Shown here: positions 1 through 64,000 of the stretch, one piece after another
Position numbering within the stretch: position 1 is the first letter of the stretch
Layout: each line of letters starts with the position of its first letter
Virus record (IMG/VR): IMGVR_UViG_3300028840_006907
Location: 320,001-384,000 of that record
Strand: one strand, 5' to 3'
DNA: 64,000 bases
DNA from: a virus
The notes under the pieces: model-generated
Database searches by the model: none
What the model was told of the DNA's origin: nothing
The model's input: only the letters and a program-made list of their open reading frames with translations
Program-made: the position numbers and the translations under genes

Positions 1-615
1 TTATTCCTCTCGTTTTGGTGTTATTATCATATATCCTTGTGATTGGAAATCTCTAGTAAGAGAATGTGTCTTTCCGAATGCATCAAAAAGGAATTTTGAT
101 CCGGAGGTAGGAGATATTTCATGGGCTAAAGTATTCGGTCCATCTGTAAAGGGGCCACTCTCATAAAGGCGTAAATCATCAGTTATAATTATATCATTTG
201 TGACATCTTTTAAAGATGTGATTACTTCTACTTCTTTCTCACATGGGAGTCTCGTATTATAATCAGGTTCACTATTATAATAGGTATAATGGAAGTCAGC
301 TCCTGGGAAATGAGCATCTAAAAAGAACAGTGTGTTGCCTTTCAAGTCCTTTATGATTTCGGGCAGAATTTTAAATGAGTTACCGTGATAAATTTTACAA
401 TTTTTCCCTTTTTCTTTTGATAGAGCATCAAATTTTTTTACTGCTTTTTTATATATCTGATCATAAATCTCTATTGAATAAAAATTTTCAAAGGAATAAT
501 TTAATGCATATTCCAAGCAATCACCTTCACCGGTACCAGTTTCAACATAATTTTTGAGGTTAAACGATTTAATCCATTTTTCCATTTCTGTAATAACTTG
601 ATTTATGTGTCCCAT
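1..615 (-). CDS. SAM-dependent methyltransferase-like protein (TylF/CmcI-like O-methyltransferase fold)
   Basis: Complete ORF (stop at 1-3 on minus strand). Motifs VETGTGEGDC and LFFLDAH resemble SAM-binding/metal-binding motifs of macrocin-type O-methyltransferases. By-eye motif call only. Confidence 0.45.
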   Translation of the reverse strand: MGHINQVITEMEKWIKSFNLKNYVETGTGEGDCLEYALNYSFENFYSIEIYDQIYKKAVKKFDALSKEKGKNCKIYHGNSFKILPEIIKDLKGNTLFFLDAHFPGADFHYTYYNSEPDYNTRLPCEKEVEVITSLKDVTNDIIITDDLRLYESGPFTDGPNTLAHEISPTSGSKFLFDAFGKTHSLTRDFQSQGYMIITPKREE

Positions 616-623
616 TTAATTCC

Positions 624-1286
624 TTATCTATAATTGTAATTGACTTTGAATAAGTCTTTGAGGTGGTAATAGTTCTTTGGTCCCCATCTTGAAAAGAGAT
701 CAATCTTTTTTGCCTTTAAAGTAAGCTTTTCCATTATGTAATTAAACACTGTATCGATTAATTGAATCTCTTCAGCATTTTCAATTACTTTGGACCAATC
801 AATTACATTAAAACCTTCATAAAGAGTATTATCTATTATTCTTAAATTAGTGGTAATTGGTATGGGAAAACATTTACTATGAGGAGGAGTACCATAATGA
901 ATATTTCTAAAGACATATCTCTCATTATCTTTTAAACCTAGTATTTTATAATAAAGTTCATTTTCTTTCTTAGGGAATCTTTTAAAATTAAAGTAATTGG
1001 TCCAATCCCTGTGATCCAGTCCTACTAATTTATACTTTCCTTCCATGATAGGACCTGGAATTATTTGATCCGCATTTTGTAGATCTACATAGAGGTCTAT
1101 ATTATCGGGTTGGCCAAGAGGTACGAATTCGACTCCTGGGCTTATGAGGTAATCATTATACCATAAAAATTCTTTTCTGACGGGCCATTTTACTTGATAG
1201 CCTTGGTGCACAAAGTGCTGACCAATTTTTTGACAGAAAAAGACATCTCCAATGCCAGCCGGTTGATTTATTACGCATAGTTTCAT
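624..1286 (-). CDS. hypothetical protein in glycan-modification operon
   Basis: 220-aa ORF tightly packed between methyltransferase-like genes; no motif recognised. Confidence 0.35.
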   Translation of the reverse strand: MKLCVINQPAGIGDVFFCQKIGQHFVHQGYQVKWPVRKEFLWYNDYLISPGVEFVPLGQPDNIDLYVDLQNADQIIPGPIMEGKYKLVGLDHRDWTNYFNFKRFPKKENELYYKILGLKDNERYVFRNIHYGTPPHSKCFPIPITTNLRIIDNTLYEGFNVIDWSKVIENAEEIQLIDTVFNYIMEKLTLKAKKIDLFSRWGPKNYYHLKDLFKVNYNYR

Positions 1287-2090
1287 TTATCCAATAATAT
1301 CCTTTAAGTATTTGTCGTATAAGATATCTTCAATTATGTCATACTGTAAGGCAATTTTGAAATTATTCTCAATATATTCCATCAAGGAATAATACAATTC
1401 AGGGGATAAATCCGATACATCAAAGTCATCTTTTAATGTTATGATACCACGACTATCAAAAAACTCTCCTACATCGGGACTCCCATGATATACTGGAACT
1501 GTACCAGTAGTAAAACAGTCCAATATTTTTTCAGTCCAGTAAGTTTCATATTGTGAATTTTCAATTGTAACGGAGAACATGTAATCTACCAGAGCAATTT
1601 CTTTTTTCTCTATTTCATTAAACCCTCTGCCGTAAAGATCTAATTTATCTCTTAATTTATTTACCCATGCTAGTCTGAAATTATGGCCAGCACACATCCT
1701 TTTAGCAGAACTCATCATTGAGGCTAATTTAGTCTTCTTATAAATTTTAGGTTCCTTTATCCAGTACCCGTGAGAGGTGATGTAATGGAAATTATCTGCA
1801 AGGCTGTAGATTCTTTTGTCATGGGTAAATAGGAGAGGATAGGATTCTGAAATTTCTTTTGCATGGGCTATTATGTTGTCTATTACATTAGGAATAATTG
1901 AACTGGATTCTACTACCCAGGCAATTTTATTCGTTTTATTATTTATGTTCGGAACTATTTGTTCATCTACGAAAAAAGTCAGATCTTCTTGTTTACCTTT
2001 AGACCAATCAAAGTACGTAGGTTTTTTCCATAGTGTAGAAGAATAAGCATGTTGGAACCAACCACCTATAAGTCCTATTTTCTTTTTCAT
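1287..2090 (-). CDS. hypothetical protein, possibly glycosyltransferase-associated
   Basis: 267-aa ORF abutting neighbours with no intergenic gap; no firm motif. Confidence 0.35.
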   Translation of the reverse strand: MKKKIGLIGGWFQHAYSSTLWKKPTYFDWSKGKQEDLTFFVDEQIVPNINNKTNKIAWVVESSSIIPNVIDNIIAHAKEISESYPLLFTHDKRIYSLADNFHYITSHGYWIKEPKIYKKTKLASMMSSAKRMCAGHNFRLAWVNKLRDKLDLYGRGFNEIEKKEIALVDYMFSVTIENSQYETYWTEKILDCFTTGTVPVYHGSPDVGEFFDSRGIITLKDDFDVSDLSPELYYSLMEYIENNFKIALQYDIIEDILYDKYLKDIIG

Positions 2091-2710
2091 TACAGACCGC
2101 CCTTGATATAGAATGCATCACCCCATGTCCCTCCATCCCATGTGGTCTCAGCTCTTTCAAAACCGTATTTTGAAAGGAAAGAATCCAACTCAGTTACCAT
2201 GCAACAATTTTCATAGACTTGATCACGATTTACTTCAGCAATGATATAGTCAATCTTTCTTAATGTCTCTGTGCCCCCTTTAAAAACTTCCAGCTCAAAT
2301 CCCTGGACATCAATATTAATGAGGTTGCTAAAATCAGAAAAATAAAAGTTGTCTAATTTTTCTACTCTTATCTCATCCGATTCTTCAAACTTAATATGTG
2401 GGTACTGTCTTAAATGTATCAGTGGTTTTAATAAGGAGCTAGATTCTCCTTGATTGGATGATTTATAGAAAGTCTTAAAACATTCTTCCGGACCTAAAGC
2501 AATGTTATAAATTCTTACTCTAGAGTCGTCTTTGATATTCTCGTATAGTACTTTAAAGGAATCTGGATCGGGTTCGAAAAAGTTCATCTCTTTTATTGAA
2601 TCATATTTTATATAAATTTTATATTCTTCCCCATAATGGGCTCCTATATGAATGATCCCAGTAACATTCATGTCGTATTTGTTTATTAATCTATCGAAAT
2701 CAAGTAGCAT
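2090..2710 (-). CDS. FkbM-family methyltransferase-like protein
   Basis: 206 aa; N-terminal GIIHIGAHYGEE resembles the FkbM-type SAM-binding region; operon context with other transferases. Confidence 0.45.
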   Translation of the reverse strand: MLLDFDRLINKYDMNVTGIIHIGAHYGEEYKIYIKYDSIKEMNFFEPDPDSFKVLYENIKDDSRVRIYNIALGPEECFKTFYKSSNQGESSSLLKPLIHLRQYPHIKFEESDEIRVEKLDNFYFSDFSNLINIDVQGFELEVFKGGTETLRKIDYIIAEVNRDQVYENCCMVTELDSFLSKYGFERAETTWDGGTWGDAFYIKGGL

Positions 2711-4765
2711 TTAATCCTCCCACTTAAGTTCAATCTCTTGATGTGGGGAAATATTTTTTACCCCTTTAATATTTCTGATAGATAGTTTACGGCCTTCCAA
2801 ATATTTCTGATTAAATTCTCCTGCTGAAATATTACCATGTCTGTTAGGGTAAGCTCCAACAAGATTTACAGGTATATTAACAATTTTAGATTCGTCATAA
2901 CAGAGCATCATAGGTCTTTCTGGAATCTGTTTCATAAGAGCATCTTCGAAAGTATTAGGATTGTTATAGGTACCGTTTTTTATTGCACTCATTAAATCAG
3001 GTGTACGATAGATATTTCCATCAACACTCATGGGATACCCCCAATCCCCGGCATAATTTTTCCATTCCCATTTATTTTCTGAAGAAAGATCGGGAGGCGG
3101 AGATGGTATGTTTTGGGGATAACAGAAATTGATCCTAGAGCATAATCTCAAAGAGATGCTTAAGATCTCATCTGGATTTAATTTGTCAAAGTCATTTCTT
3201 AATTTGTACGGTTCTTTGAATACAATGTCATCAACTAAAAACATTGTATATTCTTTTTCGGTATTTACAGCATTTATAACTGAATCTTTAAAATCATTAG
3301 TTTGTTTATAAAAGTAGAATCCTGGATGATCTGAGATAACTTTATCATAACCAGCTTTAAAATCATCGTTACTGTATGTCCATATAATAGTTATTTTGAA
3401 TTCGTACCAGTTTTCCCAAAGTTCCTTTATACTTCTTAATAATAAATCTAGTTGACATGCCCGATCTTTACTGAAAATAACAACATTCATATTTTTTAGT
3501 CTTTTATAGGGAGGTCTTTGGAAGATCCCATGAGCACAGTCCCTCTGTGTAGACCCTCTTTTATGGTCATTGACATCACTTTCAGTATTATAGATGTAGT
3601 TAAATGAAGTTAATAATTTAGCGTGTGAAGGACCTGCCATTTCGAGCATGGGTATCATGAATGACAAATCTCCTGCCATATGCCAGAAAGTGTCACCAGA
3701 GATAAAATCTCTTTTATCTATTTTTCTAAACAGCCATGTTTTAAAGGTCCTTAAATGAGTGGCTCTCCAGTCGGTGGTTTTTCTGAGAAGGTCCCAATTG
3801 GGCATTTTTGCCCATCCATCTCGTTCACCTCTTCCATTATATTCTCTAAATTGTCCGAATGAGATCCAGGTATCCGGGTCTTTATAAGCTTCAAGGACTC
3901 TTTCAAAAACCTTATTGTCATCTGGTAGCCAGTCATCTCCATCAATATTTATACAAATATCTTGATTATTAATTTCGGGTCTATGTAAAGTATGATAATA
4001 ATTTCCGCTGACATATCTTTTTTCGGTATTATTTATAATAACAAATCGATCATCTCCGTAAGTATGCCTTTCAATAAAATCAAGACTGTTATCTGTAGAT
4101 AGGTCATTACAGATATAACATTTCCAGTTTCTTACTGATTGGTTTTTTATACTGTTGATACATCGGATAATGTATTTACCTGCATTCCAACATGGAGTGA
4201 CAATTCGTAATGTATTTTTTTCTTCTTGATATTCTTGTAACACTTTGACTTCAGGTTTGGTCTCTTCTTTTTGGATACTCTTTTTTCGAACAACAATTTC
4301 GAAGGACCATTCTCCGTACATTTTTAAGTCGTAACGTTCATGATGGATAAGTTCTACACCACCTATTTTTTGAAGAATTTCCCAGAGATCTTCCCAGCCA
4401 AAATGATGGATATGTTTTTTGTTACATCTTGGATCATCTAATGGATGATAATATTCTTTGTCTACTTGGTAGAGGACTAGATATCCATCATCTTTGAGTA
4501 TTCTGAGCCACTCTCTGAGGGTTGCTTCGGTATCATATATTTCTTCCAATAAATGACTGGAATAGACATAATCAAAATGTTTATCAGGGTAGCAGGGCAT
4601 GAGACGGGCGTCTATGGGCATGTCTGCGAAAGGACTTAAAAGATCTATCCCTATAGCATCAATTTTTATTTTTGTATTACCACAGCCTAAGTCAACTCCT
4701 TGACCTTGACAGTATTTGAGTAATCTATTTCTGCAATTATCTGTTTCTCCTTTATGTCTTTCCAT
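2711..4765 (-). CDS. bifunctional class I SAM methyltransferase / GT2-like glycosyltransferase
   Basis: 684 aa; N-terminal motif I GVDLGCGN plus acidic post-I region; central KCYICNDLSTDNS resembles the GT2 DxD region. Confidence 0.55.
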   Translation of the reverse strand: MERHKGETDNCRNRLLKYCQGQGVDLGCGNTKIKIDAIGIDLLSPFADMPIDARLMPCYPDKHFDYVYSSHLLEEIYDTEATLREWLRILKDDGYLVLYQVDKEYYHPLDDPRCNKKHIHHFGWEDLWEILQKIGGVELIHHERYDLKMYGEWSFEIVVRKKSIQKEETKPEVKVLQEYQEEKNTLRIVTPCWNAGKYIIRCINSIKNQSVRNWKCYICNDLSTDNSLDFIERHTYGDDRFVIINNTEKRYVSGNYYHTLHRPEINNQDICINIDGDDWLPDDNKVFERVLEAYKDPDTWISFGQFREYNGRGERDGWAKMPNWDLLRKTTDWRATHLRTFKTWLFRKIDKRDFISGDTFWHMAGDLSFMIPMLEMAGPSHAKLLTSFNYIYNTESDVNDHKRGSTQRDCAHGIFQRPPYKRLKNMNVVIFSKDRACQLDLLLRSIKELWENWYEFKITIIWTYSNDDFKAGYDKVISDHPGFYFYKQTNDFKDSVINAVNTEKEYTMFLVDDIVFKEPYKLRNDFDKLNPDEILSISLRLCSRINFCYPQNIPSPPPDLSSENKWEWKNYAGDWGYPMSVDGNIYRTPDLMSAIKNGTYNNPNTFEDALMKQIPERPMMLCYDESKIVNIPVNLVGAYPNRHGNISAGEFNQKYLEGRKLSIRNIKGVKNISPHQEIELKWED

Positions 4766-4788
4766 TTTATTCCTCTAATTTAAATATG

Positions 4789-5337
4789 TTATCTGTTATC
4801 TTTTACAATCTGTTCTAATTGAGCTATACGATTTTTTAACTCAGTATTTTCAGTTTTTAATTTTTCTAATTCTTTCTCTTCTTCAATTTCGGTGTCTTTT
4901 ATCATAATGGAAAGAATTTCAATTTCAGCAGGTTTAATAATTTCTGGAAAATGTTCGAAATTAATTAAATAGAAATCTATTTCGATTTCTTCCTCCAGAA
5001 TTGAGTTGATTTCAGTAAAGAGTTTTTCATATTTATTTTTTAAATCAATAAGTTCAATTTTGAATTGAGGATTTTCTGCAACACCTTTAAATTCTTCGTT
5101 CTCGATGATGGGGGCATTATTTTCGTCTCTATCCACATATTTGGCACAAAGGTTTAGTCTCTTTTCTTCAAATTCATTTAAATCTTTTTGAAGGTTATCT
5201 AATATTTCGAGTTCTTCTTTTATCTTGTTTTTATTTTTTAATAAACCTAGTCCAAACCATTTGGATGCATCTATAATACTAACTCTTTGTATTGATTCGT
5301 TAATTTTTTTGATTTCTCCTCTTTTTATTTTAGCCAT
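4789..5337 (-). CDS. coiled-coil hypothetical protein
   Basis: 182 aa, K/E-rich heptad-like sequence (ELKNRIAQLEQIVKDNR). Confidence 0.4.
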   Translation of the reverse strand: MAKIKRGEIKKINESIQRVSIIDASKWFGLGLLKNKNKIKEELEILDNLQKDLNEFEEKRLNLCAKYVDRDENNAPIIENEEFKGVAENPQFKIELIDLKNKYEKLFTEINSILEEEIEIDFYLINFEHFPEIIKPAEIEILSIMIKDTEIEEEKELEKLKTENTELKNRIAQLEQIVKDNR

Positions 5338-5344
5338 TTTTTTC

Positions 5345-5842
5345 TCACTCTGTCCTTGTTATGTTGTAAACTTCAGTTTTTATCTTATCTAATTTTTTAA
5401 GAGTATCTTTTAAATTTTTCTCTATATCAAAGATTTCTTTCACAAATACTTCACTAGCGTTATATTGACCTTTTTTTATTTGCATTATAGCTATTTGTCT
5501 ATGTTCCGGTTCTGAAAGTACAAGAACGGTATTATCAGGAATTTTTCTTGAAATTATAACAGTAGCTCCCCACATATAACCCATAATACCATTTCTTATA
5601 GATTCTTTTCTTGTCTCCATATCAATTGAATCTTTACAAAATTTTCTAATATCAACATAAGATCTAGAATTCATTAAAACTTCATTTACTCTATTTTCAT
5701 GTTTTTCTATTTCTGCAAATCCATCAGCTAAAATATCGGGTATAAAATTAGGAATAGGGCTTTTAATAATTTTCCTAATATTTAATGACTTGATGAATTC
5801 TTCATATTCTATGTCTTTTAATTCTTTCGATAGGTATGCCAC
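5345..5842 (-). CDS. hypothetical protein
   Basis: 165-aa ORF in operon. Confidence 0.4.
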   Translation of the reverse strand: MAYLSKELKDIEYEEFIKSLNIRKIIKSPIPNFIPDILADGFAEIEKHENRVNEVLMNSRSYVDIRKFCKDSIDMETRKESIRNGIMGYMWGATVIISRKIPDNTVLVLSEPEHRQIAIMQIKKGQYNASEVFVKEIFDIEKNLKDTLKKLDKIKTEVYNITRTE

Positions 5843-6393
5843 TATTCATCCCCTTTAAAGATAGTATCTAAAAGTGAACCTTTATTATCCGATAATATGC
5901 AATTTTCGAAATAGGTTTTGAAAGATAAAGCATTTATTAATCGTTGAAAATCGACTCTTATTATTTTAAAGAAATAGTCATAAGCACAAGATGGGCATAT
6001 ATGATATATTTCAGGTTTTCCAGAGTTTTCTGAAACAATATCATATTTAATACATGTACTCTTAGCAGGGATATTACATCCTTTGATAGAACATTTTTGA
6101 GCCCATTCAATTATCTCTATGAATACTCTTCCTTTTTCACCATTATAGAAATTTGTGTAGAAAGGATTTATTTTCATATAAGTAATAGGGAATATATTAT
6201 ATACAGTAAGAACCGTATGGGGCTCTTTCATTGTTGCATCGATATCTTCTGAATTTCGTGAAATATATAATTCAGAGTCACATTGCATAATTTCTTTAGC
6301 CTTATTTTTATCACTAGTGGCTATTACTACTCTGTATGAGAAATTCAAAAGATTATCAAAATATTTATCAGTTGTAAATACTTCTAAATTCAT
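5842..6393 (-). CDS. hypothetical cysteine-containing protein
   Basis: 183-aa ORF with several Cys (CNIPAKSTC, CPSCAYDYF). Confidence 0.4.
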   Translation of the reverse strand: MNLEVFTTDKYFDNLLNFSYRVVIATSDKNKAKEIMQCDSELYISRNSEDIDATMKEPHTVLTVYNIFPITYMKINPFYTNFYNGEKGRVFIEIIEWAQKCSIKGCNIPAKSTCIKYDIVSENSGKPEIYHICPSCAYDYFFKIIRVDFQRLINALSFKTYFENCILSDNKGSLLDTIFKGDE

Positions 6394-6731
6394 TATAATC
6401 CTAATCTTTTAATAGTATGAGCTATATTTGGGAAATCCTCTTTTAATATATTAAATTGATTTTTACTATATGCTTTGATTTCGGTTGCTTCAGGAGCTAT
6501 CCAAATTTGAGCACCCCATATTTTTGCACAACATCCTTTTTCAAAACGTTCCTTATTTTTTTCAAAATCAAAAAAATTGTATACTTCTCTTGCGTAAAAC
6601 CAGTCTTGTGGGCCTATAATTATATGATCAACTTCTTCTTTAGCGCTTCGTATTTTTGAAAATATCTGTCCAAAATATCCGATTATATCTTCTTCATTCA
6701 TTTTTTTTAAAATTGACATGTCTACTCCCAT
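6393..6731 (-). CDS. hypothetical protein, tandem paralog A
   Basis: 112 aa; C-terminal APEATEIKAYSKNQFNILKEDFPN matches the neighbour's IEEATEVKVYHEGNFSDMKKDFPN. Confidence 0.4.
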   Translation of the reverse strand: MGVDMSILKKMNEEDIIGYFGQIFSKIRSAKEEVDHIIIGPQDWFYAREVYNFFDFEKNKERFEKGCCAKIWGAQIWIAPEATEIKAYSKNQFNILKEDFPNIAHTIKRLGL

Positions 6732-7081
6732 CGTACTTTTTGTAATAATAGATTGTTAGGGAAGTCTTTTTTCATATCACTGAAATTTCCTTCGTGGTAA
6801 ACTTTGACTTCAGTTGCTTCTTCAATTAATAATACAGGGGTTTTCCATAGGAAACCCACTAGTCCATCTTGAGAGTGTTCATGTTTTTCGATAGAGTCGG
6901 TGTCTAAATATTCTCTGATACCTGATAAGGATGTGAGATAATCCCAATCAATTCGATTTATTATCATATAGCGTGGTTTTTTCTCTTGTCTGATAAAGAG
7001 CAAAGAGATGTGATTAATTACTTTATTCTTTTTAGTATTTTTATTACCGGTTTTTCCAGCGATTTCTTTTAAGCTTGGCAT
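6722..7081 (-). CDS. hypothetical protein, tandem paralog B
   Basis: 119 aa; shares the EATE-K-Y...DFPN motif with 6393-6731. Confidence 0.4.
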   Translation of the reverse strand: MPSLKEIAGKTGNKNTKKNKVINHISLLFIRQEKKPRYMIINRIDWDYLTSLSGIREYLDTDSIEKHEHSQDGLVGFLWKTPVLLIEEATEVKVYHEGNFSDMKKDFPNNLLLQKVRWE

Positions 7082-7084
7082 TTA

Positions 7085-7759
7085 CTATTCCCGGTAAAAA
7101 GGTGGAAAGGAAACCCAATCTTTCATTCCTTTTAGAACGAGTCCATCTACATCTACCTGCATTCCTCCTACTATTTGGATCATGGGTTTGAACTTTTCAC
7201 AAATTCTTTTTATAAATCGGAAATCATGTTCAGGTTCATGTCTCCAAGGTTCTTCGATGGCCCATTCTCTTTTTACTATATAACAAGGAGTACCTACGTG
7301 GCATATGATAGGAAACATATGAATATCAATTTCAGGAACAAGAACAATTGTCTCGGGATCTCCATCTTTATACATCCGGGATTGCTGACATGACATCTGT
7401 ACTATACCAATCATGTTGTCACGGCAATTTGAGATGAGTGTTTCGAGATAAGTATCTTTGTAACGATCATCATCATCACAAAATACTAGGTATTGTCCCC
7501 GAGAAATTTTTATACCGTGATTTCGTGGTTTCGTTCCTGGAGAGATATCCATATTACCGTAATCTTTTTCGATATTACAGAATTGTGTCCAGGGTCCAGC
7601 AGTTTTCATTAAGTTAATGACATCTACAGGAGGTGGTCCATCATATACTATTATATGTTCAAAATTTTTAAAAGTTTGGTTTTTGAAATCGTTAAGTAAA
7701 TTTGATAGTTCTCTTACACCGCGAGAAGCAGGGGTAATAACACTGATAGTTGGTCCCAT
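7085..7759 (-). CDS. GT2-family glycosyltransferase-like protein
   Basis: 224 aa; N-terminal ISVITPASRG...FEHIIVYDGPPP resembles the GT2 N-terminal region; CDDDD acidic cluster. Confidence 0.5.
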   Translation of the reverse strand: MGPTISVITPASRGVRELSNLLNDFKNQTFKNFEHIIVYDGPPPVDVINLMKTAGPWTQFCNIEKDYGNMDISPGTKPRNHGIKISRGQYLVFCDDDDRYKDTYLETLISNCRDNMIGIVQMSCQQSRMYKDGDPETIVLVPEIDIHMFPIICHVGTPCYIVKREWAIEEPWRHEPEHDFRFIKRICEKFKPMIQIVGGMQVDVDGLVLKGMKDWVSFPPFYRE

Positions 7760-8011
7760 TTTGTCTCCAAGCCAATTTTAAAAAAGATAAATAAAAATTA
7801 GGTCTCATCATAGTAAAAAATATTAAAAGAATATTAAAATACCCTTTACATGCCATATAAATACTTTTTTCTTTTAGAAGTCCTTATAGTCCAGTAGGTT
7901 ATATATCAATTTAATTATCTTTTAATACAAAATTCCTTTGTATAGATCTAAATTTTCTTTAAAATAGAGATATTAAATTCAAATCTAAATCAAATAGTGA
8001 AAGGATTCCTA
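7760..8011. promoter_or_regulatory. divergent intergenic promoter region between minus-strand operon and plus-strand block
   Basis: ~250-bp AT-rich non-coding gap between divergently oriented gene blocks; several TATAAT-like boxes. Confidence 0.3.
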
Positions 8012-9475
8012 ATGGTAACAGAGTTTACAAAAGGCAAAAATCAAAAATTTGTAGCAACTATATCCTTCAGTCTTAATTGGGATGATAGAGATATTAAATC
8101 TATTAAGATAAAAGAGGGTCAGGAACTTTTCTATGATGGTGAAGTAGCTACTGTAGAAAATGGTGCTGGACAAGTAAAAGGTCGGTGTATGGGGTTAAAA
8201 TCAGCCATTAATGTTATGAATTGGTTGGTTCCTGTGGAAAATGGGGGGTCTTCAAAAACTCCTGAAGTACCAAAAATAGTTAGTGATAGTTTATTTGAGA
8301 ATGATGATTATAAACCAGGAATAGGTGGAAATCTTGACACTTATATCGAACGAACTAATGAAATTGGTGGGAAACGAGAAATTATCAAGGAAGAAGATTT
8401 GATTGTTAAAACTGTCTCACCTATTAATAAGAGAGAAGAGCAACCTAAGAAAGGAAAATTGGAAATAGCAGGAGATCAAGTTGAAGTCCCTAAAGACCGC
8501 CTTTTAGTAAGTAGTACCACTATAAGAACAAAGTCGAGTAAAAGAGATGTCACAATAACCAGAGCTGATGAAATGGGAGCTGATTCGGTACAACCTCTTA
8601 AAAAGGTTAAAGGAACAACTGCTAAAAAAGAAAAGAAAAAAAGTTTTACAGTTGATGATACTACTCCAAGACAAATTCATGAAGATATGAAATTGGATGA
8701 GATCCATCGTATCACTAAAGTTGTAAATGCTGATGAGTCTCAAGATGCTAAAGTTGTAAAGAAAATCGATAGATCTAAAGTAGAAGTCAAAGAAATTGAG
8801 GGAGTTACATTAAAGAGAACCGATTCTCCAAAAGATGTTAAGTTTAATAAAACAACTTCTCCTACTGAAGTTTCTATAAAAACTACTGTTGGTTCTGGAA
8901 GTAATTATTCCGCAGGAGATCAAGGTGGTGTGGTTGTAGGTAGATCTAAAGTTGCTAAAACTGGAGTTGAGAAAAAAGGTCAAGATTTAATTGATGATAT
9001 TTTTGAGGAAGCTCCAGTAATTACTGAAGAGGAAAAACAAAAACAAGCTAAAAAATTAGCTGAGAGAACAAAAAAAGCCCAAGAACGAGCGGCCAGCAGG
9101 AAAAAAAGTTCTAAAGAAACACAGAAAATGATGGAAAAGGAGAAAGAAGTTCAGAATGTAGAAGTTGAAATCCCTGCTGATAAGGCACCTGATCTTATTG
9201 AAGAAGTAAAAGCAGATGATTTAACAAAAATTACATCAGTGGAAATAGATGGTGATTTAACTGAAATAACTTCTGTAAAAGAAGATACTGTTGATTATCT
9301 ATTAATGTTGCCCGATAATTGGAACAAACTACATTGGGTAAAGAAGGAAAAATTTATAAAAGAAGTAACAGATGCTTCCTTTATAAGGTTTATTCTTTCT
9401 ATGGAAATAACCAAAGCAGTCAGAAATGCTTGTTTAGAAAGGTTAGAAGAACTTGGACAGAAAGAGTCAGGCTAA
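8012..9475 (+). CDS. lysine/glutamate-rich hypothetical protein (possible scaffold or internal structural protein)
   Basis: ORF track begins at a GTG at 7997; in-frame ATG at 8012 has a GAAAGGA RBS upstream. Highly charged low-complexity sequence. Confidence 0.5.
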   Translation: MVTEFTKGKNQKFVATISFSLNWDDRDIKSIKIKEGQELFYDGEVATVENGAGQVKGRCMGLKSAINVMNWLVPVENGGSSKTPEVPKIVSDSLFENDDYKPGIGGNLDTYIERTNEIGGKREIIKEEDLIVKTVSPINKREEQPKKGKLEIAGDQVEVPKDRLLVSSTTIRTKSSKRDVTITRADEMGADSVQPLKKVKGTTAKKEKKKSFTVDDTTPRQIHEDMKLDEIHRITKVVNADESQDAKVVKKIDRSKVEVKEIEGVTLKRTDSPKDVKFNKTTSPTEVSIKTTVGSGSNYSAGDQGGVVVGRSKVAKTGVEKKGQDLIDDIFEEAPVITEEEKQKQAKKLAERTKKAQERAASRKKSSKETQKMMEKEKEVQNVEVEIPADKAPDLIEEVKADDLTKITSVEIDGDLTEITSVKEDTVDYLLMLPDNWNKLHWVKKEKFIKEVTDASFIRFILSMEITKAVRNACLERLEELGQKESG

Positions 9476-11231
9476 ACGAATACTTGCGAATGTTGTCGAT
9501 TTTGATATGCATAACCTTTTTCCTCCACGAACCTTTATGGAGAATCTGGAAGATGCATCATCAGGAGAGTTTACATCTCAGCCTCAAAAAACTCTTAGGG
9601 AACGCCCTTATGGTACTCAACCATTAATGGTAACCCCTAAGTATGAGGGTGATTTCCTGAAAAAGTTACGGAAACCCGAACTAGAAGGCAAACCTGTAAT
9701 GCCTTTGGAAAATGTCGTGAATGTTTATGCTGCAAATCCAAATAATTTATGGGATTTCAGTATGCCTTCTGAATGGTTAAAACATCAGGAACGGCCTTTT
9801 CCCCGTAACCTCGTGGATCTCTATTATGAAACAAATAGGCCAGGTGAGGGTGTTGGAGAAAAAACTCTTGATGAATACCATGATCGGGGTTGGGATGCAG
9901 ATGATGCTCCTGAAATGTCAGAAGACAAACCTATTCGTAGAGGACCTTTTCCTGGGAAACCTTTAAAAGTTCCTTTTCATTCGGCATCAAAAAGAGTGGT
10001 GGCGTCATATTTATCTGAGTTTACGGAAAAAGATGAATGTTGTGGACCGAATGTAGGGATAGTTGTAGCATCATATTTAATGAATTGTGTTCCTTCTGAA
10101 TTTATTGTTAATTTTGAAAATATTAAAACCGCTATGTTATTAGAGGGGTTAGAAGAAAGTCGGATTGATAGTAAAACAAAAGGACTTCATAAATTAGAGA
10201 CTGGGGATGTGGTTGTAAGACCTTATAGAAATAGCCCTAAACAGGGTAAATGGATTTTTAAAACATTCTCAGGTCCAAGACCACCTGCAGCAATAGAGTG
10301 GCCTTATACTACAACTTTTGAGTTTATACCACATGGAAGAGAAAAACGAGTAAATAAACTTCATGTAAGAACGAGTTGCACTTGTCCTTCCTGGCTTTTT
10401 TGGGGTGCTCAATATAATGCTACTATGCAGGATTATAGGTATGGTCCTATAAGACCTAAGTTTGCTCCTCCTGACAAAAGAGATAAAAGGCGTAAGTTTT
10501 TAGCCTGTAAACATATCATAGCTTGTATTCCATATTTAGTTGGAACAGGACAACGTGGTAAATTTACCGATGAAGGTTTTTCTCTTCATATGATTGATGT
10601 TCCTGTAGAAAAGAGAAAACGGATCATAAAAGCTCCTAAATTTCAAATAATGAAAAAGGCTCCGATAGAAGAGTTAAGAATACCCCAGGAATTAATGAAA
10701 GCAGGTAAGAAGCCTGAAGTAAGATCTATTGTTTCTGAGTGGAAAACTGCTACTCCGCGTTTAAGAAAATCCATGTTGAAAAAGTTGGATGATGTTCAGG
10801 ATGTCTCTTACATAGCTCATAGGTTTCCTGAATCAGCTACTCATTTAGTTGCTGAGAGATTGAAGGAAATTGGTGATAAGACAAAACAGATGGATGTCAA
10901 GAAAGATGCGGTGGAGGAAATAAAAGTAATAGAGAAGATTGAGGATAAAGTTGAAAAAGCTCTTCCAGAAGTTCCGGCTGAATTGAGTCATTTTGAAGAT
11001 GATGAGAAGATCCAAAATTTATTAAAGGACATTAAAGAAACTCCTGGTTGGGAAAGAAAAAGTACACTTTTGAAGGAACAGGATGATGCTGATGCTCTTG
11101 CATATATGGCAATAGCTTTATATCGAGAGGATTTTGATGAAAGTGTTAATATTATCCTTGAAAAATTAAGTGATATGGTTAAGGAAAAGGGTGATCCAAA
11201 AGCCAAGAAATGGTCGGAGTATATTTATTAA
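9453..11231 (+). CDS. hypothetical protein with SWIM-type zinc finger
   Basis: 592 aa; CTCPSW...CKHIIAC fits the CxCxnCxH SWIM pattern. Start uncertain (TTG at 9453 or ATG at 9507). Confidence 0.5.
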   Translation: MDRKSQAKRILANVVDFDMHNLFPPRTFMENLEDASSGEFTSQPQKTLRERPYGTQPLMVTPKYEGDFLKKLRKPELEGKPVMPLENVVNVYAANPNNLWDFSMPSEWLKHQERPFPRNLVDLYYETNRPGEGVGEKTLDEYHDRGWDADDAPEMSEDKPIRRGPFPGKPLKVPFHSASKRVVASYLSEFTEKDECCGPNVGIVVASYLMNCVPSEFIVNFENIKTAMLLEGLEESRIDSKTKGLHKLETGDVVVRPYRNSPKQGKWIFKTFSGPRPPAAIEWPYTTTFEFIPHGREKRVNKLHVRTSCTCPSWLFWGAQYNATMQDYRYGPIRPKFAPPDKRDKRRKFLACKHIIACIPYLVGTGQRGKFTDEGFSLHMIDVPVEKRKRIIKAPKFQIMKKAPIEELRIPQELMKAGKKPEVRSIVSEWKTATPRLRKSMLKKLDDVQDVSYIAHRFPESATHLVAERLKEIGDKTKQMDVKKDAVEEIKVIEKIEDKVEKALPEVPAELSHFEDDEKIQNLLKDIKETPGWERKSTLLKEQDDADALAYMAIALYREDFDESVNIILEKLSDMVKEKGDPKAKKWSEYIY

Positions 11232-11578
11232 TGAAAATCGTTCCAGACATAATTTATTCAAAATGTAAAACTAGCTTGTATTGTAAAGGAGGAGAGACTC
11301 TAAATGATTCTTTGAATTACGGTTTCGCCTATATAGAACAACAGGATCATATCGTTGAATACATTGTGGCAAACAATCGTGTGATGAAAAGGATTTTGGG
11401 AGAAATCGGTGATTCAAAATTGAAACCTGAAAAACAATTTATTGGAGAACTCTGGACAGCAAAATTATTATTGTCGAATAAATTGCATGATTCACAAATA
11501 CTTTTTTCTAACAGTGTTTTTTCAATAGTTATAAATCTAAATCTAAATCCAAAGGAAGTTGACAATGCCTACATATGA
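11231..11578 (+). CDS. hypothetical protein
   Basis: ATG at 11231 overlaps the upstream stop (TAATG), suggesting translational coupling; track start 11210 is an alternative. Confidence 0.4.
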   Translation: MKIVPDIIYSKCKTSLYCKGGETLNDSLNYGFAYIEQQDHIVEYIVANNRVMKRILGEIGDSKLKPEKQFIGELWTAKLLLSNKLHDSQILFSNSVFSIVINLNLNPKEVDNAYI

Positions 11579-11954
11579 CTATTCCTGTTCTTCTTGTAAG
11601 GTAGTAGAAGAGCATATACACCCAATAAATGATGAACCAAAATATAAATGCCCTAAATGCGGTAAAGTAATGAAAAAAATAATTTCAGGTAGTTTCGGAG
11701 GATTTATAATGAAGGGTGGAACACCTGCTATTCATTATAGAGAGAAACAGCAACGCTTAAAAAATAGTGAAAAAATGGAGAAAAAACAGAGGCAAACATG
11801 GGGAGACTCTGGGCCTAAGATAGCCCCCAATATAGCGGGTGTGAGAACTGATTCTTGGTCAGATGCTCAGAAGATGGCTAAAGAGGCAGGAATGAATCAT
11901 GAGAGTTATACACCATATGTAGAGAAGGAAAAGAAGAAAAAAATCATCATTTAA
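11565..11954 (+). CDS. FmdB-family zinc-ribbon protein
   Basis: N-terminus MPTYDYSCSSC...CPKCG is the characteristic FmdB pattern; RBS AAAGGAAG upstream of ATG 11565. Confidence 0.6.
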   Translation: MPTYDYSCSSCKVVEEHIHPINDEPKYKCPKCGKVMKKIISGSFGGFIMKGGTPAIHYREKQQRLKNSEKMEKKQRQTWGDSGPKIAPNIAGVRTDSWSDAQKMAKEAGMNHESYTPYVEKEKKKKIII

Positions 11955-12005
11955 GTCTTAATAATCTTTTGATATCGGTTTTATATTAAAATAAGGAATT
12001 TATCT

Positions 12006-12647
12006 ATGAATAGTTTTATTGAACCTCTTTATAAAGCAGTCGATTTGATCAAATTTGGTTGGAGTCGAGAAGCTGGTGCAGTCTCATATAATATGTATGT
12101 AGGACAGACTTCAGGGTCTTTATCACAACTTTACACAGATATACCTGATGTAGCAAGCAAACAACCCGTTGGACTAGGGAAAGTTATCCGTGATGCAACG
12201 ATAGAAGATGTAAGATCGACTTTAAGTCTAGCAAGTACAGTTAATTTTGGTAATAGGACGTTGTATTTTGCCATCACTTATGTAGACTCAGTAGGAGCAG
12301 AAAGTGCCCTAGCTGATTCCAGAATAGTAGAAGTACCCCCAGTTGGCATAACTCCAAAAACTATGAAAGATGATCCAACAATCAGAAGACAGGGATTTGT
12401 CTATAGTGAGGATTTATTAAAATGGGTAAAAATGGCTGGTTCCGCAAGTGGTGCTTTAATTACAAGTGAATCGAGTTTTTATTCAGATAATATTACAACT
12501 GAATATACTTATGACGGAACAAATCTATCGACTGAGAAGTCTTATTTAAGTGATGCCACGACTGCAGGGTCACCGGCAAAATTAAAGACATATACTTATT
12601 CTGGGAGTGATTTAATTAAGGTTGTAGTAACGGACAGCACCGTTTAA
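12006..12647 (+). CDS. hypothetical protein with fibronectin-III-like pattern (possible structural protein)
   Basis: 213 aa; W...Y..Y...L...YFAITYVDSVGAES spacing resembles an FN3/Ig-like beta-sandwich. Confidence 0.45.
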   Translation: MNSFIEPLYKAVDLIKFGWSREAGAVSYNMYVGQTSGSLSQLYTDIPDVASKQPVGLGKVIRDATIEDVRSTLSLASTVNFGNRTLYFAITYVDSVGAESALADSRIVEVPPVGITPKTMKDDPTIRRQGFVYSEDLLKWVKMAGSASGALITSESSFYSDNITTEYTYDGTNLSTEKSYLSDATTAGSPAKLKTYTYSGSDLIKVVVTDSTV

Positions 12648-12723
12648 TAATCTATTGATACGGAAAAAATAGTATATCTCAGGATTATAATGACAATTTA
12701 TTAATAGCTAAGGAGGAAATACC

Positions 12724-12990
12724 ATGGCAATTCCTACAGTAATAGTCAACTATGATGGTACTGATTACGGCAGAGTTTATCTAGGTGATGTTGGTCGAAG
12801 ACATCAGCTCGGAGGTGCGAAGGGCCTTTATTCTTTAGGTCAAGATCGTTATCTCAGTAGTGGTCAAGATGCAACATTTATCGCTACAAGTGATGTAATC
12901 ATGAGTGCCACATATGCCGGAGCAGATAGAACCGGTCAGATTAAGAACATGGAAGACAGGGGTGCCTTTACAGTTACTGACACCTTTTAA
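12724..12990 (+). CDS. small hypothetical protein, likely highly expressed
   Basis: 88 aa; strong RBS AAGGAGG; followed by a strong intrinsic terminator. Confidence 0.5.
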   Translation: MAIPTVIVNYDGTDYGRVYLGDVGRRHQLGGAKGLYSLGQDRYLSSGQDATFIATSDVIMSATYAGADRTGQIKNMEDRGAFTVTDTF

Positions 12991-13033
12991 ACGGTCATAA
13001 AGATGTAATGTATTAGAAATCAGCCCTTAAGAA

Positions 13034-13067
13034 GGCCACCGTTATTTTTAAGGGTGGCCTTTTTTTA
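13034..13067 (+). terminator. rho-independent terminator
   Basis: GGCCACC - 12-nt loop - GGTGGCC followed by a T7 tract. Confidence 0.55.
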
Positions 13068-13113
13068 TAAGATATTAGATAACAGATTTAAATATTAGAT
13101 AAGAGAGTTTTTT

Positions 13114-13410
13114 ATGGACGAAAATGAAATTATTACTGATGACAGTTTTGATGCTTCATCTGGCTATCAAACATGTGATTTATATTTGGCAGCTTTTTTT
13201 CTTTCTGCTGGATGTGAAATGATGAAATCAGTACGGAATAAGAGAACAAAAAGAGTTTATTTTCTTTTTGAAAAGAATCCAACACTGAAAGATTTAAAAT
13301 TAGATTACTTTAGCCGTAAAGCTAAAATTGATGCTTTAACATTTGCTGATAATGTGAAATCTCTTAAAAGTCTATGCCATAATATATCGACTATGAGGGA
13401 TATGAGTTAA
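13114..13410 (+). CDS. hypothetical protein
   Basis: 98-aa ORF with ATG start. Confidence 0.4.
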   Translation: MDENEIITDDSFDASSGYQTCDLYLAAFFLSAGCEMMKSVRNKRTKRVYFLFEKNPTLKDLKLDYFSRKAKIDALTFADNVKSLKSLCHNISTMRDMS

Positions 13411-13427
13411 ATCTAAAAGGGGGCATA

Positions 13428-13598
13428 AATGGCTACCACTATTGTAAATCAAGAAAGAGAAAAGGTGATTTCTCCTACTCTAGGAGATAAAATGTCTTCA
13501 TCAGAGCCTAGTGTTTATTATGTTACACATAAATGGGTTCTTGATTCTACGAGCAATGTGCCTGTTGGTACTCAAGTCGAAATAAGTTTTCCTTCTTA
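13428..13598 (+). CDS. small hypothetical protein (56 aa), absent from ORF track
   Basis: ATG preceded by AAAAGGGGG RBS; fills an otherwise unexplained gap between 13410 and 13614. Confidence 0.3.
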
Positions 13599-13613
13599 AA
13601 AGGTTTATAATAT

Positions 13614-14051
13614 ATGTTGCTAAATGATTTTGTTCGAGTTGTCAATGCAGCGAAAAAATTCAAAATAAAAGATAAATTTGAATTTATTTCGTTTGATGAT
13701 ATTACTCATGAAACAGGTGGATTGAAAGATGATCCCGAAAGTATTGAAATTTGGGCTGCTGTAAAAATCTTTTATGAAGGCGAACTCCCCGATAGTTATA
13801 AAGCACTCAATCTTATTATCGGGGATTGGGTAGAAAAGAATAAAAGTGAATTAACAAAAGTCCTTCATTCTGAATTGAAATATCACTTTAAAGAAAAATA
13901 TAAAGACAGTGATTCGGAAGAACTGGATAAACTTGATGATTCAGCTATATGGGCGGATCAACTAGATTATATGCCTGCTACAGTTGAAGGTGAAAAAGCA
14001 TTAATGATTGAAATTGAACTTGTTCTTCACGCTGAACCTATCGAGGAATAA
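13614..14051 (+). CDS. acidic hypothetical protein
   Basis: 145-aa D/E-rich ORF. Confidence 0.45.
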   Translation: MLLNDFVRVVNAAKKFKIKDKFEFISFDDITHETGGLKDDPESIEIWAAVKIFYEGELPDSYKALNLIIGDWVEKNKSELTKVLHSELKYHFKEKYKDSDSEELDKLDDSAIWADQLDYMPATVEGEKALMIEIELVLHAEPIEE

Positions 14052-14053
14052 TT

Positions 14054-14431
14054 ATGAGGAAATCTAATGAATCTACTGATAGAGCATGTAATGCTGTTGT
14101 TGACTATATAGATGAAGGATCATTATACTCTGCCGGTAGATTGGTTATTTATCGGCAAGATTCTAGTGTCATGTCAATTCATAGCCTTTCTGATCCAGCA
14201 TGTATAGACTCAACTGATGGGACCGCAGTATTTAATACTATCTATGATGCTACAGCTATGCTAGACGGTACAGCAACAACATTCGATGTATTAAATAAAG
14301 ATGCAAGTAATGTCTTTGATGGAAGCGTATCCTTAACAAATGGCTCAGGTGATCTGAAATTACCTGCTACAACCATATATCAGGATTCCACCATTAATAT
14401 CTCATATGCCTTTTACTCTGTCCCACGGTAA
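14054..14431 (+). CDS. hypothetical protein
   Basis: 125-aa ORF, tight spacing. Confidence 0.4.
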   Translation: MRKSNESTDRACNAVVDYIDEGSLYSAGRLVIYRQDSSVMSIHSLSDPACIDSTDGTAVFNTIYDATAMLDGTATTFDVLNKDASNVFDGSVSLTNGSGDLKLPATTIYQDSTINISYAFYSVPR

Positions 14432-14437
14432 GGTCCT

Positions 14438-15013
14438 ATGGATATTTATGACGGAAAACTATCCCTTGTTGATAGTACCCATATTAGTGAATTTATAGGG
14501 AGTATTACTCTTACTAGTTCTCTTCGACTTGTTGATACCACTCATACCGTTTCCCTTACTGGGTATGTCTTAAATGACTCAACTTATCTCCCTGGTGATG
14601 CTACCTTTGCTCAAGGCAGTGAGCTAACTTCTGCTGATATGACGGTTGTCTTTGCTGACTGGACATATGCTCACGGTGTTCCGAATATTGATGGTACCCT
14701 TGTAGATGGGACTTTAGGTTATAGATGGTTTGATCCATATAGAATTCATTACAGTATTTATTATATGGATTATGATACCTCTGATTTTAATCTTATCGGA
14801 TATAGGTATCGAGAACCAGGTCGTCAAAATGTAGGTTTATATTTTGCCCCTATGATAGTAGGGCAACCTGGTCATTACGAAAATAGATGGGTATATCAAA
14901 GAGAAGTATTGGGCTATTCTCAAGAAATAAGACAAAAATTTACTTCTATGTCCAGTGGCCTGGACGCTATGAGAGATTACCCAGTGGATTCCACTAGTGG
15001 TGACAGTACGTAA
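14438..15013 (+). CDS. hypothetical protein
   Basis: 191-aa ORF. Confidence 0.4.
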   Translation: MDIYDGKLSLVDSTHISEFIGSITLTSSLRLVDTTHTVSLTGYVLNDSTYLPGDATFAQGSELTSADMTVVFADWTYAHGVPNIDGTLVDGTLGYRWFDPYRIHYSIYYMDYDTSDFNLIGYRYREPGRQNVGLYFAPMIVGQPGHYENRWVYQREVLGYSQEIRQKFTSMSSGLDAMRDYPVDSTSGDST

Positions 15014-15027
15014 ATGGAGGATTTAAA

Positions 15028-15807
15028 ATGAAAATATCGAATTTAACTTTAGAACTTGATAAAATAGCGGATGAAATCCAGGTCCAGGATCCTACTATAG
15101 CCCTTGCTATTGATAAAATATCTGATGCTTTGGAGAATCCTAAAAAGAAAATCGATCCTTCAACTTTAACAGATGAACAAATTAAAAAGATGAAAGTTCA
15201 TCTTAGAGTCAGAACTGCTCGATATGTTATTAGTAGTGAAACTTTGCATATGTTAAAGGAAGCAGGTCTTAAGGAAGATTTTGATAAAATATTCAGTAAA
15301 GGTAAAGCCACATGGTTTAATTTATGGAATAAAATTAAAGATAAAACTCTTATGGCTGAAATAAAAGCTTTAAATTCTGTCCATGCTATCAAAGAATTCC
15401 TTAAAAAAAATCCTGCAATGAAATGGACTGTATTAAGTGCTATTGCCTTAGGTCTCATATCTTTGCCTTTGGCAGCGAATGTCGATATCATATCTCCAAG
15501 TAATTTAATTGATCTTGTCACTAGTATCGATATTGATATAGTGATGGATCCATCTGGATTCCCTTCTCTTGAAATCACTATTGATGATTCATGGATACAG
15601 GAAGTAGCTCAAGAAAGTATGATGGATGCAAAATCTAAAGAGCAGTTAAAATCCAATCTTAAAGATAGTCTTATGGAGATTTTAACTGAAAAGTATGAAA
15701 GAAGTCCTTTGAAAAAAGTTATTAAAAAAGAACAGATAATTCCACATCTCCAACGAATTATTAAAGAGCAATTATGGCCAAAAATTTTAAAATATTTAGT
15801 TATATAA
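15028..15807 (+). CDS. hypothetical membrane-associated protein
   Basis: 259 aa; GGAGGA RBS; hydrophobic segment WTVLSAIALGLISLPLAANV. Confidence 0.45.
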   Translation: MKISNLTLELDKIADEIQVQDPTIALAIDKISDALENPKKKIDPSTLTDEQIKKMKVHLRVRTARYVISSETLHMLKEAGLKEDFDKIFSKGKATWFNLWNKIKDKTLMAEIKALNSVHAIKEFLKKNPAMKWTVLSAIALGLISLPLAANVDIISPSNLIDLVTSIDIDIVMDPSGFPSLEITIDDSWIQEVAQESMMDAKSKEQLKSNLKDSLMEILTEKYERSPLKKVIKKEQIIPHLQRIIKEQLWPKILKYLVI

Positions 15808-15822
15808 TAAAGGAGATATAAG

Positions 15823-15966
15823 ATGCCTACTAGAAAAGTTTATGGTGGTAAAAATTATGATTGGAATTATGGTAGAACCAGAGATGATTTAAAAGCTGAA
15901 GCAAAATGGAAAGAATCAAAAGACCGGAAAGAACGTCAAGAACAAGACAAAAGAAATAAGAAATAA
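15823..15966 (+). CDS. small basic hypothetical protein (47 aa), absent from ORF track
   Basis: AAAGGAG RBS then ATG; K/R-rich; stop directly abuts the next gene's ATG at 15967. Confidence 0.3.
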   Translation: MPTRKVYGGKNYDWNYGRTRDDLKAEAKWKESKDRKERQEQDKRNKK

Positions 15967-16536
15967 ATGTTTTATAGAAGAGAATTAATTGATCTAAATT
16001 CTAGTGAAGGAAAGACTCTAATGGAATGTATGTTGCCAGGTTGTCAGGGCAATGAGTTTAAAGAGACTGTTGCCAATAGATTAAGAAAAGTCTCACGGAT
16101 ACTTAAGGCTCAATTCTATGACATCGATCCTGAAATGCTCCTGAGACTATATCAGGATTATCTCGAAGAAATGCCTGATAATTGGAATTATATCCTTCCA
16201 CCTGAACTTAATGAAATTATAAAAAGTGGTCAGGCTAGTAATTATTTTCTACTTGATATTCGGAAACCTGAAGATTTTCAGGAAGTTCGTATACCAGGTA
16301 CAGTAAATATCTATTGGCAAGATGTATTGAAAAAAGAAAATTTAAATAAATTGCCTATTGATAAAGAAATAATAATTATTTGTTATCTTGGTCATACAAG
16401 TTCTCAGATCTTGGTTATTTTGTCCACATTAGGTTACCGTTGTAGATCTCTGAAGTTCGGGATGGGTAAAAGTCCCGATGTAAAAGTACTTATAAAGGGT
16501 TGGTTGGATTATAATTTCCCAGTGATAAAACAATAG
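15967..16536 (+). CDS. rhodanese-like domain protein
   Basis: 189 aa; IIIICYLGHTSSQ matches the rhodanese active-site loop (CxxGxxS) after a hydrophobic strand. Confidence 0.55.
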   Translation: MFYRRELIDLNSSEGKTLMECMLPGCQGNEFKETVANRLRKVSRILKAQFYDIDPEMLLRLYQDYLEEMPDNWNYILPPELNEIIKSGQASNYFLLDIRKPEDFQEVRIPGTVNIYWQDVLKKENLNKLPIDKEIIIICYLGHTSSQILVILSTLGYRCRSLKFGMGKSPDVKVLIKGWLDYNFPVIKQ

Positions 16537-16543
16537 ATTTATT

Positions 16544-17032
16544 ATGAATAAGCAATCGTTTAATAAAGAAAATGTTACAGAACTTCTTAGTCAATTGAAA
16601 AAAGTAGTTAATCGGGATTTGGGTGATGAATATAATCAGGAATTAATAGAATTAAGTAGGAAAATAGACCGAAATTTTAAAAAGAGAAAATTAGTAATGC
16701 GGGTGGCTTCTAATTTTTTAAAAACTATTCTTGCTACAATGGCATATAGTACTCATGGTAAATGGTCACCTTCAAAAGAGATTTATAAAACTGAAAAAGA
16801 ACGTGGTAATAAAGTTGATAAACTTCTTTTACAAGAAAATTATGACGCTATTTGGGTATGCCCTAAACCAGAAGATTGTGTAAGATATAATAGAAGTAGT
16901 GATGAAGAAGATGATCCTGTAACACAGGAAGAAATTGATGAACTCGTCAAAGTCAATTTGAGTGGAGCTACACACGTAAAATCTATGGATGATGGTGATG
17001 GCGGGGAATTATGGATTAGAAAGGCAAAGTAG
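16544..17032 (+). CDS. hypothetical protein
   Basis: 162-aa ORF between rhodanese-like and sulfotransferase-like genes. Confidence 0.4.
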   Translation: MNKQSFNKENVTELLSQLKKVVNRDLGDEYNQELIELSRKIDRNFKKRKLVMRVASNFLKTILATMAYSTHGKWSPSKEIYKTEKERGNKVDKLLLQENYDAIWVCPKPEDCVRYNRSSDEEDDPVTQEEIDELVKVNLSGATHVKSMDDGDGGELWIRKAK

Positions 17033-17610
17033 TGATTTGTTCTGATGAATATCAATTCATATTTTATGCAGTCCCTAAAACCGGTTCTCGATCCATGCAA
17101 AATTTTCTTCAACGTTACGGTCGTCGCTCTGTAACTGGCTGGTCACCTAATCATAATAATTATGAAGAAGTAAAAAGTGATGTAGGTATAGAAAAAAGTA
17201 ATAAATATTTTAAGTTTGCTTTTTTCAGAAATCCATGGGCTATGCTTGTATCCATGTATTTCTATAATATGCATATATGGGGACTAAATGCCAAAAAAGA
17301 TTCTGTTGTAAATTGGCTTAATACATATAAAGGCGGGGATCCTTATATTCCTTATATTTTTGATAATGAAGGAAATGCCATTTTGGATTTTATGGGTAAG
17401 TTAGAAAATTCCAGAGAAGATTTAAAAACTGTCTGTAAAATGTTAAAGATCCCGATCTCAGGAGAATTGTCCCATATAGGAAAACAACATGTAAAAGGAA
17501 GATTGGATTATAGAGCGTATTATGAAAGTCCAGTACTAGTGGAAAAAATAAGAAAGATATTTTCAAAAAGTCTTAGTGTGTTAAATTATGACTTTAATGA
17601 AGGGGTTTAA
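17032..17610 (+). CDS. sulfotransferase-family protein
   Basis: 192 aa; N-terminal AVPKTGSRS (5'-PSB-like) and FRNPWAMLVSMY (3'-PB-like) motifs. Apparent GTG start overlapping the upstream stop. Confidence 0.6.
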   Translation: MICSDEYQFIFYAVPKTGSRSMQNFLQRYGRRSVTGWSPNHNNYEEVKSDVGIEKSNKYFKFAFFRNPWAMLVSMYFYNMHIWGLNAKKDSVVNWLNTYKGGDPYIPYIFDNEGNAILDFMGKLENSREDLKTVCKMLKIPISGELSHIGKQHVKGRLDYRAYYESPVLVEKIRKIFSKSLSVLNYDFNEGV

Positions 17611-17673
17611 CTTAAATATAAAGCTAGGGTCTTATAAGTTGTGATGGGCTTATATATGACTAAAGTGTGGTAA

Positions 17674-17715
17674 GTGGTCAAGGTTCTTAGAGAGGTCCCT
17701 TGACCACTTTTATTT
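17674..17715 (+). terminator. rho-independent terminator
   Basis: GTGGTCAAGG - loop - CCTTGACCAC followed by TTTTATTT. Confidence 0.5.
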
Positions 17716-17765
17716 AATTTAAGTATATTAATTTCCCAGAGAGCATAACTAATGCAAAGAAGTTT

Positions 17766-17808
17766 AGGTTGTGGGACCAAGGTCAGGGTTCTGCAACCTA
17801 TTTTTTTA
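17766..17808 (+). terminator. terminator-like hairpin with T-tract
   Basis: AGGTTG ... CAACCT stem followed by ATTTTTTTAT; second of several hairpins in a 340-bp non-coding gap. Confidence 0.4.
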
Positions 17809-17949
17809 TCCTATAATACCTCCCATAATTTATGCCCATTAAAGAGGCCAGTAAAAATTTATTTTCTGGCATTTTTTGTAATAAACTTCTAATATCTGTA
17901 ACCTCCGATAAAGGGAAAGCGACTATTACCCTAAAAAGGAGGTCCGTTT

Positions 17950-18816
17950 ATGGACAAAAAATATGAAGACCGAATGCTTGTCGTTTTTATCTTAGTGGGT
18001 CTAGTTGGTGGGTCACTGTTCTATTTCCTTAAAGATGGTCAGCCTCTCAGCTCAATTTTCATGACTTTCGCTCTATCAAGTATCCTCTATCGATTCCTGG
18101 GTGGAATTGGCCAAGGCACAAAATTCAGTGTCGGAGCATTTCGGTTAGGTGGTAGTGCAGCCTTCATGATCGGCTGTATCTTTTTTATCAACGAGTACAT
18201 TTTCCCAAAACCAGAAATCAACACCATTGTTTTAAGTACTCCCCAGGATCGATGGGTTCCTGTTAAATACCCTACAGGTGAGTATGTGAATGTTAAGGTA
18301 TTAACTCCTTCTGGAGATACTATTATTCATGGTATAAGTAGTGTAGAAATGGATGCTTTAAAAAAAAGGGAATACTGCATCACAAAAGAAGGGGAGAATT
18401 TTTATATCTGTTCTAATGCTGATTCAACGGTAATAGGCCATCTTAAGTTTGAAGATGTTTTTAAAGCTATTGAAAATGATATCCATATCACAGTCCAAGA
18501 TTTTCGGGTTTTTAAATTATACCCTAATCCTATAAATGACCCAAAAGATCAAGAAAAGAAATATAAAACTACTGATTCACTTGATGCTGTAAGTCAGACT
18601 TTTCCCATAGTAATCGAAGTCGATAAAACTAATATGAATATAAAGACAAAGGATGACAGTTTATTAACATCAGATGTACCTCGTAGTGAAAAATTCTATT
18701 TAGTTGATATTGAAAATGAGTATTTTATAGTTACAATATTACATGCTAATTTAGAAACATCAGAAAGTAAATGGTATTCTGAGTTTCTTGTTGGAAAAGT
18801 ATCTATTAATCGATAG
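17950..18816 (+). CDS. hypothetical membrane protein
   Basis: 288 aa; AAAGGAGG RBS; ~3 N-terminal hydrophobic helices. Confidence 0.45.
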   Translation: MDKKYEDRMLVVFILVGLVGGSLFYFLKDGQPLSSIFMTFALSSILYRFLGGIGQGTKFSVGAFRLGGSAAFMIGCIFFINEYIFPKPEINTIVLSTPQDRWVPVKYPTGEYVNVKVLTPSGDTIIHGISSVEMDALKKREYCITKEGENFYICSNADSTVIGHLKFEDVFKAIENDIHITVQDFRVFKLYPNPINDPKDQEKKYKTTDSLDAVSQTFPIVIEVDKTNMNIKTKDDSLLTSDVPRSEKFYLVDIENEYFIVTILHANLETSESKWYSEFLVGKVSINR

Positions 18817-18823
18817 AGGTAAT

Positions 18824-19252
18824 ATGAGCAATATGAAAATTGCAATAGCTTCTTATATGCGTTATACAGTTGTTTTAGCCAACTTGAAAGAGCATTTCAA
18901 AAGAGAACTCGATCTAGCTGGCCTATTTGATAAAGACTCCGATTATAATGGAATGATAGGTAACGCTGTTATGGACCTGTGTAAAGTCTTCTCTGATCAG
19001 GGCCATAGCGGGTTCTCCGCGAACTGGGTTCTGAAATTGTTCGATACTCTTGGTCACTATAAAACGTTGACTCCTATTACAGATAATCCGAAAGAGTGGA
19101 TGAAGGTTACAGATGGCCTCGGTAGAGATGAACCGGTCTGGCAGAGTAATCGAAATCCTTCCCTTTTTTCTAATAATGGTGGAAAGAGTTATTATGATGT
19201 AGACGATAAGAAGCGTAAGAAGATCCGCTCTAAAAAGTTTAAAAAGAAATAA
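18824..19252 (+). CDS. hypothetical protein
   Basis: Track start 18788 is TTG; in-frame ATG at 18824 has an AGAGGT RBS. Confidence 0.4.
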   Translation: MSNMKIAIASYMRYTVVLANLKEHFKRELDLAGLFDKDSDYNGMIGNAVMDLCKVFSDQGHSGFSANWVLKLFDTLGHYKTLTPITDNPKEWMKVTDGLGRDEPVWQSNRNPSLFSNNGGKSYYDVDDKKRKKIRSKKFKKK

Positions 19253-19312
19253 TTTTTCTGAATAAATCAGGTTTTTTTCTTATTCTTTCGATAATTTCTC
19301 TTCTCTTTTTTC

Positions 19313-19327
19313 TCATAATTTATTATA
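19313..19327 (+). promoter_or_regulatory. candidate leader promoter motif TTATAATTATATATA
   Basis: 15-bp motif in the AT-rich leader ~90 bp upstream of the first repeat; identical 15-mer recurs at 56411-56425. Confidence 0.35.
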
Positions 19328-19414
19328 ATTATATATAGTATCTATAGCTCTTTGAAATTGGTAGAAATTTACTGAATCCGTAAGCCCTTGATCTTATGAT
19401 ATTTATGTTTTAGT

Positions 19415-20311
19415 ATATTCCCCGCGTATGCGGGGCTGGGCCGATAAATCTTAAAATGGGTAAGATAAAAACCTGAATATTCCCCGCCCATGCGGGGCTG
19501 ATGCGTAATATAAATAATTTTTGATCAATTATAGGACATATTCCCCGCCCCTGCGGGGATTCCCCGAAAATATTGATGTTTTTTTGTATATATCAAAAAT
19601 ATTCCCCGCCCCTGCGGGGTTGATGCGAATACCGAACAAGTGCAGGGCCTGCAGATTATATATTCCCCGCGTATGCGGGGCTGGCGCGTAGGAGGTAAAA
19701 ATGAAATCGAAACATATTCCCCGCGTATGCGGGGCTGGTTCTAGAATTGAATGAAGCGCTGAATTTTCCCCGCCCATGCGGGGCTGAACCGACCGGGAAA
19801 TCATATCTATCCATAAATCTTGCATATTCCCCGCGTATGCGGGGCTGAACCGATACTAGATTGGGACATGTGTTTACCCAGAACATATTCCCCGCCCATG
19901 CGGGGCTGAACCGATTTCAAAAAACACGACCAGATAAAGATGAATATTCCCCGCGTATGCGGGGCTGTGTCAGGGTGAGAGGCTCGTGACGAATAATTTT
20001 TCATATTCCCCGACTCTTCGGGGTTGCCCCTCAGGAAGCTATTGAATTGCAAAAAACTGTATTCCCCGTCTATGCGGGGCTGTCTCTCCACATGCAAATG
20101 TAAGTAGTAAATACTGAATATTCCCCGGCATTCCGGGGCTGATCCCGTCTGGTAAAAACATAAAATGGTTCATCATAAGTATTCCCCGCCCATGCGAGGT
20201 TGGGCCATCCAGTACTGCTACTGCTAGGACCGTATTCCCCGCCCATGCGGGGCTGATCCTACGACTGGGACAGAAGTATTCATTGGTTTCACCCCGGCCT
20301 TTCCGGGGTCT
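19415..20311 (+). CRISPR. CRISPR-like array, 16 palindromic repeats with type I-E-like repeat sequence; non-canonical (degenerate 3' ends, variable spacing); no cas genes in window
   Basis: Consensus ATATTCCCCGCGTATGCGGGG(CTGAACCG) with repeat starts at 19415, 19477, 19538, 19599, 19660, 19714, 19764, 19824, 19885, 19944, 20003, 20059, 20118, 20179, 20232, 20288. Periods 50-62 bp (mode 61). Unique intervening sequences; AT-rich leader upstream; last repeat degenerate. Confidence 0.55.
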
Positions 20312-20316
20312 AAAAT

Positions 20317-20355
20317 AAGGATCTGAGATTTTTTTCTTAGATCCTTATATTTTTA
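20317..20355 (+). terminator. terminator-like hairpin downstream of the array
   Basis: AAGGATCTGAG - 8-nt loop - CTTAGATCCTT (one G-U wobble) followed by a T-rich tract. Confidence 0.35.
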
Positions 20356-20409
20356 ATAATGTATTTATATTATTCCTTTAAATAATATCAAAATAAAAAA
20401 GGAAAAAGT

Positions 20410-21315
20410 ATGGCAATTGCGTTTATGAGAGGAAGCACCACTAATCAGAATGATTTGACCATAACGGTACGTGATACATCCAATAATTTGATCGACCCGT
20501 ATTCGTTGGAGTATGCTGTCTTCGATTACACTAGTGGCACTGAGGTCCTCATCGGATCCCCTGTTAATACTCCGCTCAAGTTGTCAACAGGAGAATATTG
20601 GGCGGAGGTTGTAATAGCAGCCGATGCCAATATAGGTCTCTGGCGCATCCGTTGGACAATTCAAGAAACAGCAGTCAGTCCTGTTTATCAATCGGTTCAG
20701 GAATTTCAAGTAGTAGGTTCCAGTGTTGTGACGAGTGTAACCGGAGATGCAAATTTTGATGCATTGGTCCATTCTTTACGAGTGATACTCCGAGACAACA
20801 ATCCGGACCGCAACTACAGATTTCGTCCCCCAGCTTCCGAGAAATTTATCCAAGGTCAGACCCAAGTCTTTGGATTCATTTGGGAAGATGAAGAGCTTGT
20901 AGAGTATATATACATGGCTATTGACGACTTCAATTCACGCCCCCCGACTACAGGTATAGATGTGGCCAATCTTTGGGGAACTGAGAGACGGTGGAGAACT
21001 ACAATTATTTTAAGAGCAGCAGCTTTTGCATGTTTCGCTATAACAATGAATTGGATCGCTGACGAATTTTCTTATTCAATTTCTGGAGTATCTCTTGACA
21101 TTGAGAAATCTTCGAAGTATCAATCTATGAAAGAGAATTATATCAATGAATATGACAAGCTTGTCGAGGCCAATAAGAGATCCATAAAAATTATAAAAGG
21201 TCTTAGGCAATATCGGTACGGGGTGGGCATCACGAGCGCCCTGGGACCCATGAACAGACCTGGAGTTCAAAGTAGAAGAAACCTTATAAGTCCAAGTTAT
21301 GGCCCTTATTTCTAA
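20410..21315 (+). CDS. hypothetical protein
   Basis: 301-aa ORF with AAGGAAAAAG RBS. Confidence 0.45.
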   Translation: MAIAFMRGSTTNQNDLTITVRDTSNNLIDPYSLEYAVFDYTSGTEVLIGSPVNTPLKLSTGEYWAEVVIAADANIGLWRIRWTIQETAVSPVYQSVQEFQVVGSSVVTSVTGDANFDALVHSLRVILRDNNPDRNYRFRPPASEKFIQGQTQVFGFIWEDEELVEYIYMAIDDFNSRPPTTGIDVANLWGTERRWRTTIILRAAAFACFAITMNWIADEFSYSISGVSLDIEKSSKYQSMKENYINEYDKLVEANKRSIKIIKGLRQYRYGVGITSALGPMNRPGVQSRRNLISPSYGPYF

Positions 21316-21408
21316 TGAGTTATGGAGATGATAGCTTTTTCTGTAAATCTAAATTATTCTATATGATTTTATAAAGAATATTTGTAGACTTGGACCTAGG
21401 GCAGTACC

Positions 21409-23859
21409 TTATATTTTATTATTTTTTCTAAGGAGAGCTATCTGACGTTTAATCCATCGAGGAGTTTCTTCAAGAGTTTCAGCCATTTGATTTCTTGTCA
21501 TCTTTCCACGATTATCTATTATGAATTGGAGCTTTTCTTCAGTCTTTCTATCTTTGGTACAACCAATAGGGTTTTTTGTAGATAATGTACCTTTTTTTTG
21601 TAAGAATTTTATTTGAGATTTAACCCATCGCTCTGTTTCATTGAGAGCTTTAGATAATTCTTTTTTAGTTTTATTTTTATAATTAGTGATTATATACTGC
21701 GTTTTTTCAGGGGTTCTTCTACATTTTGTTGAGAATTTAGAAATCTCTTTTAAATAGGTAAATTTCTCAGTGGGTTGTTTAATATTTATATCTTCAATAC
21801 ATTTTGAATTATATATTTCTTTTTCTCTTTTAGGATAAGGTTTAGTAACATAATTTTTTAATTTGTTAATTTTTTTCTTATCTCTTTTATTTTCACCTAT
21901 TAATAAGACATATTTATGTTTTCTTTCAGTAATAAATTTTTGAGCTTCAGATAATATATTTTTATTCCAATTATTCCATTGAACTTTAATTCCTTCTGGT
22001 ATGGTACTCATATTTTTAAAACCATTTTCTTTAAACCATTCCTTTTGAGAAATAATCCCTTGATTTTTACACCATTTTTTAAATGCTGATGTACGTTTTA
22101 GAGATTGAGCTGAAAAAGTCCTATTATTTTTAATGGAAGGATGTTTATATAAGTATGAACTTCCAAAGTTATTTCCTAGATAATCAAATCCACAAGCTTG
22201 GTAAATAGTCCCTATTTCAAGAGCTTTAGGATCAGCATAACCTATGAAAGCTCTTTTAGAAGTGTTATTAGCCATCCAATTACAAGCAAACCTTATAAGA
22301 CGGCTACCCAGGTTTTTCGGGGTCCATGAGGCAGTGGCACCTCTTTGAATTAAAGCTTCATATTTGGGAGTATCTTTACCTAGAATTTTGGAATATGCTG
22401 TGGGTTCATTTATAAATAATACTCCTGCGAGAATATTATTGTATCTGGCTGTGAAGCACCATTTTGGTATTACTCCAATTGTTCCTAACCATTCATATTT
22501 TTTTATAAATTGGACCATTTCATTATTAAATTTTTCTTCAGATAATGTAAAAGAAGTAGCTTTTAAAGAAGAGTGATTGAAATCGATATTTTTTTTATCT
22601 TCATCAATCCATTGAAGTTTCTTTTTATATTGGTGGCATATAAAAGTGGTCTTGTTTTTACTGTTAATTTTATTTTTTATTAAATCAATGATAATACCTT
22701 TTCGGATAGCTTCTTTTACATCATCAGACCAAAATCTAATCAAATTGGGTATATTTTTATTTTGGATTTCATCATTCTTAATATTTTCTTTTATTTTTAA
22801 TGCCCTTGGAGACGTATCATTTTCTCTTATTTCTTTACCATGCCAATAATTACCATCATATTGTACCCATAAGTTATAGCGAGGCATATAGAAATCAATT
22901 ACATGTTTAATAATTGGGTGCATAACTTGATGTTCTACAAAAGGATCAAATACAATAAGATAATTAAAAAAGTTATTTTCTTCATCTGAGGATGAGAAGG
23001 AATTATTTAGTTTAACTGTTTTATATGTTTTTTCTTTTATTTCAACATTCTGTTGGGGATTTTCAACGCCATATCTTTCAATATTAGTTTCAGTGATTTT
23101 TTTCTTAATCTCTGGAGATTGGAATACATTGTCAACCCCGTATCTTGATTGTACTGTTACTTTAACTTTTCTTTTTACTTCTTTAGATTGAGAGGGGTAT
23201 TCTACTCCTCGTTTTTCAATATTAGATTGACGGGATTTTTCTTTCATTGAGTTTAGTTGAGTAGAATATTCTACGCCATAACGTTTTTTAATAGTTTCGT
23301 TATTATGTTTAACTATATCTTCATTTATTTTATCTCGATTCCTTCTTAATCCTAGTTTAATAGCTCTTTCTCGGATGGCTTTCCAGGTCCTGTTTTCAAA
23401 GTAGAGCATAATAAATTCCATAGAATTCTTTTCATATACTTCTTTTAAAAGATCATCTTCTTTGGGTGACCAGAAGTCTTCCCTAGCAGGAGCGCTTTTA
23501 CCACCATCAATCATTTCTTGTTTAATTATTTCAGGATTTCTTTGAAGGTTTAATTTTTGAGCATTACTTCGGATGCTTTGCCATGATCGATTCTTGAATT
23601 TAGAAAGGATAAATTCTTTTGAATTATTTTCATATATATTTTTAAGAATATTTATCTCTTCGGTTGTCCAGGAATCTTTTCTTGGTCCTCTTTTTTTACG
23701 GTCTTCATTTATAAGGTCAGGATTACGGTGAAGATTTAGCTTACGTGCTTTTCTACAGATGGTTGTCCAAGATTTATTTAATTTGGAGATAATAAATTCT
23801 TTTGAATTATTTTTATATATTTCTTTTAATAAATTTTCTTCTTCTATTTTCCAACGCAT
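21409..23859 (-). CDS. multidomain hypothetical protein: N-terminal triplicated helical repeats, YGV(E/D)N repeats, possible Vsr/PD-(D/E)xK-like nuclease core
   Basis: Start set at second Met (MRWKIEE) with AAGAGG RBS; track start is 23916. Three ~50-aa repeats (SWTTEEINILKNIYENNSKEFI...); three RYGVxNxxQ repeats; VIDFYMPRYNLWVQYDGNYWHG resembles a Vsr/DUF559-type core. Only minus-strand gene in the plus-strand block. Confidence 0.5.
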   Translation of the reverse strand: MRWKIEEENLLKEIYKNNSKEFIISKLNKSWTTICRKARKLNLHRNPDLINEDRKKRGPRKDSWTTEEINILKNIYENNSKEFILSKFKNRSWQSIRSNAQKLNLQRNPEIIKQEMIDGGKSAPAREDFWSPKEDDLLKEVYEKNSMEFIMLYFENRTWKAIRERAIKLGLRRNRDKINEDIVKHNNETIKKRYGVEYSTQLNSMKEKSRQSNIEKRGVEYPSQSKEVKRKVKVTVQSRYGVDNVFQSPEIKKKITETNIERYGVENPQQNVEIKEKTYKTVKLNNSFSSSDEENNFFNYLIVFDPFVEHQVMHPIIKHVIDFYMPRYNLWVQYDGNYWHGKEIRENDTSPRALKIKENIKNDEIQNKNIPNLIRFWSDDVKEAIRKGIIIDLIKNKINSKNKTTFICHQYKKKLQWIDEDKKNIDFNHSSLKATSFTLSEEKFNNEMVQFIKKYEWLGTIGVIPKWCFTARYNNILAGVLFINEPTAYSKILGKDTPKYEALIQRGATASWTPKNLGSRLIRFACNWMANNTSKRAFIGYADPKALEIGTIYQACGFDYLGNNFGSSYLYKHPSIKNNRTFSAQSLKRTSAFKKWCKNQGIISQKEWFKENGFKNMSTIPEGIKVQWNNWNKNILSEAQKFITERKHKYVLLIGENKRDKKKINKLKNYVTKPYPKREKEIYNSKCIEDINIKQPTEKFTYLKEISKFSTKCRRTPEKTQYIITNYKNKTKKELSKALNETERWVKSQIKFLQKKGTLSTKNPIGCTKDRKTEEKLQFIIDNRGKMTRNQMAETLEETPRWIKRQIALLRKNNKI

Positions 23860-23962
23860 ATGAGTACCTCTTTTTAGTATATTACTTATTATAACAGGTA
23901 TTAGAGTTATTGTCAATATTTCATTTAATAAATATGGAATTCATTAATTTATAGGGAAAAAG

Positions 23963-24316
23963 ATGGAAATTGAAATTTATGGAAAAGAATTTGTTTCTTG
24001 TAATATTTTAAGGGCTGAAGTAGGTACAAATTGCCCACAGGGGGGAGATACAGGACATGGTGGTCGAACTATTTTAAGATTGATTGATGAAGCAGCTACT
24101 GATATAAGTATAAAAGTAGATGGTCAGCCTTTAGGTAGTATAAAAACTTTGGAAATATTATTAGGTGGCGATACTGAGTGCGACACTTTTATGAATGCTC
24201 TTAATTTTGCCTTGAATGTATTAAAAGATCATAATCCAAATTATGAAATGGATCCACATATAAGAGGTTCTGGGAAGGGATTGATACAAAAAGATTATAA
24301 AATAGAAACATTATGA
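23963..24316 (+). CDS. hypothetical protein
   Basis: 117-aa ORF; stop overlaps next start (ATGA). Confidence 0.4.
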   Translation: MEIEIYGKEFVSCNILRAEVGTNCPQGGDTGHGGRTILRLIDEAATDISIKVDGQPLGSIKTLEILLGGDTECDTFMNALNFALNVLKDHNPNYEMDPHIRGSGKGLIQKDYKIETL

Positions 24317-24861
24317 TTACAAAGATAGAATTATTAGAAAAATACAGAACTTTAAAACCGTTTGTTATGGAGCCTAATCTAGGAGTCAATCTTATTGTTG
24401 GTGAGAATGGTTCGGGTAAATCCTCATTGTTAAATATTATAAAGGAAAATGCTCCTGAGGTAAGATTAGAAATTGAAGGTACTATAAATTATTACCATTT
24501 TGATACGGAAAAGGACAATCCTCGAACTCAAGGCACTCTTCCATTTAATGCTCCTGGTGATGTTTATGCCTATCATCTGACGTCACATTTCCAGAGTCAT
24601 GGTGAAGTACTATTTCCTATTTTAAATCTTATGAGAACTTTTGAGAACAGGATTTTATTCTATGATGAACCGGAGAGTGGGGTCTCGATTAATAATCAGT
24701 TAAAGGCATGTACTGCGATAAGAAAAGCGGTAAGGAATGGTTGTCAACTTTTTATTGCGACTCATTCTTATATATTTATAAAAAAATTTAAAAAAGTCTT
24801 TGATTTAAAGACATATCAATTTGTAAAATCAGAGGATTGGTTATCTCAATTTAGGATATAA
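24313..24861 (+). CDS. small P-loop NTPase (ABC/AAA_21-like ATPase fragment)
   Basis: 182 aa; Walker A GENGSGKSS and Walker B-like ILFYDEPESG; short for a full ABC ATPase. Confidence 0.5.
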   Translation: MITKIELLEKYRTLKPFVMEPNLGVNLIVGENGSGKSSLLNIIKENAPEVRLEIEGTINYYHFDTEKDNPRTQGTLPFNAPGDVYAYHLTSHFQSHGEVLFPILNLMRTFENRILFYDEPESGVSINNQLKACTAIRKAVRNGCQLFIATHSYIFIKKFKKVFDLKTYQFVKSEDWLSQFRI

Positions 24862-25073
24862 CATGATACCAGAATGGGTTTATAGATTAATGGTTGAAGA
24901 TCGAGAACGATGTATGATAAATCATTTAGAAAAAAGGAATTATATTGACGAGGAAGAGATAAAAGAGAATACTCTTTCTGATATCTCTGAAAAGGATTAA
25001 AATATGACTCTCATGGATTTACATAAATAAATTTTATTTCACATATTTTTTAACTTTACATAAGGAGACATAC

Positions 25074-25913
25074 ATGCACAAAATAATAGTCTTATTATTA
25101 GTTTTGTTAGTGAATGTTTTTTCTGTAACGCCTGAATATTTGTGGGTAGGTTCCTACACTATTGAGCATTACAATAATGGTGTTTATTTGGCTTATAGTC
25201 ATAAGCAAGCTTCTGCTTTTACTTCTCTAATGAGTTGGCTTATTAATTGGAAAAATCTTGATATTGATTATAAGTGGAATCATAACTATAAGGATGCTGC
25301 TGTTAATGAGACAGTATTCGAAGGACAGGATTTTAATATTAATGAATTTCTCATTTTTGTTAGTCATGGTTATCGGGGAGGAATGGTCATTAATAAATAT
25401 AATACTTCGACTACTTATGCAATGGATATCTCTAATCAATATCCTAATACCAGATCATGGGATTTTGGTAATTCTTATACCAAATGGATTATCATGGGTT
25501 CTTGTCATACAATCCTGGATGAGCATGTGACTGTGTGGGGGACCACTTTTTATTTTTACGATCAGATTTTTGATGGTGTGCATAGTATTATGGGCTATAA
25601 ATCTGATGGTAGAAACGTTTATGATGGTGGTCCGATAGGAAGATTCCCATTAGAGTGGGTTCATAATCGACGTTCTATTTGGAATGCATGGCGTGTGTCG
25701 GTCCGGGAAGAAGTATATGAAGGTTGCAACCAAGATGTGACACCTTCCATGGTAGGTGTTTGGGGAACTGTGAATGGGCAAGATTGGGATGCAGATACTG
25801 AATTGTTTTATGCTGTGTATGATGCCTTAACACCTCATAATGAAACTTTGGGGGCTTGGATAGGTTATGGTATGATGTATCGTCATGTTGAATATGGCGA
25901 TCCGGAATATTAA
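25074..25913 (+). CDS. secreted hypothetical protein
   Basis: 279 aa; N-terminal signal-peptide-like MHKIIVLLLVLLVNVFSVTPE; AAGGAGA RBS. Confidence 0.45.
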   Translation: MHKIIVLLLVLLVNVFSVTPEYLWVGSYTIEHYNNGVYLAYSHKQASAFTSLMSWLINWKNLDIDYKWNHNYKDAAVNETVFEGQDFNINEFLIFVSHGYRGGMVINKYNTSTTYAMDISNQYPNTRSWDFGNSYTKWIIMGSCHTILDEHVTVWGTTFYFYDQIFDGVHSIMGYKSDGRNVYDGGPIGRFPLEWVHNRRSIWNAWRVSVREEVYEGCNQDVTPSMVGVWGTVNGQDWDADTELFYAVYDALTPHNETLGAWIGYGMMYRHVEYGDPEY

Positions 25914-25930
25914 AAAAGGGAGATAAAGAG

Positions 25931-26848
25931 ATGAAAAAAGTATTTATTATAATAGTATTGTTTTGTGCTTATGGATTTTCAGAAATATCTGTGTCAGATA
26001 TTGTTAAATCATTTGTGGATAATCCAAAGACTTTCAGATCTAGATTGTTGAAATATGAAGTTATTCCAGACCATGTTGATTTACCAATAGAATTTGTCGA
26101 TGATGAAGATGAAAGTTTATGGAAAACTAAGAAAAAGGTTAATTATATAATAGATTATTCAAAGATGTCGAAATGTGCTGATAAATTTAGAGATCTTTTT
26201 GCATATGAAGGATTGACTGAATATCAGTATATGGATCAGTCAAACCTTTTGGTATTTAATCATCCTAATGGTGGCCGTGAAGTATCCGCACAGATTGTCA
26301 GGGATTTGATTAATACTAGAACAGAGGCAGAATTAAAAAATATAGGATTGACTTTAGGTGAAAAGCTCTTTGCCATTTTTAAGAATAAAATAGAATTTCA
26401 ATGTACGGAAATAGAGTATACAAGGGGTCATACGAATTTAAACCAAATAAGTAAATACTCTATTCGATATAGGCGTATTTTTAATGATGGTATTGTCTTA
26501 CAGAATATTTCCTATATAATGTTAACTCTGGAAGGACTTGGTGATTTGATTGAAGTCGAGATTAAATGGCCTAAATTTAAAAAATGTGAAAATATAAAGA
26601 ATGGCATTTTAATTAAGGACGCTTTAATATTAGCTAAACAAGAGTATAATGAAATCGCTTCTCGAAAAGTTGATGAATTCTTAAATATTGAAGCTATCGA
26701 TAGACTTTCTATAACTGGATCTTGTTTTGGATGGACTCATGAGATCATTGATGGTGTTAATTTATTAAAACCTAGTTATGGGTTTGTGGGAATAGCTGAA
26801 ACAAAGAATGGTAAAAAAGAACATCATTATATAAATATCGATAAATGA
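25931..26848 (+). CDS. secreted hypothetical protein
   Basis: 305 aa; signal-peptide-like MKKVFIIIVLFCAYGFSEIS; GGGAGA RBS. Confidence 0.45.
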   Translation: MKKVFIIIVLFCAYGFSEISVSDIVKSFVDNPKTFRSRLLKYEVIPDHVDLPIEFVDDEDESLWKTKKKVNYIIDYSKMSKCADKFRDLFAYEGLTEYQYMDQSNLLVFNHPNGGREVSAQIVRDLINTRTEAELKNIGLTLGEKLFAIFKNKIEFQCTEIEYTRGHTNLNQISKYSIRYRRIFNDGIVLQNISYIMLTLEGLGDLIEVEIKWPKFKKCENIKNGILIKDALILAKQEYNEIASRKVDEFLNIEAIDRLSITGSCFGWTHEIIDGVNLLKPSYGFVGIAETKNGKKEHHYINIDK

Positions 26849-26888
26849 TCTATTTTTTTGATACAGTTTTGTAGAAATGGGCTAAATC

Positions 26889-27614
26889 TTGCAACAACAA
26901 ATTTTCGGGTGTTTAAAAGATACTCTTTCGATTCTGATTGTTTTAAAAGATCCTACAGTTGTTAAAAAGATTATAAGGTTTATTCAGCCTACTTATATTT
27001 ATAATATCACAATAGTTAATTCGGTTAAAGGAGCACAGGAAGTTCTTGACAAAGAAAGAGTTCATCTCTGTCTTCTGGGTTCTGAATTTAAAGAATTTGC
27101 TATTATAAATAAATATTTATATACTTCGTTTATAATATTTGTAATTGATGATATAAATTATCATGAGATTTTTAATTATGTGAAATTAGGAGTTAAGACT
27201 CTAATTGACAAAGGTAGTATTAACTTCTCTTTGATAAAAATAATTAATCATTTTTCTCTTAGGAATGTTATTAATCCATTCTATAGAAGAGGTTTCGAAG
27301 ATATTTTATCTGTTTCCACTGAAAAATTAATTGAAAGAAATCCTAGTGGAGTAACTGACTGGGCTTCTGATTGTGGTATATCAGAAAGACAATTAAGATG
27401 GATATGGAATATAAGATTTAAAGTAAAAACTAGAATCGTATTATTTATTTATAAAATTTATAAAACTGCTTTTGATGTTAAAAACCCTTTAGACAAAAAG
27501 ACCTTCGAACAATTAACTTTTTTCTTTATTTCCCATAAAAATGAAATAATAGATTATATCAATTACTTACAATTAAAAGATGTTCCTGTCTACAAAATGT
27601 TCTTTCAATCGTAA
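26889..27614 (+). CDS. possible pseudo-receiver/HTH regulatory protein
   Basis: 241-aa ORF with no in-frame ATG near the 5' end (TTG start); receiver-like FIIFVIDD...KLGVKTLIDKG and HTH-like GISERQLRWIW; low-complexity. May be degenerate. Confidence 0.3.
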   Translation: MQQQIFGCLKDTLSILIVLKDPTVVKKIIRFIQPTYIYNITIVNSVKGAQEVLDKERVHLCLLGSEFKEFAIINKYLYTSFIIFVIDDINYHEIFNYVKLGVKTLIDKGSINFSLIKIINHFSLRNVINPFYRRGFEDILSVSTEKLIERNPSGVTDWASDCGISERQLRWIWNIRFKVKTRIVLFIYKIYKTAFDVKNPLDKKTFEQLTFFFISHKNEIIDYINYLQLKDVPVYKMFFQS

Positions 27615-27695
27615 TAAACTTCTAATACTCTATTCAATGTAATAATCAATTGATATTTAGCTCTGTTTTAAAGACTATCTGATAAGGAGCAAAAA

Positions 27696-27941
27696 ATGGC
27701 TTTTGAAGTTGAATATTTTGAATTGTCACCGAGCGATGCAACAAATGAGTATGTCTCATTAGGGGGTGTTCCAGTGGTTGCTGATAATGTTGCAATAGAT
27801 CTTGTGGGAGGTACAGCCCAAGCATTAACGAATGATTTTGCCGTTGATGGAACAAGAATTGTATGGGATAGTACATCCTATAATTTAAATGGACTGCTTG
27901 CTACTGGTGACAAAATGAGAGCTATCTACGATAGATCCTAA
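27696..27941 (+). CDS. small hypothetical protein upstream of fibre genes
   Basis: 81 aa; AAGGAG RBS; immediately precedes the fibre gene pair. Confidence 0.4.
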   Translation: MAFEVEYFELSPSDATNEYVSLGGVPVVADNVAIDLVGGTAQALTNDFAVDGTRIVWDSTSYNLNGLLATGDKMRAIYDRS

Positions 27942-27978
27942 CACCTATAACTAATCGATTTTAAAGGAGTTAGAGCAA

Positions 27979-30900
27979 ATGGCTCAAGTAGAAAGAAAAT
28001 GGATCCAGGACCAAGCAATTTCCAATGAAAAAGTAGATCCCACTGATATTTATACCATTACAGGTTTAAGAGTTGATGAAACCAATGCCATTGGGAGAGT
28101 AGGAATAGGTTTATCTAGCCCTTTGGATGCTCTTCATATTCAACGAACTGATTCTTCTTCTGGAATGATGCTGGATCTTAGTGATGGTACAAATGGTAAA
28201 CTTTATAAGATATATTCAGGAGCTAATGGTTTACTGAATTTTACTGATGCTACAGATGGGGGCATATTCACCTATGGTGAATCAGGTTCGATAGGTCGAG
28301 TTGGTATCAATACCGCATCTATCCAAGATCACCTTCATGTAAGTTCCCCTTTAACAGATGCTGCGTTAAGACTTGATTTAGATGATGGACTCAATGGTCG
28401 AGCTTATCGTCTTGTCTCAGATACAGATGGAGCTTTTAGGATAATTGATGTTGATGCGGGTAATGTAAATAGACTTCAGATTGCTAATACAGGAACTTTA
28501 ACTGTCTCAGGTGATGCAACTTTTGATAGTAATTTTCAAATTAATGGTACTGTTACAGTTATTAATACTGAAATTGTCATTGCAGATCAATTAGAAATAA
28601 ATCAAACTGACAATCAGGCAGCATTGATAGTAAGTCAAGATACAGGTGGTGCTACAGCCACTGTAATGAGAATTGAAAATGCTGGCACAGGCCATGCTTT
28701 AACCGTAGATTCTGGTAATGTAGGTATTGGTACTTTAACTCCGGCTGCTCCTCTTCATGTTCAAGGTGATATAATTACTGCCAATGGGTATAATATCGGA
28801 GACACCACTCATAGAATTGGTACTCTTTGGATGGCTTCTACTGTAGATTATTTGACTGACCTTAATTTTAGTTCAGGTGGAACAAATGTTACTTTTGCAA
28901 CCGGTGGAAATGTCGGGATAGGTTCTGGTACTCCTACCCAGGCCCTGGATGTGGTTGGAACTATAGAAAATACAGGTGATATCATAACAACTGGTTCTTA
29001 TCCTTCCGGTTTAATAAGAGGAGCTTATTTAACGATAACTACTGGAAATTCGACTTTCCAAGGAAGAGTGGGAATTGGTGTTACAAGTCCGTCTTATCCT
29101 CTTCATGTTGGTGGAGACATTTATTCCAATACAGGTAATATTGTAGCCACTGCTGGAACTGTGACAGGTGGATCTGGTTTAATAGCTACTACAGGTGGTG
29201 TTATAGCCTCTGCTGGAAATATAACAGCGACCTTGGGTGATCTCATCGCTTCTGCGGGTTCTGTAACTGCTAATACAAATGTAACTGCTACGAATGGAAA
29301 TATAGTTGCTTCTAATGGAAATATTTCTGCTACGAATGGTACAGTAACAGGAGGCACCGGTTTAATAGCTACCACAGGGGGTGTGACCGCTACGAATGGA
29401 AATATAGTTGCTTCTAATGGAAATATTTCTGCTACGAATGGTACAGTAACAGGAGGCACCGGTTTAATAGCTACCACAGGGGGTGTGACCGCTTTAGCTG
29501 GTAATATCTCTGCTTCGGCTGGTTCTGTAACTGCTAATACTAATATAACAGCCACGAATGGTAATATTGTTGCTTCTAATGGAAATATTTCTGCTACAAA
29601 TGGTACGGTAACAGGAGGCACCGGTTTAATAGCGACTACAGGTGGTGTAACCGCTACGGCTGGAAATATCACTGCTTCAAATGGTAGTTTTGTCGCTCCA
29701 AATGGAATTGTAAGTGTAGGTTTTGGCGTTATAGCAGCAGGGGGTGATATATTTGCCCAAACGGGTAAAGTAGGAATTTCAACCAGTTCTATTGCAGGAG
29801 GTTATGTATTACATGTTCAAGGAAACGCTTATTGTTCAGGTCAAGTAGATACAAATACTTTGGATGTAGGTAGTGGCAGTTTTACTGTAAGTGCAATTGG
29901 TGCAACAAATATCGGACCAGGCTGGTTAACTTTCGGTCAACATATGTCTGGTGGAGGACAGATTGGATCTGCTTCTACCGTAAATATTGTTTCAACCAGT
30001 GGTGCAACTATGTCAGGAGGTTCAGGCGCTGTCTCAATTACTACTAATAACAGTGGTACGCCAAGTGCGATTAATGTGACCTCTGGAAATAACACCGGAT
30101 CAGGAGTTGGTGGAGCACTCAATCTGAATGCAGGTGATTCGGGAGGAGCTGGTACAGGTGGTGCAGTAACTATTACTGGAGGAACGGCTTCAGGTGGTGG
30201 ATCTACAGGAGGAGACATTTTGCTGCTTCCTGGAAGTGCTGTCTCAAATGGGCGCGTTGAGGTAGGCACAGGTGCCTCTTCGAAAAATTTATGGGTTTCA
30301 GGTAGTGTAACTATAGAAGGAGCTAATTCTGCTTTTGCTCTTTCGATTAATAATACGAATTATGTAGGAGCTTATTGTGCAATAGCAGGAGCATCAACGG
30401 TAGCTGGCTGGTTTGAAAATAGTGGTTCAGATTCAACATCTATGTTTGTGCAACAATTAAATACTGGTAAAGGGCTTTTCGCTACTGGATTAGGATTAAA
30501 TTCTTTTGCAGGATTTTTCCAAAGTACGGGCTATACAACTCTTAGGTCAGAAGTGAGTGGTACTGGAGGTGGTGATTATGCTGTACATGCAATATGTACA
30601 AATGCTGGATCGAGTGCCACTTCAGCAGCAGTTTTTGCTCAAAATTGGGGAGGTGGAAAAGCTATTCAGGCAACCGCAGGAACTGGAACTACTATTCAAG
30701 GGTCAAACACTAATGGTACTGCTATTTATGGGTCTCAAGCAGGAACCTCTGGTAGAGCAGGACGTTTTAGGTGTAATGCTGGATCTTATGCATACAATGC
30801 TGTTGAGGTAGAAGTGACTTCAGGTACAGGAGCTTCAAAAGGGATCTTAGTTAATTATACCGGTTCTGGTAATGCTATAGAAGTAAACGGTGGTAGTGGC

Positions 30901-31665
30901 TATGGTATTGAAGCATACCAAAGTGCAGGAACAGTTTATCATGGGACTAATTCAGGAACTACAGGTAGAGCTGCTTTATTCGAAACTTCTAATACCAGTT
31001 TTAATGGTACTATAGTTGAAATAAGTAGTAATACAACATCACTGAATAATAATTGTTTAGTTTGCAATCATTCAGGTAGTGGTACAGGTCTTACTGTTAA
31101 CTCCAATGCAGCGGGTGCTAGTTTTGGTATTAACAGCTTTATGCCGGGTGTCTCTGGAACTGGAAGAGCTATTAATGGCTACTGTGTTTCAGCATCAGGA
31201 TTTGCCGGTTATTTTACTGGGAATGTACATATTGCGGGTACTCTTTCTAAAACTGCGGGTGGTTTTAAAATTGATCATCCAATTGAACCTGAGACAAAGA
31301 ATTTAGTTCATAGTTTTGTTGAAAGCCCTGAGATGAGGAATGTCTATTATGGACGGGCTGTGACTCATGATGGGACAGCATCTATAGGTCTTCCGGATTG
31401 GTGGGTTACATTAAATGGGTCTAATAAGGAAGAGTATAATTATAGTTTAACTACTATTGGTAAATACAGCAGATTATTTATTAGTAAAGAAATAGAGAAC
31501 AATCAATTTGAAGTCTCTTCATTGGATGGAGACTGTACTTTTTCCTGGACTATCTCAGCCATTCGCCATGATACTTATGCTGAGAGCAACAGAATACAAG
31601 TAGAAAAGAACAAAACACAAGAAGAAATAGATGATTATAAAAAAGAGCATGGCATTTCTGTCTAA
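27979..31665 (+). CDS. glycine/threonine-rich fibre-like structural protein (tail-fibre-like), paralog 1
   Basis: 1228 aa; AAAGGAG RBS; long G/T/S/N-rich beta-rich repeats; N-terminal ~300 aa closely match 31696-35172. Confidence 0.6.
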   Translation: MAQVERKWIQDQAISNEKVDPTDIYTITGLRVDETNAIGRVGIGLSSPLDALHIQRTDSSSGMMLDLSDGTNGKLYKIYSGANGLLNFTDATDGGIFTYGESGSIGRVGINTASIQDHLHVSSPLTDAALRLDLDDGLNGRAYRLVSDTDGAFRIIDVDAGNVNRLQIANTGTLTVSGDATFDSNFQINGTVTVINTEIVIADQLEINQTDNQAALIVSQDTGGATATVMRIENAGTGHALTVDSGNVGIGTLTPAAPLHVQGDIITANGYNIGDTTHRIGTLWMASTVDYLTDLNFSSGGTNVTFATGGNVGIGSGTPTQALDVVGTIENTGDIITTGSYPSGLIRGAYLTITTGNSTFQGRVGIGVTSPSYPLHVGGDIYSNTGNIVATAGTVTGGSGLIATTGGVIASAGNITATLGDLIASAGSVTANTNVTATNGNIVASNGNISATNGTVTGGTGLIATTGGVTATNGNIVASNGNISATNGTVTGGTGLIATTGGVTALAGNISASAGSVTANTNITATNGNIVASNGNISATNGTVTGGTGLIATTGGVTATAGNITASNGSFVAPNGIVSVGFGVIAAGGDIFAQTGKVGISTSSIAGGYVLHVQGNAYCSGQVDTNTLDVGSGSFTVSAIGATNIGPGWLTFGQHMSGGGQIGSASTVNIVSTSGATMSGGSGAVSITTNNSGTPSAINVTSGNNTGSGVGGALNLNAGDSGGAGTGGAVTITGGTASGGGSTGGDILLLPGSAVSNGRVEVGTGASSKNLWVSGSVTIEGANSAFALSINNTNYVGAYCAIAGASTVAGWFENSGSDSTSMFVQQLNTGKGLFATGLGLNSFAGFFQSTGYTTLRSEVSGTGGGDYAVHAICTNAGSSATSAAVFAQNWGGGKAIQATAGTGTTIQGSNTNGTAIYGSQAGTSGRAGRFRCNAGSYAYNAVEVEVTSGTGASKGILVNYTGSGNAIEVNGGSGYGIEAYQSAGTVYHGTNSGTTGRAALFETSNTSFNGTIVEISSNTTSLNNNCLVCNHSGSGTGLTVNSNAAGASFGINSFMPGVSGTGRAINGYCVSASGFAGYFTGNVHIAGTLSKTAGGFKIDHPIEPETKNLVHSFVESPEMRNVYYGRAVTHDGTASIGLPDWWVTLNGSNKEEYNYSLTTIGKYSRLFISKEIENNQFEVSSLDGDCTFSWTISAIRHDTYAESNRIQVEKNKTQEEIDDYKKEHGISV
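29287..29490 (+). repeat. perfect 102-bp tandem duplication inside fibre CDS, plus a third imperfect copy to ~29650
   Basis: Unit GCTACGAATGGAAATATAGTTGC...GGGGGTGTGACC repeated identically at 29287 and 29389; in-frame, 34 aa (ATNGNIVASNGNISATNGTVTGGTGLIATTGGVT). Confidence 0.8.
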
Positions 31666-31695
31666 ATTTCTTTTGTAAAAAGGAGTTAAATACTC

Positions 31696-34600
31696 ATGTC
31701 ACAAGTGTTGAGAAAATGGATAGCTGATCAAGCCGTTAATAATGATAAAATAGATCCTACCGATACCTATACAATTACAGGATTGAGAGTCGATGAGACG
31801 AATGCCGTAGGAAGAATAGCAATGGGATTAAGCAGTCCATTAGATGCTATTCATATTAGGAGGACTGATACTTCTGCTGGTATAATAATGGATCTTGATG
31901 ATGGAGGTTCAGGACGATCTTATCAAATAACTTCAGATCAAAGTGGCTTTTTAAATGTAAGAGATAGAGATCTCGATGTTGATCGATTGACTTTATATTC
32001 TGTTCCTTCAGTAGGGCGCTTAGGAGTAAATAGTTATTCTCCTCAAGACACTATTCATGCACGATCAACTGTACTTGCTTCAGCTTTACGATTAGATACC
32101 GATGATGGATTTGCAGGAAGATCTTATCGTGTCGTTTCTGATACCGATGGTGCTTTTAAGATTATCGATGTTGATGCAGGTAATGTGAATAGATTTCAAA
32201 TTGCTAATACAGGTACTTTGACAGTTTCAGGTGATGCAACTTTCGATAGTAATTTTCAGATTAACGGTACTGTTACTGTAATAAATACAGAAATAGTAGT
32301 AGCTGATCAGCTCGAAATTAATCAAACAGATGATCAGGCTGCGTTAATAGTAAGTCAAGATAATGCAGGTGCCACGGCTACTGTAATGAGAATCGAAAAT
32401 GCAGGTTCGGGTCATGCTTTAACCGTAGATTCTGGTAATGTAGGTATTGGTACTTTAACTCCGGCTGCTCCTCTTCATGTTCAAGGAGATATAATTACTG
32501 CTAATGGGTATAATATCGGAGACACCACTCATCGAATTGGTACTCTCTGGATGGCTTCCACTGTAGATTATCAAACAAATTTAAATTTTTATTCTGGTGG
32601 AAATAATGTTACCTTTGCCACGGGTGGTAATGTTGGTATAGGTTCGACTATTCCTACTCAGGCCCTGGATGTGGTTGGAAATATTTTAGGTAGTGCAAAT
32701 ATACAGGGTGCAACATTAACTATAAATACAGGACCTTCCCAGTTTACTGGAAATGTTGGTATCGGGATTTCTCCTTCATATCCTCTTCATGTAAGTGGTG
32801 CTATTGTAGGAACTACGACAGTAACGGGTGGTACAGGTATTATTGCTTCAACTGGTAATATTACAGCTTCTACAGGAAATATAATAGCAACCTTGGGAGA
32901 TATGACAGCGGTTGCAGGGGATATAGCTGCTCCATTAGGTACAATTACGGCATCGAGTTTAAATATAACCTCAGGGCCAACTTCACTTGCTGGCCCTTTT
33001 TCAGTTACGACCCCAGCTACAACTGATACTTATATGGAAATTAGTAGAGCTGGTTTTCCTGCATTCAAAGTCCAGACTTATTATGTTGCTTCACCTACTA
33101 CAAGCAGAATTGTGGAAATGGGTGCTACTGACGGTGGACAGACACATATTACTTATGGTAGTGGCGGTCCAACACGTCGAGCCATTTCGATTTTAAGTGC
33201 TGGTGCTACTTTAGGTTATGTAGGTATAGGTACTCAAACCCCCGCACAAAGACTTCAAGTTCAAGGTAATATTCAAGTAGAAGGTGATTTTTTAGGAAAG
33301 CCTACTGCAAGTGCTTCGAATATAGGTAGTTCTACTCGTCGGATTGGTACTATTTATATGGATTCGACAGTTAACACAGGTTCTACGGGTTTAACAATAG
33401 CGCCTAGTGGGAGCCCGATGTTATATGTCACTCCAAGTGGAGTAGGTATAGGAACAGATTTTCCTGTCAATTTATTAGATGTGAGAAGTTCTGGTGCTGT
33501 GGCTGCTCAGCTTCAGGCTGGTTCTGGTGGAAACAATGCATTTTTTAGAGTGAGAGCAAATGGTATTGGTGGAGATGCATCTATAGTAGTGGATTCAGGG
33601 GATGCTGCTAATGCTTCTACAGTAGATTTTTATTTTGCTGGTAATCCTGGTGGTTCGATAGAATATAAGGGTTGGAATATGAATATAAACAACTCTATAG
33701 GTTATACGAGCGTGAATATTGGGAGTCAACCAGTATTAAAAGTGGACTCACCAGGAGTCGATGTTAGTACATCAGGTAATTTAACAATGAATCTTCGAGG
33801 TGGTCCAACTAATAGCATAAATTTAGACTTTGGTAATACCTTTTTAGCTTATGCAGGTATTCATCAACCTCATTTTCTTGATACTACGGTATATAATAAT
33901 ATTGGCAAGATCATTTTAACGCCCAGTACTAACATGCTTTATGCAACAAGTACTGGTGTTGGTATATTTCAAGCGGATGTCCCTAGCGCTTTTCTACATG
34001 TAAAGAGTACTGTAGGGGCTGCTGATGCTAAGATTGAATCGACAGTAGGAAATGCTCAATTAGATCTTACTCCTCAATTTAATGCTAATGCTATTCTAAA
34101 TATGACTGCATTTTCCGGTATTCAGCAGACAGGTGCTACAGACATGACCATGTTTAATAATATCGGAAGAATTGTTTTAACTCCAAGTTCTAATATGCTT
34201 TATGCTACAAGTACAGGAGTTGGAATTTTTCAAGCTGATGTTCCTACCGCTTTTTTACATGTTAAGAGTACAGTTGGACTAGCTGATGCGAAAATTGAGT
34301 CCACAGTAGGAAATGCTAAATTAACATTTACTCCGCAATTTAGTTCTAATGCAATTATCGAATTTGGAGCATTTGCAGGTATTCAACAAACTGGTTTTAC
34401 TGATACTACTGTGTTTAATAATGCAGGTCAGATTGTTTTGTCTCCTAGTTTAGGAGTGTTGCGTGCTTCAAGTGCAGGTGTAGGTCTTACTTATGGTGAT
34501 ACTTTTACACCAGGTTATTTGTTGCATATGTATAGAAGTTCTGGATCTACTGAAGCAAAAATTGAATCAGATGATAATAATGCCCGATTAAGGCTTGATT

Positions 34601-35172
34601 GTGGTAATAATCAGGAGAGTGAAATATTTTTTCAAGAACAGGGTAATAATGAAGCGTCTATTCAATATAATGCCACTAATCAAAGATTATACATTCGTGG
34701 TTCAGATGGCCTCAGATTTGGGACATATCCATCAACCAACACAATGAATTTATATAGTAGTGGTCTTATCCATTATTCAGCATACGAAGCTCATCCTTAT
34801 ACAGGTGGTGGAGATGGTTATCATTTCGATCTATGTGTTGATAGTGCAGGAGATATGACTACAAATAGAGTTCAGAATATTGAAGTTTATGGGACTCTTG
34901 GTTCAGGAACTAGTGGTTTAATAGATTTAAGTGGTCGCAGTAGTCAGATTAACAATAATACTTTTATTGCTTTTGACTTATCTGTTAAACATCTTGGTTT
35001 TGGAGATGTCTGGTATCCACCAGGTTATGATTCGTCTGGTACTATCAAACATTATGATGCACGTTTTCAAATTCCAAGTGGCCCTGCTGTTATTCTTATT
35101 AATCGTGGAGCTGATATGGATGGTGCTAATCCTTATAGGTTACTCGTTTGGTTTCGTACTGTAAGTCATTAA
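31696..35172 (+). CDS. fibre-like structural protein, paralog 2
   Basis: 1158 aa; AAAGGAG RBS; N-terminus MSQVLRKWIADQAVNNDKIDPTDTYTITGLRVDETNAVGR matches paralog 1; divergent C-terminal two-thirds. Confidence 0.6.
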   Translation: MSQVLRKWIADQAVNNDKIDPTDTYTITGLRVDETNAVGRIAMGLSSPLDAIHIRRTDTSAGIIMDLDDGGSGRSYQITSDQSGFLNVRDRDLDVDRLTLYSVPSVGRLGVNSYSPQDTIHARSTVLASALRLDTDDGFAGRSYRVVSDTDGAFKIIDVDAGNVNRFQIANTGTLTVSGDATFDSNFQINGTVTVINTEIVVADQLEINQTDDQAALIVSQDNAGATATVMRIENAGSGHALTVDSGNVGIGTLTPAAPLHVQGDIITANGYNIGDTTHRIGTLWMASTVDYQTNLNFYSGGNNVTFATGGNVGIGSTIPTQALDVVGNILGSANIQGATLTINTGPSQFTGNVGIGISPSYPLHVSGAIVGTTTVTGGTGIIASTGNITASTGNIIATLGDMTAVAGDIAAPLGTITASSLNITSGPTSLAGPFSVTTPATTDTYMEISRAGFPAFKVQTYYVASPTTSRIVEMGATDGGQTHITYGSGGPTRRAISILSAGATLGYVGIGTQTPAQRLQVQGNIQVEGDFLGKPTASASNIGSSTRRIGTIYMDSTVNTGSTGLTIAPSGSPMLYVTPSGVGIGTDFPVNLLDVRSSGAVAAQLQAGSGGNNAFFRVRANGIGGDASIVVDSGDAANASTVDFYFAGNPGGSIEYKGWNMNINNSIGYTSVNIGSQPVLKVDSPGVDVSTSGNLTMNLRGGPTNSINLDFGNTFLAYAGIHQPHFLDTTVYNNIGKIILTPSTNMLYATSTGVGIFQADVPSAFLHVKSTVGAADAKIESTVGNAQLDLTPQFNANAILNMTAFSGIQQTGATDMTMFNNIGRIVLTPSSNMLYATSTGVGIFQADVPTAFLHVKSTVGLADAKIESTVGNAKLTFTPQFSSNAIIEFGAFAGIQQTGFTDTTVFNNAGQIVLSPSLGVLRASSAGVGLTYGDTFTPGYLLHMYRSSGSTEAKIESDDNNARLRLDCGNNQESEIFFQEQGNNEASIQYNATNQRLYIRGSDGLRFGTYPSTNTMNLYSSGLIHYSAYEAHPYTGGGDGYHFDLCVDSAGDMTTNRVQNIEVYGTLGSGTSGLIDLSGRSSQINNNTFIAFDLSVKHLGFGDVWYPPGYDSSGTIKHYDARFQIPSGPAVILINRGADMDGANPYRLLVWFRTVSH
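33895..34416 (+). repeat. imperfect in-frame tandem repeat (2 x ~261 bp) within fibre paralog 2
   Basis: Two ~87-aa units starting NNIGKIILTPSTNMLYATSTGVGIFQADVP and NNIGRIVLTPSSNMLYATSTGVGIFQADVP, roughly 80% nt identity. Confidence 0.5.
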
Positions 35173-35250
35173 TAATTTAATAATCATTTAATATTTAACA
35201 TATAGGTAAATATCTAAATTTAAATTTAAATAAAATAAGTGAGGTTTTAT

Positions 35251-35553
35251 ATGTCTGGTGATCAAAGAGAACAAATACCACCTCCAACAGTGGTTGATGG
35301 CCCAGGAGTGGCAGAAGAGAAGCAAGAAACAGTTAACAAGACAGTTGATTCCAAAGTAAATTTGAATGTGGATCCAATTACTGCAATCAATTTAAATGCT
35401 TTGGAATATGATAGAAAGATAAGAGAGGCTGAGGCAGTTGTAGCCCAGTTAAAGAGTGAGAGAGCTGCTTACATTTATGATGCAAATGTAAAGAATCTTG
35501 TGGCTCAAGCTCAGGCTCAACAAAATCAACCTCAAAACCCAGTACAAAATTAA
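35251..35553 (+). CDS. hypothetical Q/A-rich protein
   Basis: ATG at 35251 preceded by GTGAGG RBS (track start 35239). Confidence 0.4.
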   Translation: MSGDQREQIPPPTVVDGPGVAEEKQETVNKTVDSKVNLNVDPITAINLNALEYDRKIREAEAVVAQLKSERAAYIYDANVKNLVAQAQAQQNQPQNPVQN

Positions 35554-35555
35554 TT

Positions 35556-35834
35556 ATGAATCCAATTGTAAATTATATTGATCTCAAGACACCTTTTGGA
35601 ACAAATATTCCGTTAGTTCAAAAAAGGTTATCAAAAAATTCTACGAGGAATTTTAATGATAAGCAGGAATTTATTGATCATATTGATTCGATAAAGCCTT
35701 CTCGAAGAGTTGATACTTATCTTGTGATAAAATGTAGCTGTGAAAAAGAATATGAATATAAAAATAAGGATGAAGTACCTTCTTCTGGTTTAGTTTGTGG
35801 TTGCAAGAGAGTTTTACTCAAATACGGTAACTGA
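35556..35834 (+). CDS. small cysteine-containing hypothetical protein
   Basis: 92 aa with CSC...CGC pairs. Confidence 0.4.
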   Translation: MNPIVNYIDLKTPFGTNIPLVQKRLSKNSTRNFNDKQEFIDHIDSIKPSRRVDTYLVIKCSCEKEYEYKNKDEVPSSGLVCGCKRVLLKYGN

Positions 35835-35912
35835 CTCTCGATGATGTGTTTCATAGGTTTTTCATTTTTTCCTTCTTATTTAAAAATGTAGAACTTTGAG
35901 GTTAAAGAATTA

Positions 35913-35945
35913 AAAAAGGGCGATTGGTGAGTCGCCCTTTTTTAA
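35913..35945 (+). terminator. rho-independent terminator, possibly bidirectional
   Basis: A-tract, GGGCGA - loop - TCGCCC, then T6. Confidence 0.55.
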
Positions 35946-36008
35946 TTTTCTTCTAATATCATAATACTCTATAGAATCAATTTAATATCTATTATAAAAG
36001 GTATAATT

Positions 36009-38234
36009 ATGTCTTACATGTTTCGATTGACTGTTGATAGTAGCAAAATAATAGGAACTGATAAAACAGATTTTCCTGTTTTATTTAATGAAAATTGTTC
36101 GAATATACCATCTTCTTTTTGGTCTAATATCACTGATGTAACAGATGGATTAGATGTTCGTTTTTATGATAGTACATCAAAATCAATTGAATATTCAAGA
36201 GAAGTTGTATCAGTTGATGCTACTGGTGAAACTATTGAATCATGGGTACAAATACCTTCTTTAAGTGTTAGTGCAGATACTGATCTTTATTGTGAAGTTG
36301 GAGGTGGTGATCGAACAAATGATACTGATATATGGACTGATTTAGGGGCACTTGGAATTTATCATATGGAAAACACTGCTAGTTCTGTTGATAATGGAAA
36401 AGATGCAACAAATAGTGATGCCACTTCCATAACTGGAAGAATAGGAAGATGTTACGATTTTGACGGTACAAGTAATTATATGGTAATGGATAATTATACC
36501 TTTTTAACTTCTAATCCTTACTATGTTTCTGCCTGGATTAATATGGATAACACTAAAGTAACTGATCCAAGTTGGGAGGATCAATTCGCTACCATATTTA
36601 ATAGATTAGAGAAGTGTAATGAATCTGTATCAGGAAGAGGATCATGCTCATTTGATTTTGGTGTTGATAGAGATGCTAAAGTAGGCTTTTTTGTTGGAGA
36701 TAATTTAACTAATGTATGTTCTAATGCAGGTTATCATCAAGATAGGTATACCACAGATAGCACTATTAATATGAATACATGGTATCATGTTGGTGTCTGG
36801 ATTGAAGATATTTCACAAACAACACCTAACCGTATTGTGAAATTTTATATAGATGGTCAATTGGTCTCTTCTACAGAGAATATTAGTGCCGCTGTTGACT
36901 ATTCGAATACTCATAGACCAGGTGAACAAACTCGAATTGGTAGTGGATATAGAATAGGGGGAGCACACTATCAAAATTTTAATGGTCGAATAGATGAATT
37001 AAGAATATTTAATGGTTCAGATTTTGATTCTAGTTGGATTGAGACAAGTTATAATACTCAAAGTGATCCAGCTTCATTTCTTTCTGGTAGTACCCTTCCA
37101 TTTCAATTTAATGTGAATGTCATATCAGATTATGTCCCTGGTTCAGATAAAACGAATTTTCCAGTAATGTTTACTCAAGATTGTAGCAATGTACCCTCCG
37201 AGTTATGGGATCATGTTTCGGATACGACAAATGGATTAGATATTAGATTTTATAGTGATTCTGGAAAGAGTGTTGAATATGATCGTGAAATTGTTCTTTA
37301 TGATCGGACTGGTCAAAAAGTAGAAGCTTATATAAAAGTACCTACATTAAATGCTTCTTCAAATACAACTTTTGTATGTGAAATAGGGGATGCTACAAAA
37401 GCTAATGATCAAATTTGGGCCGATTCTAGCGCTAGAGGTATATACCATCTTCAAAAGAGTTTAATGGATTATTCTCCAAGAGGACTGGATGGTACAAATA
37501 ATGGTTCTTTAGACTCAACAGGAAAAATAAATGACGCTTATTCATTTAATGATAGCCATGTCCAAATTTATGAGAGTACTGCTTATAATGATACTGTAGC
37601 AATAAGTGCATGGATAAATCTTAATTCTTATCCGCCAAATAATTCTTTAACAGGTTCTCCGAACTATGGCCGTGCAAGTATTTACAATACGGCAGTTATC
37701 TGTTCAACCACTTATAGAGGTTGGATTCCCATGAGTTTTAATATTACACCAACTGGTGAACTTGATTTTTGGGTTAGGACAAGTGTTAGTTGTGGTGGTG
37801 GAGCAACTACATGGGGCTATCGAACGGATAGTACACATATCAGTCTTTATAATTGGCATCATGTCATGGCTGTTATAAATAATTATACAGATGGTGCAAC
37901 AAGATCTCTGACATTTTATGTAGATGGTCAATCGGTAGCTGCTACAAAAGTTTATACTGCAGAATTTGCCCCGGTATACGCTGGTGGTATTCAAACAAGA
38001 ATTGGGTCCCAGTATAAAACTTCAGGTGTTAATGAGTGGCGAATAGATGGTATTATTGATGAATTGCGGATTCATGATGGTTGGGAGCCTCCTGATACTG
38101 ATTGGATAGAGACTGATTATAATAATCAAAATGATCCGAATACGTTTATTATTTGCGGGGATGTTCCAACTCCTCCTTCTACTTCTGTACCTGTAATGCG
38201 AAGAAGACAAAAAGTGAACAGTAGTGGTTTTTAA
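36009..38234 (+). CDS. surface/adhesin-like protein with two tandem DUF2341-like + LamG-like modules
   Basis: 741 aa; module 1 TDKTDFPVLF...GLDVRFYDSTSKSIEYSREV and GRIDELRIFNG; module 2 SDKTNFPVMF...GLDIRFYSDSGKSVEYDREI and GIIDELRIHDG. Confidence 0.6.
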   Translation: MSYMFRLTVDSSKIIGTDKTDFPVLFNENCSNIPSSFWSNITDVTDGLDVRFYDSTSKSIEYSREVVSVDATGETIESWVQIPSLSVSADTDLYCEVGGGDRTNDTDIWTDLGALGIYHMENTASSVDNGKDATNSDATSITGRIGRCYDFDGTSNYMVMDNYTFLTSNPYYVSAWINMDNTKVTDPSWEDQFATIFNRLEKCNESVSGRGSCSFDFGVDRDAKVGFFVGDNLTNVCSNAGYHQDRYTTDSTINMNTWYHVGVWIEDISQTTPNRIVKFYIDGQLVSSTENISAAVDYSNTHRPGEQTRIGSGYRIGGAHYQNFNGRIDELRIFNGSDFDSSWIETSYNTQSDPASFLSGSTLPFQFNVNVISDYVPGSDKTNFPVMFTQDCSNVPSELWDHVSDTTNGLDIRFYSDSGKSVEYDREIVLYDRTGQKVEAYIKVPTLNASSNTTFVCEIGDATKANDQIWADSSARGIYHLQKSLMDYSPRGLDGTNNGSLDSTGKINDAYSFNDSHVQIYESTAYNDTVAISAWINLNSYPPNNSLTGSPNYGRASIYNTAVICSTTYRGWIPMSFNITPTGELDFWVRTSVSCGGGATTWGYRTDSTHISLYNWHHVMAVINNYTDGATRSLTFYVDGQSVAATKVYTAEFAPVYAGGIQTRIGSQYKTSGVNEWRIDGIIDELRIHDGWEPPDTDWIETDYNNQNDPNTFIICGDVPTPPSTSVPVMRRRQKVNSSGF

Positions 38235-38400
38235 AAAAATTCTTCCTTTATTAATCTATTAATATTCATCCTTCTTTAATAGCCTTAATAATAAGAAAGG
38301 GCTGTGATTTATCAATTGTTGATAAGGTCCCTTAATCTTTTTTTGTTATGGCCATGAAAAAAGAATCAAATGGCTTTTATATAATTAAGGAGCTGATACT

Positions 38401-41400
38401 ATGCCTGAAAGAGTCCTAAGAAAATTTGGTGTGGCAGCATCAGTTGATTTTACCCTATTCGAAACAGATGGAATTAACTTTAAAACTGATGCAACGCATG
38501 CCTCCGGTGACACAAAAATAAGAAAAGACACGAGTGCTGAAGTAAATACAACAAATGGATTTACAGATCAAACTACATCATATGCAATAGCATTTACCTC
38601 TGCTGAACTGTCTGCTAAGAGAATATTTGTTGGAATTGTTGATCAAGGTACAAAAACTTGGCTCGATGATTATTTAATGATTGAGACTTACGGACATCCT
38701 CAAGCAATGCACCCCTTTGATCTTGGTGCTGATTTAACTGATTATAATGAGACCTGGAAATTTAAACAAATCGATATCCAGAATGATTCAGGATCTGCAT
38801 TTAGAGCACATTCAACGGGTAGTAGTGGCCATGGTATCGATGCCTCTGGATATGATTTAGGTCACGGTATATATGCCAAAGGTGGTAATACGGATGGTGT
38901 TGGAATTTTTGCTAAAGGTGGTGAAACCGGGCATGGCTTTTATGGAGAAGGAGGTGCTGATTATGGAGATGGTATTCATGGTGAGGCTGTTGGTATCGGT
39001 ACAGGATCTCGTAAGGGTATAGTAGGTATCGGAGAAGGTGGAAACGCTGGGATTTATGCTGAAGGTGGTAGTACTGGTCATGGGTTTAGTTGTGAGGGTG
39101 GTACCGGTGGTGCTGGTATATCTTGTCTTGGAGGTACAAATGGCCATGGTTTTCTGACTTCAGGTACTGGTACTGGAGAAGGTATTTATGCTGTTGGAGA
39201 TATAGGGATTTTTGCTCAAGGTAATGGAAATCCAGGTCATGGTATGAGCCTATTTGGAGCTTCTAATGGCCATGGATTACAGATCTCTGGATCTGGTTCT
39301 AATTTTAATGGAATCAATGTAGTATCTGCAGTGGGTGTAGGTATTGAAGTAAATGCTGGTACAAATCAAAATGCTATTGAGATTTATGGTAATGGTACCG
39401 GAAACGGTGTTAATATAGTTGGTGGTGGTACATCAGGTTCAGCTATGAATCTTACTGCAACGTCTGGTTATGCTATAGATGCTTCAGGAGGTGGAACTTT
39501 TGCTGCTGTTCATCTACAAGGTGGTACAGGAAATCCTGGTTTAAAAGTTCTCGGAGATGGTACAGGTGAAGGTCTCTATGCTGAAGGAGGAGCAACAGCT
39601 AATGGCATTATTGCTAAAGCGGGTTCTACCTCTGGAACAGGTCTTGTTTGTCAATCCCCTACTGCTGGAGATGGTGTAGCAATGTATGGAAAGAGTACTG
39701 GCAAAGGTCTTAGAATTACTGCTGATCAAGAAGCAGTGGCAATTTCTGCCGGTACCGGTATTGGAATTAATGTTATAGCTGGTACTCAAGGTATCAGTTT
39801 AACGGGTCTTGCAAATGAAGGATTAAAGATATTAGGTGCAACACATGGAATTAGTACAGCATCATTTGGAACTGGACATGGCATAGATGCTTCTGGTGGT
39901 GGTGCTAATGCAGCGGTTCTTCTAACAGGTGGAACAGGTCAGGCTGGTTTGAAATTGGTAGGTACGGGCACAGTTGGGCTGGATACGGCTGAAATCGGAA
40001 CGCCTCCAGCTATCTTTGATGGTACTGCAAGTCCAAGCATATATGCGATGCTTACGGCAATGTCTGATGCAAGTGGTGGTTCTGATTTCACTGCTAGTAT
40101 CGATAGTTTAGTTGCTATTTCTAGTCAGGTTGGAGGAATGTCCACAGATGTAAATGTAGTCTCTATTGATGGTCAGGCTACAAGTGGTAACAATGCAACT
40201 CTTAATTTGAAACAATTAAATATCGTTAATAATTCAGGATCAGCCATTGTCGCTCACTCAACTGGTTCTGATGGTCATGGTTTGGATGCTTCAGGTAATA
40301 ACAATGGTAGCGGAATATATGCCTATGGTGGTAATAATAGTAGCGGAAGCGGAATATATGCTAATGGTGGCTTACAGGGAACCGGTTTCCATATAATTTC
40401 TTCAGGAGATAATGCCTTACATATTGAAACTAGCGGATCAGGTTCTAATGGAATCTATGCTAAAGGATTTGGTTCTGGGCATGGCGTGAACTTTGTTGGA
40501 GGAGCTTCATCTGGGTCAATCGGTCTCAGAGCTTCAGGTGAGACAGCGGGTATTTACGCAAGAGGAGAAAATTCTACGAGTGGTGACGGTATAAAAGCTG
40601 AATCTGTAGAACATGGGCATGGTATAAATGCCCTTGGTGGTGAAGGTGGTGCTCCTCCAAGCGGTGACGGTATTCATGCTGAAGCCCGTCATGGAGACCA
40701 TTATGGTATTTACGCGGGTGGTTTTGGCTCTGGAAGTGGCATGTATAGTAAAGGTGGTTTATGGGGTCATGGAGTTGAGTTTAGAGGTGGGGATAATTCT
40801 GGTGCAGGTTTACTTCTTGCAGTAGATGGAACCAATTCTAATGGCTTGAGTATAACGGGTTCTGATAATAGTTCAGGTGTCTATATTGAAGGTGGTACAT
40901 CAGGACATGGAGTTGAAATAATAGGAGGATCAACATCTGGAAGTGGTATCTATACACGTGCTCTAAATAACGGAATGGGTATCTATGCAATAGGTGGTAA
41001 TTCAGCAGGTGATGGTATAAATGCTCAGTCCCCGGTAGCAGGTAACGGAATTTCAGCAACTGGTTCTCTTATTACGGGTAAAGGAATAGTCAGTACGGGT
41101 GGTATAGCAATGCAACTAGTAGGATTGACTGGAAATGCGCTTGATATGACAACAACTACTGGACATGGTATTCAAATAGATGCTCATGGGTCTGGGAAGA
41201 GTGGTATGTATATACAATCTACTTCATCCTATGGTATGACCGTTGTCGGAACCACTGGAGTAAGATTCCAAGGATTATCAGGTCCAGGTATTGATGTTAA
41301 TGCTATAGGTGGTAATGGTTTAAATATCATAAGTACTGACAATGATGGAGTACATATTGAAGCTGGTGGAAGTAATCCTGGTTTCTACAGTCAAGGATCG

Positions 41401-42318
41401 GGATCACAAGCAGGTATGGAAATTCGTGGTGGTAGTTCTGATGGAAGAGGTTTGTTGGTCCAAGGTGGTGGAAATAGTGAAGGTGCTCGGATTTTAGCTG
41501 GTGGCTCTTTCGATGCCGGTCTCCATATTATGGGCGGTGGGCATGGTTTACAAATTGAAGCTCAAGCCGGTAATTATAATGGTGTTAGAATTCAAGGAAA
41601 TGGGACTGCAAGTGGCCTATATGTTGCTGCTCAATTTGCTGGTTCTGGTAGTGGTGTGGAAATCAGAGGAGCTAGCAATACTGGTGGCCATGGTGTCAAT
41701 ATAACAGGTTTTGGAGGACAAGGGTTAATTGCTACAGGTGATTTGGGTGGTATGAATATAACATGTAGTGGATCAACAGGTGACGGTTTTTATGCTGAGG
41801 GTGGAGATCATGGCCACGGAATCCATGCTGTCGGTGGTGCTGGTGCTGCTCCTCCTCCAAGTGGCCACGGTATTCTGGCTGAAGCCGTCCACGGTGATTA
41901 TAATGGTATTTGTGCCATTGGTCATGATTCCAGTGCTGGTATCGCTGCTATTGGTGGATCTACTGGTCATGGTATTGAGGCAATCGGTGGAGATACAACA
42001 GGTGATGGTATTAATGCTTATGCTCAGACAGGTGACGGCGCTGGAATGCGCTTAAGAGGAGTTGGTACAGGCCATGATCTTGATGCTACTGAAGTCCTTG
42101 GTGGTGGAGGAGGAGGTACTCTAAATGCCTTAACTCTGGATACTGTAGTTGATGGCACCACATTAGAATATGCCTTTATGTTAATGATGGCACGAGTAAA
42201 TGGTAAATATCTTGTTAATGATCCAACGGGAGGAGATATAAGATTCTTCAGACGTGATAATACGACAGAATTAACTCGGGTTCATGTGGATACCGCAGGT
42301 AGAACAAGAACATTCTAA
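38401..42318 (+). CDS. giant glycine-rich repeat protein with recurring G-H-G motifs, predicted beta-solenoid fibre
   Basis: 1305 aa; AAGGAG RBS; dozens of ~12-14-aa degenerate repeats (TGHGFYGEGG, SGHGIDASG, GHGVEFRGG); larger duplicated segments around 38.95, 40.64 and 41.82 kb. Confidence 0.55.
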   Translation: MPERVLRKFGVAASVDFTLFETDGINFKTDATHASGDTKIRKDTSAEVNTTNGFTDQTTSYAIAFTSAELSAKRIFVGIVDQGTKTWLDDYLMIETYGHPQAMHPFDLGADLTDYNETWKFKQIDIQNDSGSAFRAHSTGSSGHGIDASGYDLGHGIYAKGGNTDGVGIFAKGGETGHGFYGEGGADYGDGIHGEAVGIGTGSRKGIVGIGEGGNAGIYAEGGSTGHGFSCEGGTGGAGISCLGGTNGHGFLTSGTGTGEGIYAVGDIGIFAQGNGNPGHGMSLFGASNGHGLQISGSGSNFNGINVVSAVGVGIEVNAGTNQNAIEIYGNGTGNGVNIVGGGTSGSAMNLTATSGYAIDASGGGTFAAVHLQGGTGNPGLKVLGDGTGEGLYAEGGATANGIIAKAGSTSGTGLVCQSPTAGDGVAMYGKSTGKGLRITADQEAVAISAGTGIGINVIAGTQGISLTGLANEGLKILGATHGISTASFGTGHGIDASGGGANAAVLLTGGTGQAGLKLVGTGTVGLDTAEIGTPPAIFDGTASPSIYAMLTAMSDASGGSDFTASIDSLVAISSQVGGMSTDVNVVSIDGQATSGNNATLNLKQLNIVNNSGSAIVAHSTGSDGHGLDASGNNNGSGIYAYGGNNSSGSGIYANGGLQGTGFHIISSGDNALHIETSGSGSNGIYAKGFGSGHGVNFVGGASSGSIGLRASGETAGIYARGENSTSGDGIKAESVEHGHGINALGGEGGAPPSGDGIHAEARHGDHYGIYAGGFGSGSGMYSKGGLWGHGVEFRGGDNSGAGLLLAVDGTNSNGLSITGSDNSSGVYIEGGTSGHGVEIIGGSTSGSGIYTRALNNGMGIYAIGGNSAGDGINAQSPVAGNGISATGSLITGKGIVSTGGIAMQLVGLTGNALDMTTTTGHGIQIDAHGSGKSGMYIQSTSSYGMTVVGTTGVRFQGLSGPGIDVNAIGGNGLNIISTDNDGVHIEAGGSNPGFYSQGSGSQAGMEIRGGSSDGRGLLVQGGGNSEGARILAGGSFDAGLHIMGGGHGLQIEAQAGNYNGVRIQGNGTASGLYVAAQFAGSGSGVEIRGASNTGGHGVNITGFGGQGLIATGDLGGMNITCSGSTGDGFYAEGGDHGHGIHAVGGAGAAPPPSGHGILAEAVHGDYNGICAIGHDSSAGIAAIGGSTGHGIEAIGGDTTGDGINAYAQTGDGAGMRLRGVGTGHDLDATEVLGGGGGGTLNALTLDTVVDGTTLEYAFMLMMARVNGKYLVNDPTGGDIRFFRRDNTTELTRVHVDTAGRTRTF

Positions 42319-42322
42319 AATT

Positions 42323-42358
42323 ATGGGGTAAGGAAACTTGCCCCATATAACTGTTTTT
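42323..42358 (+). terminator. terminator-like hairpin with GAAA tetraloop
   Basis: ATGGGGTAAG - GAAA - CTTGCCCCAT followed by ATAACTGTTTTT. Confidence 0.4.
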
Positions 42359-42382
42359 AACAAAGGCTTATTGGATTAGCTT

Positions 42383-44431
42383 ATGGCAGCATTTATGTTC
42401 AGACTTTGTGTACCTTACACACAAGTTCCAGGTGCAAATAAAACTAATTTCCCAGTACTTTTTAATGAGAGTATATCTGCAATTCCTGCCGGATTTTGGC
42501 CTAATATTTCTGATTCTTGTGCTTTAGATGTCCGGTTTTATTCAGATCCATTAAAAACTGTTGAATATAAAAGAACGATTGAAGAATATACTCCTTCAAC
42601 TTCTATTCGGGCATGGGTACAAGTTCCTACTTTATATGGGTCTGATAGTAGCACTAATAATAATATCTTTTGTGAAGTAGGTTCTGGTACTACAGCAAGT
42701 GATAATTCTATCTGGACAGATTTAGAAGCACAAAATATTCAGCATTTTGAAGATGATGTTTTAGATGATTCAACTAATGCAAATAATGGAACTTTAGTAA
42801 ATAGCCCTACTTATACTACAGGGAAACTTGGTAGAGCTTTAGAATTTGATAAAGATTCTACTCAATATGTAGTCTTAGATAATAATATCATGTTTAATGA
42901 TGATATTGTTGCGGAAGCTTGGGTTTATTTAAATTCTTATCCAGTCCATGTCCCAAATCCTAATTTTGAATATGCCACAATTGCCTCAAGAGGTACATAT
43001 TGCGTTAATTGGTATAGGGGTAGATCTCAATTTATCTTTGCAATAGATTCAACTGGACATCCATTTTTTCAATTAAATTATTCTACAGGATGTACTGCAG
43101 GATCTCGAACTAATTCTTATACTTCAGATGCAATAGTCCCTTTATCAACATGGACTCATGTAGCGGTTGTCTCTCAAGATAATACTTCGTTTTCAAGACA
43201 AGTAGATTTTTATGTTAATGGAGAAAAAAGAACTGATGCATCAAATGTTTTAATAGCTTTGACTTTTGATACTGTTACTAATCATCAAACACAAATTGGT
43301 GCAACATTTGAAGAGTGGGGTGGAGGAGGTCCTAGCCAAAGATGGCCTTTTGATGGTCGTATTGATGAATTGAGGATATATAGACAGAATCCATTGTTAT
43401 TTGATGATGGATGGATGCAAGCCACTTATAATTCTCAAAATGATCCTGATACTTTTTTTACTTGTGGTACTACACCCTTTTATGTTTTCTCAGATAGAAT
43501 TGCACAAGATGGTTTTAATCCTCCTGCTGATTCTACTTGGTTAGCTACATTTGGTGAATGGAATATCGGGGAGGAACCTCCATATATAATTACAGATCCT
43601 CGATATTGGGTTGCTCTATCGGATTCCACATGGAATGATACCGCTAATTGGTCGTATTTTTCTGGAGGTCCAGGAGGAGCACCAGTTCCTATTTCCAATA
43701 ATACTGTTGTATTTGATAATGGTGGAATAGGTAGATGTGATATAGATACTTCGGTTGATGTAAATGGATTTTATTGTTCAGGTTATGGAAACACTATCAG
43801 TCAAAATGGTTTTCCCATTTCAGTGGATTCATGTGGGGCTCTGTTTTGGTCTGGAGTTTTTGAAGGTAGTGGAGATGATATTAGGATAGCAGGAAATCTT
43901 TATATAGGAGGAGCTGCTAATTTTACCAGTACTGACCAAACTCTTTCTTGCGACTCTACATTTACTTATTATCCTACTGCATTTTTCGAACATAATAGTG
44001 GTATTATATCTCTTGATAATAGTGGTTGTATGATCGAAGCTCCTAGTATGAGAGCATCTACTTTACAATTTAATGCGGACCAAGCCCGTGTCAGTCAGAG
44101 CATGGATGTGAACGATCTATTGGTTTTAAATAGTGGAAGTGCCCGTCATCTTGGTGTGGGTGCCTCTATTAATTTAAAAGGAGATGCATCTTGTAGATCT
44201 GGTTATAATCAGTGGAATAATTTTAATAATTTAACGATATATTTAGATGGGACAGAACAACAGCAAATTAAAAATGAAATAGGTTGTATAGTTCCAACAC
44301 TTTATGTAAATAAAAATGTCACTGAACAAGTTGTATGTGATGGTGGTAGCCCTTTGAGAGTAAAAGGGGATTTTTGGGTTCTTGATGGGACCTTTAATAT
44401 GAATGGATTAAATGTACAAGTAGGGCTTTAA
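42383..44431 (+). CDS. surface/adhesin-like protein with DUF2341-like + LamG-like module
   Basis: 682 aa; N-terminus FRLCVPYTQVPGANKTNFPVLF...ALDVRFYSDPLKTVEYKRTIE and GRIDELRIYRQN. Confidence 0.6.
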   Translation: MAAFMFRLCVPYTQVPGANKTNFPVLFNESISAIPAGFWPNISDSCALDVRFYSDPLKTVEYKRTIEEYTPSTSIRAWVQVPTLYGSDSSTNNNIFCEVGSGTTASDNSIWTDLEAQNIQHFEDDVLDDSTNANNGTLVNSPTYTTGKLGRALEFDKDSTQYVVLDNNIMFNDDIVAEAWVYLNSYPVHVPNPNFEYATIASRGTYCVNWYRGRSQFIFAIDSTGHPFFQLNYSTGCTAGSRTNSYTSDAIVPLSTWTHVAVVSQDNTSFSRQVDFYVNGEKRTDASNVLIALTFDTVTNHQTQIGATFEEWGGGGPSQRWPFDGRIDELRIYRQNPLLFDDGWMQATYNSQNDPDTFFTCGTTPFYVFSDRIAQDGFNPPADSTWLATFGEWNIGEEPPYIITDPRYWVALSDSTWNDTANWSYFSGGPGGAPVPISNNTVVFDNGGIGRCDIDTSVDVNGFYCSGYGNTISQNGFPISVDSCGALFWSGVFEGSGDDIRIAGNLYIGGAANFTSTDQTLSCDSTFTYYPTAFFEHNSGIISLDNSGCMIEAPSMRASTLQFNADQARVSQSMDVNDLLVLNSGSARHLGVGASINLKGDASCRSGYNQWNNFNNLTIYLDGTEQQQIKNEIGCIVPTLYVNKNVTEQVVCDGGSPLRVKGDFWVLDGTFNMNGLNVQVGL

Positions 44432-44432
44432 T

Positions 44433-44780
44433 ATGAGTACAACATATATAAACGGTCATCTTCTTTTAGATGGGGATCTCTCTTGTGATGGTGATATCAC
44501 AGTGAGTCCTGCTGGAATTGTCAATCCAATTCCTGATCCGGATTTAATGAAAACATTCTTTTCATATCAATCTAATTCTTATATCACGGCAAATGGGAAG
44601 AGTAGAACTATGACCTCAACTACGGGAGATATTATTGTAAATGGGCTAATTGATGGGGAAGGATTTGGTTTTGAGTCTGACAGAGGTCCTGGAGCGAATA
44701 GTGCCTTAAAGGATTCTTCAGGAAATTTATTACCTGGATTCGGGGCTTCACATGCAAATCTTGGCGCTTTAAGAACATAA
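44433..44780 (+). CDS. hypothetical protein
   Basis: 115-aa ORF between two DUF2341-like genes. Confidence 0.4.
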   Translation: MSTTYINGHLLLDGDLSCDGDITVSPAGIVNPIPDPDLMKTFFSYQSNSYITANGKSRTMTSTTGDIIVNGLIDGEGFGFESDRGPGANSALKDSSGNLLPGFGASHANLGALRT

Positions 44781-44800
44781 CTAAAAGGTGGATCTAATCT

Positions 44801-47800
44801 ATGGCTTTTATGTTTAGACTAACAGTTGACAAGGATATGGTCGCCGGAACGGATAAGAGTAATTATCCTTTACTTGTTGATGACCGAGTAGCTAATTTTC
44901 CATCTTCATTCTTTTCGAATGTTGTTGATGCTAGTGGTTTAGATATTAGATATTATTCTGATGCAGCAAAATCAGTAGAGTATAGTAGGGAAATAGTAAC
45001 AGTTGATACTACTGCTCAAACATTTGAATCTTGGGTTCAAATACCATTATTATCTGCTTCCAGTGATTCTACTTTTTATTGTGAAGTGGGGGATGCCACA
45101 TCAGCTAATGATTTTACTATTTGGGATTCTCAAAACCATTATCGTGTATTTCATTTACAAGATGCTTCTGATTCAGGAACTTTACACGATCCTTTAATTG
45201 TAAATAATGCCTCATCTGTATCGAGTAAAATACAGAAAGGTTATGATTTCAGTGGAACCACTCATCATTTACAATGTACTACTAATCCTGATTTTCAGCA
45301 AACATACCCATTTTATATTTCTTCTTGGGTAAACTTAAGATCTCTTATAGTATCGCCTACATTTATTGATAGTGTCTCGTGTATATTTAGTCGTGAAGTA
45401 ATTTGTCAGACGACACTTAGGAATTGGATAGCTTTCAATTTTGGTATTGATAGTTCTCAAAGACTGTCTTGGATGTGTGGAGAAAATCTTTCTGGATGTG
45501 TATTGCCCGGACAACATACTGATTGGTATACTTCTGATAATACGGTTTCATTAAATCAATGGATCCATGTAGGAGCATATATTGAAAATTTATATACAGC
45601 TACTCCAAATCGTGTCGTAAAGTTATTTGTTGATGGGAGTCAGATACCTTCTACAGAAGGTAATCTTGGAGATATTGTAAATTATCACAATACACATAAT
45701 CTAGCTCAATTATCAAGGATTGGTGCTGGGTACCGGCAAACAGGTATACCAATACAAAATTTTGATGGTATTATTGATGAAGTAAGAATAGTCAGTGATG
45801 CAACTATATATTCTAATGGTGACTGGCAACAAACGGAATTTAATAATCAAAATGATCCTTCAACTTATATCTTGGCACCTGATACTACGGGGGTCTATTT
45901 TATTAATGCCGCTGGATCAAGTACTTATCCCTACGATACTGAAGCAAAAGGAGCTGTTAATTTAAAAGATTTACTTGATAGTGTTTCTCTTAATGATGGT
46001 GATATAATAGAAGTCTCTGATGCAGGTGGTACAATAGATGACTCTGCTGCTAGTCCGGGTAATATAAATGCCTCAGTAACAATTAGGTCTTATTCTGGAA
46101 ATACAGGTAATCCAACTTTTAAAGTTCGTGATAGTAGTTATTTATTTTTATTTAATGGTGTGACAGTAGATGGCGTTTATATTCAAAACATAGATATGTA
46201 TAAAGCCGGAACTGGTTCTACCTCTATCGCTTTCATTTGGTTTTTAACTTGTGATATATCAAATTTTGAAGTAACTAATTGTAACTTCTCAATAACCGGA
46301 ACTGCTGGCTCGGTAGCTGCTGTGGAATTAGACACTTCTGATCTTCATGGAACTTCCAGGTTTGAATATAATACAATAACTAAGATGAGTGCTGGACTAT
46401 ATATCAGAGACAATTGTTCTGTCTTTGAAGATTTTAGTGCTTCTTATAATACGTATAATGATATTAGTTATGGTAGTATTAAAGCTTTTCTTCTTGTCGG
46501 AACTCTAAGTACTATACAAAGAATTGTTGTTGATAATAATTATGGTACTGATAGTGGACTAACTTTTGTCTTTATGGCAGGTACTGCAGGTCAAACCTGT
46601 GATGACATTAAAATAAGAAATAATGTTATTAACTCAATGGATTCATTTCATTTTAATACCATAAATTTAGCTGCTCCTACTTTGACGAATTCAAGTGTTG
46701 TTAATAATTCATTATTTCAAGCTGGGGGTATATTTGTAAATAATGCTGATGCTAATCTAGTTGTAGCTAATAATACTCTAAGTCGAGGCTCGGAATCTTG
46801 GTTCATTTATGCTATTCAAGTTACTGCTGCAGCAGGAGCTTCTTTCAATAACAATAATATTTATGGTTATACAAACCCATATTTTGTAAGTGGTGGCATT
46901 ACATATGGTACAAGTAATACACAATTGGATCCTCTTTATGATAGCACTTCTAATCTCCATCTCCAAGCTGGAAGTCCTTGTATAAAAACCGGTGCAAGTT
47001 ACGGAGTCTATTCTTCAGTACCTACAACAGGTTATGATGGTACTGCCCGACAGAGTCTTGTCTGTGATATTGGTGCTTATGAAACTACTCCTAATACTTA
47101 TTTTGTAAATAATGGTGGATCTGCTACATATCCTTTTGATACTGAAATAAAAGGTGCTGTTAATTTCAATCAATTACTTGGTGTTATAACTTTATCAAAT
47201 TGGGATACAGTTGAAGTAAGTAATGCTGGTGGTACAATTGATGATTCGACTGCTTTTCCTAATTTTATTAATGCTGCGGTAACAATTAGATCATATGCTA
47301 ATAATACAGCCAAACCTGTTATTCATGTAAAGAATACTGGAGCTTCAAGAGAGAGCCAGTTTCGTTGGGACAACTATCCTACTGTTTATTCATCAGATGC
47401 TGTAACAATACAAAATTTACAATTATATAAATCAGGTCCAAGTCCAAGTCAGCCCTTTATAAACGCCCGAACATGGGATTTCGATACTTTAGAAGTTACT
47501 GGATGTGATTTTTCAGTGACTGATCCAACTGGTGCTGTAAGTGCTGTACAAGGAGTTTATCTTGATGATTGTAATATCAATCAGAGTTTTACTTATCAGG
47601 ATAGTGACTCTTCCGGTGTAGACGGTGCCCTTTGGATTACTGATACTACTACTAAAACTATACAGGGTGTAAATATATCAGATCATATTTTTGAAGGGAA
47701 ATATTTATTTGTTTATATACAACCCGATACTCTTTCTGATGCTACTATTGAAACTAATGATGTAGGAGGATCAATTTTATGTGCTGGAACTTCTATAAAT

Positions 47801-50800
47801 AGTAGTGTAGCTATTAGGAATAATGTCGTTCGAAGTGTTTCAAGTTTGGCACCTTTAGGAATTTATACCACTGGAGCTGGTCAGAGTGTTGTAAATAATA
47901 CGATCAGAAATATCCCAGTTGGTGGTTATGGTATAAGATATCTTAGTGGTGGTGCAAATAGTTATGTTCTCAATAATATCGTTTATAGAGATGATACTGT
48001 GGGAGCTGCCACTGGAATCGAAACTTCATTTACAGCCGGTGTCATTGATTATAACAATGTTTATAATTTTGGCACACCTTATGTTTCTGGAGCAGTCACT
48101 CCAGGACCAAATAGTATTCAAGTTGATCCAATTTTTATTAGTTCTACAAATCTCCGTTTACAAAGTAATAGTCCTTGTATAAGAACTGGTATAGGTAGTG
48201 GGACTTATTCTGTAGTTCCATCGGTTGGATATGATGGTAATCCAAGATCTTCTGCTACTGTTGATATGGGAGCTTATGAATCTCTTTTACCCTCTGGACT
48301 TTTTCCTCCTCCCCTACCTATTTACGGTAATTATGAAACACCTGTTTCCTTAGGAAGTGGATCAGGTTATTACCACAAGCCTGCTGATTATTTAGGGCAG
48401 GAAACTAAAGGTGGTGGAGCTATTAAATTAGTGGCAAATTCAGGTAATGTTAGTATTAATGGTAGAATCAGAATGGATGGTCAGGATGGGACTATGACCG
48501 GGGGTGCCGCTGGAGGAAGTGTCTGGCTTATTGGTTGGAGAATAGATGGGACTGGAACAATAAGCGCAGATGGTGGAAGGACTCAATTGGTAAGTAATTC
48601 CGGTGGTGGAAGTGGTGGCTATATTTCAATGTGGCATCATAAAACTATAACTTATGATGGAACTGCAACTGTTGATGGTTATGATGGTGCCGGAGATGGA
48701 AAGATATTTATAAAAGAAATTGAGCCCATTTTAGAAGAGCCTTTTACAGGTGATATTTTAAATATAAAATGGTGGGATACTACGAATTCTGTAACCATAG
48801 ATAATGAACTCACTTTTGATTCACCAAATGATAATTATAATTTCCCGGAGACTTTATCGGAATTTAATATTTCAGGAAAAGAAATAAATGTTGAAGCAGA
48901 TTATACTTCACTCACTCCAGACTCATCTCAGAATACGGCAGCATTTCTATTGTGGGTCGATGATTTAAATTGGGCAGGAGTGGCACGGAAATTTAATGGC
49001 TTTTTTGGAATATCCTCTATAAATGGGGCTGTCTCTGTTTCAGGAGTGCCTTTTGATAATACGAATGTAACTTTCCGTATTCTTAAAAATGATAGTACTT
49101 TTACATATCAATTTTGGGATGCCACATCAACTCCTCAAACTATTTATATGGATTATCTGCCAGAATTGGCAAATAGTGTATTTAAAGTGAAGTTAACAGT
49201 TGATAAACCTCCACTGGGTGATTCACTACGTACAAGATATCAAAGATTAACTGCATTTGATATTTCAAATCAATATCTTTATATGGATGGGATTCCTATA
49301 GATCAATCAGCCGTTGCTATGAATTCTATTACTGGTACATCTCATTACTATGGAGAAGATTTTTATGTAGATAATTATCTTTTGAAATGGGATTATACAG
49401 CTTCTAATTTTGCTTCCCTTGCAGCGTGGGGTGATGTTGTCAGATATCAATATGAATATAATGCTCCGCCAACAAATGAGGTTACTGTAGCTTTCGATAA
49501 TGTAAGAGTATATGAAGGAGTTTTAAGTAATGCAGAAACAACTGAACCGGTTATCTATGTTGATCCTAATTATGGCTCAGATACCTGTTCTGGAAGACAG
49601 CTTGATCCTTTGAAAAATTTATTTGTAGCCACGGCTTGGGCTAAAAAAGGAAGTACAGTTGTATTGTATGATGGAACTCATAATCCTACTAAAGTATCCC
49701 GCAAAGACCTGACCATACGAGGAGCTGAAGGAAGTATTGCTGGAATTACTTCGAAAAATGTCCAGGATTCAACAGGTTCTAATTGGGAAAGAGATGCTCT
49801 TTCATTTTATGGCAGTCAAGGTATCGTAGAAAATGTGCATATTTTTGATAGTAGTAGAGGTATTGTAGTTGAGAATGGTAATTATGAAATATCTCGAAAC
49901 ACAATTACAGATACAAGTAATGCTGTAACCTTCGTCAAATGTGATCCTAGAATTATCCGAAATAAAATTTTGGATGTAGATTTTGGTCTTGATTTTACAT
50001 CTTGTCGAATTGCTCCTTATGCTTATGCTAATATTATATCAAATGCAGATGTAGCAGTTCGAGCTAATTTAACAACTGATATGACTTTTTCATGTAATAC
50101 TTTTGACAATGATCAGACCCATTTCTTGATTGATTCAAGTTCATCAATTATTATGTCGTCAAATAATTTGACATATAGTGTTATGCCAGTCATTGTTTCA
50201 ACAGATTCATGGTTTGGTTCTTATTATAATAACTTTTATCCTAATACGACACAATATAATAGGACCCCAGATGATGCTACTAACAATATTGTTGCAAATC
50301 CTTTATACTATGACCGAATTGGAAAGGATTTCCATTTAAATACTGGATCTCCTAATATAGGAACAGGGTCACTTACATATAATGATTATCTCTATGATTT
50401 TGATGGGGCTGATATTCGTAGTGCTGAAATAGGAGCATACCAATATATTGACAGTACTAAAATAACAAGTGACTATTATGTATCAAGTCATGGTAATGAT
50501 TATTGGAATTTCGGAAGACAGACTGACCCATTCCGGACTTTAGATAGAGCTATGGTAGATGCTGATTCTACTGTCCGTATTGATGGTGGTCATTATGATT
50601 CATTCTATCTTAATCTGAGATCACAGGATATACATTTAAATCAACTCTATATTTATTTAGGACCGGAACAACAATTTGTCTCATATATCACTTTAGATGC
50701 AGAAGATGCTTCAAATAAATATGTTCCTTTGCCAAGTTTTGTTGCACCAGATGATGCTTCCCATGTAGCTATGAATATCATAGGAAGTTCGGCACAAATT

Positions 50801-52126
50801 CAGGGAGAGGATTACATAGTAGAATGGGGTCATCTTGTATGGGATACTTATGATCTTGATGGTTTCCTTTCAGCGGGAGATACTTTAAGAGTAATTTTCT
50901 ACGGTCCTTTACAAAAGAAAGCATTAAATAATTTTGTTCTTCATGGGCATTATAGTAACTATAACCAGAATCAGGCAATTTTTGTATCACCGAGTGGAAG
51001 TGATAGCACTGATCTGGGAGGGGACGGGACCAATACAGGTGGAACTGGATCAAGAGATTTACCATACAGAACTATTAGTATGGCTCTGTCTCAATCAAAT
51101 TCGGGTGATAACATTGTAGCTATGGCTGGAGAGTATCCAGTATTTGATGGCCTTCAGGATCGGGTAATCGTTCCTGCCTTTGACCGGACCGCTGCAGTCA
51201 ATAGTTCAAAAAGGGTTTATGAGGATTTCTTTGCACAAAAAGATTTTAGAGCTTATGGTACAACTGAATATGATCCAACACCATGGGAATTTGATTATAC
51301 AGGAAATTCAGAAGTATTCGCAGGAGGAGGATTCTTAAACTTTACCTATGACGGATCGAACAGTGCTACAGCCACATCGACTTTTCAATTTACCAGTGAT
51401 TTTGAAGTAAGGGCTAATTTAAGAAATGCTGTGGATCCAATAACTCTTAGAGTAACTTCACCTGATACAACAGCCTTTATTAGTTATAACGAATCACAGT
51501 TTACTGCTGGTGTTATAAATACTGATAGTACAGTTATATGTAGTGCTGTGGCACATAGTGGTGATACTACTGAATCAGATGTTTTTGTTGTAGAATATAT
51601 TCCTGTAACATCGGATCATACTCGAAATAAATATGCCGAATTATCATATATTCCAGAGGGATCTGATTGTACCAATTTAGCTCTTAATGTTGTTGGGGGT
51701 AATACGCAGGATTTCGGTGAAGATTTCTATGTCCAAGATTCTAAAATTAAATGGGATGGTATGACAATGGATGGTGAAATAGAACCAGGTGAAGTTTTAA
51801 GAGCTGTTTACTTGGATCGACCTTTATCATTGGCTGTTACTGCTTCCATCACTCTTGAGAATGGTCTCTTTACTCTAAAGGCTTATGATGGTACTTGGAA
51901 TACTTTAATGAATAGAAGTTTGGTAGGAGATTATACCGGTAACTGGAATGTATCATTTACAATGGATACACCTAACGAAGAATTTAGTCATAATTGCATT
52001 TATGGTAAAGGATATGCGTCTCAATTCTTGGCAATAGCTGATTCTTTTGAGAATATTCAAGGTTTAGATAAGCCTTTGGCTGTCTCAACTGAGAGACGTA
52101 ATTTAGTTATATATGAAGAGAGGTAA
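44801..52126 (+). CDS. giant (2441-aa) surface protein: N-terminal DUF2341-like + LamG-like module followed by three right-handed beta-helix-like modules
   Basis: N-terminus FRLTVDKDMVAGTDKSNYPLLV...GLDIRYYSDAAKSVEYSREI; GIIDEVRIV; three modules ending NLHLQAGSPCIKTG...DIGAYE, NLRLQSNSPCIRTG...DMGAYE and FHLNTGSPNIGTG...EIGAYQ; N/T/S-rich repeat ladders. Confidence 0.6.
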   Translation: MAFMFRLTVDKDMVAGTDKSNYPLLVDDRVANFPSSFFSNVVDASGLDIRYYSDAAKSVEYSREIVTVDTTAQTFESWVQIPLLSASSDSTFYCEVGDATSANDFTIWDSQNHYRVFHLQDASDSGTLHDPLIVNNASSVSSKIQKGYDFSGTTHHLQCTTNPDFQQTYPFYISSWVNLRSLIVSPTFIDSVSCIFSREVICQTTLRNWIAFNFGIDSSQRLSWMCGENLSGCVLPGQHTDWYTSDNTVSLNQWIHVGAYIENLYTATPNRVVKLFVDGSQIPSTEGNLGDIVNYHNTHNLAQLSRIGAGYRQTGIPIQNFDGIIDEVRIVSDATIYSNGDWQQTEFNNQNDPSTYILAPDTTGVYFINAAGSSTYPYDTEAKGAVNLKDLLDSVSLNDGDIIEVSDAGGTIDDSAASPGNINASVTIRSYSGNTGNPTFKVRDSSYLFLFNGVTVDGVYIQNIDMYKAGTGSTSIAFIWFLTCDISNFEVTNCNFSITGTAGSVAAVELDTSDLHGTSRFEYNTITKMSAGLYIRDNCSVFEDFSASYNTYNDISYGSIKAFLLVGTLSTIQRIVVDNNYGTDSGLTFVFMAGTAGQTCDDIKIRNNVINSMDSFHFNTINLAAPTLTNSSVVNNSLFQAGGIFVNNADANLVVANNTLSRGSESWFIYAIQVTAAAGASFNNNNIYGYTNPYFVSGGITYGTSNTQLDPLYDSTSNLHLQAGSPCIKTGASYGVYSSVPTTGYDGTARQSLVCDIGAYETTPNTYFVNNGGSATYPFDTEIKGAVNFNQLLGVITLSNWDTVEVSNAGGTIDDSTAFPNFINAAVTIRSYANNTAKPVIHVKNTGASRESQFRWDNYPTVYSSDAVTIQNLQLYKSGPSPSQPFINARTWDFDTLEVTGCDFSVTDPTGAVSAVQGVYLDDCNINQSFTYQDSDSSGVDGALWITDTTTKTIQGVNISDHIFEGKYLFVYIQPDTLSDATIETNDVGGSILCAGTSINSSVAIRNNVVRSVSSLAPLGIYTTGAGQSVVNNTIRNIPVGGYGIRYLSGGANSYVLNNIVYRDDTVGAATGIETSFTAGVIDYNNVYNFGTPYVSGAVTPGPNSIQVDPIFISSTNLRLQSNSPCIRTGIGSGTYSVVPSVGYDGNPRSSATVDMGAYESLLPSGLFPPPLPIYGNYETPVSLGSGSGYYHKPADYLGQETKGGGAIKLVANSGNVSINGRIRMDGQDGTMTGGAAGGSVWLIGWRIDGTGTISADGGRTQLVSNSGGGSGGYISMWHHKTITYDGTATVDGYDGAGDGKIFIKEIEPILEEPFTGDILNIKWWDTTNSVTIDNELTFDSPNDNYNFPETLSEFNISGKEINVEADYTSLTPDSSQNTAAFLLWVDDLNWAGVARKFNGFFGISSINGAVSVSGVPFDNTNVTFRILKNDSTFTYQFWDATSTPQTIYMDYLPELANSVFKVKLTVDKPPLGDSLRTRYQRLTAFDISNQYLYMDGIPIDQSAVAMNSITGTSHYYGEDFYVDNYLLKWDYTASNFASLAAWGDVVRYQYEYNAPPTNEVTVAFDNVRVYEGVLSNAETTEPVIYVDPNYGSDTCSGRQLDPLKNLFVATAWAKKGSTVVLYDGTHNPTKVSRKDLTIRGAEGSIAGITSKNVQDSTGSNWERDALSFYGSQGIVENVHIFDSSRGIVVENGNYEISRNTITDTSNAVTFVKCDPRIIRNKILDVDFGLDFTSCRIAPYAYANIISNADVAVRANLTTDMTFSCNTFDNDQTHFLIDSSSSIIMSSNNLTYSVMPVIVSTDSWFGSYYNNFYPNTTQYNRTPDDATNNIVANPLYYDRIGKDFHLNTGSPNIGTGSLTYNDYLYDFDGADIRSAEIGAYQYIDSTKITSDYYVSSHGNDYWNFGRQTDPFRTLDRAMVDADSTVRIDGGHYDSFYLNLRSQDIHLNQLYIYLGPEQQFVSYITLDAEDASNKYVPLPSFVAPDDASHVAMNIIGSSAQIQGEDYIVEWGHLVWDTYDLDGFLSAGDTLRVIFYGPLQKKALNNFVLHGHYSNYNQNQAIFVSPSGSDSTDLGGDGTNTGGTGSRDLPYRTISMALSQSNSGDNIVAMAGEYPVFDGLQDRVIVPAFDRTAAVNSSKRVYEDFFAQKDFRAYGTTEYDPTPWEFDYTGNSEVFAGGGFLNFTYDGSNSATATSTFQFTSDFEVRANLRNAVDPITLRVTSPDTTAFISYNESQFTAGVINTDSTVICSAVAHSGDTTESDVFVVEYIPVTSDHTRNKYAELSYIPEGSDCTNLALNVVGGNTQDFGEDFYVQDSKIKWDGMTMDGEIEPGEVLRAVYLDRPLSLAVTASITLENGLFTLKAYDGTWNTLMNRSLVGDYTGNWNVSFTMDTPNEEFSHNCIYGKGYASQFLAIADSFENIQGLDKPLAVSTERRNLVIYEER

Positions 52127-52128
52127 TA

Positions 52129-53496
52129 GTGCCAGTATATCATTCAGGAAATTTAAGAGATACTGATAGGCCAGAATGGAATTATCCATTAAGACCTCAG
52201 GTTGCAGATTTAACAAAGCCTTTGGCTCCCCGAAATCTTATGGTAACAAGTCCTTATGATGTTGGAAAATTGGATATTCGTTGGGATAATCCTAATATTC
52301 TTCCACAAAATAGTGGATTAAATATTGTAGGATGTAATGTATACCGTTCTATTGATAGTCCTTTCAGATTTGTAAAAATTAATGAGACACCCGTTACCGT
52401 ACTTTTTTATCGTGATGAGACAAAAGAAACTTTGGTAACAAATGAAAATGCTACTCCTACAATACGTCATGATTTAGTTCCAGAAGAGAAATGGTCTGTA
52501 TGGGCTCAAAGAAGACCTATAGTAAGACCTGATTCAAATGGTGTTACAACTGATAGAGTTCAAGATATTTTACTTGAAATAGATAATGGTGATGGTACAT
52601 TTCTTGAAGTACCAGCTTTTTCTGTAAATGGAAAAACAGGTGAAATTGTACTTATAAGAACTCCTGTTTATAATTACGAAGTTAGCCAAATAGTTCCTCC
52701 ACGTTTACCATATCCACCTAATGGTCGCGTCAGAATTACATATAGATATTTAGAACATTCGGTAATTACTGTATTAAATCAAAGAATTTATTATAAAGTG
52801 ACAACAGTAGCAGTAGATCCGGATGATCCTGCTTCTTTTATTGAAACTCCGTTGGATGAGGTTTCATCACGTACTGCTTTTGATGTAGAATCGATTGATT
52901 ATATTTGGAGAGAAGGAATTTTACGTAATCGTTGGTTATTAGAGCAGAGCGGTGAAAGAGTGAAGATATTTATACGTAGATGGATGGGAGAAAAGTGTCC
53001 ATCTCATCAGACAAATTATGGACAAAGCTATAATGATTGTACTGATTGTTATGGTACTAATATTGTAGGTGGGTATGATGGTCCTTATGATGTGATAATA
53101 GCACCACCAGAGTCAGAGAAGATGATAGAATTAGCGGACATGGGACTTCATATTACTTACGATTGGGCAACTTGGATGGGTCCCTATCCGCTTCTAAATG
53201 AACGTGATGTTATTGTTCGTCAGAATAATGAGCGTTATGTTGTAGGTCCTGTGACTCCTCAGGGATCACGAGGATGTATTTATCAGCATCATTTTACTAT
53301 GAGCTATATTGACCAAGGAGATATTAGATATCAGATACCGATTGAAGGTGGGGAAACTAGTGTGCCTTCTTCATATGATCCTTATCGTGAAACTGCTCCG
53401 ACTGATGCAAGTCCAGCAATAAACGATAAGCCTGAAATTCCTGATGACAAGATCATTAGAGGCCGTACAGTAACCTTCGAAAATATTACCTATTAA
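52129..53496 (+). CDS. hypothetical protein
   Basis: 455 aa; apparent GTG start with AGAGAGG RBS, immediately after the giant gene. Confidence 0.45.
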   Translation: MPVYHSGNLRDTDRPEWNYPLRPQVADLTKPLAPRNLMVTSPYDVGKLDIRWDNPNILPQNSGLNIVGCNVYRSIDSPFRFVKINETPVTVLFYRDETKETLVTNENATPTIRHDLVPEEKWSVWAQRRPIVRPDSNGVTTDRVQDILLEIDNGDGTFLEVPAFSVNGKTGEIVLIRTPVYNYEVSQIVPPRLPYPPNGRVRITYRYLEHSVITVLNQRIYYKVTTVAVDPDDPASFIETPLDEVSSRTAFDVESIDYIWREGILRNRWLLEQSGERVKIFIRRWMGEKCPSHQTNYGQSYNDCTDCYGTNIVGGYDGPYDVIIAPPESEKMIELADMGLHITYDWATWMGPYPLLNERDVIVRQNNERYVVGPVTPQGSRGCIYQHHFTMSYIDQGDIRYQIPIEGGETSVPSSYDPYRETAPTDASPAINDKPEIPDDKIIRGRTVTFENITY

Positions 53497-53613
53497 CTAA
53501 TTGATTTTGAAGAAGTTACAAGAACTGCTCAAAAAACATCTTAATTTATCCTTCGCTCATTCAGTATATATAGTATAAGGATCTATATAAAAAATAATAG
53601 AAAGGAATAATAT

Positions 53614-55116
53614 ATGGATGTAACATTAGCAGGATTTAATGTCGATACAAATGTCCTTAGGGAGATGGAAGAAATCACCGGTAAACGGGATGATCTTACC
53701 CCAGAAGTTTTATCTGCCTCATATGCCCGGATAAGTCGGGATCCTCGGCCAATTGGTGAATTAAGATTAGATTCTAAAAACGAAGTAGAAAAAGCTCGGA
53801 AATCAAATTCAAGTATCATTTTTAAAATGGGCCATCATTCTGTAGCGGAGCATGCTGTATTTAATCTTGATGTTGTAGGACTTTCTCGATATGCTATTGA
53901 AGAGTTGGAAAAATTTCGATTATGTTCATATACAGAAAAATCTCAACGTTATATAACCCTTGATGATGACTATGTTGTTCCTCCTGAGATTGCTGGATCA
54001 AAGTTTGAAGATGAATTTAGGGAAACTATTAAAATGCAGAATGAAGCATACCATGAATTTTACGGTGCTTTAAAAGAACATATCTTTAAAAAGCATGCTG
54101 ATCTTGCCAGTGATCCAAAGAATAAGAATTTATTAGAAGGTTGGGCAAAGGAAGATGCCAGGTATTTAGTAAGCATTGCGACTGAAGCTCAGGTTGGAGT
54201 GACCGTCAATGCCCGAAACTTGGAACTGATGTTAAGAAGATTTGCTTCTAATCCGTTGCAGGAAGTCCAGGAACTGGGGAGAAAAATTTACCAGGAGGTG
54301 GAAAAAATTGCCCCTTCTATAATTATTTTCCATGAAGGTAATGAGTATGACCGTGATACATATCCTAGACTTGAAAAAGTAGGACGTGATTTATTTAATG
54401 GAAGCCATGTCTCATTTTTGGAAGGAGATGTCTCATTAATTGAATTTGATGAAGAAGCAGATGAAACTATAGCTGCATCATTACTTTATAAAGGTCTGAA
54501 TATCCCTTATAAAGATGTCATAACATTTGTTTATGATATGAGTGAAGAGGATACTGATAAAATTGTTAATGCTGTTTGGGAAGATGCCCAATTATATGAT
54601 TCGGCCCTCAGAGAATACGAATTTGCCAATCTTACCTATGAAGTCTGTTTATCTTCCTCTTGTTTTGGTCAACTAAAACGTCATCGTATGTCTTCTATTA
54701 TTGCTCAACCATACAATCCGAACAGAGGTGTGACTATTCCAGAATCGATTAAAGAGATTGGTATGGAAAAGAGATTTCAGGAGATTATTAAAAAGACAGA
54801 TGATGTATTTTTTAAGGTATACGAAGATTTACCATTGGTAGCTCCTTATATATTAACAAATGCTCATAAAAGACGGGTCATAATTCGGGTAAATGCTCGT
54901 GAGTTATATCATATGTCCCGATTAAGAGAGGATAATCACGCTCAATGGGATATAAAAAATGTGGTGACTAGAATGTGCATGTTGGCTCAGACAGAGATGC
55001 CATTTACATTTGCTCTTCTTTGTGGTAAAGACATGTATAATATGACATATAAAAATCATTTCGGTAATGAACCAAAAGTGAAAGAGGTGAAATTACCAGG
55101 TAAGCGTAAATTTTAA
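53614..55116 (+). CDS. thyX: ThyX-like flavin-dependent thymidylate synthase, double-length (two ThyX-like halves)
   Basis: 500 aa; N-half has ARISRDPRP, HHSVAEH and SYTEKSQRY with RHR replaced by FRL; C-half carries KRHRMSS. Roughly twice the usual ThyX length. Confidence 0.6.
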   Translation: MDVTLAGFNVDTNVLREMEEITGKRDDLTPEVLSASYARISRDPRPIGELRLDSKNEVEKARKSNSSIIFKMGHHSVAEHAVFNLDVVGLSRYAIEELEKFRLCSYTEKSQRYITLDDDYVVPPEIAGSKFEDEFRETIKMQNEAYHEFYGALKEHIFKKHADLASDPKNKNLLEGWAKEDARYLVSIATEAQVGVTVNARNLELMLRRFASNPLQEVQELGRKIYQEVEKIAPSIIIFHEGNEYDRDTYPRLEKVGRDLFNGSHVSFLEGDVSLIEFDEEADETIAASLLYKGLNIPYKDVITFVYDMSEEDTDKIVNAVWEDAQLYDSALREYEFANLTYEVCLSSSCFGQLKRHRMSSIIAQPYNPNRGVTIPESIKEIGMEKRFQEIIKKTDDVFFKVYEDLPLVAPYILTNAHKRRVIIRVNARELYHMSRLREDNHAQWDIKNVVTRMCMLAQTEMPFTFALLCGKDMYNMTYKNHFGNEPKVKEVKLPGKRKF

Positions 55117-55126
55117 AGAGAATCAT

Positions 55127-55804
55127 ATGAATATAAATCTGAATATTGTCCAACCACCTCATGTAGTCTTTCTCCTTTCAGGGGAATCTTTTCCAGCTTT
55201 GTTTTTCGATTGTTTTTTTAATTTATTGGATTATTGTAACAGGCAGAATATCGGATATACAATAATTAGGCGGTATTCTCCTGTTGTTTATTTTGTTCGA
55301 AACATGTGTTTAGGTGGAAATGTTTTGAGAGGGGAGAATCAGAAACCCTTTGATGGTAAGATAAACTACACACATTTAATGTGGATTGATAATGATATTG
55401 CATTTAAACCCGCTCAATTTCAATCTTTGTTGAACTCAAATATGGATATTATAGCCGGGGCTTATAAGATGGCTGATGGGAGACATTATGCCATTGTTGA
55501 AAATTGGGATGAAGAATATTTTCAAAAAAATGCTTCTTTTAAATTTCTTACTGATGAAGACATCAGGGGTAGAAAAGGTTTTATTGATGTAGATTATACT
55601 GGTTTAGGTTTTATGCTTGTAAAAAAGGGTGTTTTTGAATCTTTGAAATATCCTTGGTTCAGACCTAAATTCTATAAATTTGGTGATTGTTTTGATTTCT
55701 GTTCGGAGGATGTCGGGTTCTGTCGGGATATAAAAGAAAAGGGTTATAAAATCTATATCGATCCGAGAATAATTGTGGGTCATATTAAAGATATTGTTAT
55801 TTAA
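55127..55804 (+). CDS. hypothetical protein
   Basis: 225-aa ORF. Confidence 0.4.
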   Translation: MNINLNIVQPPHVVFLLSGESFPALFFDCFFNLLDYCNRQNIGYTIIRRYSPVVYFVRNMCLGGNVLRGENQKPFDGKINYTHLMWIDNDIAFKPAQFQSLLNSNMDIIAGAYKMADGRHYAIVENWDEEYFQKNASFKFLTDEDIRGRKGFIDVDYTGLGFMLVKKGVFESLKYPWFRPKFYKFGDCFDFCSEDVGFCRDIKEKGYKIYIDPRIIVGHIKDIVI

Positions 55805-55894
55805 TTTCAATTAATAATCTTCTAATACGCTGATAGTAGCATATTGCCAATATTGATTATAAATAACTAAATTGTATAATTCTAGGAGGTATAT

Positions 55895-56269
55895 ATGTCA
55901 TTAAAAGAGGCATCCCAGGAACTTCTAAAACTTGCTGATGAAATTGAAAAAGAAGCAAATGAAGTGACTCAATTTGTGTGTGATAAGTGTAATCATACTG
56001 CAACTCTGGCAACAATAAATCAGAAAAGAGAAGCTGTAGCAAAAGAAGCTGGTGAAAAGATAGTTGTAACAGCTTTGACAGTTGAGGACAAAGTGCATTG
56101 TCCTGCATGTGAGGGTGTCATGGCTTACAAAGAAACAGAAGCCAGTGCTCCTTATTATCTTGACACTGAAAAAAAGGCTGAGGATGATAACGGTGAAGAA
56201 GAGGAAGAGAAAGAAAAGAAAGCTTCCGAACCTATCGATTATGATTCACTAAAAAGATATTCAAGCTAA
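55895..56269 (+). CDS. acidic zinc-ribbon protein
   Basis: 124 aa; CDKCNH...CPACEG Cys pairs; E-rich C-terminus; TGTATAAT extended -10 and AGGAGG RBS upstream. Confidence 0.45.
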   Translation: MSLKEASQELLKLADEIEKEANEVTQFVCDKCNHTATLATINQKREAVAKEAGEKIVVTALTVEDKVHCPACEGVMAYKETEASAPYYLDTEKKAEDDNGEEEEEKEKKASEPIDYDSLKRYSS

Positions 56270-56320
56270 TTTAGCTAGATTTTCTCTTACATACAGTTTT
56301 TAAAAAGATGGTCTTCTAAT

Positions 56321-56350
56321 GGAGGGAGTGGTTGCCCTCCATTTTTCTTT
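56321..56350 (+). terminator. rho-independent terminator
   Basis: GGAGGG - loop - CCCTCC followed by ATTTTTCTTT. Confidence 0.5.
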
Positions 56351-56410
56351 CTTATAGTGGTTTTTCACTTCTTCATTGTAGTATTTATTTGTATTCCATT
56401 TAGAAATTAG

Positions 56411-56512
56411 TTATAATTATATATACTTCTCCCCGTCCTTTTACGGGGCTGTCTCACACACACAGATTCTCAAGTACGGAAAATGATTAAATACCCTCGG
56501 CTCTTTCCGGGG
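56411..56512 (+). ncRNA. candidate promoter-driven small RNA carrying two CRISPR-repeat-like hairpins (mini-array or repeat-mimic RNA)
   Basis: TTATAATTATATATA at 56411-56425 (identical to 19313-19327) directly followed by hairpin CCCCGTCCTTTTACGGGG+CTG (56431-56451) and a second degenerate copy at ~56494-56512, 63 bp apart; between a terminator and the next gene. Confidence 0.4.
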
Positions 56513-56605
56513 ATTCAGGGAAAGATTCACAATTTTTCCCTTTTCTTTTACCTCCTCCAATTTGATAATGTATTAATATTTCCCTGACTATATATAGGAG
56601 TATAT

Positions 56606-57166
56606 ATGGTCAGAATATTAGGAAACTCCCCGGAACGGATTGAAATACGTGATCTGCAAGATGTAGTTTATTACCGTCAAATCAAAGAGTTTACAGATCA
56701 ACAGTATGAACTTTCTAAAGATTTAAAACGGGAAATAGATAAAGGCCGTTTAATCAAGATAGATAAAAATGAGATCTATCGAGGTTCGGGAGAAATATCT
56801 GTCCATCAAATAGTTGAGAGTAACAATTCACTTAGTATCAGTGATCTTAAGACAGCGATACGTGAAGTCCTCCCTGAGATGAAAGGGAACAATGGGGCTA
56901 CTGAGAAATCAGTAAAGGATGCTGTCAGAGAAGTTATTCCTGTATTAGTCGAAATGGTTCGGCAAGAAGTTTCTAAAGTGAGTGTAGTCAGGGAAGAAGT
57001 AAAACCAAAGAAAACAACGACAAGTAGTGAATTCCTATTTCCGACTTATACTCCAAGTATCTCTGATACAGGTCTTAAGAGTAACATAAAAATAAAGGAA
57101 AAAGAAGTCTCTGGTGATTCAGTAGCAGATAGTCTTGCTATTCTTCGTCAGATTAAGAAAAAATAA
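56606..57166 (+). CDS. hypothetical protein
   Basis: 186 aa; ATAGGAG RBS. Confidence 0.45.
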   Translation: MVRILGNSPERIEIRDLQDVVYYRQIKEFTDQQYELSKDLKREIDKGRLIKIDKNEIYRGSGEISVHQIVESNNSLSISDLKTAIREVLPEMKGNNGATEKSVKDAVREVIPVLVEMVRQEVSKVSVVREEVKPKKTTTSSEFLFPTYTPSISDTGLKSNIKIKEKEVSGDSVADSLAILRQIKKK

Positions 57167-57216
57167 CAAATAATAAATCTAAATAAAATTTTTTAATCAA
57201 TCAAGGAGGTTATAGT

Positions 57217-58233
57217 ATGAGTTGTGGCGTGGATATAGGAACATGTTTCCTTGTAAGTGCTAGAAATGATGATAATAATCAAATTCAAATAAAGTCTATT
57301 CGGGATGCTTTTCTTGACATGGAGAACAACCCCCAAGTCAAAAACATGATGAAAATGTCAGGTGCAAATTTTATTGAATCTGACGACATTCTTTACATAA
57401 TTGGTGATTCCTCAGTGGTAGTAGCAAACATATTCCAGAAAGAAGCTCGTAGACCATTGAGTCGGGGTGTTATTTCTCCTGGTGAACTTGAAGCTGAGAA
57501 AATTCTGTTGGTTTTGATAAAGGATATATTGGGGAATTGTAAAGTGCAGGATGAAACTTGTTATTATTCGGTTCCTGCCGAGCCCATAGATCATGAAGCT
57601 GATGTGATCTATCACCAAGCTATGTTTAGTAAACTTATTGGTTCATTAGGTTACAAGCCAGTTGCTTTAAATGAGGCAGCAGCAATCATTTATAGCAATT
57701 GTGGAAAGGAAAAATTTTCGGCGATATCTATTTCTTTTGGTGCCGGTTTAACAAATGTTTGTCTTATGTATCAAACGATTATTGGTATGGCTTTTAGTGT
57801 AAATAAAGCTGGAGATAATATTGATGACGGTGCTGCTCAGGCTCTGGGAACTACTTCCAGTAGAATACAGTCAATAAAAGAAAAGGGTATAAATCTTCTT
57901 GATCCTAATGAAGGTGATCCGAAGACTTTCCGGGAACGTGAAGCTATTATCATTTATTATAAAAGTTTGGTTTTATATGTACTTGATAAAATCAAAGAGG
58001 AATTTTTGAAACGTCAAGGTACGATTGAATTACCTAATGCTATTCCGATTGTGCTTTCAGGTGGAACTAGTTTGCCGAAGAATTTTAAAGAGTTTTTTGA
58101 AGCCGGTTTTAATGAAGTAAAGGATAAATTCCCAATTCCGATTTCAGAGATTAGAATGGCAGAACAACCATTAAATGCAGTAGCACAGGGTCTATTAATT
58201 GCCGCTATGAACCATGATGAAGGGTCAAAATAA
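57217..58233 (+). CDS. actin-fold ATPase (MreB/ParM/Alp-like, ASKHA superfamily)
   Basis: 338 aa; AAGGAGG RBS; N-terminal GVDIGT phosphate-1-like motif, VLSGGTS and C-terminal NAVAQGLLIAAM. Confidence 0.55.
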   Translation: MSCGVDIGTCFLVSARNDDNNQIQIKSIRDAFLDMENNPQVKNMMKMSGANFIESDDILYIIGDSSVVVANIFQKEARRPLSRGVISPGELEAEKILLVLIKDILGNCKVQDETCYYSVPAEPIDHEADVIYHQAMFSKLIGSLGYKPVALNEAAAIIYSNCGKEKFSAISISFGAGLTNVCLMYQTIIGMAFSVNKAGDNIDDGAAQALGTTSSRIQSIKEKGINLLDPNEGDPKTFREREAIIIYYKSLVLYVLDKIKEEFLKRQGTIELPNAIPIVLSGGTSLPKNFKEFFEAGFNEVKDKFPIPISEIRMAEQPLNAVAQGLLIAAMNHDEGSK

Positions 58234-59579
58234 TGTATCAACGCTTGATGTATGCAATAAAAAGACGGATTTTGGATGAGAGTGAAGATGCATTCAAAGA
58301 ACATCCTGCTTTTTCTGAAAAAGTAAGAGTTTACAATAAATTTCCCTATGATGAACGGGTTCAATTTGGGATAATTCTCCGAAATGCTTCTTCTTCATTG
58401 ATACGTCTTTCTGCTGATAATTTTATGTCAGATCTTTATTCTCATGTCAAAATAGCTAAACAAGGAACTCATCCTGGAATAGCTATTGAATGGGTGAGAG
58501 AGAATGAAGGAAATATTACTGAATATGTTGAGGAGGATGTTTCTTCTCAGTTAGATCCGACTAGAAGGATATTTACAACGAATTATCCTATTACTGCCGG
58601 ACCAAATAATACTGATTATGCTACTAGTCCGGGACAGGTCAGAGTGACTCTAGATGGTACTAAGGTGATGCCTCAATTTGTTTATGGTGAAGATAGCGAG
58701 GTATGGTTAACACAGGCTCCGAATGCTGGGACGGTTGCGAAGATATGGTATAATCGTCGTGCTATTGTACCACCTAGTATTCATATTGTTGAATTTACTG
58801 AGGATAATCAGTTTATAGTAGGTATGATTTATGTGATTGATAATGAACTTTTGATAGAAGAAACGACTGGGCTTGAGACTACGGTTAATTTGGTTAATAG
58901 TAATGTTGATACTAATTCTGAAGAAATTTGGTTGACCTATAAAAATGGTACAAAAATAGTGGCTTTGGAAAATGGTGTTGATTACAGTATTAATTATGCT
59001 ACTGGATTGATTACTTTTCTTCAACCATTACAAAGCAATTATAGTATTTACGCTGATTATCGTTATCAGCCTCCTGGAAATGTTACAGGTCCTTATGTAT
59101 TTACTGAGTATCAAGAAAATCATGAGGCAATTCCAGGAGTAGTCCTCTCAATTGGTCGTCGGGCTAAGAAGGGTGATAAGCAGGCTGTTATTGTTTCTCA
59201 ATCGAATGAACTGCAGGCTAAAATTTATGGTGGTCATTGGGAAATTTCATTGGATTTAGCGGTGATTGCTAAAGATCCGATGCAGATGGAACAAATGACT
59301 GATCATATTATCTCTTATTTGTGGGGTGAGAGAAAAAATAGGTTGGAGTATGAGGGAATCGCTTTAAATTCAGTAGAGCCTACTGGAGAGACAGAGGAGA
59401 CTCATGTAGAATCAACTGGTGATCTTTATTACGAATCGGGTGTTTCCATAAATCTTCAATCTGAATGGCAGAGATTTGTGCCATATAATCCGATTTATCG
59501 ATTAAGAGATATTAACATGATAGCTGATTTAAGACCAGTCATAAAGGGTCCGATCATCAATTTCGAGAGGTTAACTTGA
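58233..59579 (+). CDS. hypothetical protein (possible structural protein)
   Basis: 448 aa; start overlaps upstream stop (TAATG); Ig-like segment GQVRVTLDGTKVMPQFVYGEDSEVWLTQ resembles repeats in 60157-62958. Confidence 0.45.
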   Translation: MYQRLMYAIKRRILDESEDAFKEHPAFSEKVRVYNKFPYDERVQFGIILRNASSSLIRLSADNFMSDLYSHVKIAKQGTHPGIAIEWVRENEGNITEYVEEDVSSQLDPTRRIFTTNYPITAGPNNTDYATSPGQVRVTLDGTKVMPQFVYGEDSEVWLTQAPNAGTVAKIWYNRRAIVPPSIHIVEFTEDNQFIVGMIYVIDNELLIEETTGLETTVNLVNSNVDTNSEEIWLTYKNGTKIVALENGVDYSINYATGLITFLQPLQSNYSIYADYRYQPPGNVTGPYVFTEYQENHEAIPGVVLSIGRRAKKGDKQAVIVSQSNELQAKIYGGHWEISLDLAVIAKDPMQMEQMTDHIISYLWGERKNRLEYEGIALNSVEPTGETEETHVESTGDLYYESGVSINLQSEWQRFVPYNPIYRLRDINMIADLRPVIKGPIINFERLT

Positions 59580-59624
59580 TTTAATTATCTTTTAATAATT
59601 GATACATATTGTTAGGAGTTTATA

Positions 59625-60044
59625 ATGCCTCTTTATGAATATAAGTGTAAAAAATGTGAATTTGAATTTGAAGAACTCATCCTGAATAAGGAAGGTAGTC
59701 TTTTAATAAAATGTAGGAGATGTGGAGCTGAAGCTGAAAGAAAGATGAGTTCATTTTCATCAGTAGTTCAGGGAAGTTCCAATGAATCGGTTGATGTTAA
59801 AATCGGTCGGGAGGCAGATAAAAGATGGGAATTATACCATAATCGCCAGGAAAAGAGGCGTGCTGGTAAAGAGTTAAAAGAAGTAAAGTTATCAAAAAAA
59901 GGTGGTCAGTATAGACCTGTGATGGCTTTAGGAAGTGAAAAGACAATTGAAAATAGAAATAAGTATTCTGAGTCCCTGCAACAACATAGGCAGGATAGAG
60001 AAAAACGTGGTCAGTCTCAATTTAGTGAAACTGGCTCATTTTAA
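59625..60044 (+). CDS. FmdB-family zinc-ribbon protein
   Basis: N-terminus MPLYEYKCKKCEFEFE...CRRCG; second FmdB-type gene in the window. Confidence 0.6.
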   Translation: MPLYEYKCKKCEFEFEELILNKEGSLLIKCRRCGAEAERKMSSFSSVVQGSSNESVDVKIGREADKRWELYHNRQEKRRAGKELKEVKLSKKGGQYRPVMALGSEKTIENRNKYSESLQQHRQDREKRGQSQFSETGSF

Positions 60045-60156
60045 CCTCTTAAATAATAAATAATATATCAAATAAAATTTTATTAAATCCAAATAAGATA
60101 AGAGATAAAAAAATTTAATTAAAATTGTAAAAACAAAAATATGTAGGAGGTTAACT

Positions 60157-62958
60157 ATGGGACTTGGCCCTTTTGATTCGTTTTCGTTTCCTGATGTGTA
60201 TACGAAAACATTGAATGAAGCGCCTACCGTAACTGCGTCTGGAGATATCCGCATTCCTGCTTTTATTGGAGTAGCTGATGAAAATGTTCCTGTTAATAAC
60301 TATGAAATGATTCGCGGTTCAAGTGCATTGGCCGATAATAAAATAGTTAGGGAAAATGTTTCCAGTCAGGTAACAGGTAGTAACCGTAATTTTAGAGTCT
60401 CTTACTATCCTATTGTAAAAGGGGATGGTAATGGTACCACTACGACAGATCCAAACGATGTAACGGTTGAGGTTGATGGAGAAGCAGTTGCAGTCTCATC
60501 AGTTGACGGAGAGAATGGTTGGATTTATCTAGTAGGTATCCCACCAACAGGAAGTACAGTGCTTATCACTTATTATTTCAAACGTAATGATACATTACAT
60601 ACATTGGAAGATCTCAGTGATCAGGTTGATGGTACACGTACTGTTTTTCAAACACATTATACTCCGATTGTAACAGGTGATGGTAGTGGTACAACTACAA
60701 CAACTACTTCTCATGTTACAGTTTTAGTAAACAATTCAGCGGTTACTGTTTCTGCAGTGGATGGAGATTCAGGTCAAATTACTCTAGCTTCTGCACCATC
60801 GGTTGGTCAGACAGTGAAAGTAACTTATTATTCTAATGAATGGCAAGATACGGCAGATATCTTACCTTCACCTTATGTTACAGAAGTAACACAGGTAGGT
60901 TATAGCCCAGGTACATCTGATTTTATTGATGAGACAGACTATGTTCTTGATACAACAGGGAATTTTAGTACAATAAACTGGGGCCATTCAGTAAAAGTTA
61001 GTGCCGGTACAACAACAACAGGTGGTGAAGCTTTTGATGATACACAAATCACTACTACTCTGTTTGATAATCGGACATTTCGTAGAGCTATGACAGGTAC
61101 TGTTGATGGTACTAATGCAAATTTTGTGATGGAAGCTACTCCGAAGAGTGGTGAAGGTCGTGGTATTGATACTGATGATCCCGATCTTGTTACAGCTTAT
61201 TATGGTACTAATCCAACAGATGCTACAGTTATAGATGTAATTCAATTAACAGCTTCTTCAAGAACGGCTGTTTTGGCATCTGCTCCTCCAGCAGGAAATA
61301 ATGTCTATATCACTCAATATAGCAATTTACTTCCTGATGATACTTGGACTTTAACTGATAAGACTTCCGGTGCTACAGGTATTGGAGTTTATGATGTTGA
61401 GGGTACTAATGCTGGTACGGCTATGGACGTTCAGTGGTCAACAACTGATACAACAGTTGCTGATCCAGATTTCTCTTCTGAGAATGTGACTTATCCGAAT
61501 GGTACCGGTGCAGGTAACAGTGATGCTCAAGTGTCGCCTGGATTTGCTGTTCAAGAAACGGTATCTTTAACTTTTGCCGATGCTACCACTTATACTGTAA
61601 GTTCAGACCAGACAAGTACTGGTTCTGGTTCAGGTGGCGATAATACAGGATATTTAAATCAAACTTACATTGACAGTGTAACGGGTTTCCGTATTACTGT
61701 TAATGAGGGTACATTAGTTATATATCAGGCGGGTGATAAATTAGGTTATACTGTTAATCCTGATTTTGTCACTTCTACGACACCAACAAGAGCAATACCA
61801 GGTGTTCGTGTAAGAGTATCTAATACTACTGATGTAGTGGTAGGAGATACAGGTTTAGTAAAAACGTATAATTTATCAGGACAAGAACCGAATGTTGGAG
61901 ATTTCTATTATGTCTCTTTTACTGAAGCTGTACAATTTGATTCTGATGGTATTCTCATAGGTGGAGCTAAATTATACAGTCAGGAGAAAAATGTAATAGC
62001 TGATACAGGTCCTTTATCTATAACAAATAATCTTGGAATGGCCGCTCATCTTGCTTTTTTGAACGGTTCAAGTTTAATTGCCTTACTACAGATAGAGAAG
62101 ACATCCGGTGCTGATGATGCCCCTGATTCAAGGTATATTGCGGGTATTGATTATTTCAATGAGCCCATGGAAGGTGGTACAAGACCAGCTCTTATGCAAC
62201 CAGTAACAACTTCATCTGCGGTTATCAATTATTTGAGAACTTCAAATACCATTCAATCTGGTATACGTTATGCGAATGAACGTTTCTCTTATTTTGGTTT
62301 CCCGACAAATACGTTACCAACGAGTGCTCAGACTTTTGCTCGATCAATGAATAATGAGTTGATGGTAGCTGTTTATCCTGATGGTGCTGTGACAACTATC
62401 ACGGATGAATTAGGTAATGAGACTGAATATTTGGTAGATGGAGCTTATATGGCAGCAGCGATTGCTGGAAGAGATACTTCACCTGCTTTCGATGTAGCAG
62501 AACCATTGACAAGAAAACCTATTGTAGGATTCCGTCGTTTATTCCGTAGAATGGATTCGGTAACTGCTGCACAAACGGCAAATGCTGGTATAACTCTTCT
62601 TGAAGAGTTAGCTGCAGGTATTGAGGTTAGATTTGCTTTGACAACTGATATATCATCGGTATTAACGAGAACTCCTTCAGTTATTAGAATAAAGCAATTT
62701 GTTCAGAGAGGGGCTCGTTCGGTATTACAGCCTTATATTGGTTCCAAGCTATTAGTTCAACGTAGAGCAGAAATAGAGCAGACTCTTAAGTCTTATCTAG
62801 CTGCCTTACAGCAAGCTAATATTATTACTGGTTGGACAGGTGTAAAGGCTGAACTGGATCCGAATGATCCGACGATTATTAATGTGGAAGCTTTTTATAG
62901 CCCAGTATTTCCGTTGTTATGGATTGTGATTACTTTTAATCTTCGTTCTAATATATAA
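60157..62958 (+). CDS. large structural protein with two tandem Ig-like insert domains; weak resemblance to phage tail sheath C-terminal region
   Basis: 933 aa; AGGAGG RBS; two ~70-aa repeats (VSYYPIVKGDGNGTTTTDPNDVTVEVDG..., YTPIVTGDGSGTTTTTTSHVTVLVNN...). The sheath resemblance is recalled by eye and is low confidence. Confidence 0.5.
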   Translation: MGLGPFDSFSFPDVYTKTLNEAPTVTASGDIRIPAFIGVADENVPVNNYEMIRGSSALADNKIVRENVSSQVTGSNRNFRVSYYPIVKGDGNGTTTTDPNDVTVEVDGEAVAVSSVDGENGWIYLVGIPPTGSTVLITYYFKRNDTLHTLEDLSDQVDGTRTVFQTHYTPIVTGDGSGTTTTTTSHVTVLVNNSAVTVSAVDGDSGQITLASAPSVGQTVKVTYYSNEWQDTADILPSPYVTEVTQVGYSPGTSDFIDETDYVLDTTGNFSTINWGHSVKVSAGTTTTGGEAFDDTQITTTLFDNRTFRRAMTGTVDGTNANFVMEATPKSGEGRGIDTDDPDLVTAYYGTNPTDATVIDVIQLTASSRTAVLASAPPAGNNVYITQYSNLLPDDTWTLTDKTSGATGIGVYDVEGTNAGTAMDVQWSTTDTTVADPDFSSENVTYPNGTGAGNSDAQVSPGFAVQETVSLTFADATTYTVSSDQTSTGSGSGGDNTGYLNQTYIDSVTGFRITVNEGTLVIYQAGDKLGYTVNPDFVTSTTPTRAIPGVRVRVSNTTDVVVGDTGLVKTYNLSGQEPNVGDFYYVSFTEAVQFDSDGILIGGAKLYSQEKNVIADTGPLSITNNLGMAAHLAFLNGSSLIALLQIEKTSGADDAPDSRYIAGIDYFNEPMEGGTRPALMQPVTTSSAVINYLRTSNTIQSGIRYANERFSYFGFPTNTLPTSAQTFARSMNNELMVAVYPDGAVTTITDELGNETEYLVDGAYMAAAIAGRDTSPAFDVAEPLTRKPIVGFRRLFRRMDSVTAAQTANAGITLLEELAAGIEVRFALTTDISSVLTRTPSVIRIKQFVQRGARSVLQPYIGSKLLVQRRAEIEQTLKSYLAALQQANIITGWTGVKAELDPNDPTIINVEAFYSPVFPLLWIVITFNLRSNI

Positions 62959-63016
62959 GGGTTTAACGAGGTATTAGGGGACTTTTCGGAGTCCCCCTTA
63001 AACAGGAAATAATCAA

Positions 63017-64000
63017 ATGAATATACAAGAAATGAAAACTAAAGTTGCAAATAACATTTTGGAGTTTTTAATTGATCCGACGGTATATCCACCTGAACGT
63101 CATATCTATTTTCGTCCGGAAGAAATCCTAGACAATAGTTTTTATGAAAATGCGAAGGCGGATTCAAATAAAGCCTATGGTGATCAAAGACATAACTCCG
63201 ATTTTTATCCAAACCGACCAATTAGGGAGGCGTCATCGATGGAACGTAAAACTATTATAGCAAGTTTGGATGTGCTCTCTCAAACCTTTAACGAGAGCGA
63301 TCCTATAGCTAAAGATCTCAGAACGATGGCTTATGCCGTTGCGAAAATGAGTGAAGAAGAACTTAAAAATAGACTGGTAGAATCGAAGGAAAAAATGGTT
63401 AAATGCCCCAAGTGTGGTGGTAATGTCATGGAAAAAACCGGTTATTGTTTAGCTTGTAAGAAAAAGATTTCTGAAATGAAAAAAGCTGAAGAAGAAGTAC
63501 CGGTTGAAAAAGAAGCTGGAAAGGTAAAAGGTCCAGGAGTTCCGGATGGGACCGGTCCCATGAAAGATAGTCCAGAGTGCCCATATTCTGAAAAGAAAAA
63601 GGAAGCTGAGATAAAGGATTTTTGGAATAAGGAAGCTACTGATGCTGTGAGAAAATCTCTTATCGCTGAAGTTTCTGATGCTTGTGATGATAAAGAAGAA
63701 AAAGAGGAGAAAGAGGCCAAAGAAGCTCCTGCTGAAGAAAAACCTGAGGAAAAAGAAGTAGAAGCTAAAGAAGCTCCTGCTGAAGAAAAACCTGAGGAAA
63801 AAGAAGTAGAAGCTAAAGAAACTCCTGCTGAAGAGAAACCTGAGGAAGAAGAAAAATCAGCTACAGAGAAAAAAGTAGCTGAAGAAAAACCTGAGGAAAA
63901 AGAGGCTAAAAAAGCTCCTGCTAAAGAGGAAGTAACTGAAGAAGTTGTTGAAGAGGTGGAAAAGAATGCTTCTTCTTGTGGTACTAAAAAAGAAGAAAAA
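63017..64000 (+). CDS. 3'-partial CDS: zinc-ribbon protein with K/E/A/P-rich tandem repeats (runs off window end)
   Basis: ATG at 63017; open frame to position 64000 with no stop (328 codons); CPKCGG...CLAC ribbon; not in ORF track because incomplete. Confidence 0.5.
   Translation, partial: MNIQEMKTKVANNILEFLIDPTVYPPERHIYFRPEEILDNSFYENAKADSNKAYGDQRHNSDFYPNRPIREASSMERKTIIASLDVLSQTFNESDPIAKDLRTMAYAVAKMSEEELKNRLVESKEKMVKCPKCGGNVMEKTGYCLACKKKISEMKKAEEEVPVEKEAGKVKGPGVPDGTGPMKDSPECPYSEKKKEAEIKDFWNKEATDAVRKSLIAEVSDACDDKEEKEEKEAKEAPAEEKPEEKEVEAKEAPAEEKPEEKEVEAKETPAEEKPEEEEKSATEKKVAEEKPEEKEAKKAPAKEEVTEEVVEEVEKNASSCGTKKEEK
63719..63853 (+). repeat. in-frame 48-bp tandem repeat (about 2.8 copies) encoding KEAPAEEKPEEKEVEA
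   Basis: Units at 63719-63766 and 63767-63814 are identical; a third diverged partial copy follows. Confidence 0.75.

What the first reader, a model, noticed from the sequence alone, without database searches (positions are those of the whole stretch)
19415..20311. Cas-less CRISPR-like array with type I-E-like repeats that break CRISPR rules
Sixteen GC-rich palindromic repeats (stem CCCCGC/GCGGGG) sit in an AT-rich background behind an AT-rich leader. The best copies, ATATTCCCCGCGTATGCGGGGCTGAACCG, closely resemble the E. coli type I-E repeat as I recall it (GAGTTCCCCGCGCCAGCGGGGATAAACCG) and low-GC I-E repeats, and the modal period of 61 bp fits 28-29-bp repeats with 32-33-bp spacers. Unlike a maintained array, the 3' handle is degenerate (CTGAACCGA in only 3 of 16), spacing varies from 50 to 62 bp, and several repeats carry paired stem changes that keep the hairpin (CCCCGA/TCGGGG, CCCCGG/CCGGGG, CCCCGT/ACGGGG). 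That covariation argues for selection on the RNA hairpin itself. Two readings: a virus-borne orphan mini-array that uses a host Cas system, or an array of repeat-mimic RNAs acting as Cas decoys (RNA anti-CRISPR-like). No cas gene is recognisable in the window.
Basis: partly seen in the sequence, partly recalled or inferred. Interest (0 to 1): 0.92.

Follow-up and report, generated by a model that had tools for sequence, protein, structure and literature searches.

The report
Huge-phage array of CRISPR-repeat mimics
A giant bacteriophage carries, without any cas genes nearby, a transcription unit of 16 look-alikes of type I-E CRISPR repeats next to an anti-defence gene, most likely to feed the host's own CRISPR proteins with phage-made guide-like RNAs.

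Summary
Window 19415-20311 holds 15 hairpin units plus a divergent terminal one, and the motif is expected 0.01 times by chance. The unit matches genuine type I-E repeats, including a family that sits beside a verified cas3-cse1-cse2-cas6e-cas7-cas5e operon.

The window is part of a ~389-470-kb phage genome. The array is its own promoter-to-terminator unit in a variable accessory slot, just after a Tad3 (anti-Thoeris) gene. No cas gene was found within about 83 kb, and no Cas7e was found on the phage's contigs.

All 15 repeats differ, but not at random. The stem pairs with compensatory and G·U changes. Handle positions U-7, G-6 and C-2 never vary, and these are the positions invariant in natural I-E repeats. 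Positions -5 and -4 drift.

Two related phages carry homologous arrays at the same slot. One has roughly 50-64 units and the other is cut off by the contig end. Each has a different compensated stem, mostly shorter spacers and signs of growth by tandem duplication. The window also holds a one-spacer mini-array at 56.4 kb.

No spacer target was found. My best reading is a multiplexed crRNA-mimic (Racr/Cracr-like) anti-CRISPR array. The main rival is an ordinary orphan array used with host Cas. I rate it a new variant of a known kind.

The parts
17950..18816 (+). Accessory gene of the same variable island. It encodes a 288-aa predicted membrane protein and is context only, not part of the RNA system.
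   Evidence: No Pfam or PHROG hit. Homologues were found. The 63%-identical homologue lies beside the arrays of L242, and a distant homologue lies on a cellular contig. The AF2 model is poor: three N-terminal helices plus a beta domain, pLDDT 55.
18788..19252 (+). Tad3-like gene (inhibitor of type I Thoeris) immediately upstream of the array.
   Evidence: Pfam PF25185 Tad3, E=5e-33, 113.8 bits against a cutoff of 27. It is conserved next to the same slot in relatives L042, L242, L246, L248 and L249. Tad3 binds ThsB (PMC13402655).
19253..19414 (+). AT-rich leader with a promoter-like site (TTCTCA-18-TATAGT, 19310-19339) and the 15-mer TTATAATTATATATA (19323-19337). It ends in GTTTTAGT directly before repeat 1.
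   Evidence: The leader is homologous to the leader of L242 array B, including the TATA-rich block and the GTTTTAGT-repeat junction. Promoter function is inferred from consensus only.
19415..20260 (+). Fifteen type I-E-like units. Each has a 5-nt flank (A/G)TATT, a 6-bp stem CCCCGN/NCGGGG, a 4-nt loop and an 8-nt handle YTGNNNCN. They are separated by 14 unique spacers of 20-33 nt.
   Evidence: All 15 repeat sequences are distinct.
20287..20311 (+). Terminal divergent unit with hairpin CCCCGG-CCTTT-CCGGGG (20292-20308). It is preceded by a 26-nt spacer.
   Evidence: The same hairpin type closes the mini-array at 56495-56512 and resembles the units of L242 array C.
20315..20348 (+). Intrinsic-terminator-like hairpin followed by a T run, closing the array transcription unit.
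   Evidence: An equivalent hairpin follows the array of L247.
56399..56427 (+). Promoter-like site of the mini-array (TTTAGA-17-TATACT). It contains the same exact 15-mer as the main leader (56411-56425).
   Evidence: A terminator-like hairpin at 56318-56343 lies upstream.
56431..56512 (+). One-spacer mini-array. It comprises a hairpin CCCCGT-CCTTTT-ACGGGG (56431-56448), the handle CTGTCTCA, a ~33-nt spacer (stem-to-stem 46 nt, the canonical I-E geometry) and a closing hairpin CCTCGG-CTCTTT-CCGGGG (56495-56512).
56517..56541 (+). Terminator-like hairpin plus T run, ending the mini-array unit.

Best explanation
The locus is a phage-encoded, cas-less array of type I-E CRISPR-repeat mimics. It is transcribed as its own unit from the AT-rich leader.

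Proposed mechanism, all steps inferred:
1. The host's Cas6e binds and cuts each hairpin, and stays bound to it.
2. The processed ~50-61-nt RNAs carry enough of the I-E 5' handle (U-7, G-6, C-2) to be taken up by Cas5e and Cas7.
3. The phage thereby floods the host's type I-E machinery with its own non-targeting or regulatory crRNA-like RNAs.
4. Host anti-phage crRNAs are outcompeted. This is the Racr/Cracr type of RNA anti-CRISPR, here multiplexed 16-fold and roughly 50- to 64-fold in a relative.

The array does not grow by Cas1-Cas2 acquisition. It grows by tandem duplication of whole units that then diverge under constraint on the hairpin, a few handle bases and the spacer length class. The stem co-evolves with the host's Cas6e specificity.

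Shown here: the anatomy, the I-E repeat identity, the absence of cas nearby, the constraint pattern, the homologous arrays in relatives and the anti-defence neighbour. Not shown: transcription, processing, Cas binding and inhibition.
For: 1. I-E identity. The unit matches real I-E repeats at up to 26 of 28 positions. The closest AT-rich family (L011) lies directly beside cas3-cse1-cse2-cas6e-cas7-cas5e.

2. Cas-less. There is no Cas family or homologue within about 83 kb. None of 81 Cas7e relatives sits on a contig of this phage's size.

3. No canonical acquisition. All 15 repeats differ, including the leader-proximal ones. Regular viral and cellular I-E arrays have identical repeats at a strict 61-bp period.

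4. Selective constraint rather than decay. There are 6 deviations in 180 stem positions against 33 in 75 at handle positions 25-29, yet C28, T23 and G24 are invariant. The same U-7, G-6, C-2 invariance holds in 49 L242 units and in 10 natural I-E families. Ninety solitary viral hairpins lack it.

5. RNA hairpin. Across 77 distinct units 99.5% of cells pair. There are 29 double-sided compensatory cells (0 of 500 shuffles reach this) and 15 G.U intermediates. The stems differ between phages: CCCCGC/GCGGGG, CCCCAC/GTGGGG and CCCCTGT/ACAGGGG.

6. Dosage-like expansion and duplication. L242 has roughly 50-64 units. Its array C has spacers related to one another. All other spacers are unique, and their GC content equals the phage's own (0.34 vs 0.35).

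7. Spacer geometry. Stem-to-stem distances cluster at 45, 38 and ~33 nt. This is compatible with loss of one or two 6-nt Cas7 steps, as reported for short viral crRNA-like RNAs.

8. Genomic context. The array is an independent promoter-to-terminator unit in a variable accessory slot, right after an anti-Thoeris gene.

9. Precedent. RNA anti-CRISPRs often lie near other anti-defence genes and just after promoters (PMC10651486). Viral Cracr arrays against I-E are described (10.1101/2024.10.29.618823).

10. No targets. No spacer matches the phage itself, its relatives, INPHARED phages, PLSDB plasmids or (three spacers tested) IMG/VR.
Against: - No expression, processing or inhibition data exist.
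- The host is unknown, so mimicry of a cognate host repeat is untested.
- Missing spacer targets are weak evidence. Most CRISPR spacers have no database match, and only three spacers could be scanned against IMG/VR.
- Seven of the 15 spacers have the canonical 32-33 nt, and three units have a perfect CTGAACCG handle, as expected for working guides.
- A lytic phage would have to act against Cascade complexes that are already loaded.
- The 6-nt quantisation is not resolved from 7 nt.
- Only about 83 kb of a 389-470-kb genome was inspected directly for cas genes. The Cas7e test depends on a word-based search and on contig-length bookkeeping.
- Three 81-82% relatives lack the array, so it is dispensable.
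Confidence: 0.5

Rival explanations
1. It is an ordinary orphan CRISPR array of a huge phage. Host type I-E Cas proteins process it into working crRNAs that destroy or silence competing phages or host genes. The repeat heterogeneity and length variation would reflect old age without Cas1-Cas2 homogenisation.
For: Huge phages often carry compact arrays without adaptation or interference genes and were proposed to use host Cas (PMC7162821). Seven spacers are 32-33 nt, and the mini-array at 56.4 kb has the canonical 46-nt geometry. The spacers are unique. The universally conserved handle bases are retained, which a guide needs. Spacer 5 looks like a captured gene start, AGGAGGTAAAAATG. Cas1/2-less I-E arrays beside a full effector operon (L010, L011, L033) also show irregular spacers of 18-109 nt.
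Against: There is no sign of canonical acquisition, since every repeat differs even at the leader end. The roughly 50-64 units of L242 mostly have ~25-nt spacers, and one sub-array has near-duplicate spacers. That pattern fits unit duplication rather than protospacer capture. No protospacer was found. Position -5, which is A in 9 of 10 natural families, is free here.
Confidence: 0.27
2. The hairpins have nothing to do with Cas proteins. They would be phage regulatory or selfish stem-loops (promoter-stem-loop cassettes, attenuators or terminators, RNA-stabilising elements, REP/MITE-like repeats, or binding sites for a phage protein) that resemble I-E repeats only by convergence.
For: Units occur at three or more places in the genome, one directly after a promoter-like motif. 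GC-rich hairpins of this core are common as solitary elements in viral contigs: 92 of a 120-locus sample, most without a handle signature. The host and any Cas partner are unknown.
Against: The match to I-E goes beyond the stem. It includes the 5' flank (G/A)TATT, the tetraloop size, the invariant U-7, G-6 and C-2, and the canonical 45-46-nt stem-to-stem distance (8+32+5). The units are not followed by T runs, and a separate terminator closes each locus. The units cluster in arrays on one strand rather than scattering. Nothing else was found in 84.7 kb with filters off.
Confidence: 0.13
3. It is a decaying relic of a CRISPR array once captured from a host, now without function.
For: The repeats are heterogeneous, the spacing is irregular, there are no cas genes and no spacer targets. 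The array is absent from three 81-82% relatives.
Against: The divergence is far from uniform: 3% in stems against 44% at handle positions 25-29, with C28 invariant. Stem changes are compensated. Homologous arrays are maintained and expanded in two other phages, with conserved leader and terminator elements.
Confidence: 0.05

Closest known systems
Type I-E CRISPR arrays (E. coli K-12 type; here also the L011-type array beside cas3-cse1-cse2-cas6e-cas7-cas5e)
   Same: A 28-29-nt unit with a 5-nt flank, a 6-bp GC stem, a tetraloop and an 8-nt handle. U-7, G-6 and C-2 are conserved. The modal period is 61 bp. There is an AT-rich leader, the spacers are unique and the terminal repeat is divergent.
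   Different: There are no cas genes in cis. Every repeat differs from every other. Spacers are 20-33 nt (18-34 in the relative). Positions -5 and -4 are unconstrained. Growth appears to be by tandem duplication, not Cas1-Cas2 insertion.
Cas-less or adaptation-less CRISPR arrays of huge phages (Al-Shayeb et al. 2020, PMC7162821) and viral mini-arrays (Faure 2019 and Medvedeva 2019, as reviewed in PMC11656645)
   Same: A huge-phage genome carrying an array without adaptation or interference genes, presumed to rely on host Cas. The one-spacer mini-array at 56.4 kb fits the mini-array definition.
   Different: Described phage arrays have uniform repeats matching the host, and some of their spacers hit related viruses. 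Here the repeats are heterogeneous and no target or host is known. Sixteen units exceeds the reported median of six.
RNA anti-CRISPRs (Racr; Camara-Wilpert et al. 2023, PMC10651486)
   Same: A repeat-mimicking hairpin on a mobile element, downstream of a promoter, not linked to cas and next to another anti-defence gene. The hairpin is the conserved part. Two I-E Racrs were shown to work.
   Different: Racrs are solitary units, and RacrIF1 acts because its RNA lacks a 5' handle. Here the units are arrayed 16-fold, so each processed RNA inherits a handle whose key bases are conserved.
Viral crRNA-like regulatory RNAs and 'Cracr arrays' (Liu et al., bioRxiv 10.1101/2024.10.29.618823)
   Same: Degenerate psi-repeats with short psi-spacers (21-24 nt) in phage genomes, arranged as array-like multiplexed units. 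They compete with host crRNAs and redirect I-E Cascade, and are often found beside Acr genes. L191 in IMG/VR is such a triplet.
   Different: Reported I-E Cracr arrays have 2-3 spacers that match cas promoters of known hosts. This array has 15 spacers (roughly 50-64 units in L242), about half of them of canonical length, and no identified target.
Host crRNA-like regulators CreA/CreR (CreTA and cas autoregulation), as described in the same preprint
   Same: Degenerate repeats flank a short spacer that guides Cascade to bind without cleaving.
   Different: Those lie inside host CRISPR-Cas loci as single units. This one is on a phage, far from any cas gene.

Membership tests
Type I-E CRISPR array | Repeat of 28-29 nt with the I-E consensus: 5' flank, 6-7-bp GC stem, tetraloop and an 8-nt 3' part that becomes the crRNA 5' handle | tested here: met
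   Up to 26 of 28 positions match repeats of regular 61-bp-period arrays. The same family lies beside a verified I-E operon in L011. U-7, G-6 and C-2 are conserved as in 10 natural families.
Type I-E CRISPR array | Repeats (nearly) identical within an array, as a result of repeat duplication at each acquisition | tested here: not met
   There are 15 distinct sequences among 15 units, with mean column identity 86%. Regular arrays in hand have identical repeats.
Type I-E CRISPR array | Unique spacers of uniform length (32-33 nt) | tested here: not met
   The spacers are unique. Their lengths are 33, 32, 32, 32, 25, 20, 32, 32, 30, 30, 27, 30, 32, 24 and 26 nt.
Type I-E CRISPR array | Linked cas genes (Cascade, cas3, cas1-cas2), or at least the same genome encoding them | tested here: not met
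   None was found within about 83 kb. No Cas7e was seen on the phage's contigs. The remaining ~300-390 kb of the genome could not be read.
Type I-E CRISPR array | Spacers derived from mobile elements (protospacer matches with a PAM) | tested here: inconclusive
   No match was found in the window, relatives, INPHARED, PLSDB or (three spacers) IMG/VR. Same-site assemblies could not be searched.
Virus-borne orphan array or mini-array using host Cas | Array on a viral genome without cas genes | tested here: met
   The genome has phage hallmarks: a tail sheath gene, and a downstream gene conserved in 112 IMG/VR contigs. The array is identical in three independent assemblies and flanked by phage genes.
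Virus-borne orphan array or mini-array using host Cas | Repeats identical or near-identical to those of the host's CRISPR-Cas system | not testable with these tools
Virus-borne orphan array or mini-array using host Cas | Spacers target related viruses | tested here: inconclusive
   No hits in about 1 Mb of relatives' loci or in IMG/VR for three spacers.
Racr (RNA anti-CRISPR) | Solitary repeat unit | tested here: not met
   There are 16 tandem units. Even the small locus at 56.4 kb has two hairpins flanking a spacer.
Racr (RNA anti-CRISPR) | Repeat-like hairpin on a mobile element, after a promoter, not cas-associated, often among anti-defence genes | tested here: met
   Promoter-like sites lie upstream (consensus only). 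There is no cas gene nearby, and a Tad3 gene is adjacent.
Racr (RNA anti-CRISPR) | Binds the cognate Cas6 and inhibits interference | not testable with these tools
   This needs biochemistry or plaque assays.
Cracr array (viral crRNA-like regulatory RNAs) | psi-repeat/psi-spacer units on a virus, outside any CRISPR-Cas locus, arranged as a multi-spacer unit | tested here: met
   compared.
Cracr array (viral crRNA-like regulatory RNAs) | Spacer shorter than canonical (about 21-24 nt) | tested here: inconclusive
   Eight of 15 window spacers are 20-30 nt and seven are 32-33 nt. In L242 most are 18-28 nt.
Cracr array (viral crRNA-like regulatory RNAs) | Spacer matches (at least 9 PAM-proximal bp) a cas promoter or a CRISPR-guarding toxin gene of the host | not testable with these tools
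   The host locus is unknown. There were no matches to the few I-E loci in hand.

The most novel reading that the evidence does not exclude
A distinct class of RNA anti-CRISPR: long 'sponge arrays' of tens of crRNA mimics in huge phages. They would arise and expand by tandem duplication, with no Cas1-Cas2 involved. They would keep only the bases that Cas6e and Cas5e read, track host Cas6e specificity through compensated stem changes, and use shortened spacers to build undersized, harmless or regulatory Cascade complexes. The effect would be stoichiometric disarming of host type I-E immunity.
Probability: 0.35. Interest if true: 0.8.

Novelty: new variant of a known kind. Interest (0 to 1): 0.62.

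Why it matters
If the reading is right, RNA-based anti-CRISPR is not limited to solitary repeats or 2-3-guide arrays in temperate phages of well-studied hosts. Giant environmental phages would deploy it at a scale of tens of units.

The independently drifting units are also a natural mutational scan of a type I-E repeat. They show which bases are kept (5' flank U2, U4 and U5; stem pairing; U-7, G-6 and C-2) and which are free (loop, -5, -4, -1). That makes the recognition rules of Cas6e and Cas5e directly testable.

There are two practical points. Array finders that demand uniform repeats and spacers will miss or misclassify such loci. And phage 'CRISPR arrays' cannot be assumed to be guide libraries.

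Tried and rejected
- Rfam gave no family at gathering threshold, and only chance-level hits at E<=10. No tRNA was found.
- blastn of the locus against INPHARED phages found no relative.
- An IMG/VR scan for the specific repeat core gave 0 hits.
- Spacers were searched against the window itself, the related loci, INPHARED and PLSDB. Three spacers were also searched in IMG/VR as 22-specified-base patterns. Only chance matches were found; the hits for spacer 5 are an RBS+ATG motif.
- The minus-strand ORFs 19529-19825 and 19807-20097 are artefacts of translating the repeats. Their only 'homologues' are other arrays.
- I asked whether the upstream 288-aa protein is a Cas6-like partner. It has no family hit, its AF2 model is poor (pLDDT 55, a membrane-like N-terminus) and a distant homologue sits on a cellular contig, so I dropped the idea and ran no fold search.
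- Cas7e of L011 has no close relative in IMG/VR.
- The Tad3-like protein gave no relatives in IMG/VR with peptide patterns.
- Whole-array RNA folding was uninformative, because the repeats pair with each other.
- A strict 6-nt periodicity of spacer length could not be separated from 6.5-7 nt.
- Assembly chimera is rejected. The array is identical in two JGI samples and one Logan assembly, with phage genes on both sides.
- A centromere or iteron role linked to the actin-like gene is rejected, because that gene lies 37 kb away and the I-E match is too specific.
Full report
**1. What is there**

Window 19415-20311 contains 15 units of the form (A/G)TATT-CCCCGN-NNNN-NCGGGG-YTGNNNCN. A 16th, divergent unit (CACCCCGG-CCTTT-CCGGGG) follows at 20290-20308. 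The core motif is expected 0.01 times by chance in the window. Start-to-start spacing is 62, 61, 61, 61, 54, 49, 61, 61, 59, 59, 56, 59, 61, 53, 55 bp. If the repeat is taken as 29 nt, the spacers are 20-33 nt, and seven of them are 32-33 nt.

The array fills the gap between two + strand genes. A 160-nt AT-rich leader with a promoter-like site lies upstream, and a strong terminator-like hairpin (20315-20348) lies downstream. No Rfam family or tRNA is present. The minus-strand ORFs inside the array are translation artefacts of the repeats.

**2. Where it sits**

The window belongs to JGI contig Ga0180437_10000019 (388,651 bp). The same sequence occurs in Ga0180438_10000010 (469,541 bp) and in a Logan assembly. 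The array is identical in all three, which rules out a chimera.

The genome is an AT-rich huge phage. It has a tail sheath gene, ThyX, an actin-like Volactin-family protein, a Mom-like protein and large fibre-like ORFs. The gene just downstream of the array (301 aa) is conserved in at least 112 IMG/VR contigs of up to ~450 kb. The gene just upstream is a Tad3 homologue (Pfam PF25185, E=5e-33). Tad3 is a phage inhibitor of the Thoeris ThsB protein (PMC13402655).

In most relatives the two conserved flanking genes are about 1 kb apart. In the window, 6.3 kb of accessory genes and the array lie between them. Relatives fill the slot after Tad3 in different ways:
- L042 (74% identical downstream gene) has two unrelated protein genes there.
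- L246, L248 and L249 (81-82%) have nothing there.

So the array occupies a variable accessory and anti-defence slot.

**3. It is a type I-E-type repeat**

The core matches regular 61-bp-period arrays:
- Lactobacillus MAG: GTATTCCCCGCACATGCGGGGGTGATCC.
- Propionibacteriaceae MAG: GTATTCCCCGCATGTGCGGGGCTGATCC, 26 of 28 positions identical to unit 15.

The closest AT-rich family (L010, L011, L033; GTATTCCCCGCACACGCGGGGCTGAACCG) has the same 3' end as units 7-9. It lies directly downstream of cas3-cse1-cse2-cas6e-cas7-cas5e, identified with NCBIfam.

**4. No cas genes**

- Precomputed Pfam annotation from 9.4 kb before the window to 9 kb after it shows no Cas family. Window ~31.3-50.2 kb is not listed in that annotation. 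Three of the large ORFs in that stretch were scanned directly and showed lectin-like (Laminin_G_3) or no domains.
- tblastn with the L011-type Cas proteins finds nothing over the whole window.
- None of 81 Cas7e relatives in a 5.8-billion-protein collection lies on a contig the size of this phage's contigs.

The rest of the genome could not be read, so 'cas-less' is firm for about 83 kb and only probable for the whole genome.

**5. The heterogeneity is patterned**

All 15 repeats differ from one another. Deviations from consensus by region:

| Region | Deviations |
|---|---|
| 5' flank | 4 of 75 |
| Stems | 6 of 180 |
| First three handle bases | 5 of 45 |
| Handle positions 25-29 | 33 of 75 |

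Within that last block C28 is invariant (15 of 15), while positions 25 and 26 carry almost no information.

Ten distinct natural I-E families in hand have U-7, G-6 and C-2 invariant and C-3 in 9 of 10. By contrast, 90 solitary GC hairpins from viral contigs show no handle conservation. The phage units therefore keep the bases that all I-E repeats keep and drift elsewhere (loop, -8, -5, -4, -1). This is not neutral decay. It also suggests that more than the Cas6e hairpin is being read.

**6. Relatives show a maintained, fast-evolving family**

*L242.* A homologue (63% identity) of the accessory membrane-protein gene led to this 11-kb contig. It has the same gene order, and its array leader is homologous to the window's, including the GTTTTAGT-repeat junction. 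It carries roughly 50-64 units, depending on the detector, in three blocks:
- The stem is CCCCAC/GTGGGG instead of CCCCGC/GCGGGG.
- The same U-7, G-6, C-2 invariance holds (49, 49 and 48 of 49).
- Spacers cluster at 18-21, 24-28 and 32-34 nt.
- A terminal block has a longer hairpin, and its spacers are near-duplicates of each other. The window's unit 16 resembles that hairpin.

*L247.* This 88% relative begins inside an array at the same slot. Its stems are CCCCTGT/ACAGGGG, its handles are TTGTCTCT, TTGGTTCT and TTGTTCCA, and a similar terminator follows.

*Covariation.* Over 77 distinct units, 99.5% of stem cells pair. There are 29 double-sided changes (0 of 500 shuffles reach this) and 15 G.U intermediates, which points to an RNA hairpin.

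*Spacers.* None is shared between phages. Outside the duplicated block, spacers are unique, and their GC content equals that of the phage.

**7. More loci in the same genome**

The structural model, run without filters over 84.7 kb, finds only two further loci:
- A two-unit array about 6.5 kb beyond the window start. One of its units has the L242-type stem.
- A unit at window 56431-56456.

The second is part of a tidy one-spacer mini-array: terminator, promoter-like site, hairpin plus CTGTCTCA, a 33-nt spacer (stem-to-stem 46 nt), a closing hairpin and a terminator. The promoter-like site contains the exact 15-mer TTATAATTATATATA, which otherwise occurs exactly only in the main leader.

**8. 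Targets**

No spacer matches any of the following beyond chance:
- the phage itself;
- about 1 Mb of relatives' loci;
- INPHARED phages;
- PLSDB plasmids;
- IMG/VR (three spacers tested).

**9. How unusual it is**

- 92 are solitary, 21 are pairs and 4 are triplets.
- Only three have 5 or more units, all with identical repeats at a strict 61-bp period.

The literature already describes cas-less arrays in huge phages (median six repeats), proposed to use host Cas (PMC7162821). It describes solitary-repeat RNA anti-CRISPRs that need the hairpin and act by building aberrant Cas6-Cas7 complexes (PMC10651486). It also describes viral 'Cracr arrays' of 2-3 short-spacer crRNA-like RNAs that compete for Cas proteins and repress cas promoters, including I-E (10.1101/2024.10.29.618823).

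**10. Interpretation**

The anatomy fits RNAs made to be handled by a host type I-E system. The following all fit a dosage-driven competitor or regulatory (Racr/Cracr-like) anti-CRISPR array better than a guide library:
- the lack of repeat homogenisation;
- evidence of unit duplication;
- expansion to tens of units;
- spacer composition equal to the phage's own, with no targets;
- short spacer classes;
- the anti-defence neighbourhood.

I put this at about 0.5.

An ordinary orphan array used with host Cas against competitors remains plausible, at about 0.27. Canonical-length spacers, some perfect handles and conserved handle bases are what guides need, and unmatched spacers are the norm. Cas-independent hairpin functions (about 0.13) and a dead relic (about 0.05) fit the data poorly. 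No step of the mechanism has been shown experimentally.

**11. Novelty**

This is not a new principle. It is a clear new variant: long, heterogeneous, duplicating I-E-mimic arrays in huge phages. The conservation pattern also doubles as a natural map of I-E repeat constraints.

Noticed in passing
L010:1-7605, L011:118-7713, L033:3526-3910: An AT-rich (33% GC) element from three related metagenome samples carries a complete type I-E interference module with no cas1/cas2 next to it. Its array differs between samples by truncated or fused spacers. For example, ...GATGCTATTGACTCTGTT occurs as 18-, 64- and 109-nt versions. This looks like array erosion without adaptation. Whether the element is viral or cellular is unclear; it also encodes DnaJ, a LigD-type primase-polymerase and a ferritin-like protein.
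   Followed up: partly
L119:17720-17804 (same phage, ~6.5 kb beyond the window start): A two-unit mini-array with a 27-nt spacer. One unit has the L242-type stem CCCCAC/GTGGGG and the other the window-type CCCCGC/GCGGGG. One phage therefore carries mimics of two stem variants.
   Followed up: partly
L242:3022-3263: A small ORF with the look of an HTH DNA-binding protein (…ISRQTIKRRVAVGVLPKP…) sits inside the hairpin array of the related phage, splitting it.
   Followed up: no
window 57217-58233: A phage gene for an actin-like protein of the Volactin family (PF25216, E=1e-63), between ThyX and the tail-sheath region of a huge phage.
   Followed up: no
window 21409-23916 (- strand): An 835-aa protein combining DUF7487, a Mom-like DNA-modification domain and HTH/HNH-like regions. 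It is conserved next to the array slot in several relatives.
   Followed up: no
P0093, P0094, P0111 and others (homologues of window 20410-21315): Several relatives of the conserved 301-aa protein are ~495 aa long and carry an intein (PF14890), so this core phage gene is an intein target.
   Followed up: no
window 19692-19745: Spacer 5 carries a strong Shine-Dalgarno-like motif plus ATG (AGGAGGTAAAAATG). This opens a 17-codon ORF running through repeat 6. It could be a captured gene start or a coincidence.
   Followed up: partly
L191:~240-350 (IMGVR_UViG_3300045988_059305): Three I-E-like units at a 50-bp period (21-nt spacers) with a conserved GTGATCC handle. This looks like a Cracr-type triplet.
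   Followed up: no
window 1-7759 (- strand) and L119:10672-20663: A long block of glycosyltransferase, methyltransferase, radical-SAM and transketolase-like genes, suggesting that the phage encodes sugar or surface modification.
   Followed up: no
window 29280-29686, 33852-34422, 63712-63903: In-frame tandem repeats (periods 81-102, 261 and 48 nt) inside very large ORFs, probably repetitive fibre or surface proteins.
   Followed up: no

Follow-up and report, generated by a model that had tools for sequence, protein, structure and literature searches.

A huge-phage cassette predicted to fuse a homing-endonuclease-type nuclease to a Mom-type adenine modifier

Does a long phage gene that lies close to a repeat array encode a compact CRISPR-associated effector, and, if it does not, what does it encode? 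We examined this question for a gene on the minus strand of a 64-kb window of viral DNA (64,000 nucleotides, positions 320,001 to 384,000 of IMG/VR record IMGVR_UViG_3300028840_006907; 'the window' denotes this whole stretch). From sequence comparison and structural modelling, we conclude that its product is not a CRISPR effector and is predicted to be a huge-phage fusion of a homing-endonuclease-type nuclease with a Mom-type adenine modifier (Table 1).

Table 1. Coordinates of the gene, its predicted domains and the genes that border its insertion site.
Feature	Position	Strand	Evidence
Promoter, TTGACA-17 nt-TATAAT with TG extension	23888..23916	-	12/12 match to sigma-70 consensus
Ribosome-binding site AAGAGG, 7 nt before ATG 23859	23867..23872	-	Read in sequence
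Coding sequence, 816 aa + stop	21409..23859	-	P0001 identity, homologue lengths, promoter, ribosome-binding site
Three Myb/SANT-like repeats of three helices each, presumed to bind DNA, about aa 1-190	23305..23859	-	Profiles, homologues, model
Four 23-aa YGV helical repeats, about aa 186-284; N-terminal part of Pfam DUF7487	23011..23304	-	Pfam, AF2 model
Vsr/EDxHD-type PD-(D/E)xK nuclease, aa 284-400; E294, D322, D335, H340, D363	22660..23010	-	Profile alignments, conservation
Mom-family GNAT-fold predicted DNA adenine-N6 modification domain, about aa 401-690	21790..22659	-	Pfam, PHROG, hhalign, Foldseek, conservation
Two HTH modules (..ETxRWVKxQI..), aa 713-816	21412..21723	-	Pfam, AF2 model
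w301, conserved 301-aa gene, left border of insertion site	20410..21315	+	Tail-to-tail with cassette in every case
Homologue of conserved about 93-aa gene, right border of hot spot in this phage	27696..27941	+	Relatives

The gene lies in a single long open reading frame (21409..23916) that would encode 835 amino acids if a TTG start were used, the length given in the initial annotation. Starting at the ATG at 23859 yields 816 amino acids, a product to which a database protein (P0001) is 100% identical, and homologues are 808–819 amino acids long. The TTG start (23916) coincides with the beginning of the -35 hexamer, TTGACA, of a promoter whose perfect form occurs once in the window against a chance expectation of 0.10, and three homologous loci (L003, L009 and L010) have near-consensus promoters at a matching distance from the gene. 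Because the TTG sits in the promoter, a ribosome-binding site precedes the ATG, and P0001 and the homologue lengths agree, the extension is spurious and the true product has 816 residues. The open reading frame was thus real, and the coordinates first assigned to it, 21409–23859, were those of the ATG start; only the length of 835 fell away.

We found no match to Cas, TnpB, IscB, RuvC, HNH or HEPN families in the protein with Pfam, NCBIfam and PADLOC, and the NCBIfam and PADLOC scans gave zero matches of any kind. All 816 residues are allotted to other confidently modelled domains, the largest leftover being a 29-residue linker. Profile and structure searches, which had been proposed as a check, returned nuclease and Mom folds instead of Cas12, TnpB or IscB. 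The array itself (19406–20261) is type I-E-like and degenerate, and matched neither a CRISPR-repeat family nor any other family in Rfam. Its description as lying beside the gene is loose: it is nearby, but 1.15 kb from the 3' end of the gene, with the conserved w301 in between. Nor is this neighbourhood conserved. The repeat of the array is absent from nine homologous loci (L003–L011); no array was present in the examined flanks of L004, and L003 has a related hairpin array that is again parted from the gene by a w301 homologue. Together, these results bear out the earlier opinion that the protein is not a Cas effector.

The protein is built, from N to C terminus, of three Myb/SANT-like repeats, four YGV repeats, a Vsr-like nuclease, a Mom GNAT domain and two HTH modules, and the AF2 model of the full protein has a pLDDT of 90.4. 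A full-length profile gave only marginal matches to PDB sequences, and the assignments come from segment-wise profile and structure searches. Consistent with the tandem Myb/SANT-like repeats noticed initially, a unit of about 62 residues occurs in three copies, which are modelled as three three-helix bundles (pLDDT >90), and Myb families matched 8–9 of the 30 homologues in a Pfam scan of 30 sequences, at best with 1.3e-7. On the protein itself, Pfam Myb stayed below threshold (E 0.059; 13.9 bits, cutoff 24.4), and a profile search against PDB sequences matched c-Myb R3 to the N-terminal repeats with an E value of 0.5. Homologues have 0 to 4 copies. The YGV unit (pattern R/K-x-G-V, 23 residues, four copies here) is present in 3 to about 10 copies in homologues. 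The idea that these repeats are DNA-binding linkers of phage endonucleases holds in so far as they lie inside DUF7487, a phage endonuclease family, whereas DNA binding is an assumption. The C-terminal HTH modules follow a linker that is disordered in the AF2 model (aa 684–712), and the same module begins the LAGLIDADG–methylase proteins found at the same site in two other loci (L020 and L034). The earlier domain list was incomplete, having overlooked the Mom domain, the two HTH modules and the cassette nature of the gene. A pure transcription-factor reading was rejected, as the protein contains two conserved enzymatic domains.

The first of these domains had been likened to Vsr/DUF559-type nuclease cores, and we found that it has the Vsr-type alpha-beta-beta-beta-alpha-beta fold, with the segment IDFY..LWVQYDGNYWHG as its core. 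It is best captured by Pfam DUF7487, which covers the nuclease domain (62.9 bits, cutoff 27, E 5e-17), and a PHROG homing endonuclease family matched with 5e-15. On the protein, Pfam Vsr (PF03852) was below threshold (12.1 bits against 27, E 0.18) and DUF559 (PF04480), which matches 2 of 30 homologues, was not matched above threshold. The five residues E294, D322, D335, H340 and D363 are equivalent to Vsr E25, D51, H64, H69 and D97. HMMER aligned D322, D335 and H340 to the EDxHD positions of PDB 3r3p, and hhalign aligned these three and D363 to Vsr residues; E294 was assigned by spacing alone, lying 28 residues before D322, compared with 26 for E170–D196 in I-Bth0305I. Conserved catalytic-motif residues are present: in an alignment of 96 homologues of 32–75% identity, 30 of which were used for the Pfam domain scan, D322 is invariant and the other four EDxHD positions are at least 90% conserved. 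Y338 and W339, the equivalents of Vsr F67 and W68, are also conserved in these 96 homologues, W339 invariantly. A distant member (P0110) has a classical D...ExK motif in place of EDxHD, which suggests that catalysis may be kept there by another route. The 117-residue domain contains no cysteine, so the Vsr zinc-binding site is missing, as it is in I-Bth0305I (PMC3239194). Because of this missing zinc motif, and given the fused and mobile context, we rejected a Vsr mismatch-repair enzyme.

Conservation along the protein peaks in the second enzymatic domain, of about 290 residues, which holds most of the invariant columns. Pfam Mom (PF25680) matched it with 41.9 bits (cutoff 27.1, E 1e-10) and matched all 30 aligned homologues, and a PHROG Mom-like family matched with 5e-18. 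The domain was modelled with a pLDDT of about 90–98, and its best Foldseek matches in the PDB were the two chains of phage Mu Mom (8bv8_A and 8bv8_B; E 7e-8 and 1e-7; TM 0.59 and 0.64, normalised to Mom), followed by generic GNATs. An hhalign comparison, which spans Mu residues 96–171 only, placed R111, S124, D139 and Y149 of Mu Mom at R506, S519, D543 and Y553, all of which are invariant in the 96 homologues. R111 and S124 are indispensable for catalysis in Mu Mom (Silva 2026, PMC13219725); the numbering and roles of D139, Y149 and the H48/Y49 pair are those of Karambelkar 2020 (PMC7261163). By inspection, beyond the hhalign span, the Mu motif KHYSRRF resembles KKYEWLG here; H48 is apparently K454, and Y455 is at least 90% conserved. 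Homology also seems, by inspection, to reach the C-terminal ..PYPK tail, a stretch that scored -0.8 bits. Pfam and Foldseek found no SAM-dependent methylase domain in the protein, and the predicted modifier is Mom.

Proteins of this kind form a large family, with 478 cluster representatives at E <= 1e-30, and Mom domains of this subfamily occur in further fusions as well, with LAGLIDADG (P0128 and P0133) and REase_MTES_1575 (P0135) domains. The annotation 'putative homing endonuclease' is frequent among DUF7487 members, and the term 'DUF7487' was found in no paper of the literature searched. Megablast with the 20 kb surrounding the gene gave zero matches among 50,697 phage records, and in tblastn with the full-length protein as query no deposited phage reached 80% coverage; the closest deposited Mom homologues, from Vibrio phage 501E54-1 and Klebsiella phage RaK2, are encoded by stand-alone genes rather than as fusions. 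No domain of the protein has a paralogue or second copy elsewhere in the window.

To place the gene in its surroundings, we compared homologous loci. It lies antisense between two conserved neighbours, an orientation shared by eight of the nine gene-bearing loci compared, and has a GC content of 28.6%, compared with 42.7% in the neighbouring gene; the interval between the two borders (21316–27695) has 29–32% GC against 40–43%. In cassette-free relatives, the gene of about 93 codons is directly 3' of w301. Among 12 closely related loci, five are filled, five are empty with 22–59 bp between the flanking genes, and two (L020 and L034) contain a LAGLIDADG fusion to an N6/N4-methylase; other relatives have stand-alone DUF7487 nucleases at the same site. 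The junctions are exact: the flanking protein of an empty locus (L056) is 86% identical to that of the filled loci L012 and L013, and DNA homology ends exactly at the ends of the flanking genes, with 57 bp between them in L056 and 2,243 bp in L012. The gene is therefore sporadically present between conserved genes and constitutes a free-standing accessory cassette with its own promoter in a huge phage. Between L012 and L013, both flanks and the first 200 or so codons of the gene are 95–97% identical, whereas the nuclease and Mom part is only about 65% identical, which indicates that nuclease and Mom were swapped together. The flanking gene carries an intein, which in L008 and L009 has a DUF559-type nuclease, and the locus thus attracts homing elements. 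Across more distant loci, the identities of the cassette and the flanking gene are roughly congruent, so that some of the patchiness could stem from vertical inheritance and occasional loss.

The best explanation for this combination, to which we give about an even chance (roughly 0.5), is a mobile single-chain restriction–modification-like element in which Mom shields the DNA of the carrier and the nuclease cuts unmodified DNA. Phage Mu Mom moves glycine from Gly-tRNA(Gly) to form its modified adenine. The Mom domain here would likewise turn adenines in double-stranded DNA into N6-carbamoylmethyl-adenine, with the nuclease and the presumed DNA-binding repeats (Myb, YGV and HTH) on the same polypeptide. 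Momylation, in the place that methylation has in restriction–modification, would mark the DNA of the carrier phage, so that the element's nuclease and, as a side effect, the restriction enzymes of the host would be kept from cutting it. The nuclease domain would cut unmarked DNA, either of cassette-free co-infecting relatives (homing or exclusion), of the host chromosome, or of both. Both enzymatic activities, their targets and the protective coupling between them are inferences. So many presumed DNA-binding modules in tandem point to a target that is long or rare, and this accords better with homing than with wholesale breakdown of the host's DNA.

A weaker competitor, though one to be taken seriously, is that the protein is an ordinary free-standing homing endonuclease with Mom as useful cargo and the two activities uncoupled. 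In relatives that lack the cassette, it would cut a specific site close to where the gene inserts, leading to gene conversion, and the anti-restriction benefit of Mom would keep the selfish element from being purged. The nuclease family includes the proven homing endonucleases I-Bth0305I and Hef (PMC3239194), DUF7487 occurs at 6–16 places per huge-phage record, and the presence or absence of the gene at one intergenic site, the stand-alone DUF7487 nucleases there and the intein of the flanking gene are all as homing would have it. However, unrelated nuclease folds (Vsr-like and LAGLIDADG) and unrelated modifiers (Mom and N6/N4 methylase) are repeatedly found fused, which is hard to understand without functional coupling, and the exchange of nuclease and Mom as one block between near-identical backbones also argues against uncoupled cargo.

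Less probable still is a protein that is chiefly an anti-restriction modifier, in which the Vsr-like domain no longer cuts and, with the Myb, YGV and HTH modules, binds, distorts or presents DNA to Mom. The greater conservation of Mom and the early-type sigma-70 promoter would agree with such a role, as would Y338 and W339, given that Vsr inserts the aromatic residues F67 and W68 into DNA (PMC3239194). By contrast, retention of the five EDxHD positions across such divergent homologues would not be expected of a dead nuclease, P0110 has its alternative motif at the same position, and the stand-alone Mom enzymes of Mu, Vibrio phage 501E54-1 and RaK2 need no such domain. Finally, a compact CRISPR-associated effector working with the neighbouring array, to which only the size of the protein and the 1.15-kb distance to a type I-E-like array point, has a negligible chance in the face of zero Cas-type matches, the assignment of every residue to other folds, the conserved gene in between, homologous cassettes (L004–L011) that lack the repeat, and the degenerate state of the array.

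Extending the restriction–modification-like reading beyond this protein, we tentatively propose, as a possibility that we hold to be rather doubtful, that huge phages carry 'self-immunising' mobile nucleases as a general class. Such a class might comprise homing-endonuclease domains of unrelated folds, Vsr/EDxHD here and LAGLIDADG in P0128, P0133, L020 and L034, fused to base modifiers, either tRNA-dependent Mom or an N6/N4 methylase. Its members might compete for one intergenic hot spot, the modifier marking the carrier and the nuclease hitting unmarked relatives or hosts. If such a class exists, it would consist of single-chain selfish restriction–modification elements built on hypermodification, not methylation.

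The analysis removes a false lead, as a compact new Cas effector is not present here, and supplies a concrete, well-conserved example of the Mom hypermodification with a fused nuclease that has been predicted in jumbo or huge phages as a restriction–modification-like weapon. The chemistry of Mom, with glycine from a charged tRNA, was solved only in 2026. With its large family, two intact active sites and modular architecture, the protein offers a practical entry point to the questions of whether a fused DNA modifier 'immunises' homing endonucleases, how such cassettes spread among phages, and whether they hold new modification-sensitive nucleases for use as tools.

The protein belongs to a kind that was already predicted, because Iyer, Anantharaman, Krishnan, Burroughs and Aravind (2021, Viruses 13:63; PMC7824862) described Mom–REase fusions in jumbo phages as predicted modification and restriction systems. 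Both cases have a Mom GNAT fused in one polypeptide to a REase-fold nuclease in a very large phage, and the proposed logic is the same: the phage's own DNA would be protected by momylation, and other DNA would be attacked by the nuclease. Theirs was a computational prediction of one paragraph; here the nuclease is specifically of the Vsr/EDxHD type and has YGV repeats (DUF7487), the cassette is present in some relatives and absent from others at a single intergenic hot spot, and fusions of LAGLIDADG, which is not a REase fold, to Mom or a methylase also exist. Compared with Mu Mom (PDB 8bv8), the domain shares the GNAT fold, as its best structural match, and the invariant equivalents of R111, S124, D139 and Y149, at about 15–27% sequence identity. 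Mu Mom stands alone with 231–241 residues under Com/C late control, whereas the domain here is embedded in 816 residues, alongside a nuclease and nine modules presumed to bind DNA, and the gene has a consensus sigma-70 promoter. Like the EDxHD/Vsr-like homing endonucleases I-Bth0305I (PDB 3r3p) and phage Hef, the protein lacks the Vsr zinc site, has N-terminal tandem DNA-binding modules and is encoded by a phage-borne, free-standing gene between conserved genes. It differs from them in its fusion to a predicted DNA-modifying enzyme, in having Myb and YGV repeats in place of NUMOD/HTH modules, and in the length of the helix that follows the WH motif, a helix that at 19 residues in the model is long like that of Vsr. 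In T4-like phages, different homing endonuclease families replace one another at one intergenic site (PMC2988022). The likeness to restriction–modification is a functional analogy only: single-chain type IIG/IIC-like enzymes such as BpuSI and DrdV use a SAM methyltransferase, whereas the protein described here is phage encoded, has no recognisable target-recognition domain of the restriction–modification type, and would modify DNA through a tRNA-dependent GNAT, Mom.

The initial annotation had read an 835-aa protein; the minus-strand reading frame stands, but not the length. Because the TTG from which 835 aa are counted opens a strong promoter and AAGAGG precedes the first ATG (see table), the protein has 816 aa and the gene has a promoter of its own. 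This promoter is the only perfect sigma-70 consensus in the 64-kb window, where 0.10 would be expected by chance. Near-consensus promoters lie 28-40 nt from the ATG of homologues in three related viral loci (L003, 11/12; L010, 11/12; L009, 10/12), similar to that of the window gene. Database protein P0001, found on contigs of up to 469,617 bp (NCBI, JGI, ENA), has exactly the sequence of this product, and full-length homologues have 808-819 aa.

Coordinates of features in the window, in the 816-aa protein (aa) and in related viral loci (L numbers)
Feature	Position	Strand	Details
Long open reading frame	21409..23916	minus	one frame, 835 aa counted from TTG
Fusion gene	21409-23859	minus	816 aa from first ATG
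Promoter TTGACA-17 nt-TATAAT with TG extension	first base = TTG at 23916	minus	sequence read
AAGAGG	7 nt before ATG 23859	minus	sequence read
Three three-helix bundles	aa 1-185		AlphaFold model
DUF7487	aa 186-283		Pfam, 5e-17
Four 23-aa helix-loop repeats (RYGVEYS.., KRGVEYP.., RYGVDNV.., RYGVENP..)			AlphaFold model
Alpha-beta-beta-beta-alpha-beta domain	aa 284-400		AlphaFold model
Mixed alpha/beta domain	aa about 401-690		AlphaFold model
'Mom-like DNA modification protein'	aa 451-689		PHROGs, 5e-18
Mom	aa 505-599		Pfam, 1e-10, above threshold
Disordered linker	aa 684-712		AlphaFold model
Two three-helix HTH units	aa 713-816		AlphaFold model
w301 (conserved 301-aa gene)	20410-21315	plus	
w81 (homologue of conserved 93-aa gene)	27696-27941		
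LAGLIDADG_2-methylase fusion, L020	7968-10253	plus	761-776 aa (with L034), directly after w301 homologue
LAGLIDADG_2-methylase fusion, L034	7864-10194	plus	761-776 aa (with L020), directly after w301 homologue
w301 with intein, L006	10430-11959		
w301 with intein, L008	10164-12535		
w301 with intein, L009	10159-12529		
w301 with intein, L011	5560-7918		
Small genes	23963-27614	plus	117, 182, 45, 279, 305, 241 aa; GC 30-32%
Tad3 gene	18788-19252	plus	154 aa; Pfam, E 5e-33, well above threshold
'CRISPR array'	19406-20261	plus	15 units, spacing 49-62 nt
Hairpin units, L003	5490-8280		>40 units, period ~54 nt
Large ORFs	27979-31665, more up to 62958	plus	1228, 1158, 741, 1305, 682, 2441, 933 aa

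The AlphaFold model draws on 96 homologues and, with a mean pLDDT of 90.4, can be called confident. HTH, Myb and Vsr families of Pfam matched only weakly, and two 'homing endonuclease' families of PHROGs matched as well. Repeat copy numbers differ among homologues (Myb, 0-4; YGV, 3 to about 10; C-terminal HTH, 0-2), and the cores of nuclease and Mom do not vary. The Vsr/DUF559-type core that had been proposed by eye was confirmed by the modelled alpha-beta-beta-beta-alpha-beta fold and by the placement and conservation of the EDxHD residues, a motif formed by E170/D196/N208/H213/D222 of I-Bth0305I and equivalent to Vsr E25/D51/H64/H69/D97 (Taylor et al., PMC3239194). D322, D335, H340 and D363 align with its last four positions (HMMER alignment; hhalign to Vsr), and E294 is assigned to the first from its spacing to D322 only. 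In 96 homologues, D322 is invariant and the other four residues are each at least 90% conserved; in P0110, a distant member, a classical D..ExK motif takes this place. The domain contains no cysteine and thus lacks the Vsr zinc site, as does I-Bth0305I (PMC3239194). In comparison with viral structures, the N-terminal half has as neighbours 'putative homing endonucleases' of Pseudomonas phage PA5oct and Campylobacter phage CP21; tblastn matches include the Dickeya LIMEstone homing endonuclease F-LimIII, and Lak and other huge phages carry many matching copies per genome.

Although right about a non-Cas protein with a Vsr-like nuclease, the initial annotation had overlooked the Mom domain. When the full model was compared with the PDB, the crystal structure of phage Mu Mom ranked first (8bv8, E 7e-8; TM 0.59-0.64 normalised to Mom), ahead of generic GNAT acetyltransferases. 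Residues R111, S124, D149 and Y159 of Mu Mom (GenBank numbering) correspond to R506, S519, D543 and Y553 (hhalign against the family), all invariant in the 96 homologues. Catalysis by Mu Mom depends on both R111 and S124 (Silva 2026, PMC13219725), and its activity needs D149 and Y159 (D139 and Y149 in Karambelkar numbering; PMC7261163). In the Mom reaction, adenine in dsDNA receives glycine from Gly-tRNA(Gly) at its N6 position; rearrangement of the adduct then gives N6-carbamoylmethyl-adenine, a modified base that stops many restriction enzymes (PMC13219725).

The gene has a GC content of 28.6%, versus 42.7% for the neighbouring w301 and 40% for a tail-fibre-like gene. In every locus retrieved via the protein itself, it and a w301 homologue are arranged tail-to-tail, and in eight of these nine loci it is antisense to the surrounding structural-type genes (the exception is L011). 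A second set, of 80 viral loci, was fetched by w301 instead of by the fusion gene. Its close clade, with 53-74% identity to the window's w301, comprises 12 loci. A Mom fusion directly follows w301 in five of them (L012, L013, L015, L019, L021), the site is empty in another five (L014, L016, L017, L018, L056), with 22-59 bp to the next conserved (~93-aa) gene, and in two (L020, L034) it holds a protein with LAGLIDADG_2 and N6_N4 DNA methylase domains on the strand opposite to that of the Mom fusion. These two proteins keep the acidic residues of both LAGLIDADG_2 motifs and the DPCAGWGGR and SPPY motifs of the methylase, and they begin with HTH modules that share homology with the HTH at the C-terminus of the window protein; they represent another type of fusion between nuclease and modifier at this hot spot. 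In the distant clade (w301 identity 39-47%), a stand-alone DUF7487 nuclease occupies the site in 10 loci among those listed, four of which have identical copies.

With a w301 that shares 86% identity with the w301 of L012 and L013, the empty locus L056 falls among filled ones. At the DNA level, L056 and L012 are homologous up to the w301 stop codon and again from the beginning of the 93-aa gene onwards, the interval being 57 bp in L056 versus 2,243 bp in L012. L012 and L013 are 95-97% identical over both flanks and the first ~200 codons of the fusion gene, whereas the replaced block, within 7900-9450, is confined to nuclease, Mom and C-terminal part, which are ~65% identical or unalignable; one recombination breakpoint falls within the coding sequence, just past the YGV repeats. 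Because the two diverge only there, nuclease and Mom were exchanged as one block. As w81 is the window's homologue of the 93-aa gene, the whole of 21316-27695 is a low-GC accessory island.

The small genes between the cassette and w81 are missing in empty-site relatives. Their 182-aa product is a miniature ABC/AAA ATPase, shared with L003 only; at its two ends it matches defence ATPases of the GajA/AriA/PtuA type, in their N- and C-terminal parts. The window has an intact w301; in relatives an intein splits ..NWIADEF/S..HN/SY(T/S)ISGVSLD.., as a mini-intein within a single ORF in L006. In L008 and L009, w301 is divided into two ORFs and the insert bears a DUF559/Vsr-like nuclease, resembling the 'fractured genes' where the EDxHD family was first found.

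The array is atypical. Its repeats resemble type I-E (ATATTCCCCGCGTATGCGGGGCTGAACCG) with a degenerate loop and last 8 nt, 99.5% of cells retain the 6-bp hairpin, in which two pairs show compensatory changes, and a terminator-like hairpin with a T-run comes after it. No cas gene was noticed nearby, and an Rfam search of the array gave no match. The homologous units at the syntenic place in L003 have a co-varied stem, CCCCAC/GTGGGG. The window array may be decaying, or may be an anti-CRISPR-like array of RNA decoys. Since Tad3 (a type I Thoeris inhibitor, also encoded in L003), the hairpin array and the Mom fusion stand together, the stretch looks like an anti-defence neighbourhood. The 1228-aa protein, with long tandem ..ATNGNIVASNGNISATNGTVTGGTGLIATTGGVTA.. 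repeats, probably serves a huge phage as a tail-fibre or adhesin module.

An exhaustive HMMER search gave 478 cluster representatives at E <= 1e-30. Proteins matching through the Mom domain alone (45-52% identity) have different N-terminal parts: LAGLIDADG_2 (P0128, 2e-31; P0133, 6e-29), REase_MTES_1575 with DUF7487 (P0135) or zinc-finger modules (P0175). Three of the four pairings of Vsr-like or LAGLIDADG nuclease with Mom or methylase were thus observed. We give a probability of about 50% to a mobile, single-chain analogue of restriction-modification, whose activities, targets and protective relationship we infer. A homing endonuclease with Mom as uncoupled cargo is conceivable but unlikely, and functional coupling is preferred mainly because nuclease-modifier fusions recur and the block is exchanged whole. 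It is improbable that the protein is a Mom enzyme whose nuclease domain merely handles DNA; judged by its residues, that domain looks catalytically competent. A Cas effector, already doubted at first reading, has next to no chance: NCBIfam and PADLOC scans of the protein matched nothing, profile scans found no RuvC, HNH or HEPN family in it, other folds account for the whole chain, w301 stands between array and gene, and linkage to the array is not kept, its repeat not being found in homologous loci L003-L011.

The evidence for a restriction-modification analogue agrees with the prediction of Iyer et al. for jumbo-phage Mom domains fused to REase-fold nucleases, namely that momylation shields the phage and the nuclease is directed against DNA of the host or of superinfecting phages (PMC7824862), and the protein is a further example of a kind predicted but never characterised. 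To this we add that the nuclease is of the homing-endonuclease type, and that the gene behaves like the free-standing genes for homing endonucleases in T4-like phages, whose sites are intergenic, flanked by conserved genes, and are taken over by other endonuclease families (PMC2988022).

Follow-up and report, generated by a model that had tools for sequence, protein, structure and literature searches.

Two giant genes stand side by side in this DNA and share, within their N-terminal regions, a block of 159 nucleotides that is almost the same in both. The locus raises the question of how two neighbouring genes came to carry such a block, and of what kind of proteins they encode. The window, which is the whole 64-kb stretch of DNA that was analysed, derives from an uncultivated huge myovirus-like phage that is known from metagenomes, with contigs of 389-469 kb. 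The genes, termed p1 and p2 here, and their immediate surroundings are arranged as follows.

27696..27941, + strand: small gene encoding 81 aa, directly upstream of p1; 5' edge of the fibre locus
27979..31665, + strand: p1, putative fibre gene 1, an ORF of 1228 aa; the shared module at the N-terminus leads into a Gly/Thr-rich shaft of repeats, and the C-terminal tip is of a widespread family
31666..31695, + strand: intergenic p1/p2 junction, holding the ribosome-binding site (RBS) of p2; a homologous junction is present in the related contig L003
31696..35172, + strand: p2, putative fibre gene 2, an ORF of 1158 aa; the same N-terminal module is joined to another shaft and a nearly orphan tip
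35239..35834, + strand: two small genes of 104 aa and 92 aa, found at the end of this locus in related phages

As an earlier note on this DNA had described, the two genes are adjacent and have colinear N-terminal regions; both are on the + strand, and the colinearity extends over ~330 codons. An RBS (AAAGGAG) is located upstream of p1. The 81-aa protein, at 48-79% identity, sits immediately 5' of the fibre N-terminus in 22 of the 22 related loci (tblastn; L001 and L003-L023), although it belongs to no family in Pfam or PHROGs. At the other end, the 104-aa and 92-aa genes directly follow a single fibre gene in L005, L006, L007, L008 and L014 (tblastn). The synteny of the fibre locus is kept across the 22 related loci; a cassette that opens with the 81-aa marker gene, continues with one or two fibre genes and ends with the two small genes recurs across an uncultivated huge-phage clade. 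Downstream of the locus, we found genes for large lectin-domain proteins (Laminin_G_3) and a tail sheath gene at 60157-62958. The sheath gene is 25 kb away from the fibre locus, with uncharacterised genes between them. No baseplate component was recognised among the neighbouring genes, which gave almost no PHROGs or Pfam matches.

The shared N-terminal region is clearly non-uniform in a sliding comparison of p1 with p2, and it divides into parts with different histories.

27979..28383 in p1 and 31696-32103 in p2, + strand: codons 1-135, divergent part of the shared module, with a different evolutionary origin in each gene
28384..28965 in p1 and 32104-32685 in p2, + strand: codons 136-329, the part in which the two genes of this genome group together
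28693..28851, + strand: codons 239-291, p1 copy of the proposed recent conversion tract
32413..32571, + strand: p2 copy of the same proposed tract, on the same evidence as the p1 copy

Nucleotide identity rises from 62.5% over codons 1-135 to 84.4% over codons 136-329 and reaches 96.9% within the block. The least similar part of the module is codons 59-135, where the two proteins are 40% identical. The earlier note had put the shared region at 85-90% nucleotide identity over ~300 codons, which proved too high, since the measured value across codons 1-329 is 75.4% (blastn aligns 982 nt at 76.4%). Nor do the genes diverge completely thereafter, as it had claimed: weak similarity extends beyond codon 330 and fades gradually until about codon 450, and blastp aligns aa 1-451 of p1 with aa 1-426 of p2 at 67.7% identity. 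Its description of the block was accurate, in that exactly five of the 159 positions differ and identity is well above that of the flanks. The block keeps the reading frame, and each of the five differences is synonymous. Both of its edges are sharp: on the left, a 74-nt perfect run begins directly after a mismatch cluster ending at 28692, and on the right, dense mismatches return at 28852.

The silent sites set the block apart from the rest of the module. In the block, pS is 0.125, dS is 0.14 and pN is 0, whereas in the flank at codons 141-238, pS is 0.63, dS is ~1.4 and pN is 0.05; therefore, dS is about ten-fold lower in the block than in a flank whose protein sequence is equally conserved. 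Counting only conserved degenerate codons, p1 and p2 use the same codon at 46 of 51 sites within the block and at 110 of 196 sites outside it (Fisher p = 2.9e-6). When the post-hoc choice of the window of codons was allowed for, a best 51-codon window of this quality was reached in 29 of 200,000 permutations, and the longest run, 24, in 156 of 200,000. A null model based on codon usage expects 24.5 identical codons in the block, and the 46 observed were attained in none of 200,000 simulations, which rules out codon bias as the source of the pattern. Outside the block, silent sites are saturated and codon identity equals the codon-usage expectation, as in codons 136-238 (51 of 91 identical, 44.7 expected).

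The related contig L003 provides a view of the same locus in another phage. It carries the same tandem pair, L003a and L003b, and its first gene bears a p1-type C-terminus (63% identity). The p1/p2 junction reads TCTAAATTTCTTTTGTAAAAAGGAGT in the window and TCTAAATTTCTTTTATAAAAGGAGT in L003. This homologous stop-to-start junction points to a single ancestral tandem duplication and, because the tandem pair and the junction are common to both, the duplication would predate the split of the two phages. Its placement before the divergence of the compared genomes is based on one related contig with a partial second gene. In neighbor-joining trees of codons 59-135, p1 groups with L011 (100% bootstrap) and p2 with L003a and L003b (93%), while p1 and p2 never group together (0%). 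For codons 136-256, however, p1 pairs with p2 and L003a with L003b, both at 100%, and quartet sites of 27:3:3 and 19:0:0 favour the within-genome grouping. Thus, the comparison across related genomes that the earlier note had proposed gives incongruent region-specific trees, with 100% bootstrap on either side and a switch near codon 135. The supposedly conserved anchor is itself mosaic, with codons 59-135 of p1 and p2 coming from different lineages.

The paralogues of the related phage show a parallel. Nucleotide identity between L003a and L003b is highest in codons 140-190 and from codon 230 onwards, the same sub-segments as in p1 and p2; the contig ends within L003b, at codon 257, which limits the parallel to 18 codons at the start of the block. 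The block itself is not conserved between the phages, as its comparison with the L003a orthologue gave a pS of 0.68 for p1 and 0.65 for p2 with 70% amino acid identity. The best database relative, P0001, proved to be a low-coverage, chimeric contig joined to part of an RNA polymerase Rpb2, and only its first 255 aa were used. Scans of IMG/VR returned no relatives of the N-terminal module, and the 7.2-kb region had no nucleotide match among GenBank phages.

A near-identical block with silent sites frozen in both genes could also arise if both maintained a functional nucleotide element there, for example a structured RNA, a promoter within the gene, a signal for recoding or a site recognised by a recombinase. 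The sharp edges would suit such an element, and the best σ70-like match of the region (10/12) falls inside the block, at 28766-28794. However, silent sites that are saturated relative to L003a largely refute this explanation, 199 of 200 shuffled versions fold better than the block RNA (z = +2.05), promoter-like matches number 19 against 26.4 in shuffled sequence, and the 64-kb window has no third copy; we regard an element of this kind as scarcely probable. The silent-site step, the lack of conservation of the block in the related phage and the absence of RNA structure together argue for an exchange of DNA rather than sequence constraint. Since the window was taken from a metagenomic contig, and the repeat number in the p1 shaft varies between assemblies, a local collapse or a strain chimera in the assembly was also considered. 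Such an artefact is extremely unlikely, given that exact p1 is found on three long contigs and exact p2 on five, and that an independent ENA MEGAHIT assembly is identical over 7,477 nt. Moreover, the copies differ at five sites with both reading frames intact, and a collapse would not make two in-frame copies 3.7 kb apart. A template/variable repeat pair of a diversity-generating retroelement (DGR) was rejected as well: the mismatches (T/A, C/T, A/C, T/C and T/C) are not adenine-specific and are all synonymous, and a variable repeat is expected at the C-terminus of its target, whereas in p1 and p2 the block falls within the N-terminal third.

The duplication might be fairly recent, with no intragenomic conversion, if codons ~59-135 of p1 and both distal parts had been replaced horizontally and the block were the least-diverged remnant. 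Exchange between phages does occur, because codons 59-135 of p1 group with L011 and, more loosely, with the L007, L012 and L014 lineages; in addition, aa 507-621 of p2 resemble the anchor region of fibres of other phages. Together, these two likenesses suggest that mosaicism is rampant in the family. A single duplication date, however, cannot yield both the near-chance codon identity of codons 136-238 and the 46 of 51 of the block, it does not account for the ten-fold silent-site step, and the tandem pair predates the phage split, yet the paralogues group by genome. We therefore consider a recent duplication unlikely. Alternatively, a co-infecting related phage may have supplied the block to both paralogues, which would fit with the recombination with other phages that is evident elsewhere in p1 and p2; the recent tract is carried by two sequences only. 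For this, the block must have entered the genome twice independently, each time with the same end points (28693 and 28851 in p1 coordinates), where one intragenomic event would suffice, and no contig in the metagenome scan holds a closer copy of the block, making an external donor very unlikely. In summary, we conclude, with a probability of roughly 80%, that p1 and p2 are tandem paralogous fibre genes of an old duplication with a mosaic shared module, within which a tract of ~159 nt underwent recent intragenomic conversion. The suggestion of recent gene conversion in the earlier note is strongly supported in this respect by the ten-fold drop in dS, the saturation relative to L003a and the incongruent trees.

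The assignment of the two proteins as fibres was examined through their shafts and tips.

29280..29493, + strand: tandem repeat of a 102-nt (34-aa) unit in the p1 shaft (TRF: 2.1 copies, 98% identity)
31147..31647, + strand: C-terminal tip domain of p1 (aa 1057-1223), of a widespread family without a Pfam model
33852..34422, + strand: tandem repeat of a 261-nt (87-aa) unit in the p2 shaft (TRF, self-blastn: 2.2 copies, 75% identity)

Neither protein matched Pfam, PHROGs or NCBIfam. Repeats of the GxVGIGT..P...LHV type occur in addition to the tandem shaft repeats. The β-helix repeats are like those of fibres from Bdellovibrio and from phages, and phmmer against the PDB yielded weak matches within this repetitive motif, p1 to the β-helix fibre Bd2133 (E 2.8e-5) and p2 to the Bdellovibrio fibre 8OL4 (E 1.1e-4). 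The auto-cleaving, intramolecular C-terminal chaperone Peptidase_S74 (PF13884) is absent from p1 and p2 according to Pfam. Many distant, repeat-level matches of the fibres carry PF13884. The copy number of the 34-aa repeat in the p1 shaft is probably variable because the otherwise identical ENA assembly gives a p1 of 1194 aa, exactly 34 aa shorter.

The p1 tip has a fold resembling the C-terminal domains of phage tail fibres and tailspikes. It is homologous to the tail fibre-like protein Q58M60 of the T4-like cyanophage P-SSM2 (31% identity, Foldseek E 3.8e-9), only over the last 120-170 aa; the remainder of that protein is unrelated to p1, and the P-SSM2 genome is unrelated to that of the window phage. 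A profile of the p1 tip family found no match among PDB sequences. For the p2 tip, a word index returned no homologues, an exhaustive search returned 14 weak matches, among them one weak relative, and single-sequence AF2 modelling gave a pLDDT of 33. The structure-prediction check proposed in the earlier note yielded a fibre- or tailspike-like fold for the p1 tip and a low-confidence model for the p2 tip. The same note had read the pair as a conserved anchor with variable distal domains, as in alternative receptor-binding fibres; the homology and fold of p1 and the synteny support this, with the correction that the anchor is itself mosaic. We infer that p1 and p2 are putative tail-fibre (receptor-binding) proteins, which would be displayed either as alternatives or together.

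Several known adhesin systems share parts of this arrangement. In the distal tail-fibre genes of T-even phages (the gp37/gp38 locus), conserved motifs reportedly act as recombination points and give rise to mosaic adhesins, as Tetart et al. are said to have described in 1998. Short conserved DNA stretches within fibre genes would serve likewise here; T-even exchange, however, takes place between phages and swaps specificity, whereas the best-supported event in p1 and p2 is within one genome and homogenises the constant part. The G segment of Mu and the C segment of P1 combine a constant N-terminal part with two alternative C-terminal parts, giving two host ranges; there, a single constant exon is paired with inverted repeats and a site-specific invertase. 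In contrast, p1 and p2 are two complete genes in direct orientation on the same strand, with direct repeats and an RBS for each gene, and we rejected an invertible-segment system on these grounds.

Dual or branched systems of receptor-binding proteins (RBPs), in which a conserved N-terminal anchor carries an exchangeable distal domain, include those modelled for Klebsiella phages (Latka et al. 2019, PMC6872550) and the TSP1-4 complex of Ackermannviridae (bioRxiv 10.1101/2024.03.21.586117). Like the putative RBP genes p1 and p2, the genes of these systems stand next to each other in groups of two or more, their products combine a conserved N-terminal module with distal domains that are unrelated, and tips are exchanged between phages. 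Unlike those proteins, p1 and p2 have no sequence relation to these anchors in Pfam and PHROGs, are true paralogues over 330 aa, and are putative long β-helix fibres of 1150-1230 aa rather than depolymerase tailspikes; they may branch from one another or dock separately. The mosaic adhesive trimer (MAT) fibres of Bdellovibrio bacteriovorus, such as Bd2133 and Bd1334 (PDB 8OND and 8OL4), are long trimeric β-helix proteins, and MAT paralogues have N-termini that are 75% identical and swapped C-terminal tips (Caulton et al. 2024, PMC10769870). They resemble p1 and p2 in their GxVGIGTxxPxxxLHV-type repeats and in combining similar N-termini with swapped tips, and the sequence matches are direct but weak. 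In contrast to MAT fibres, which carry signal peptides and belong to the bacterial surface, p1 and p2 are encoded by a phage and lack the S74 chaperone domain; as far as tested, the N-terminal 135 aa of p1 and p2 are not related to those of MAT fibres.

We propose that the locus began as a single fibre gene between two conserved small-gene markers, and that an old tandem duplication would have produced two fibres. Both would have kept a common N-terminal module of ~330 aa, presumed to serve attachment and trimer initiation, while their shafts and C-terminal tips came to differ. Within the module, codons 1-135 would belong to separate lineages in p1 and p2, and codons 136-329 would have been homogenised within the genome. 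Most recently, a ~159-nt tract (codons 239-291) would have passed between the paralogues, in either direction, with only five silent differences since. The transfer probably occurred while the phage DNA was replicating or recombining, by non-reciprocal homologous recombination between the direct repeats (3.72 kb apart), and would begin where protein-level constraint had preserved enough DNA identity.

It is possible, though doubtful, that homogenisation is selected and not merely tolerated, with both fibres needing an identical interface to one shared partner. This is suggested by the elevated identity at codons ~140-190 and ~230-290 in both the window phage and the L003 phage, which represent independent lineages. 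The stretch between codons ~190 and ~230, as well as codons 59-135, is free to diverge. If there were a shared partner, it may be a single docking site or an adaptor, for example the 81-aa protein, whose gene is always linked to the fibre gene; alternatively, the fibres may co-trimerise through this segment. Repeated gene conversion would then keep a dual-fibre phage compatible in assembly while its tips diversify.

We found no directly comparable report of gene conversion or concerted evolution in phage tail-fibre paralogues in the open-access literature. The process itself is textbook and does not change current concepts; the locus is an unusually clean case in an unexplored phage group. The junctions near codons 135, 238/239, 291/292 and ~330 form a natural map of swap-tolerant segments, which is useful for the modular engineering of RBPs. 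Host-recognition fibres decide the infection range of a phage, and almost nothing is known about those of huge phages. This locus illustrates how a second fibre may be gained by tandem duplication, with its constant part kept similar by conversion and its tips exchanged.

Two adjacent giant genes on the + strand, as described in the earlier note, were found as ORFs where it had placed them. They are referred to here as p1 and p2 and are listed with the other genes considered in the comparison.

27696-27941, + strand: 81-aa gene without a family match
27979-31665, + strand: p1, ORF of 1228 aa
31696-35172, + strand: p2, ORF of 1158 aa
35239-35834: 104-aa and 92-aa genes
60157-62958: tail sheath gene, 933 aa

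Both p1 and p2 are preceded by AAAGGAG. They align by blastn over the first 982 nt (76.4% identity) and by blastp over aa 1-451 against 1-426 (67.7%). In a protein-guided codon alignment, the nucleotide identity of codons 1-329 is 75.4%; taken separately, codons 1-135 stand at 62.5%, codons 136-329 at 84.4% and codons 239-291 at 96.9%. The 85-90% identity previously claimed for the shared N-terminal module thus holds for its distal two thirds but not for the whole. Codons 239-291 form the near-identical block, where the exact count of 5 mismatches in 159 positions was reproduced between 28693-28851 and 32413-32571; the block is in frame, and none of the five differences changes an amino acid. 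Both edges are abrupt in that a 74-base identical run directly follows the mismatches at 28683-28692, and dense mismatches, some of them non-synonymous, resume from 28852. In the pairwise codon alignment the block stands well above its flanks. No third copy was found within the window.

The silent sites separate the block from its surroundings. By Nei-Gojobori counts, p1 and p2 show a pS of 0.63 (dS about 1.4, saturated) and a pN of 0.05 in codons 141-238, versus a pS of 0.125 (dS 0.14) and a pN of 0 in the block; protein conservation is almost equal in the two segments while silent-site divergence is ten-fold apart. Where both genes have a degenerate codon for the same amino acid, the codons are identical at 46 of 51 positions in the block, compared with 110 of 196 positions outside it (Fisher p = 2.9e-6). 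When the window position was left free, the observed best window was matched in 29 of 200,000 permutations, and the longest run, 24 identical codons, in 156 of 200,000. If, as a null, each codon is drawn independently according to the usage of p1 and p2 themselves, 24.5 identical codons are expected in the block (46 observed; 0/200,000 simulations), while codons 1-135 (40 versus 36.9 expected) and 136-238 (51 versus 44.7 expected) are at chance level. The silent sites of the pair look like unrelated draws outside the block and are nearly identical inside it.

A general nucleotide-level function of the block is unlikely. Most tellingly, the orthologous segment of L003a, the first fibre gene of the related metagenome locus L003, has 70% amino-acid identity and a pS of 0.65-0.68 to p1 and p2 each. 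In addition, the block RNA folds more poorly than 199 of 200 dinucleotide shuffles (z = +2.05), and promoter-like matches in the region are fewer than shuffles predict. The block identity is therefore a property of the window genome's own pair. A DGR template/variable pair was ruled out, as the five mismatches have no adenine specificity.

No match to curated families was found for p1 or p2, which belong by sequence to none of them, and the defining features of a Peptidase_S74 fibre and of an invertible-segment system were looked for and found absent. Repeats of the GxVGIGTxxPxxxLHV type are abundant in both proteins. In phmmer searches of PDB sequences, p1 aa 130-400 matched the beta-helix region of the Bdellovibrio MAT fibre Bd2133 (8OND, E 2.8e-5) and p2 matched the MAT fibre 8OL4 (E 1.1e-4). 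MAT fibres are trimeric beta-helix fibres akin to phage adhesins, and their paralogues have similar N-termini and swapped tips (PMC10769870), an arrangement that p1 and p2 resemble. The C-terminal domain of p1 (aa about 1057-1223) falls in a large family without a Pfam model that spans many bacterial phyla and cyanophage tail fibre-like proteins, and its predicted structure matched a P-SSM2 tail fibre-like protein in BFVD (E 3.8e-9). For the C-terminal 270 aa of p2, a word-indexed search found no homologue; among 1.84 billion representatives there were 14 weak matches, just one of which (E 1e-6) covers the tip proper, and a single-sequence model reached a pLDDT of 33. The assignment of p1 as a tail fibre is well supported, and that of p2 is backed by its paralogy and position. 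The proposed arrangement of a conserved anchor and a variable distal domain agrees with the shared module and the unlike tips; a role in receptor binding is inferred. Conserved N-terminal anchors with swappable distal domains are likewise found in known multi-RBP systems, namely Klebsiella phage RBPs (PMC6872550) and Ackermannviridae TSPs. The p1 shaft also contains a 102-nt (34-aa) tandem repeat (29280-29493; 2.1 copies, 98% identity). The independent ENA assembly ERZ27256798 k141_1708087 shows no difference over the 7.5 kb compared but has p1 called as 1194 aa, not 1228. The shortfall equals a single repeat unit, which would fit either fibre-length variation in the population or a collapse of the repeat in one of the assemblies.

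The window (G+C 29-44%) lies on JGI metagenome contig Ga0180437_10000019 (388,651 bp). Both the sheath of Tunturiibacter phage Tunturi_5 and a protein of LR745208.1, a 485-kb uncultured phage, have 35% identity to its sheath; other genes include ThyX, Mom-like and glycosyltransferase genes. The window phage is an uncultivated huge contractile-tailed phage, and no close relative was found among GenBank phages. Adjoining the sheath region, a 338-aa actin homologue (57217-58233, + strand) matches the actin-like Pfam family Volactin over its full length (PF25216, E 1.2e-63); among phages, its relatives are confined to LR745208.1 (46% identity) and LR756511.1 (30%), both uncultured and huge. The fibres lie in one + strand block with two Laminin_G_3 lectin-domain proteins (36009-38234, 42383-44431) and a 2441-aa ORF (44801-52126) whose sole family match is to choice-of-anchor Q domains (NCBIfam NF041518, E 5.8e-14). 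A 1305-aa protein without a family match (38401-42318, + strand), strongly repetitive inside and kept across the clade, aligns in several overlapping registers to ORFs 3' of the fibre locus in the related loci L008 and L014, and could be one more surface or fibre-like protein. Just 5' of the fibres, a 142-aa product (18824-19252, + strand) with a precomputed Pfam match to Tad3 (PF25185) and an 835-aa protein (21409-23916, - strand) combining DUF7487 and a Mom-family domain (E 1.2e-10) suggest possible anti-defence or DNA-modification roles.

A metagenome scan with the shared-module alignment gave 21 loci, and L001, the contig of P0001, the database protein closest to the shared module, brought the number examined to 22. 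A homologue of the 81-aa gene lies immediately 5' of the fibre gene in all 22 (48-79% identity); this most constantly linked neighbour could serve as an adaptor or assembly factor. Five loci (L005, L006, L007, L008, L014) have a single fibre gene, after which the 104-aa and 92-aa genes are both represented by homologues. Among the loci examined, only the window phage and L003 (Ga0307377_10020387) have a tandem pair. L003a carries a p1-type C-terminal domain (63% identity) and the stop-to-start junction is recognisably alike in both, TCTAAATTTCTTTT[G/A]TAAAA(A)GGAGT, indicating that the duplication is older than the split of the two. P0001 itself (ENA ERZ2433807 NODE_84255) is a 543-aa call whose first ~255 aa are a fibre N-terminus and whose remainder is an RNA polymerase Rpb2 fragment; given the 2.3x contig coverage it is almost certainly a chimeric assembly, and its break falls where the block-type motif starts.

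The NJ trees change along the module. In codons 136-256, (p1,p2) and (L003a,L003b), L003b being the second fibre gene of L003, each have 100% bootstrap support; in codons 59-135, p1 groups with L011, another related locus (100%), and p2 with L003a and L003b (93%), leaving (p1,p2) at 0%. Quartet-informative sites favour within-genome grouping by 27:3:3 (codons 136-238) and 19:0:0 (239-256), and in codons 59-135 a quartet with L011 gives 40 sites for (p1,L011)|(p2,L003b). This switch puts a breakpoint at around codon 135 (close to nt 28380). That codons 59-135 have diverged hints that the attachment end may be somewhat differentiated.

The best explanation for these patterns is non-reciprocal homologous recombination nested in an older history. 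Recombination between the two direct repeats, 3.72 kb apart, would have copied the block within a module whose codons 136-329 had been homogenised earlier and whose codons 1-135 had undergone lineage replacement. The suggestion of recent gene conversion is thus upheld by the silent-site step, the excess of identical codons and the diverged block of L003a. One recent duplication with the ends replaced later cannot explain this step, in which silent divergence falls from chance level to near zero between adjacent, equally constrained segments. Supply of the block to both copies by an external donor is less parsimonious, and an assembly artefact is unlikely since independent assemblies agree: a 469,021-bp ENA contig carries the same p2 protein and matches the window DNA exactly over 7,477 nt.

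Recombination at conserved fibre motifs is classical, and we found no explicit account in the open-access literature of gene conversion within one genome between paralogous phage fibre genes. In the mid-shaft of p2, aa 507-621 (33214-33558) have 41-49% identity to the single fibres of L008 and L012 in their anchor region (aa about 249-375), making this a second, diverged block-type module copy, which suggests an older fusion or a module insertion at the block-type motif. L003a and L003b show a pS of 0.33-0.46 throughout, up to codon 257, where L003b ends with its contig, and their nucleotide identity peaks (codons about 140-190 and from 230 on) match those of the window pair. Together with the within-genome grouping, the matching peaks point to what seems, from sequence comparison, to be recurrent concerted evolution of the constant module in this clade, of which the 159-nt block is the latest trace in the window phage.

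Follow-up and report, generated by a model that had tools for sequence, protein, structure and literature searches.

The gene at 27979-31665 of the window, that is, of the whole 64-kb stretch of viral DNA that was analysed, encodes a fibre-like protein of 1228 aa, the shaft of which contains an in-frame duplication of 102 bp. The duplication is probably young, a product of replication slippage or illegitimate recombination, and still polymorphic, with one copy in one allele and at least two in the other. The source genome is that of a myovirus-type jumbo phage (contig of about 469 kb), and exactly the same protein is encoded on three JGI/NCBI contigs.

The perfect duplication and the older repeats of the shaft

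The two units of the duplication, at 29287-29388 and 29389-29490 (+ strand, as are all parts of the gene given below), are identical at 102 of 102 bases when compared directly within the window. Identity at a lag of 102 nt spans 29287 to 29391, so that the periodic tract (29287-29493) consists of two copies and a further 3 nt; in the output of Tandem Repeats Finder it has a period of 102, 2.1 copies and a score of 414, and it is the sole perfect long tandem repeat within the window. The unit starts in frame 0 of the open reading frame, and accordingly aa 437-470 and aa 471-504 are the same sequence, ATNGNIVASNGNISATNGTVTGGTGLIATTGGVT, which consists of five shaft repeats of 7, 7, 7, 6 and 7 aa. 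An exact match of 102 nt cannot have originated by chance, and the complete lack of substitutions between the copies implies that the duplication is very young. The description of two adjacent in-frame units that are the same at every base, as given in the initial annotation, thus holds in full. The third, diverged copy that was placed downstream of them is indeed present, at 29551-29652 (aa 525-558), but it is not adjacent, being separated from the second unit by a 60-nt spacer (ALAGNISASAGSVTANTNIT, 29491-29550), and it ends 2 nt beyond the previously assigned position 29650.

The third copy is older than the perfect pair and differs from the 102-bp unit at 9 of 102 bases; all nine differences are synonymous and fall on third codon positions, such that the three 34-aa units are identical as proteins. 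Together with the segment of 60 nt ahead of the first unit (ATLGDLIASAGSVTANTNVT, 29227-29286), which represents the first half of an older repeat of 162 nt (54 aa), the units form two larger blocks, 29227-29388 and 29491-29652, that differ at 26 of 162 nt, with 14 synonymous and 6 non-synonymous codon differences. The oldest recognizable element is a diverged partial copy of the unit core, NTGNIVATAGTVTGGSGLIATTGGVIA, at 29131-29211 (aa 385-411), which is apparent from the translation, from a row with an 81-nt period in the Tandem Repeats Finder output and from repeat family D1. The synonymous character of the substitutions shows that purifying selection has preserved the protein sequence of the older copies. 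A diversity-generating retroelement target was considered for this locus and rejected: the adjacent copies are identical, the nine differences of the third copy are synonymous and involve all four bases rather than being adenine-specific, and a scan of the approximately 30 larger open reading frames of the window revealed no reverse transcriptase.

The nested arrangement of these repeats suggests that the shaft, built from units of the form G-x-[IV]-x-A-x-x, would have grown via successive in-frame duplications, first of the 81-nt core, then of the 162-nt block and last of the 102-bp block. The latest event would probably have involved replication slippage or illegitimate recombination between imperfect 9-nt repeats. 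The left junction, GTAACTGCT (29281-29289), forms with GTGACCGCT, found at 29383-29391 and again at 29485-29493, a direct repeat spaced by 102 nt in which 7 of 9 positions match (GCT exactly), and the identity at a lag of 102 nt reaches 3 nt past the unit. These 9-nt repeats are the likely site of the original slippage, as judged from the junction sequences. Unequal crossing-over between the first unit and the third copy was discarded as a source of the duplication, since the resulting change would measure 162 nt and not 102 nt. Once two perfect copies are in place, further slippage or unequal recombination could add or remove units, which would change the length of the protein in steps of 34 aa while leaving the N-terminal anchor and the C-terminal tip domain unaffected.

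One-copy and two-copy alleles

The protein cluster to which the window protein belongs has exactly two members, one of 1228 aa, encoded on the three JGI/NCBI contigs (the longest of 469,617 bp), and one of 1194 aa, encoded on two ENA contigs of 469,260 and 469,021 bp. Exactly one 34-aa unit, one of the two perfect copies, is missing from the shorter protein, which otherwise matches that of the window at 100% identity. At the nucleotide level, the shorter of the two ENA contigs (ERZ27256798, a k141 contig; L002) equals the JGI contig 3300017963 (388,651 bp; L001) minus 102 nt, with no other difference in 23.6 kb. Over these 23.6 kb, the window itself is separated from L001 by a single non-synonymous SNP, located in the gene for a 305-aa protein (position 26533, A in the window and T in both L001 and L002), and therefore represents a further independent two-copy record. 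A look-up of the 305-aa protein yielded no entry for the version encoded in the window. The initial annotation had considered the duplication very recent, foreseen length changes of 34 aa and proposed a comparison among related genomes; the comparison turned out positive, with 1194 against 1228 aa in an otherwise identical setting. Otherwise identical genomes thus appear to carry either one copy (a 1194-aa fibre) or at least two (a 1228-aa fibre). Beyond these records, an exact 36-nt left-flank probe retrieved no further contigs from metagenome and viral contig collections, a protein-pattern scan of the viral contig collection yielded no relative, and megablast against phages gave no match.

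The distribution of the two states calls for caution because copy number follows the pipeline perfectly: both ENA contigs, assembled with MEGAHIT at k141, have one copy, and all three JGI/NCBI contigs as well as the window have two. A method effect could therefore underlie the difference. The corresponding explanation is that the duplication is fixed at two or more copies and that the 1194-aa version results from the collapse of one unit during MEGAHIT assembly. Such collapse is conceivable at lower k, given that for k of 99 or less all k-mers of the one-copy path also occur in the two-copy genome. The T at position 26533 that is common to L001 and L002 hints that the two contigs may derive from the same reads, and for those family members that have no perfect DNA repeats, the same length is obtained from the assemblies of JGI, ENA and Logan, which also fits this explanation. 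Nevertheless, the one-copy path requires 13, 21 and 35 k-mers that are absent from the two-copy genome at k of 119, 127 and 141, respectively. MEGAHIT should pass only unitigs and read-derived k-mers between successive values of k, and with a final k of 141, the 35 required k-mers, which hold both flanks, should not arise from a two-copy template. Furthermore, two separate ENA contigs agree on one copy. Assembly collapse consequently seems unlikely as the source of the shorter allele.

The junction between the units, ACAGGGGGTGTGACCGCTACGAATGGAAATA, points in the same direction from the other side, since its 31-mer occurs only once in the window and the junction accordingly must come from reads rather than having been invented by an assembler. 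Given in addition the 35 one-copy k-mers at k=141 that the two-copy genome lacks, both alleles are probably real, to the extent that assembled sequence can tell, and the fibre shaft probably varies by 34 aa in nature. The count of two should be read as a minimum, because, at k=127 or 141, a three-copy genome contains all the k-mers that the two-copy sequence has, and a two-copy contig is the minimal path for any array of at least two units. It is nonetheless quite improbable that the real copy number exceeds two and that a longer perfect array has been compressed by short-read assembly: no allele of at least 1262 aa is found in a collection of 15 billion proteins, in which the cluster contains only the 1194-aa and 1228-aa forms, and the contigs pass through the locus unbroken, whereas a full cycle in the assembly graph often breaks contigs. 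A polymorphism of one versus at least two units, the preferred reading, is compatible with slippage that is ongoing and with heterogeneity within the population, both of which may apply here; the two observed states are explained by a single segregating event as well as by ongoing instability.

The encoded protein

The product of the repeat-containing gene is presumably a tail-fibre-like receptor-binding protein and presumably trimeric. The N-terminal region (27979-29088, aa 1-370), which is conserved in 15 relatives and presumably accounts for attachment and the proximal part of the fibre, contains repeated [RN]VGIGxxxPxxxLHV capping-loop motifs; in its broader form, [RNK]VGI[GNS]xxxPxxxLHV, the motif occurs six times in aa 39-614. 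The consensus V-G-[GN]-pi-x-x-P-x-x-x-L is characteristic of the capping loops of MAT fibres, which are trimeric beta-helix fibres (PMC10769870). The window protein shares the motif with the Bdellovibrio MAT fibres and related beta-helix fibres of phages, a set that includes Bd2133/Bd3182, T5 pb1 and the stalk of K1F endosialidase (PMC10769870), and the Bd2133 fibre (8ond) additionally gives a weak phmmer match (E 0.0046) limited to aa 235-378 and a weak fold match. The heptad shaft and the C-terminal domain of the window protein, in contrast, have no counterpart among the solved MAT structures.

The shaft (29113-29733, aa 379-585, about 200 aa), as read from the translation, comprises approximately 30 heptad-like units G-x-[IVL]-x-A-[ST]-x, some of them with six residues. 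In the AlphaFold2 monomer, a strand of 3-4 residues recurs about every 7 residues (pLDDT 60-77). Collagen-like repeats and a coiled coil were rejected for this region, which has neither a G-X-Y periodicity nor a helical heptad pattern and is predicted to form strands. The two AlphaFold2 monomer models are mostly of low confidence (mean pLDDT 51 and 47.5), and the C-terminal beta-sandwich domain (31219-31665, aa 1081-1228), a putative distal or receptor-binding tip, is modelled with pLDDT 85-97.

This domain has as its top BFVD Foldseek match the tail fiber-like protein Q58M60 of phage P-SSM2 (E 3e-8), and in tblastn, aa 1080-1198 are 31% identical to the extreme C-terminal end of P-SSM2 PSSM2_295, a 'tail fiber protein' by annotation rather than by experiment. 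HMMER retrieves the C-terminal domain in 11,921 cluster representatives, nearly always at the C-terminus. The family is modular and, like that of the MAT fibres, has swappable C-terminal tips, some members ending in an S74 chaperone domain. The adjacent gene (31696-35172, +) encodes a paralogous fibre of 1158 aa that has the same N-terminus (68% identity over aa 1-450 in BLASTP; 85% at the DNA level over 565 nt); its shaft is only about 70 aa long, and its distal part differs. Both genes lie in a run of large genes (27979-52126) that includes Laminin_G_3 proteins and a choice-of-anchor Q domain protein, and downstream of them follows the tail sheath gene (60157-62958), the product of which shares 35% identity over 96% with annotated sheaths of jumbo phages. 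The capping-loop motif, the P-SSM2-like C-terminus, the modular family, the tandem paralogue and the myovirus-type jumbo phage genome together support the label of a fibre gene that had been assigned from sequence alone.

No Pfam, PHROGs or NCBIfam model, and hence no curated tail-fibre model, matches the whole protein or any of four segments of it. The shaft segment has no Pfam match, including PF05658 (YadA-like head / Hep_Hag), even at E<=5; PF05658 is present elsewhere in the sequence of some distant family-search matches. Foldseek against the PDB gave nothing significant for either AlphaFold2 model, the best match to a trimeric autotransporter head having an E-value of 4.6, and a PDB sequence search with the shaft and the C-terminal domain likewise gave nothing significant. 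The protein would form a trimeric fibre; general beta-helix geometry suggests a length step of about 1-2.5 nm per 34-aa unit, and a change of this kind may affect adsorption or host range.

Shaft length in relatives and in comparable systems

Relatives of the window protein have their own duplications in the same shaft module, with periods of 20, 26, 32, 52 and 84 aa, which shows that such duplications are independent and recurrent in this module. In one of these relatives (L004), the differences between repeats are mostly synonymous (16-17 synonymous versus 2-5 non-synonymous codons). The length of the heptad shaft across the family, scored by a composition-based measure, ranges from 0 to about 350 aa. 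Besides jumbo-phage fibres, the shaft is found in adhesin-like proteins of bacteria and in a protein from a giant-virus-like contig. Apart from truncated genes, the remaining clusters of the family showed no length variants; P0021 differs from P0073 by an N-terminal truncation.

In the adenovirus fibre, the shaft consists of 15-residue pseudo-repeats with a triple beta-spiral fold, and the number of repeats sets the length of the fibre. Both this fibre and the window protein have a shaft of short beta-repeats that differs in length between lineages by whole repeats, between a constant anchor and a distal knob. The fold and the repeat of adenovirus are different, however, and its variation is seen between serotypes with diverged repeats, whereas here the variation is between identical genomes with base-perfect copies.

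The closest precedent among phages is the Enterococcus myovirus EfV12-phi1, in which in-frame tandem duplications of variable number arose in the long tail-fibre gene under co-evolution (PMC6365445). In both cases, in-frame duplications arranged head to tail precede the segment of a myovirus fibre gene that encodes the distal binding region, the copies are identical, their number varies between genomes and there is no diversification within copies. In EfV12-phi1, the unit measures 1.8 kb, the duplications arose in the laboratory, where resistant hosts exerted the selection, and nanopore sequencing resolved 0-4 or more extra copies (PMC6365445), whereas the window gene has a 102-bp unit known from environmental assemblies only, in states 1 and 2 only. 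A second parallel is provided by the Periscope Proteins of bacteria (SasG, Rib, Sgo_0707 and CdrA), in which length varies most where repeat identity is highest (PMC8201768). The window gene resembles them in having a tandem-repeat stalk of very high DNA identity (102/102) and a repeat number that differs between near-identical genomes (here at the level of assemblies, tracking the pipeline) and that would change the projection of the terminal binding domain. A Periscope repeat, in contrast, is a complete globular domain (about 70-130 aa) in a protein of the bacterial cell surface, where it is often present many times; the window repeat covers 34 aa of the continuous beta-strand shaft of a phage protein and is present in only two perfect copies. 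Given that the unit consists of five heptad strands of such a shaft and is no folded domain, the window protein is an analogue of the Periscope Proteins rather than a member of this group.

These comparisons bear on the significance of the polymorphism. It might be real but functionally neutral. On this view, slippage produced a transient variant within a low-complexity spacer that tolerates change, and the variant neither contributes to host recognition nor marks an especially unstable locus. This possibility, to which we assign a substantial but minor share of the probability, fits the facts that only two states are seen, that several relatives do without the shaft module and that a 34-aa step is small compared with a fibre of 1200 aa. 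Against neutrality speak the purifying selection on the older copies of the window gene and of L004, the repeated, independent occurrence of duplications within the shaft module in many relatives and the selection of tail-fibre tandem duplications in EfV12-phi1 during co-evolution (PMC6365445). At the other extreme, the heptad shaft could be an uncharacterised fibre module, with no solved structure and no family model, the length of which is tuned by recurrent in-frame duplication. The perfect copies would then constitute a contingency locus, the viral counterpart of Periscope Proteins, with one-copy, two-copy and possibly longer alleles coexisting and the reach of the fibre matched to changes in the surface layers of the host; as a whole, this scenario is speculative and somewhat less probable than neutrality.

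For genomic surveys of this phage group, the implication is that short-read assemblies should not be trusted for copy number at the 102-bp locus. The kind of change described here is already known in phages and reveals no new mechanism. If both alleles are real, they would represent natural variation in fibre length, by gain or loss of tandem repeats, in an uncultivated 469-kb phage, a change otherwise known mainly from the laboratory co-evolution of EfV12-phi1, with the surface stalks of bacteria as an analogous case.

The 102-bp repeat and the shaft of the fibre protein

Among the tandem repeats of the 64-kb window, just one is both long and perfect: a 102-bp unit present at 29287-29388 and again at 29389-29490, the two copies matching at all 102 bases, with the lag-102 identity extending 3 bases further to give a periodic tract at 29287-29493 (period 102, 2.1 copies in Tandem Repeats Finder). 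The unit starts in frame 0 of the 1228-aa ORF 27979-31665 (+) and encodes the peptide ATNGNIVASNGNISATNGTVTGGTGLIATTGGVT, aa 437-470 being identical to aa 471-504. Both the perfect in-frame duplication described in the initial annotation and its third, diverged copy are thus borne out: the latter lies at 29551-29652, after a 60-nt spacer, and differs from the unit at 9 of 102 bases; each difference is synonymous and falls in a third codon position, and the fibre protein accordingly contains three identical 34-aa units. An older 162-nt (54-aa) repeat consists of the first and third copies together with the 60 nt preceding each, its 26 differences affecting 14 codons synonymously and 6 non-synonymously, and the oldest, partial copy is found at aa 385-411. 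These copies of graded age indicate that the array grew by nested duplications, and the older copies are under purifying selection. A 183-aa antisense ORF wholly inside the repeat region (29121-29672, -) is in all likelihood not a gene but a consequence of the repetitive codon pattern, which is poor in stops.

The repeat lies within a shaft (residues ~379-585) composed of heptads of the form G-x-[IVL]-x-A-[ST]-x, interspersed here and there with 6-residue units, and the duplicated segment comprises five such units (7+7+7+6+7). The AlphaFold2 model of the shaft contains a 3-4-residue strand per ~7 residues at moderate confidence (pLDDT 60-77), the remainder of the model being poor; a sequence search of solved structures yielded nothing resembling the shaft, which is also not matched by the YadA-head model. 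The fold may be a triple beta-helix of intertwined chains or a beta-roll formed by each chain separately. In beta-helices, each strand layer accounts for 4.8 Å, and from this general geometry an extra 34-aa unit is estimated to lengthen the shaft by roughly 1.2-2.4 nm.

The 1228-aa protein, searched whole and by segment, has no match to any Pfam, PHROG or NCBIfam model; several independent lines nevertheless mark it as fibre-like. Six motifs of the [RNK]VGI[GNS]xxxPxxxLHV type, located in the N-terminal 370 aa and beyond the shaft, agree with the capping-loop consensus V-G-G/N-pi-X-X-P-X-X-X-L of the trimeric beta-helical mosaic adhesive trimeric (MAT) fibres of Bdellovibrio and related phage fibres (PMC10769870). 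The Bd2133 fibre (8ond) is a weak phmmer match (E 0.0046) and also ranks first, non-significantly, in Foldseek. The C-terminal ~135 aa are predicted with high confidence to form a beta-sandwich (pLDDT 85-97), with 19 matches among predicted viral structures at E<=1e-3, the best being a "phage tail fiber-like protein" of phage P-SSM2 (E 3e-8); at the sequence level, the matching region lies at the very C-terminal end of PSSM2_295, annotated as a tail fibre protein. This domain (31219-31665, +; aa 1081-1228; motif FKIDHPxxPxxKxLxHSFVESPEM), for which Pfam and NCBIfam have no model, has matches at E<=1e-3 in 11,921 50%-cluster representatives, where it almost invariably sits C-terminally in proteins of 130-1800 aa, and it appears to represent a very large domain family that has not been curated. 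The N-terminal ~350 aa are common to the relatives, whereas the distal modules differ and include S74 chaperone-type ends. The next gene (31696-35172, +) is a paralogue with 68% identity over the first 450 aa (85% at the DNA level over 565 nt), beyond which the shaft is short and the distal part unrelated; it carries its own diverged 261-nt tandem repeat (33852-34422; 2.2 copies, 75% matches).

Genomic setting

The genome, a further line of support for the fibre assignment, is that of a contractile-tailed jumbo phage: contigs bearing the exact 1228-aa protein reach 469,617 bp, and annotated tail sheaths matching the 933-aa product of 60157-62958 occur in Tunturi_5, in an uncultured 485-kb phage and in Bacillus phage G. 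Immediately upstream of the sheath region, the 338-aa product of 57217-58233 (+) matches Pfam Volactin (PF25216) over its full length (E 1.2e-63; the MreB match is weak) and is a predicted jumbo-phage actin-like protein; downstream of the sheath gene, a 48-nt tandem repeat (63712-63903; 3.9 copies at 87% matches) specifies a charged unit of the EAKETPAEEKPEEKEV type, its reading frame continuing past the window end. The two fibre genes belong to a 24-kb run of very large genes (27979-52126, +), largely without family assignment, which also encodes a pair of Laminin_G_3 proteins (36009-38234 and 42383-44431), a Gly-rich repeat protein of 1305 aa (38401-42318) and, at 44801-52126, a protein of 2441 aa that has a choice-of-anchor Q domain. 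Further upstream, an 834-aa product encoded on the strand opposite to its neighbours (21409-23916, -) combines Mom-like DNA-modification, HNH/homing-endonuclease and D5-like regions in PHROG matches (DUF7487 and Mom by Pfam in the contig gene table), and a 142-aa product (~18824-19252, +; 846-1274 of the JGI locus L001) is annotated there as Pfam Tad3 (PF25185) and has a conserved counterpart at this position in the related phage contig L004.

One-copy and two-copy forms of the locus

A protein search retrieved a 1194-aa protein (1228 - 34) that is 100% identical to the fibre protein save for one unit in place of two. The one-copy locus L002 (ENA analysis ERZ27256798, contig k141_1708087, 469,021 bp) differs over 23.6 kb from the two-copy locus L001 (JGI metagenome 3300017963, contig of 388,651 bp) solely by the 102 missing nucleotides. 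The copy-number comparison proposed in the initial annotation thus finds one versus two units in otherwise identical loci, which supports a recent duplication and 34-aa length steps on the evidence of assemblies rather than reads. Over 23.7 kb, the window departs from the JGI and ENA loci by one substitution only, A/T at 26533, a non-synonymous change (E201D) in the 305-aa ORF 25931-26848 that makes the window a further two-copy record; the assembly collection has no record of the window's version of this 305-aa protein. The 90% cluster comprises just two proteins, of 1228 aa (three JGI/NCBI contigs) and 1194 aa (two ENA contigs), and no further population contigs of the locus were found.

This polymorphism is probably real. 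The unit-to-unit junction occurs once in the window, so that behind any two-copy contig there must be real reads of molecules carrying two or more copies; given that a three-copy genome contains all two-copy k-mers, "two" is a lower bound only. The one-copy version could instead be an assembly effect, as copy number correlates perfectly with pipeline (ENA one copy, JGI/NCBI two), the window lacks the SNP allele common to L001 and L002, which may derive from the same reads, and for k<=99 every one-copy k-mer is present in the two-copy genome, making collapse possible at those k. However, a one-copy path cannot be built from a two-copy genome at larger k: it would lack 13, 21 and 35 both-flank k-mers at k=119, 127 and 141, respectively. 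The ENA contigs were assembled with MEGAHIT at k141, and between k steps MEGAHIT is expected to pass on only unitigs and read-derived k-mers; the one-copy allele is thus most simply explained by real one-copy reads, and an assembly effect seems rather unlikely. The length agreement among JGI, ENA and Logan assemblies for family members without perfect DNA repeats is compatible both with real instability of perfect repeats and with assembly difficulty.

The unit boundaries, GTAACTGCT (29281-29289) and GTGACCGCT (29383-29391), lie 102 nt apart and match at 7 of 9 positions, including an exact GCT, which fits an origin by slipped-strand mispairing or illegitimate recombination between them. Once formed, a perfect 102-bp direct repeat pair is of the kind that classically undergoes deletion and expansion independently of RecA, as in E. 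coli tandem-repeat instability assays. Unequal exchange involving the first and third copies is rejected as the origin, since its changes would measure 162 nt and not 102 nt, and a diversity-generating retroelement is likewise rejected, the repeat-copy differences being synonymous and not adenine-specific.

Tandem duplications in other proteins

The closest precedent is the long tail-fibre gene of phage EfV12-phi1, in which in-frame 1.8-kb tandem duplications of variable number, resolved via long reads, arose during co-evolution with resistant hosts (PMC6365445). The locus is also conceptually similar to the bacterial Periscope Proteins, in which highly identical tandem repeats produce varying stalk length (PMC8201768), but lies outside that family as defined, being viral and having a repeat unit that does not constitute a folded domain.

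Among relatives of the fibre protein, the shaft module ranges from absent to ~200 aa in phages and reaches ~350 aa in P0020. Tandem duplications within it are found in P0009 (32 aa x 3.7), P0003 (52 aa x 2.8), P0005 (20 aa x 2.4) and P0020 (26 and 84 aa); they differ in period from the one in the window and are independent of it. P0020 (718 aa; locus L005, 6001-8157; NCBI GCA_964561915.1, contig CAZLQR010000001.1, 158 kb) has a shaft of the same heptad type with repeats perfect at the protein level, and its neighbours, a Pox_A32-like ATPase, a DUF5764 protein and a myosin-head protein, place it in a giant-virus-like rather than a phage context. In the syntenic relative L004, protein-level identity between shaft copies reaches 100%, but 21-24 of 96 nt separate the third copy from the other two, a divergence that amounts to 16-17 synonymous versus 2-5 non-synonymous codons. 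Duplications with conserved peptides in these relatives imply that duplication followed by conservation is the normal evolutionary mode of the shaft module, the duplication in the window being the youngest event of this kind.
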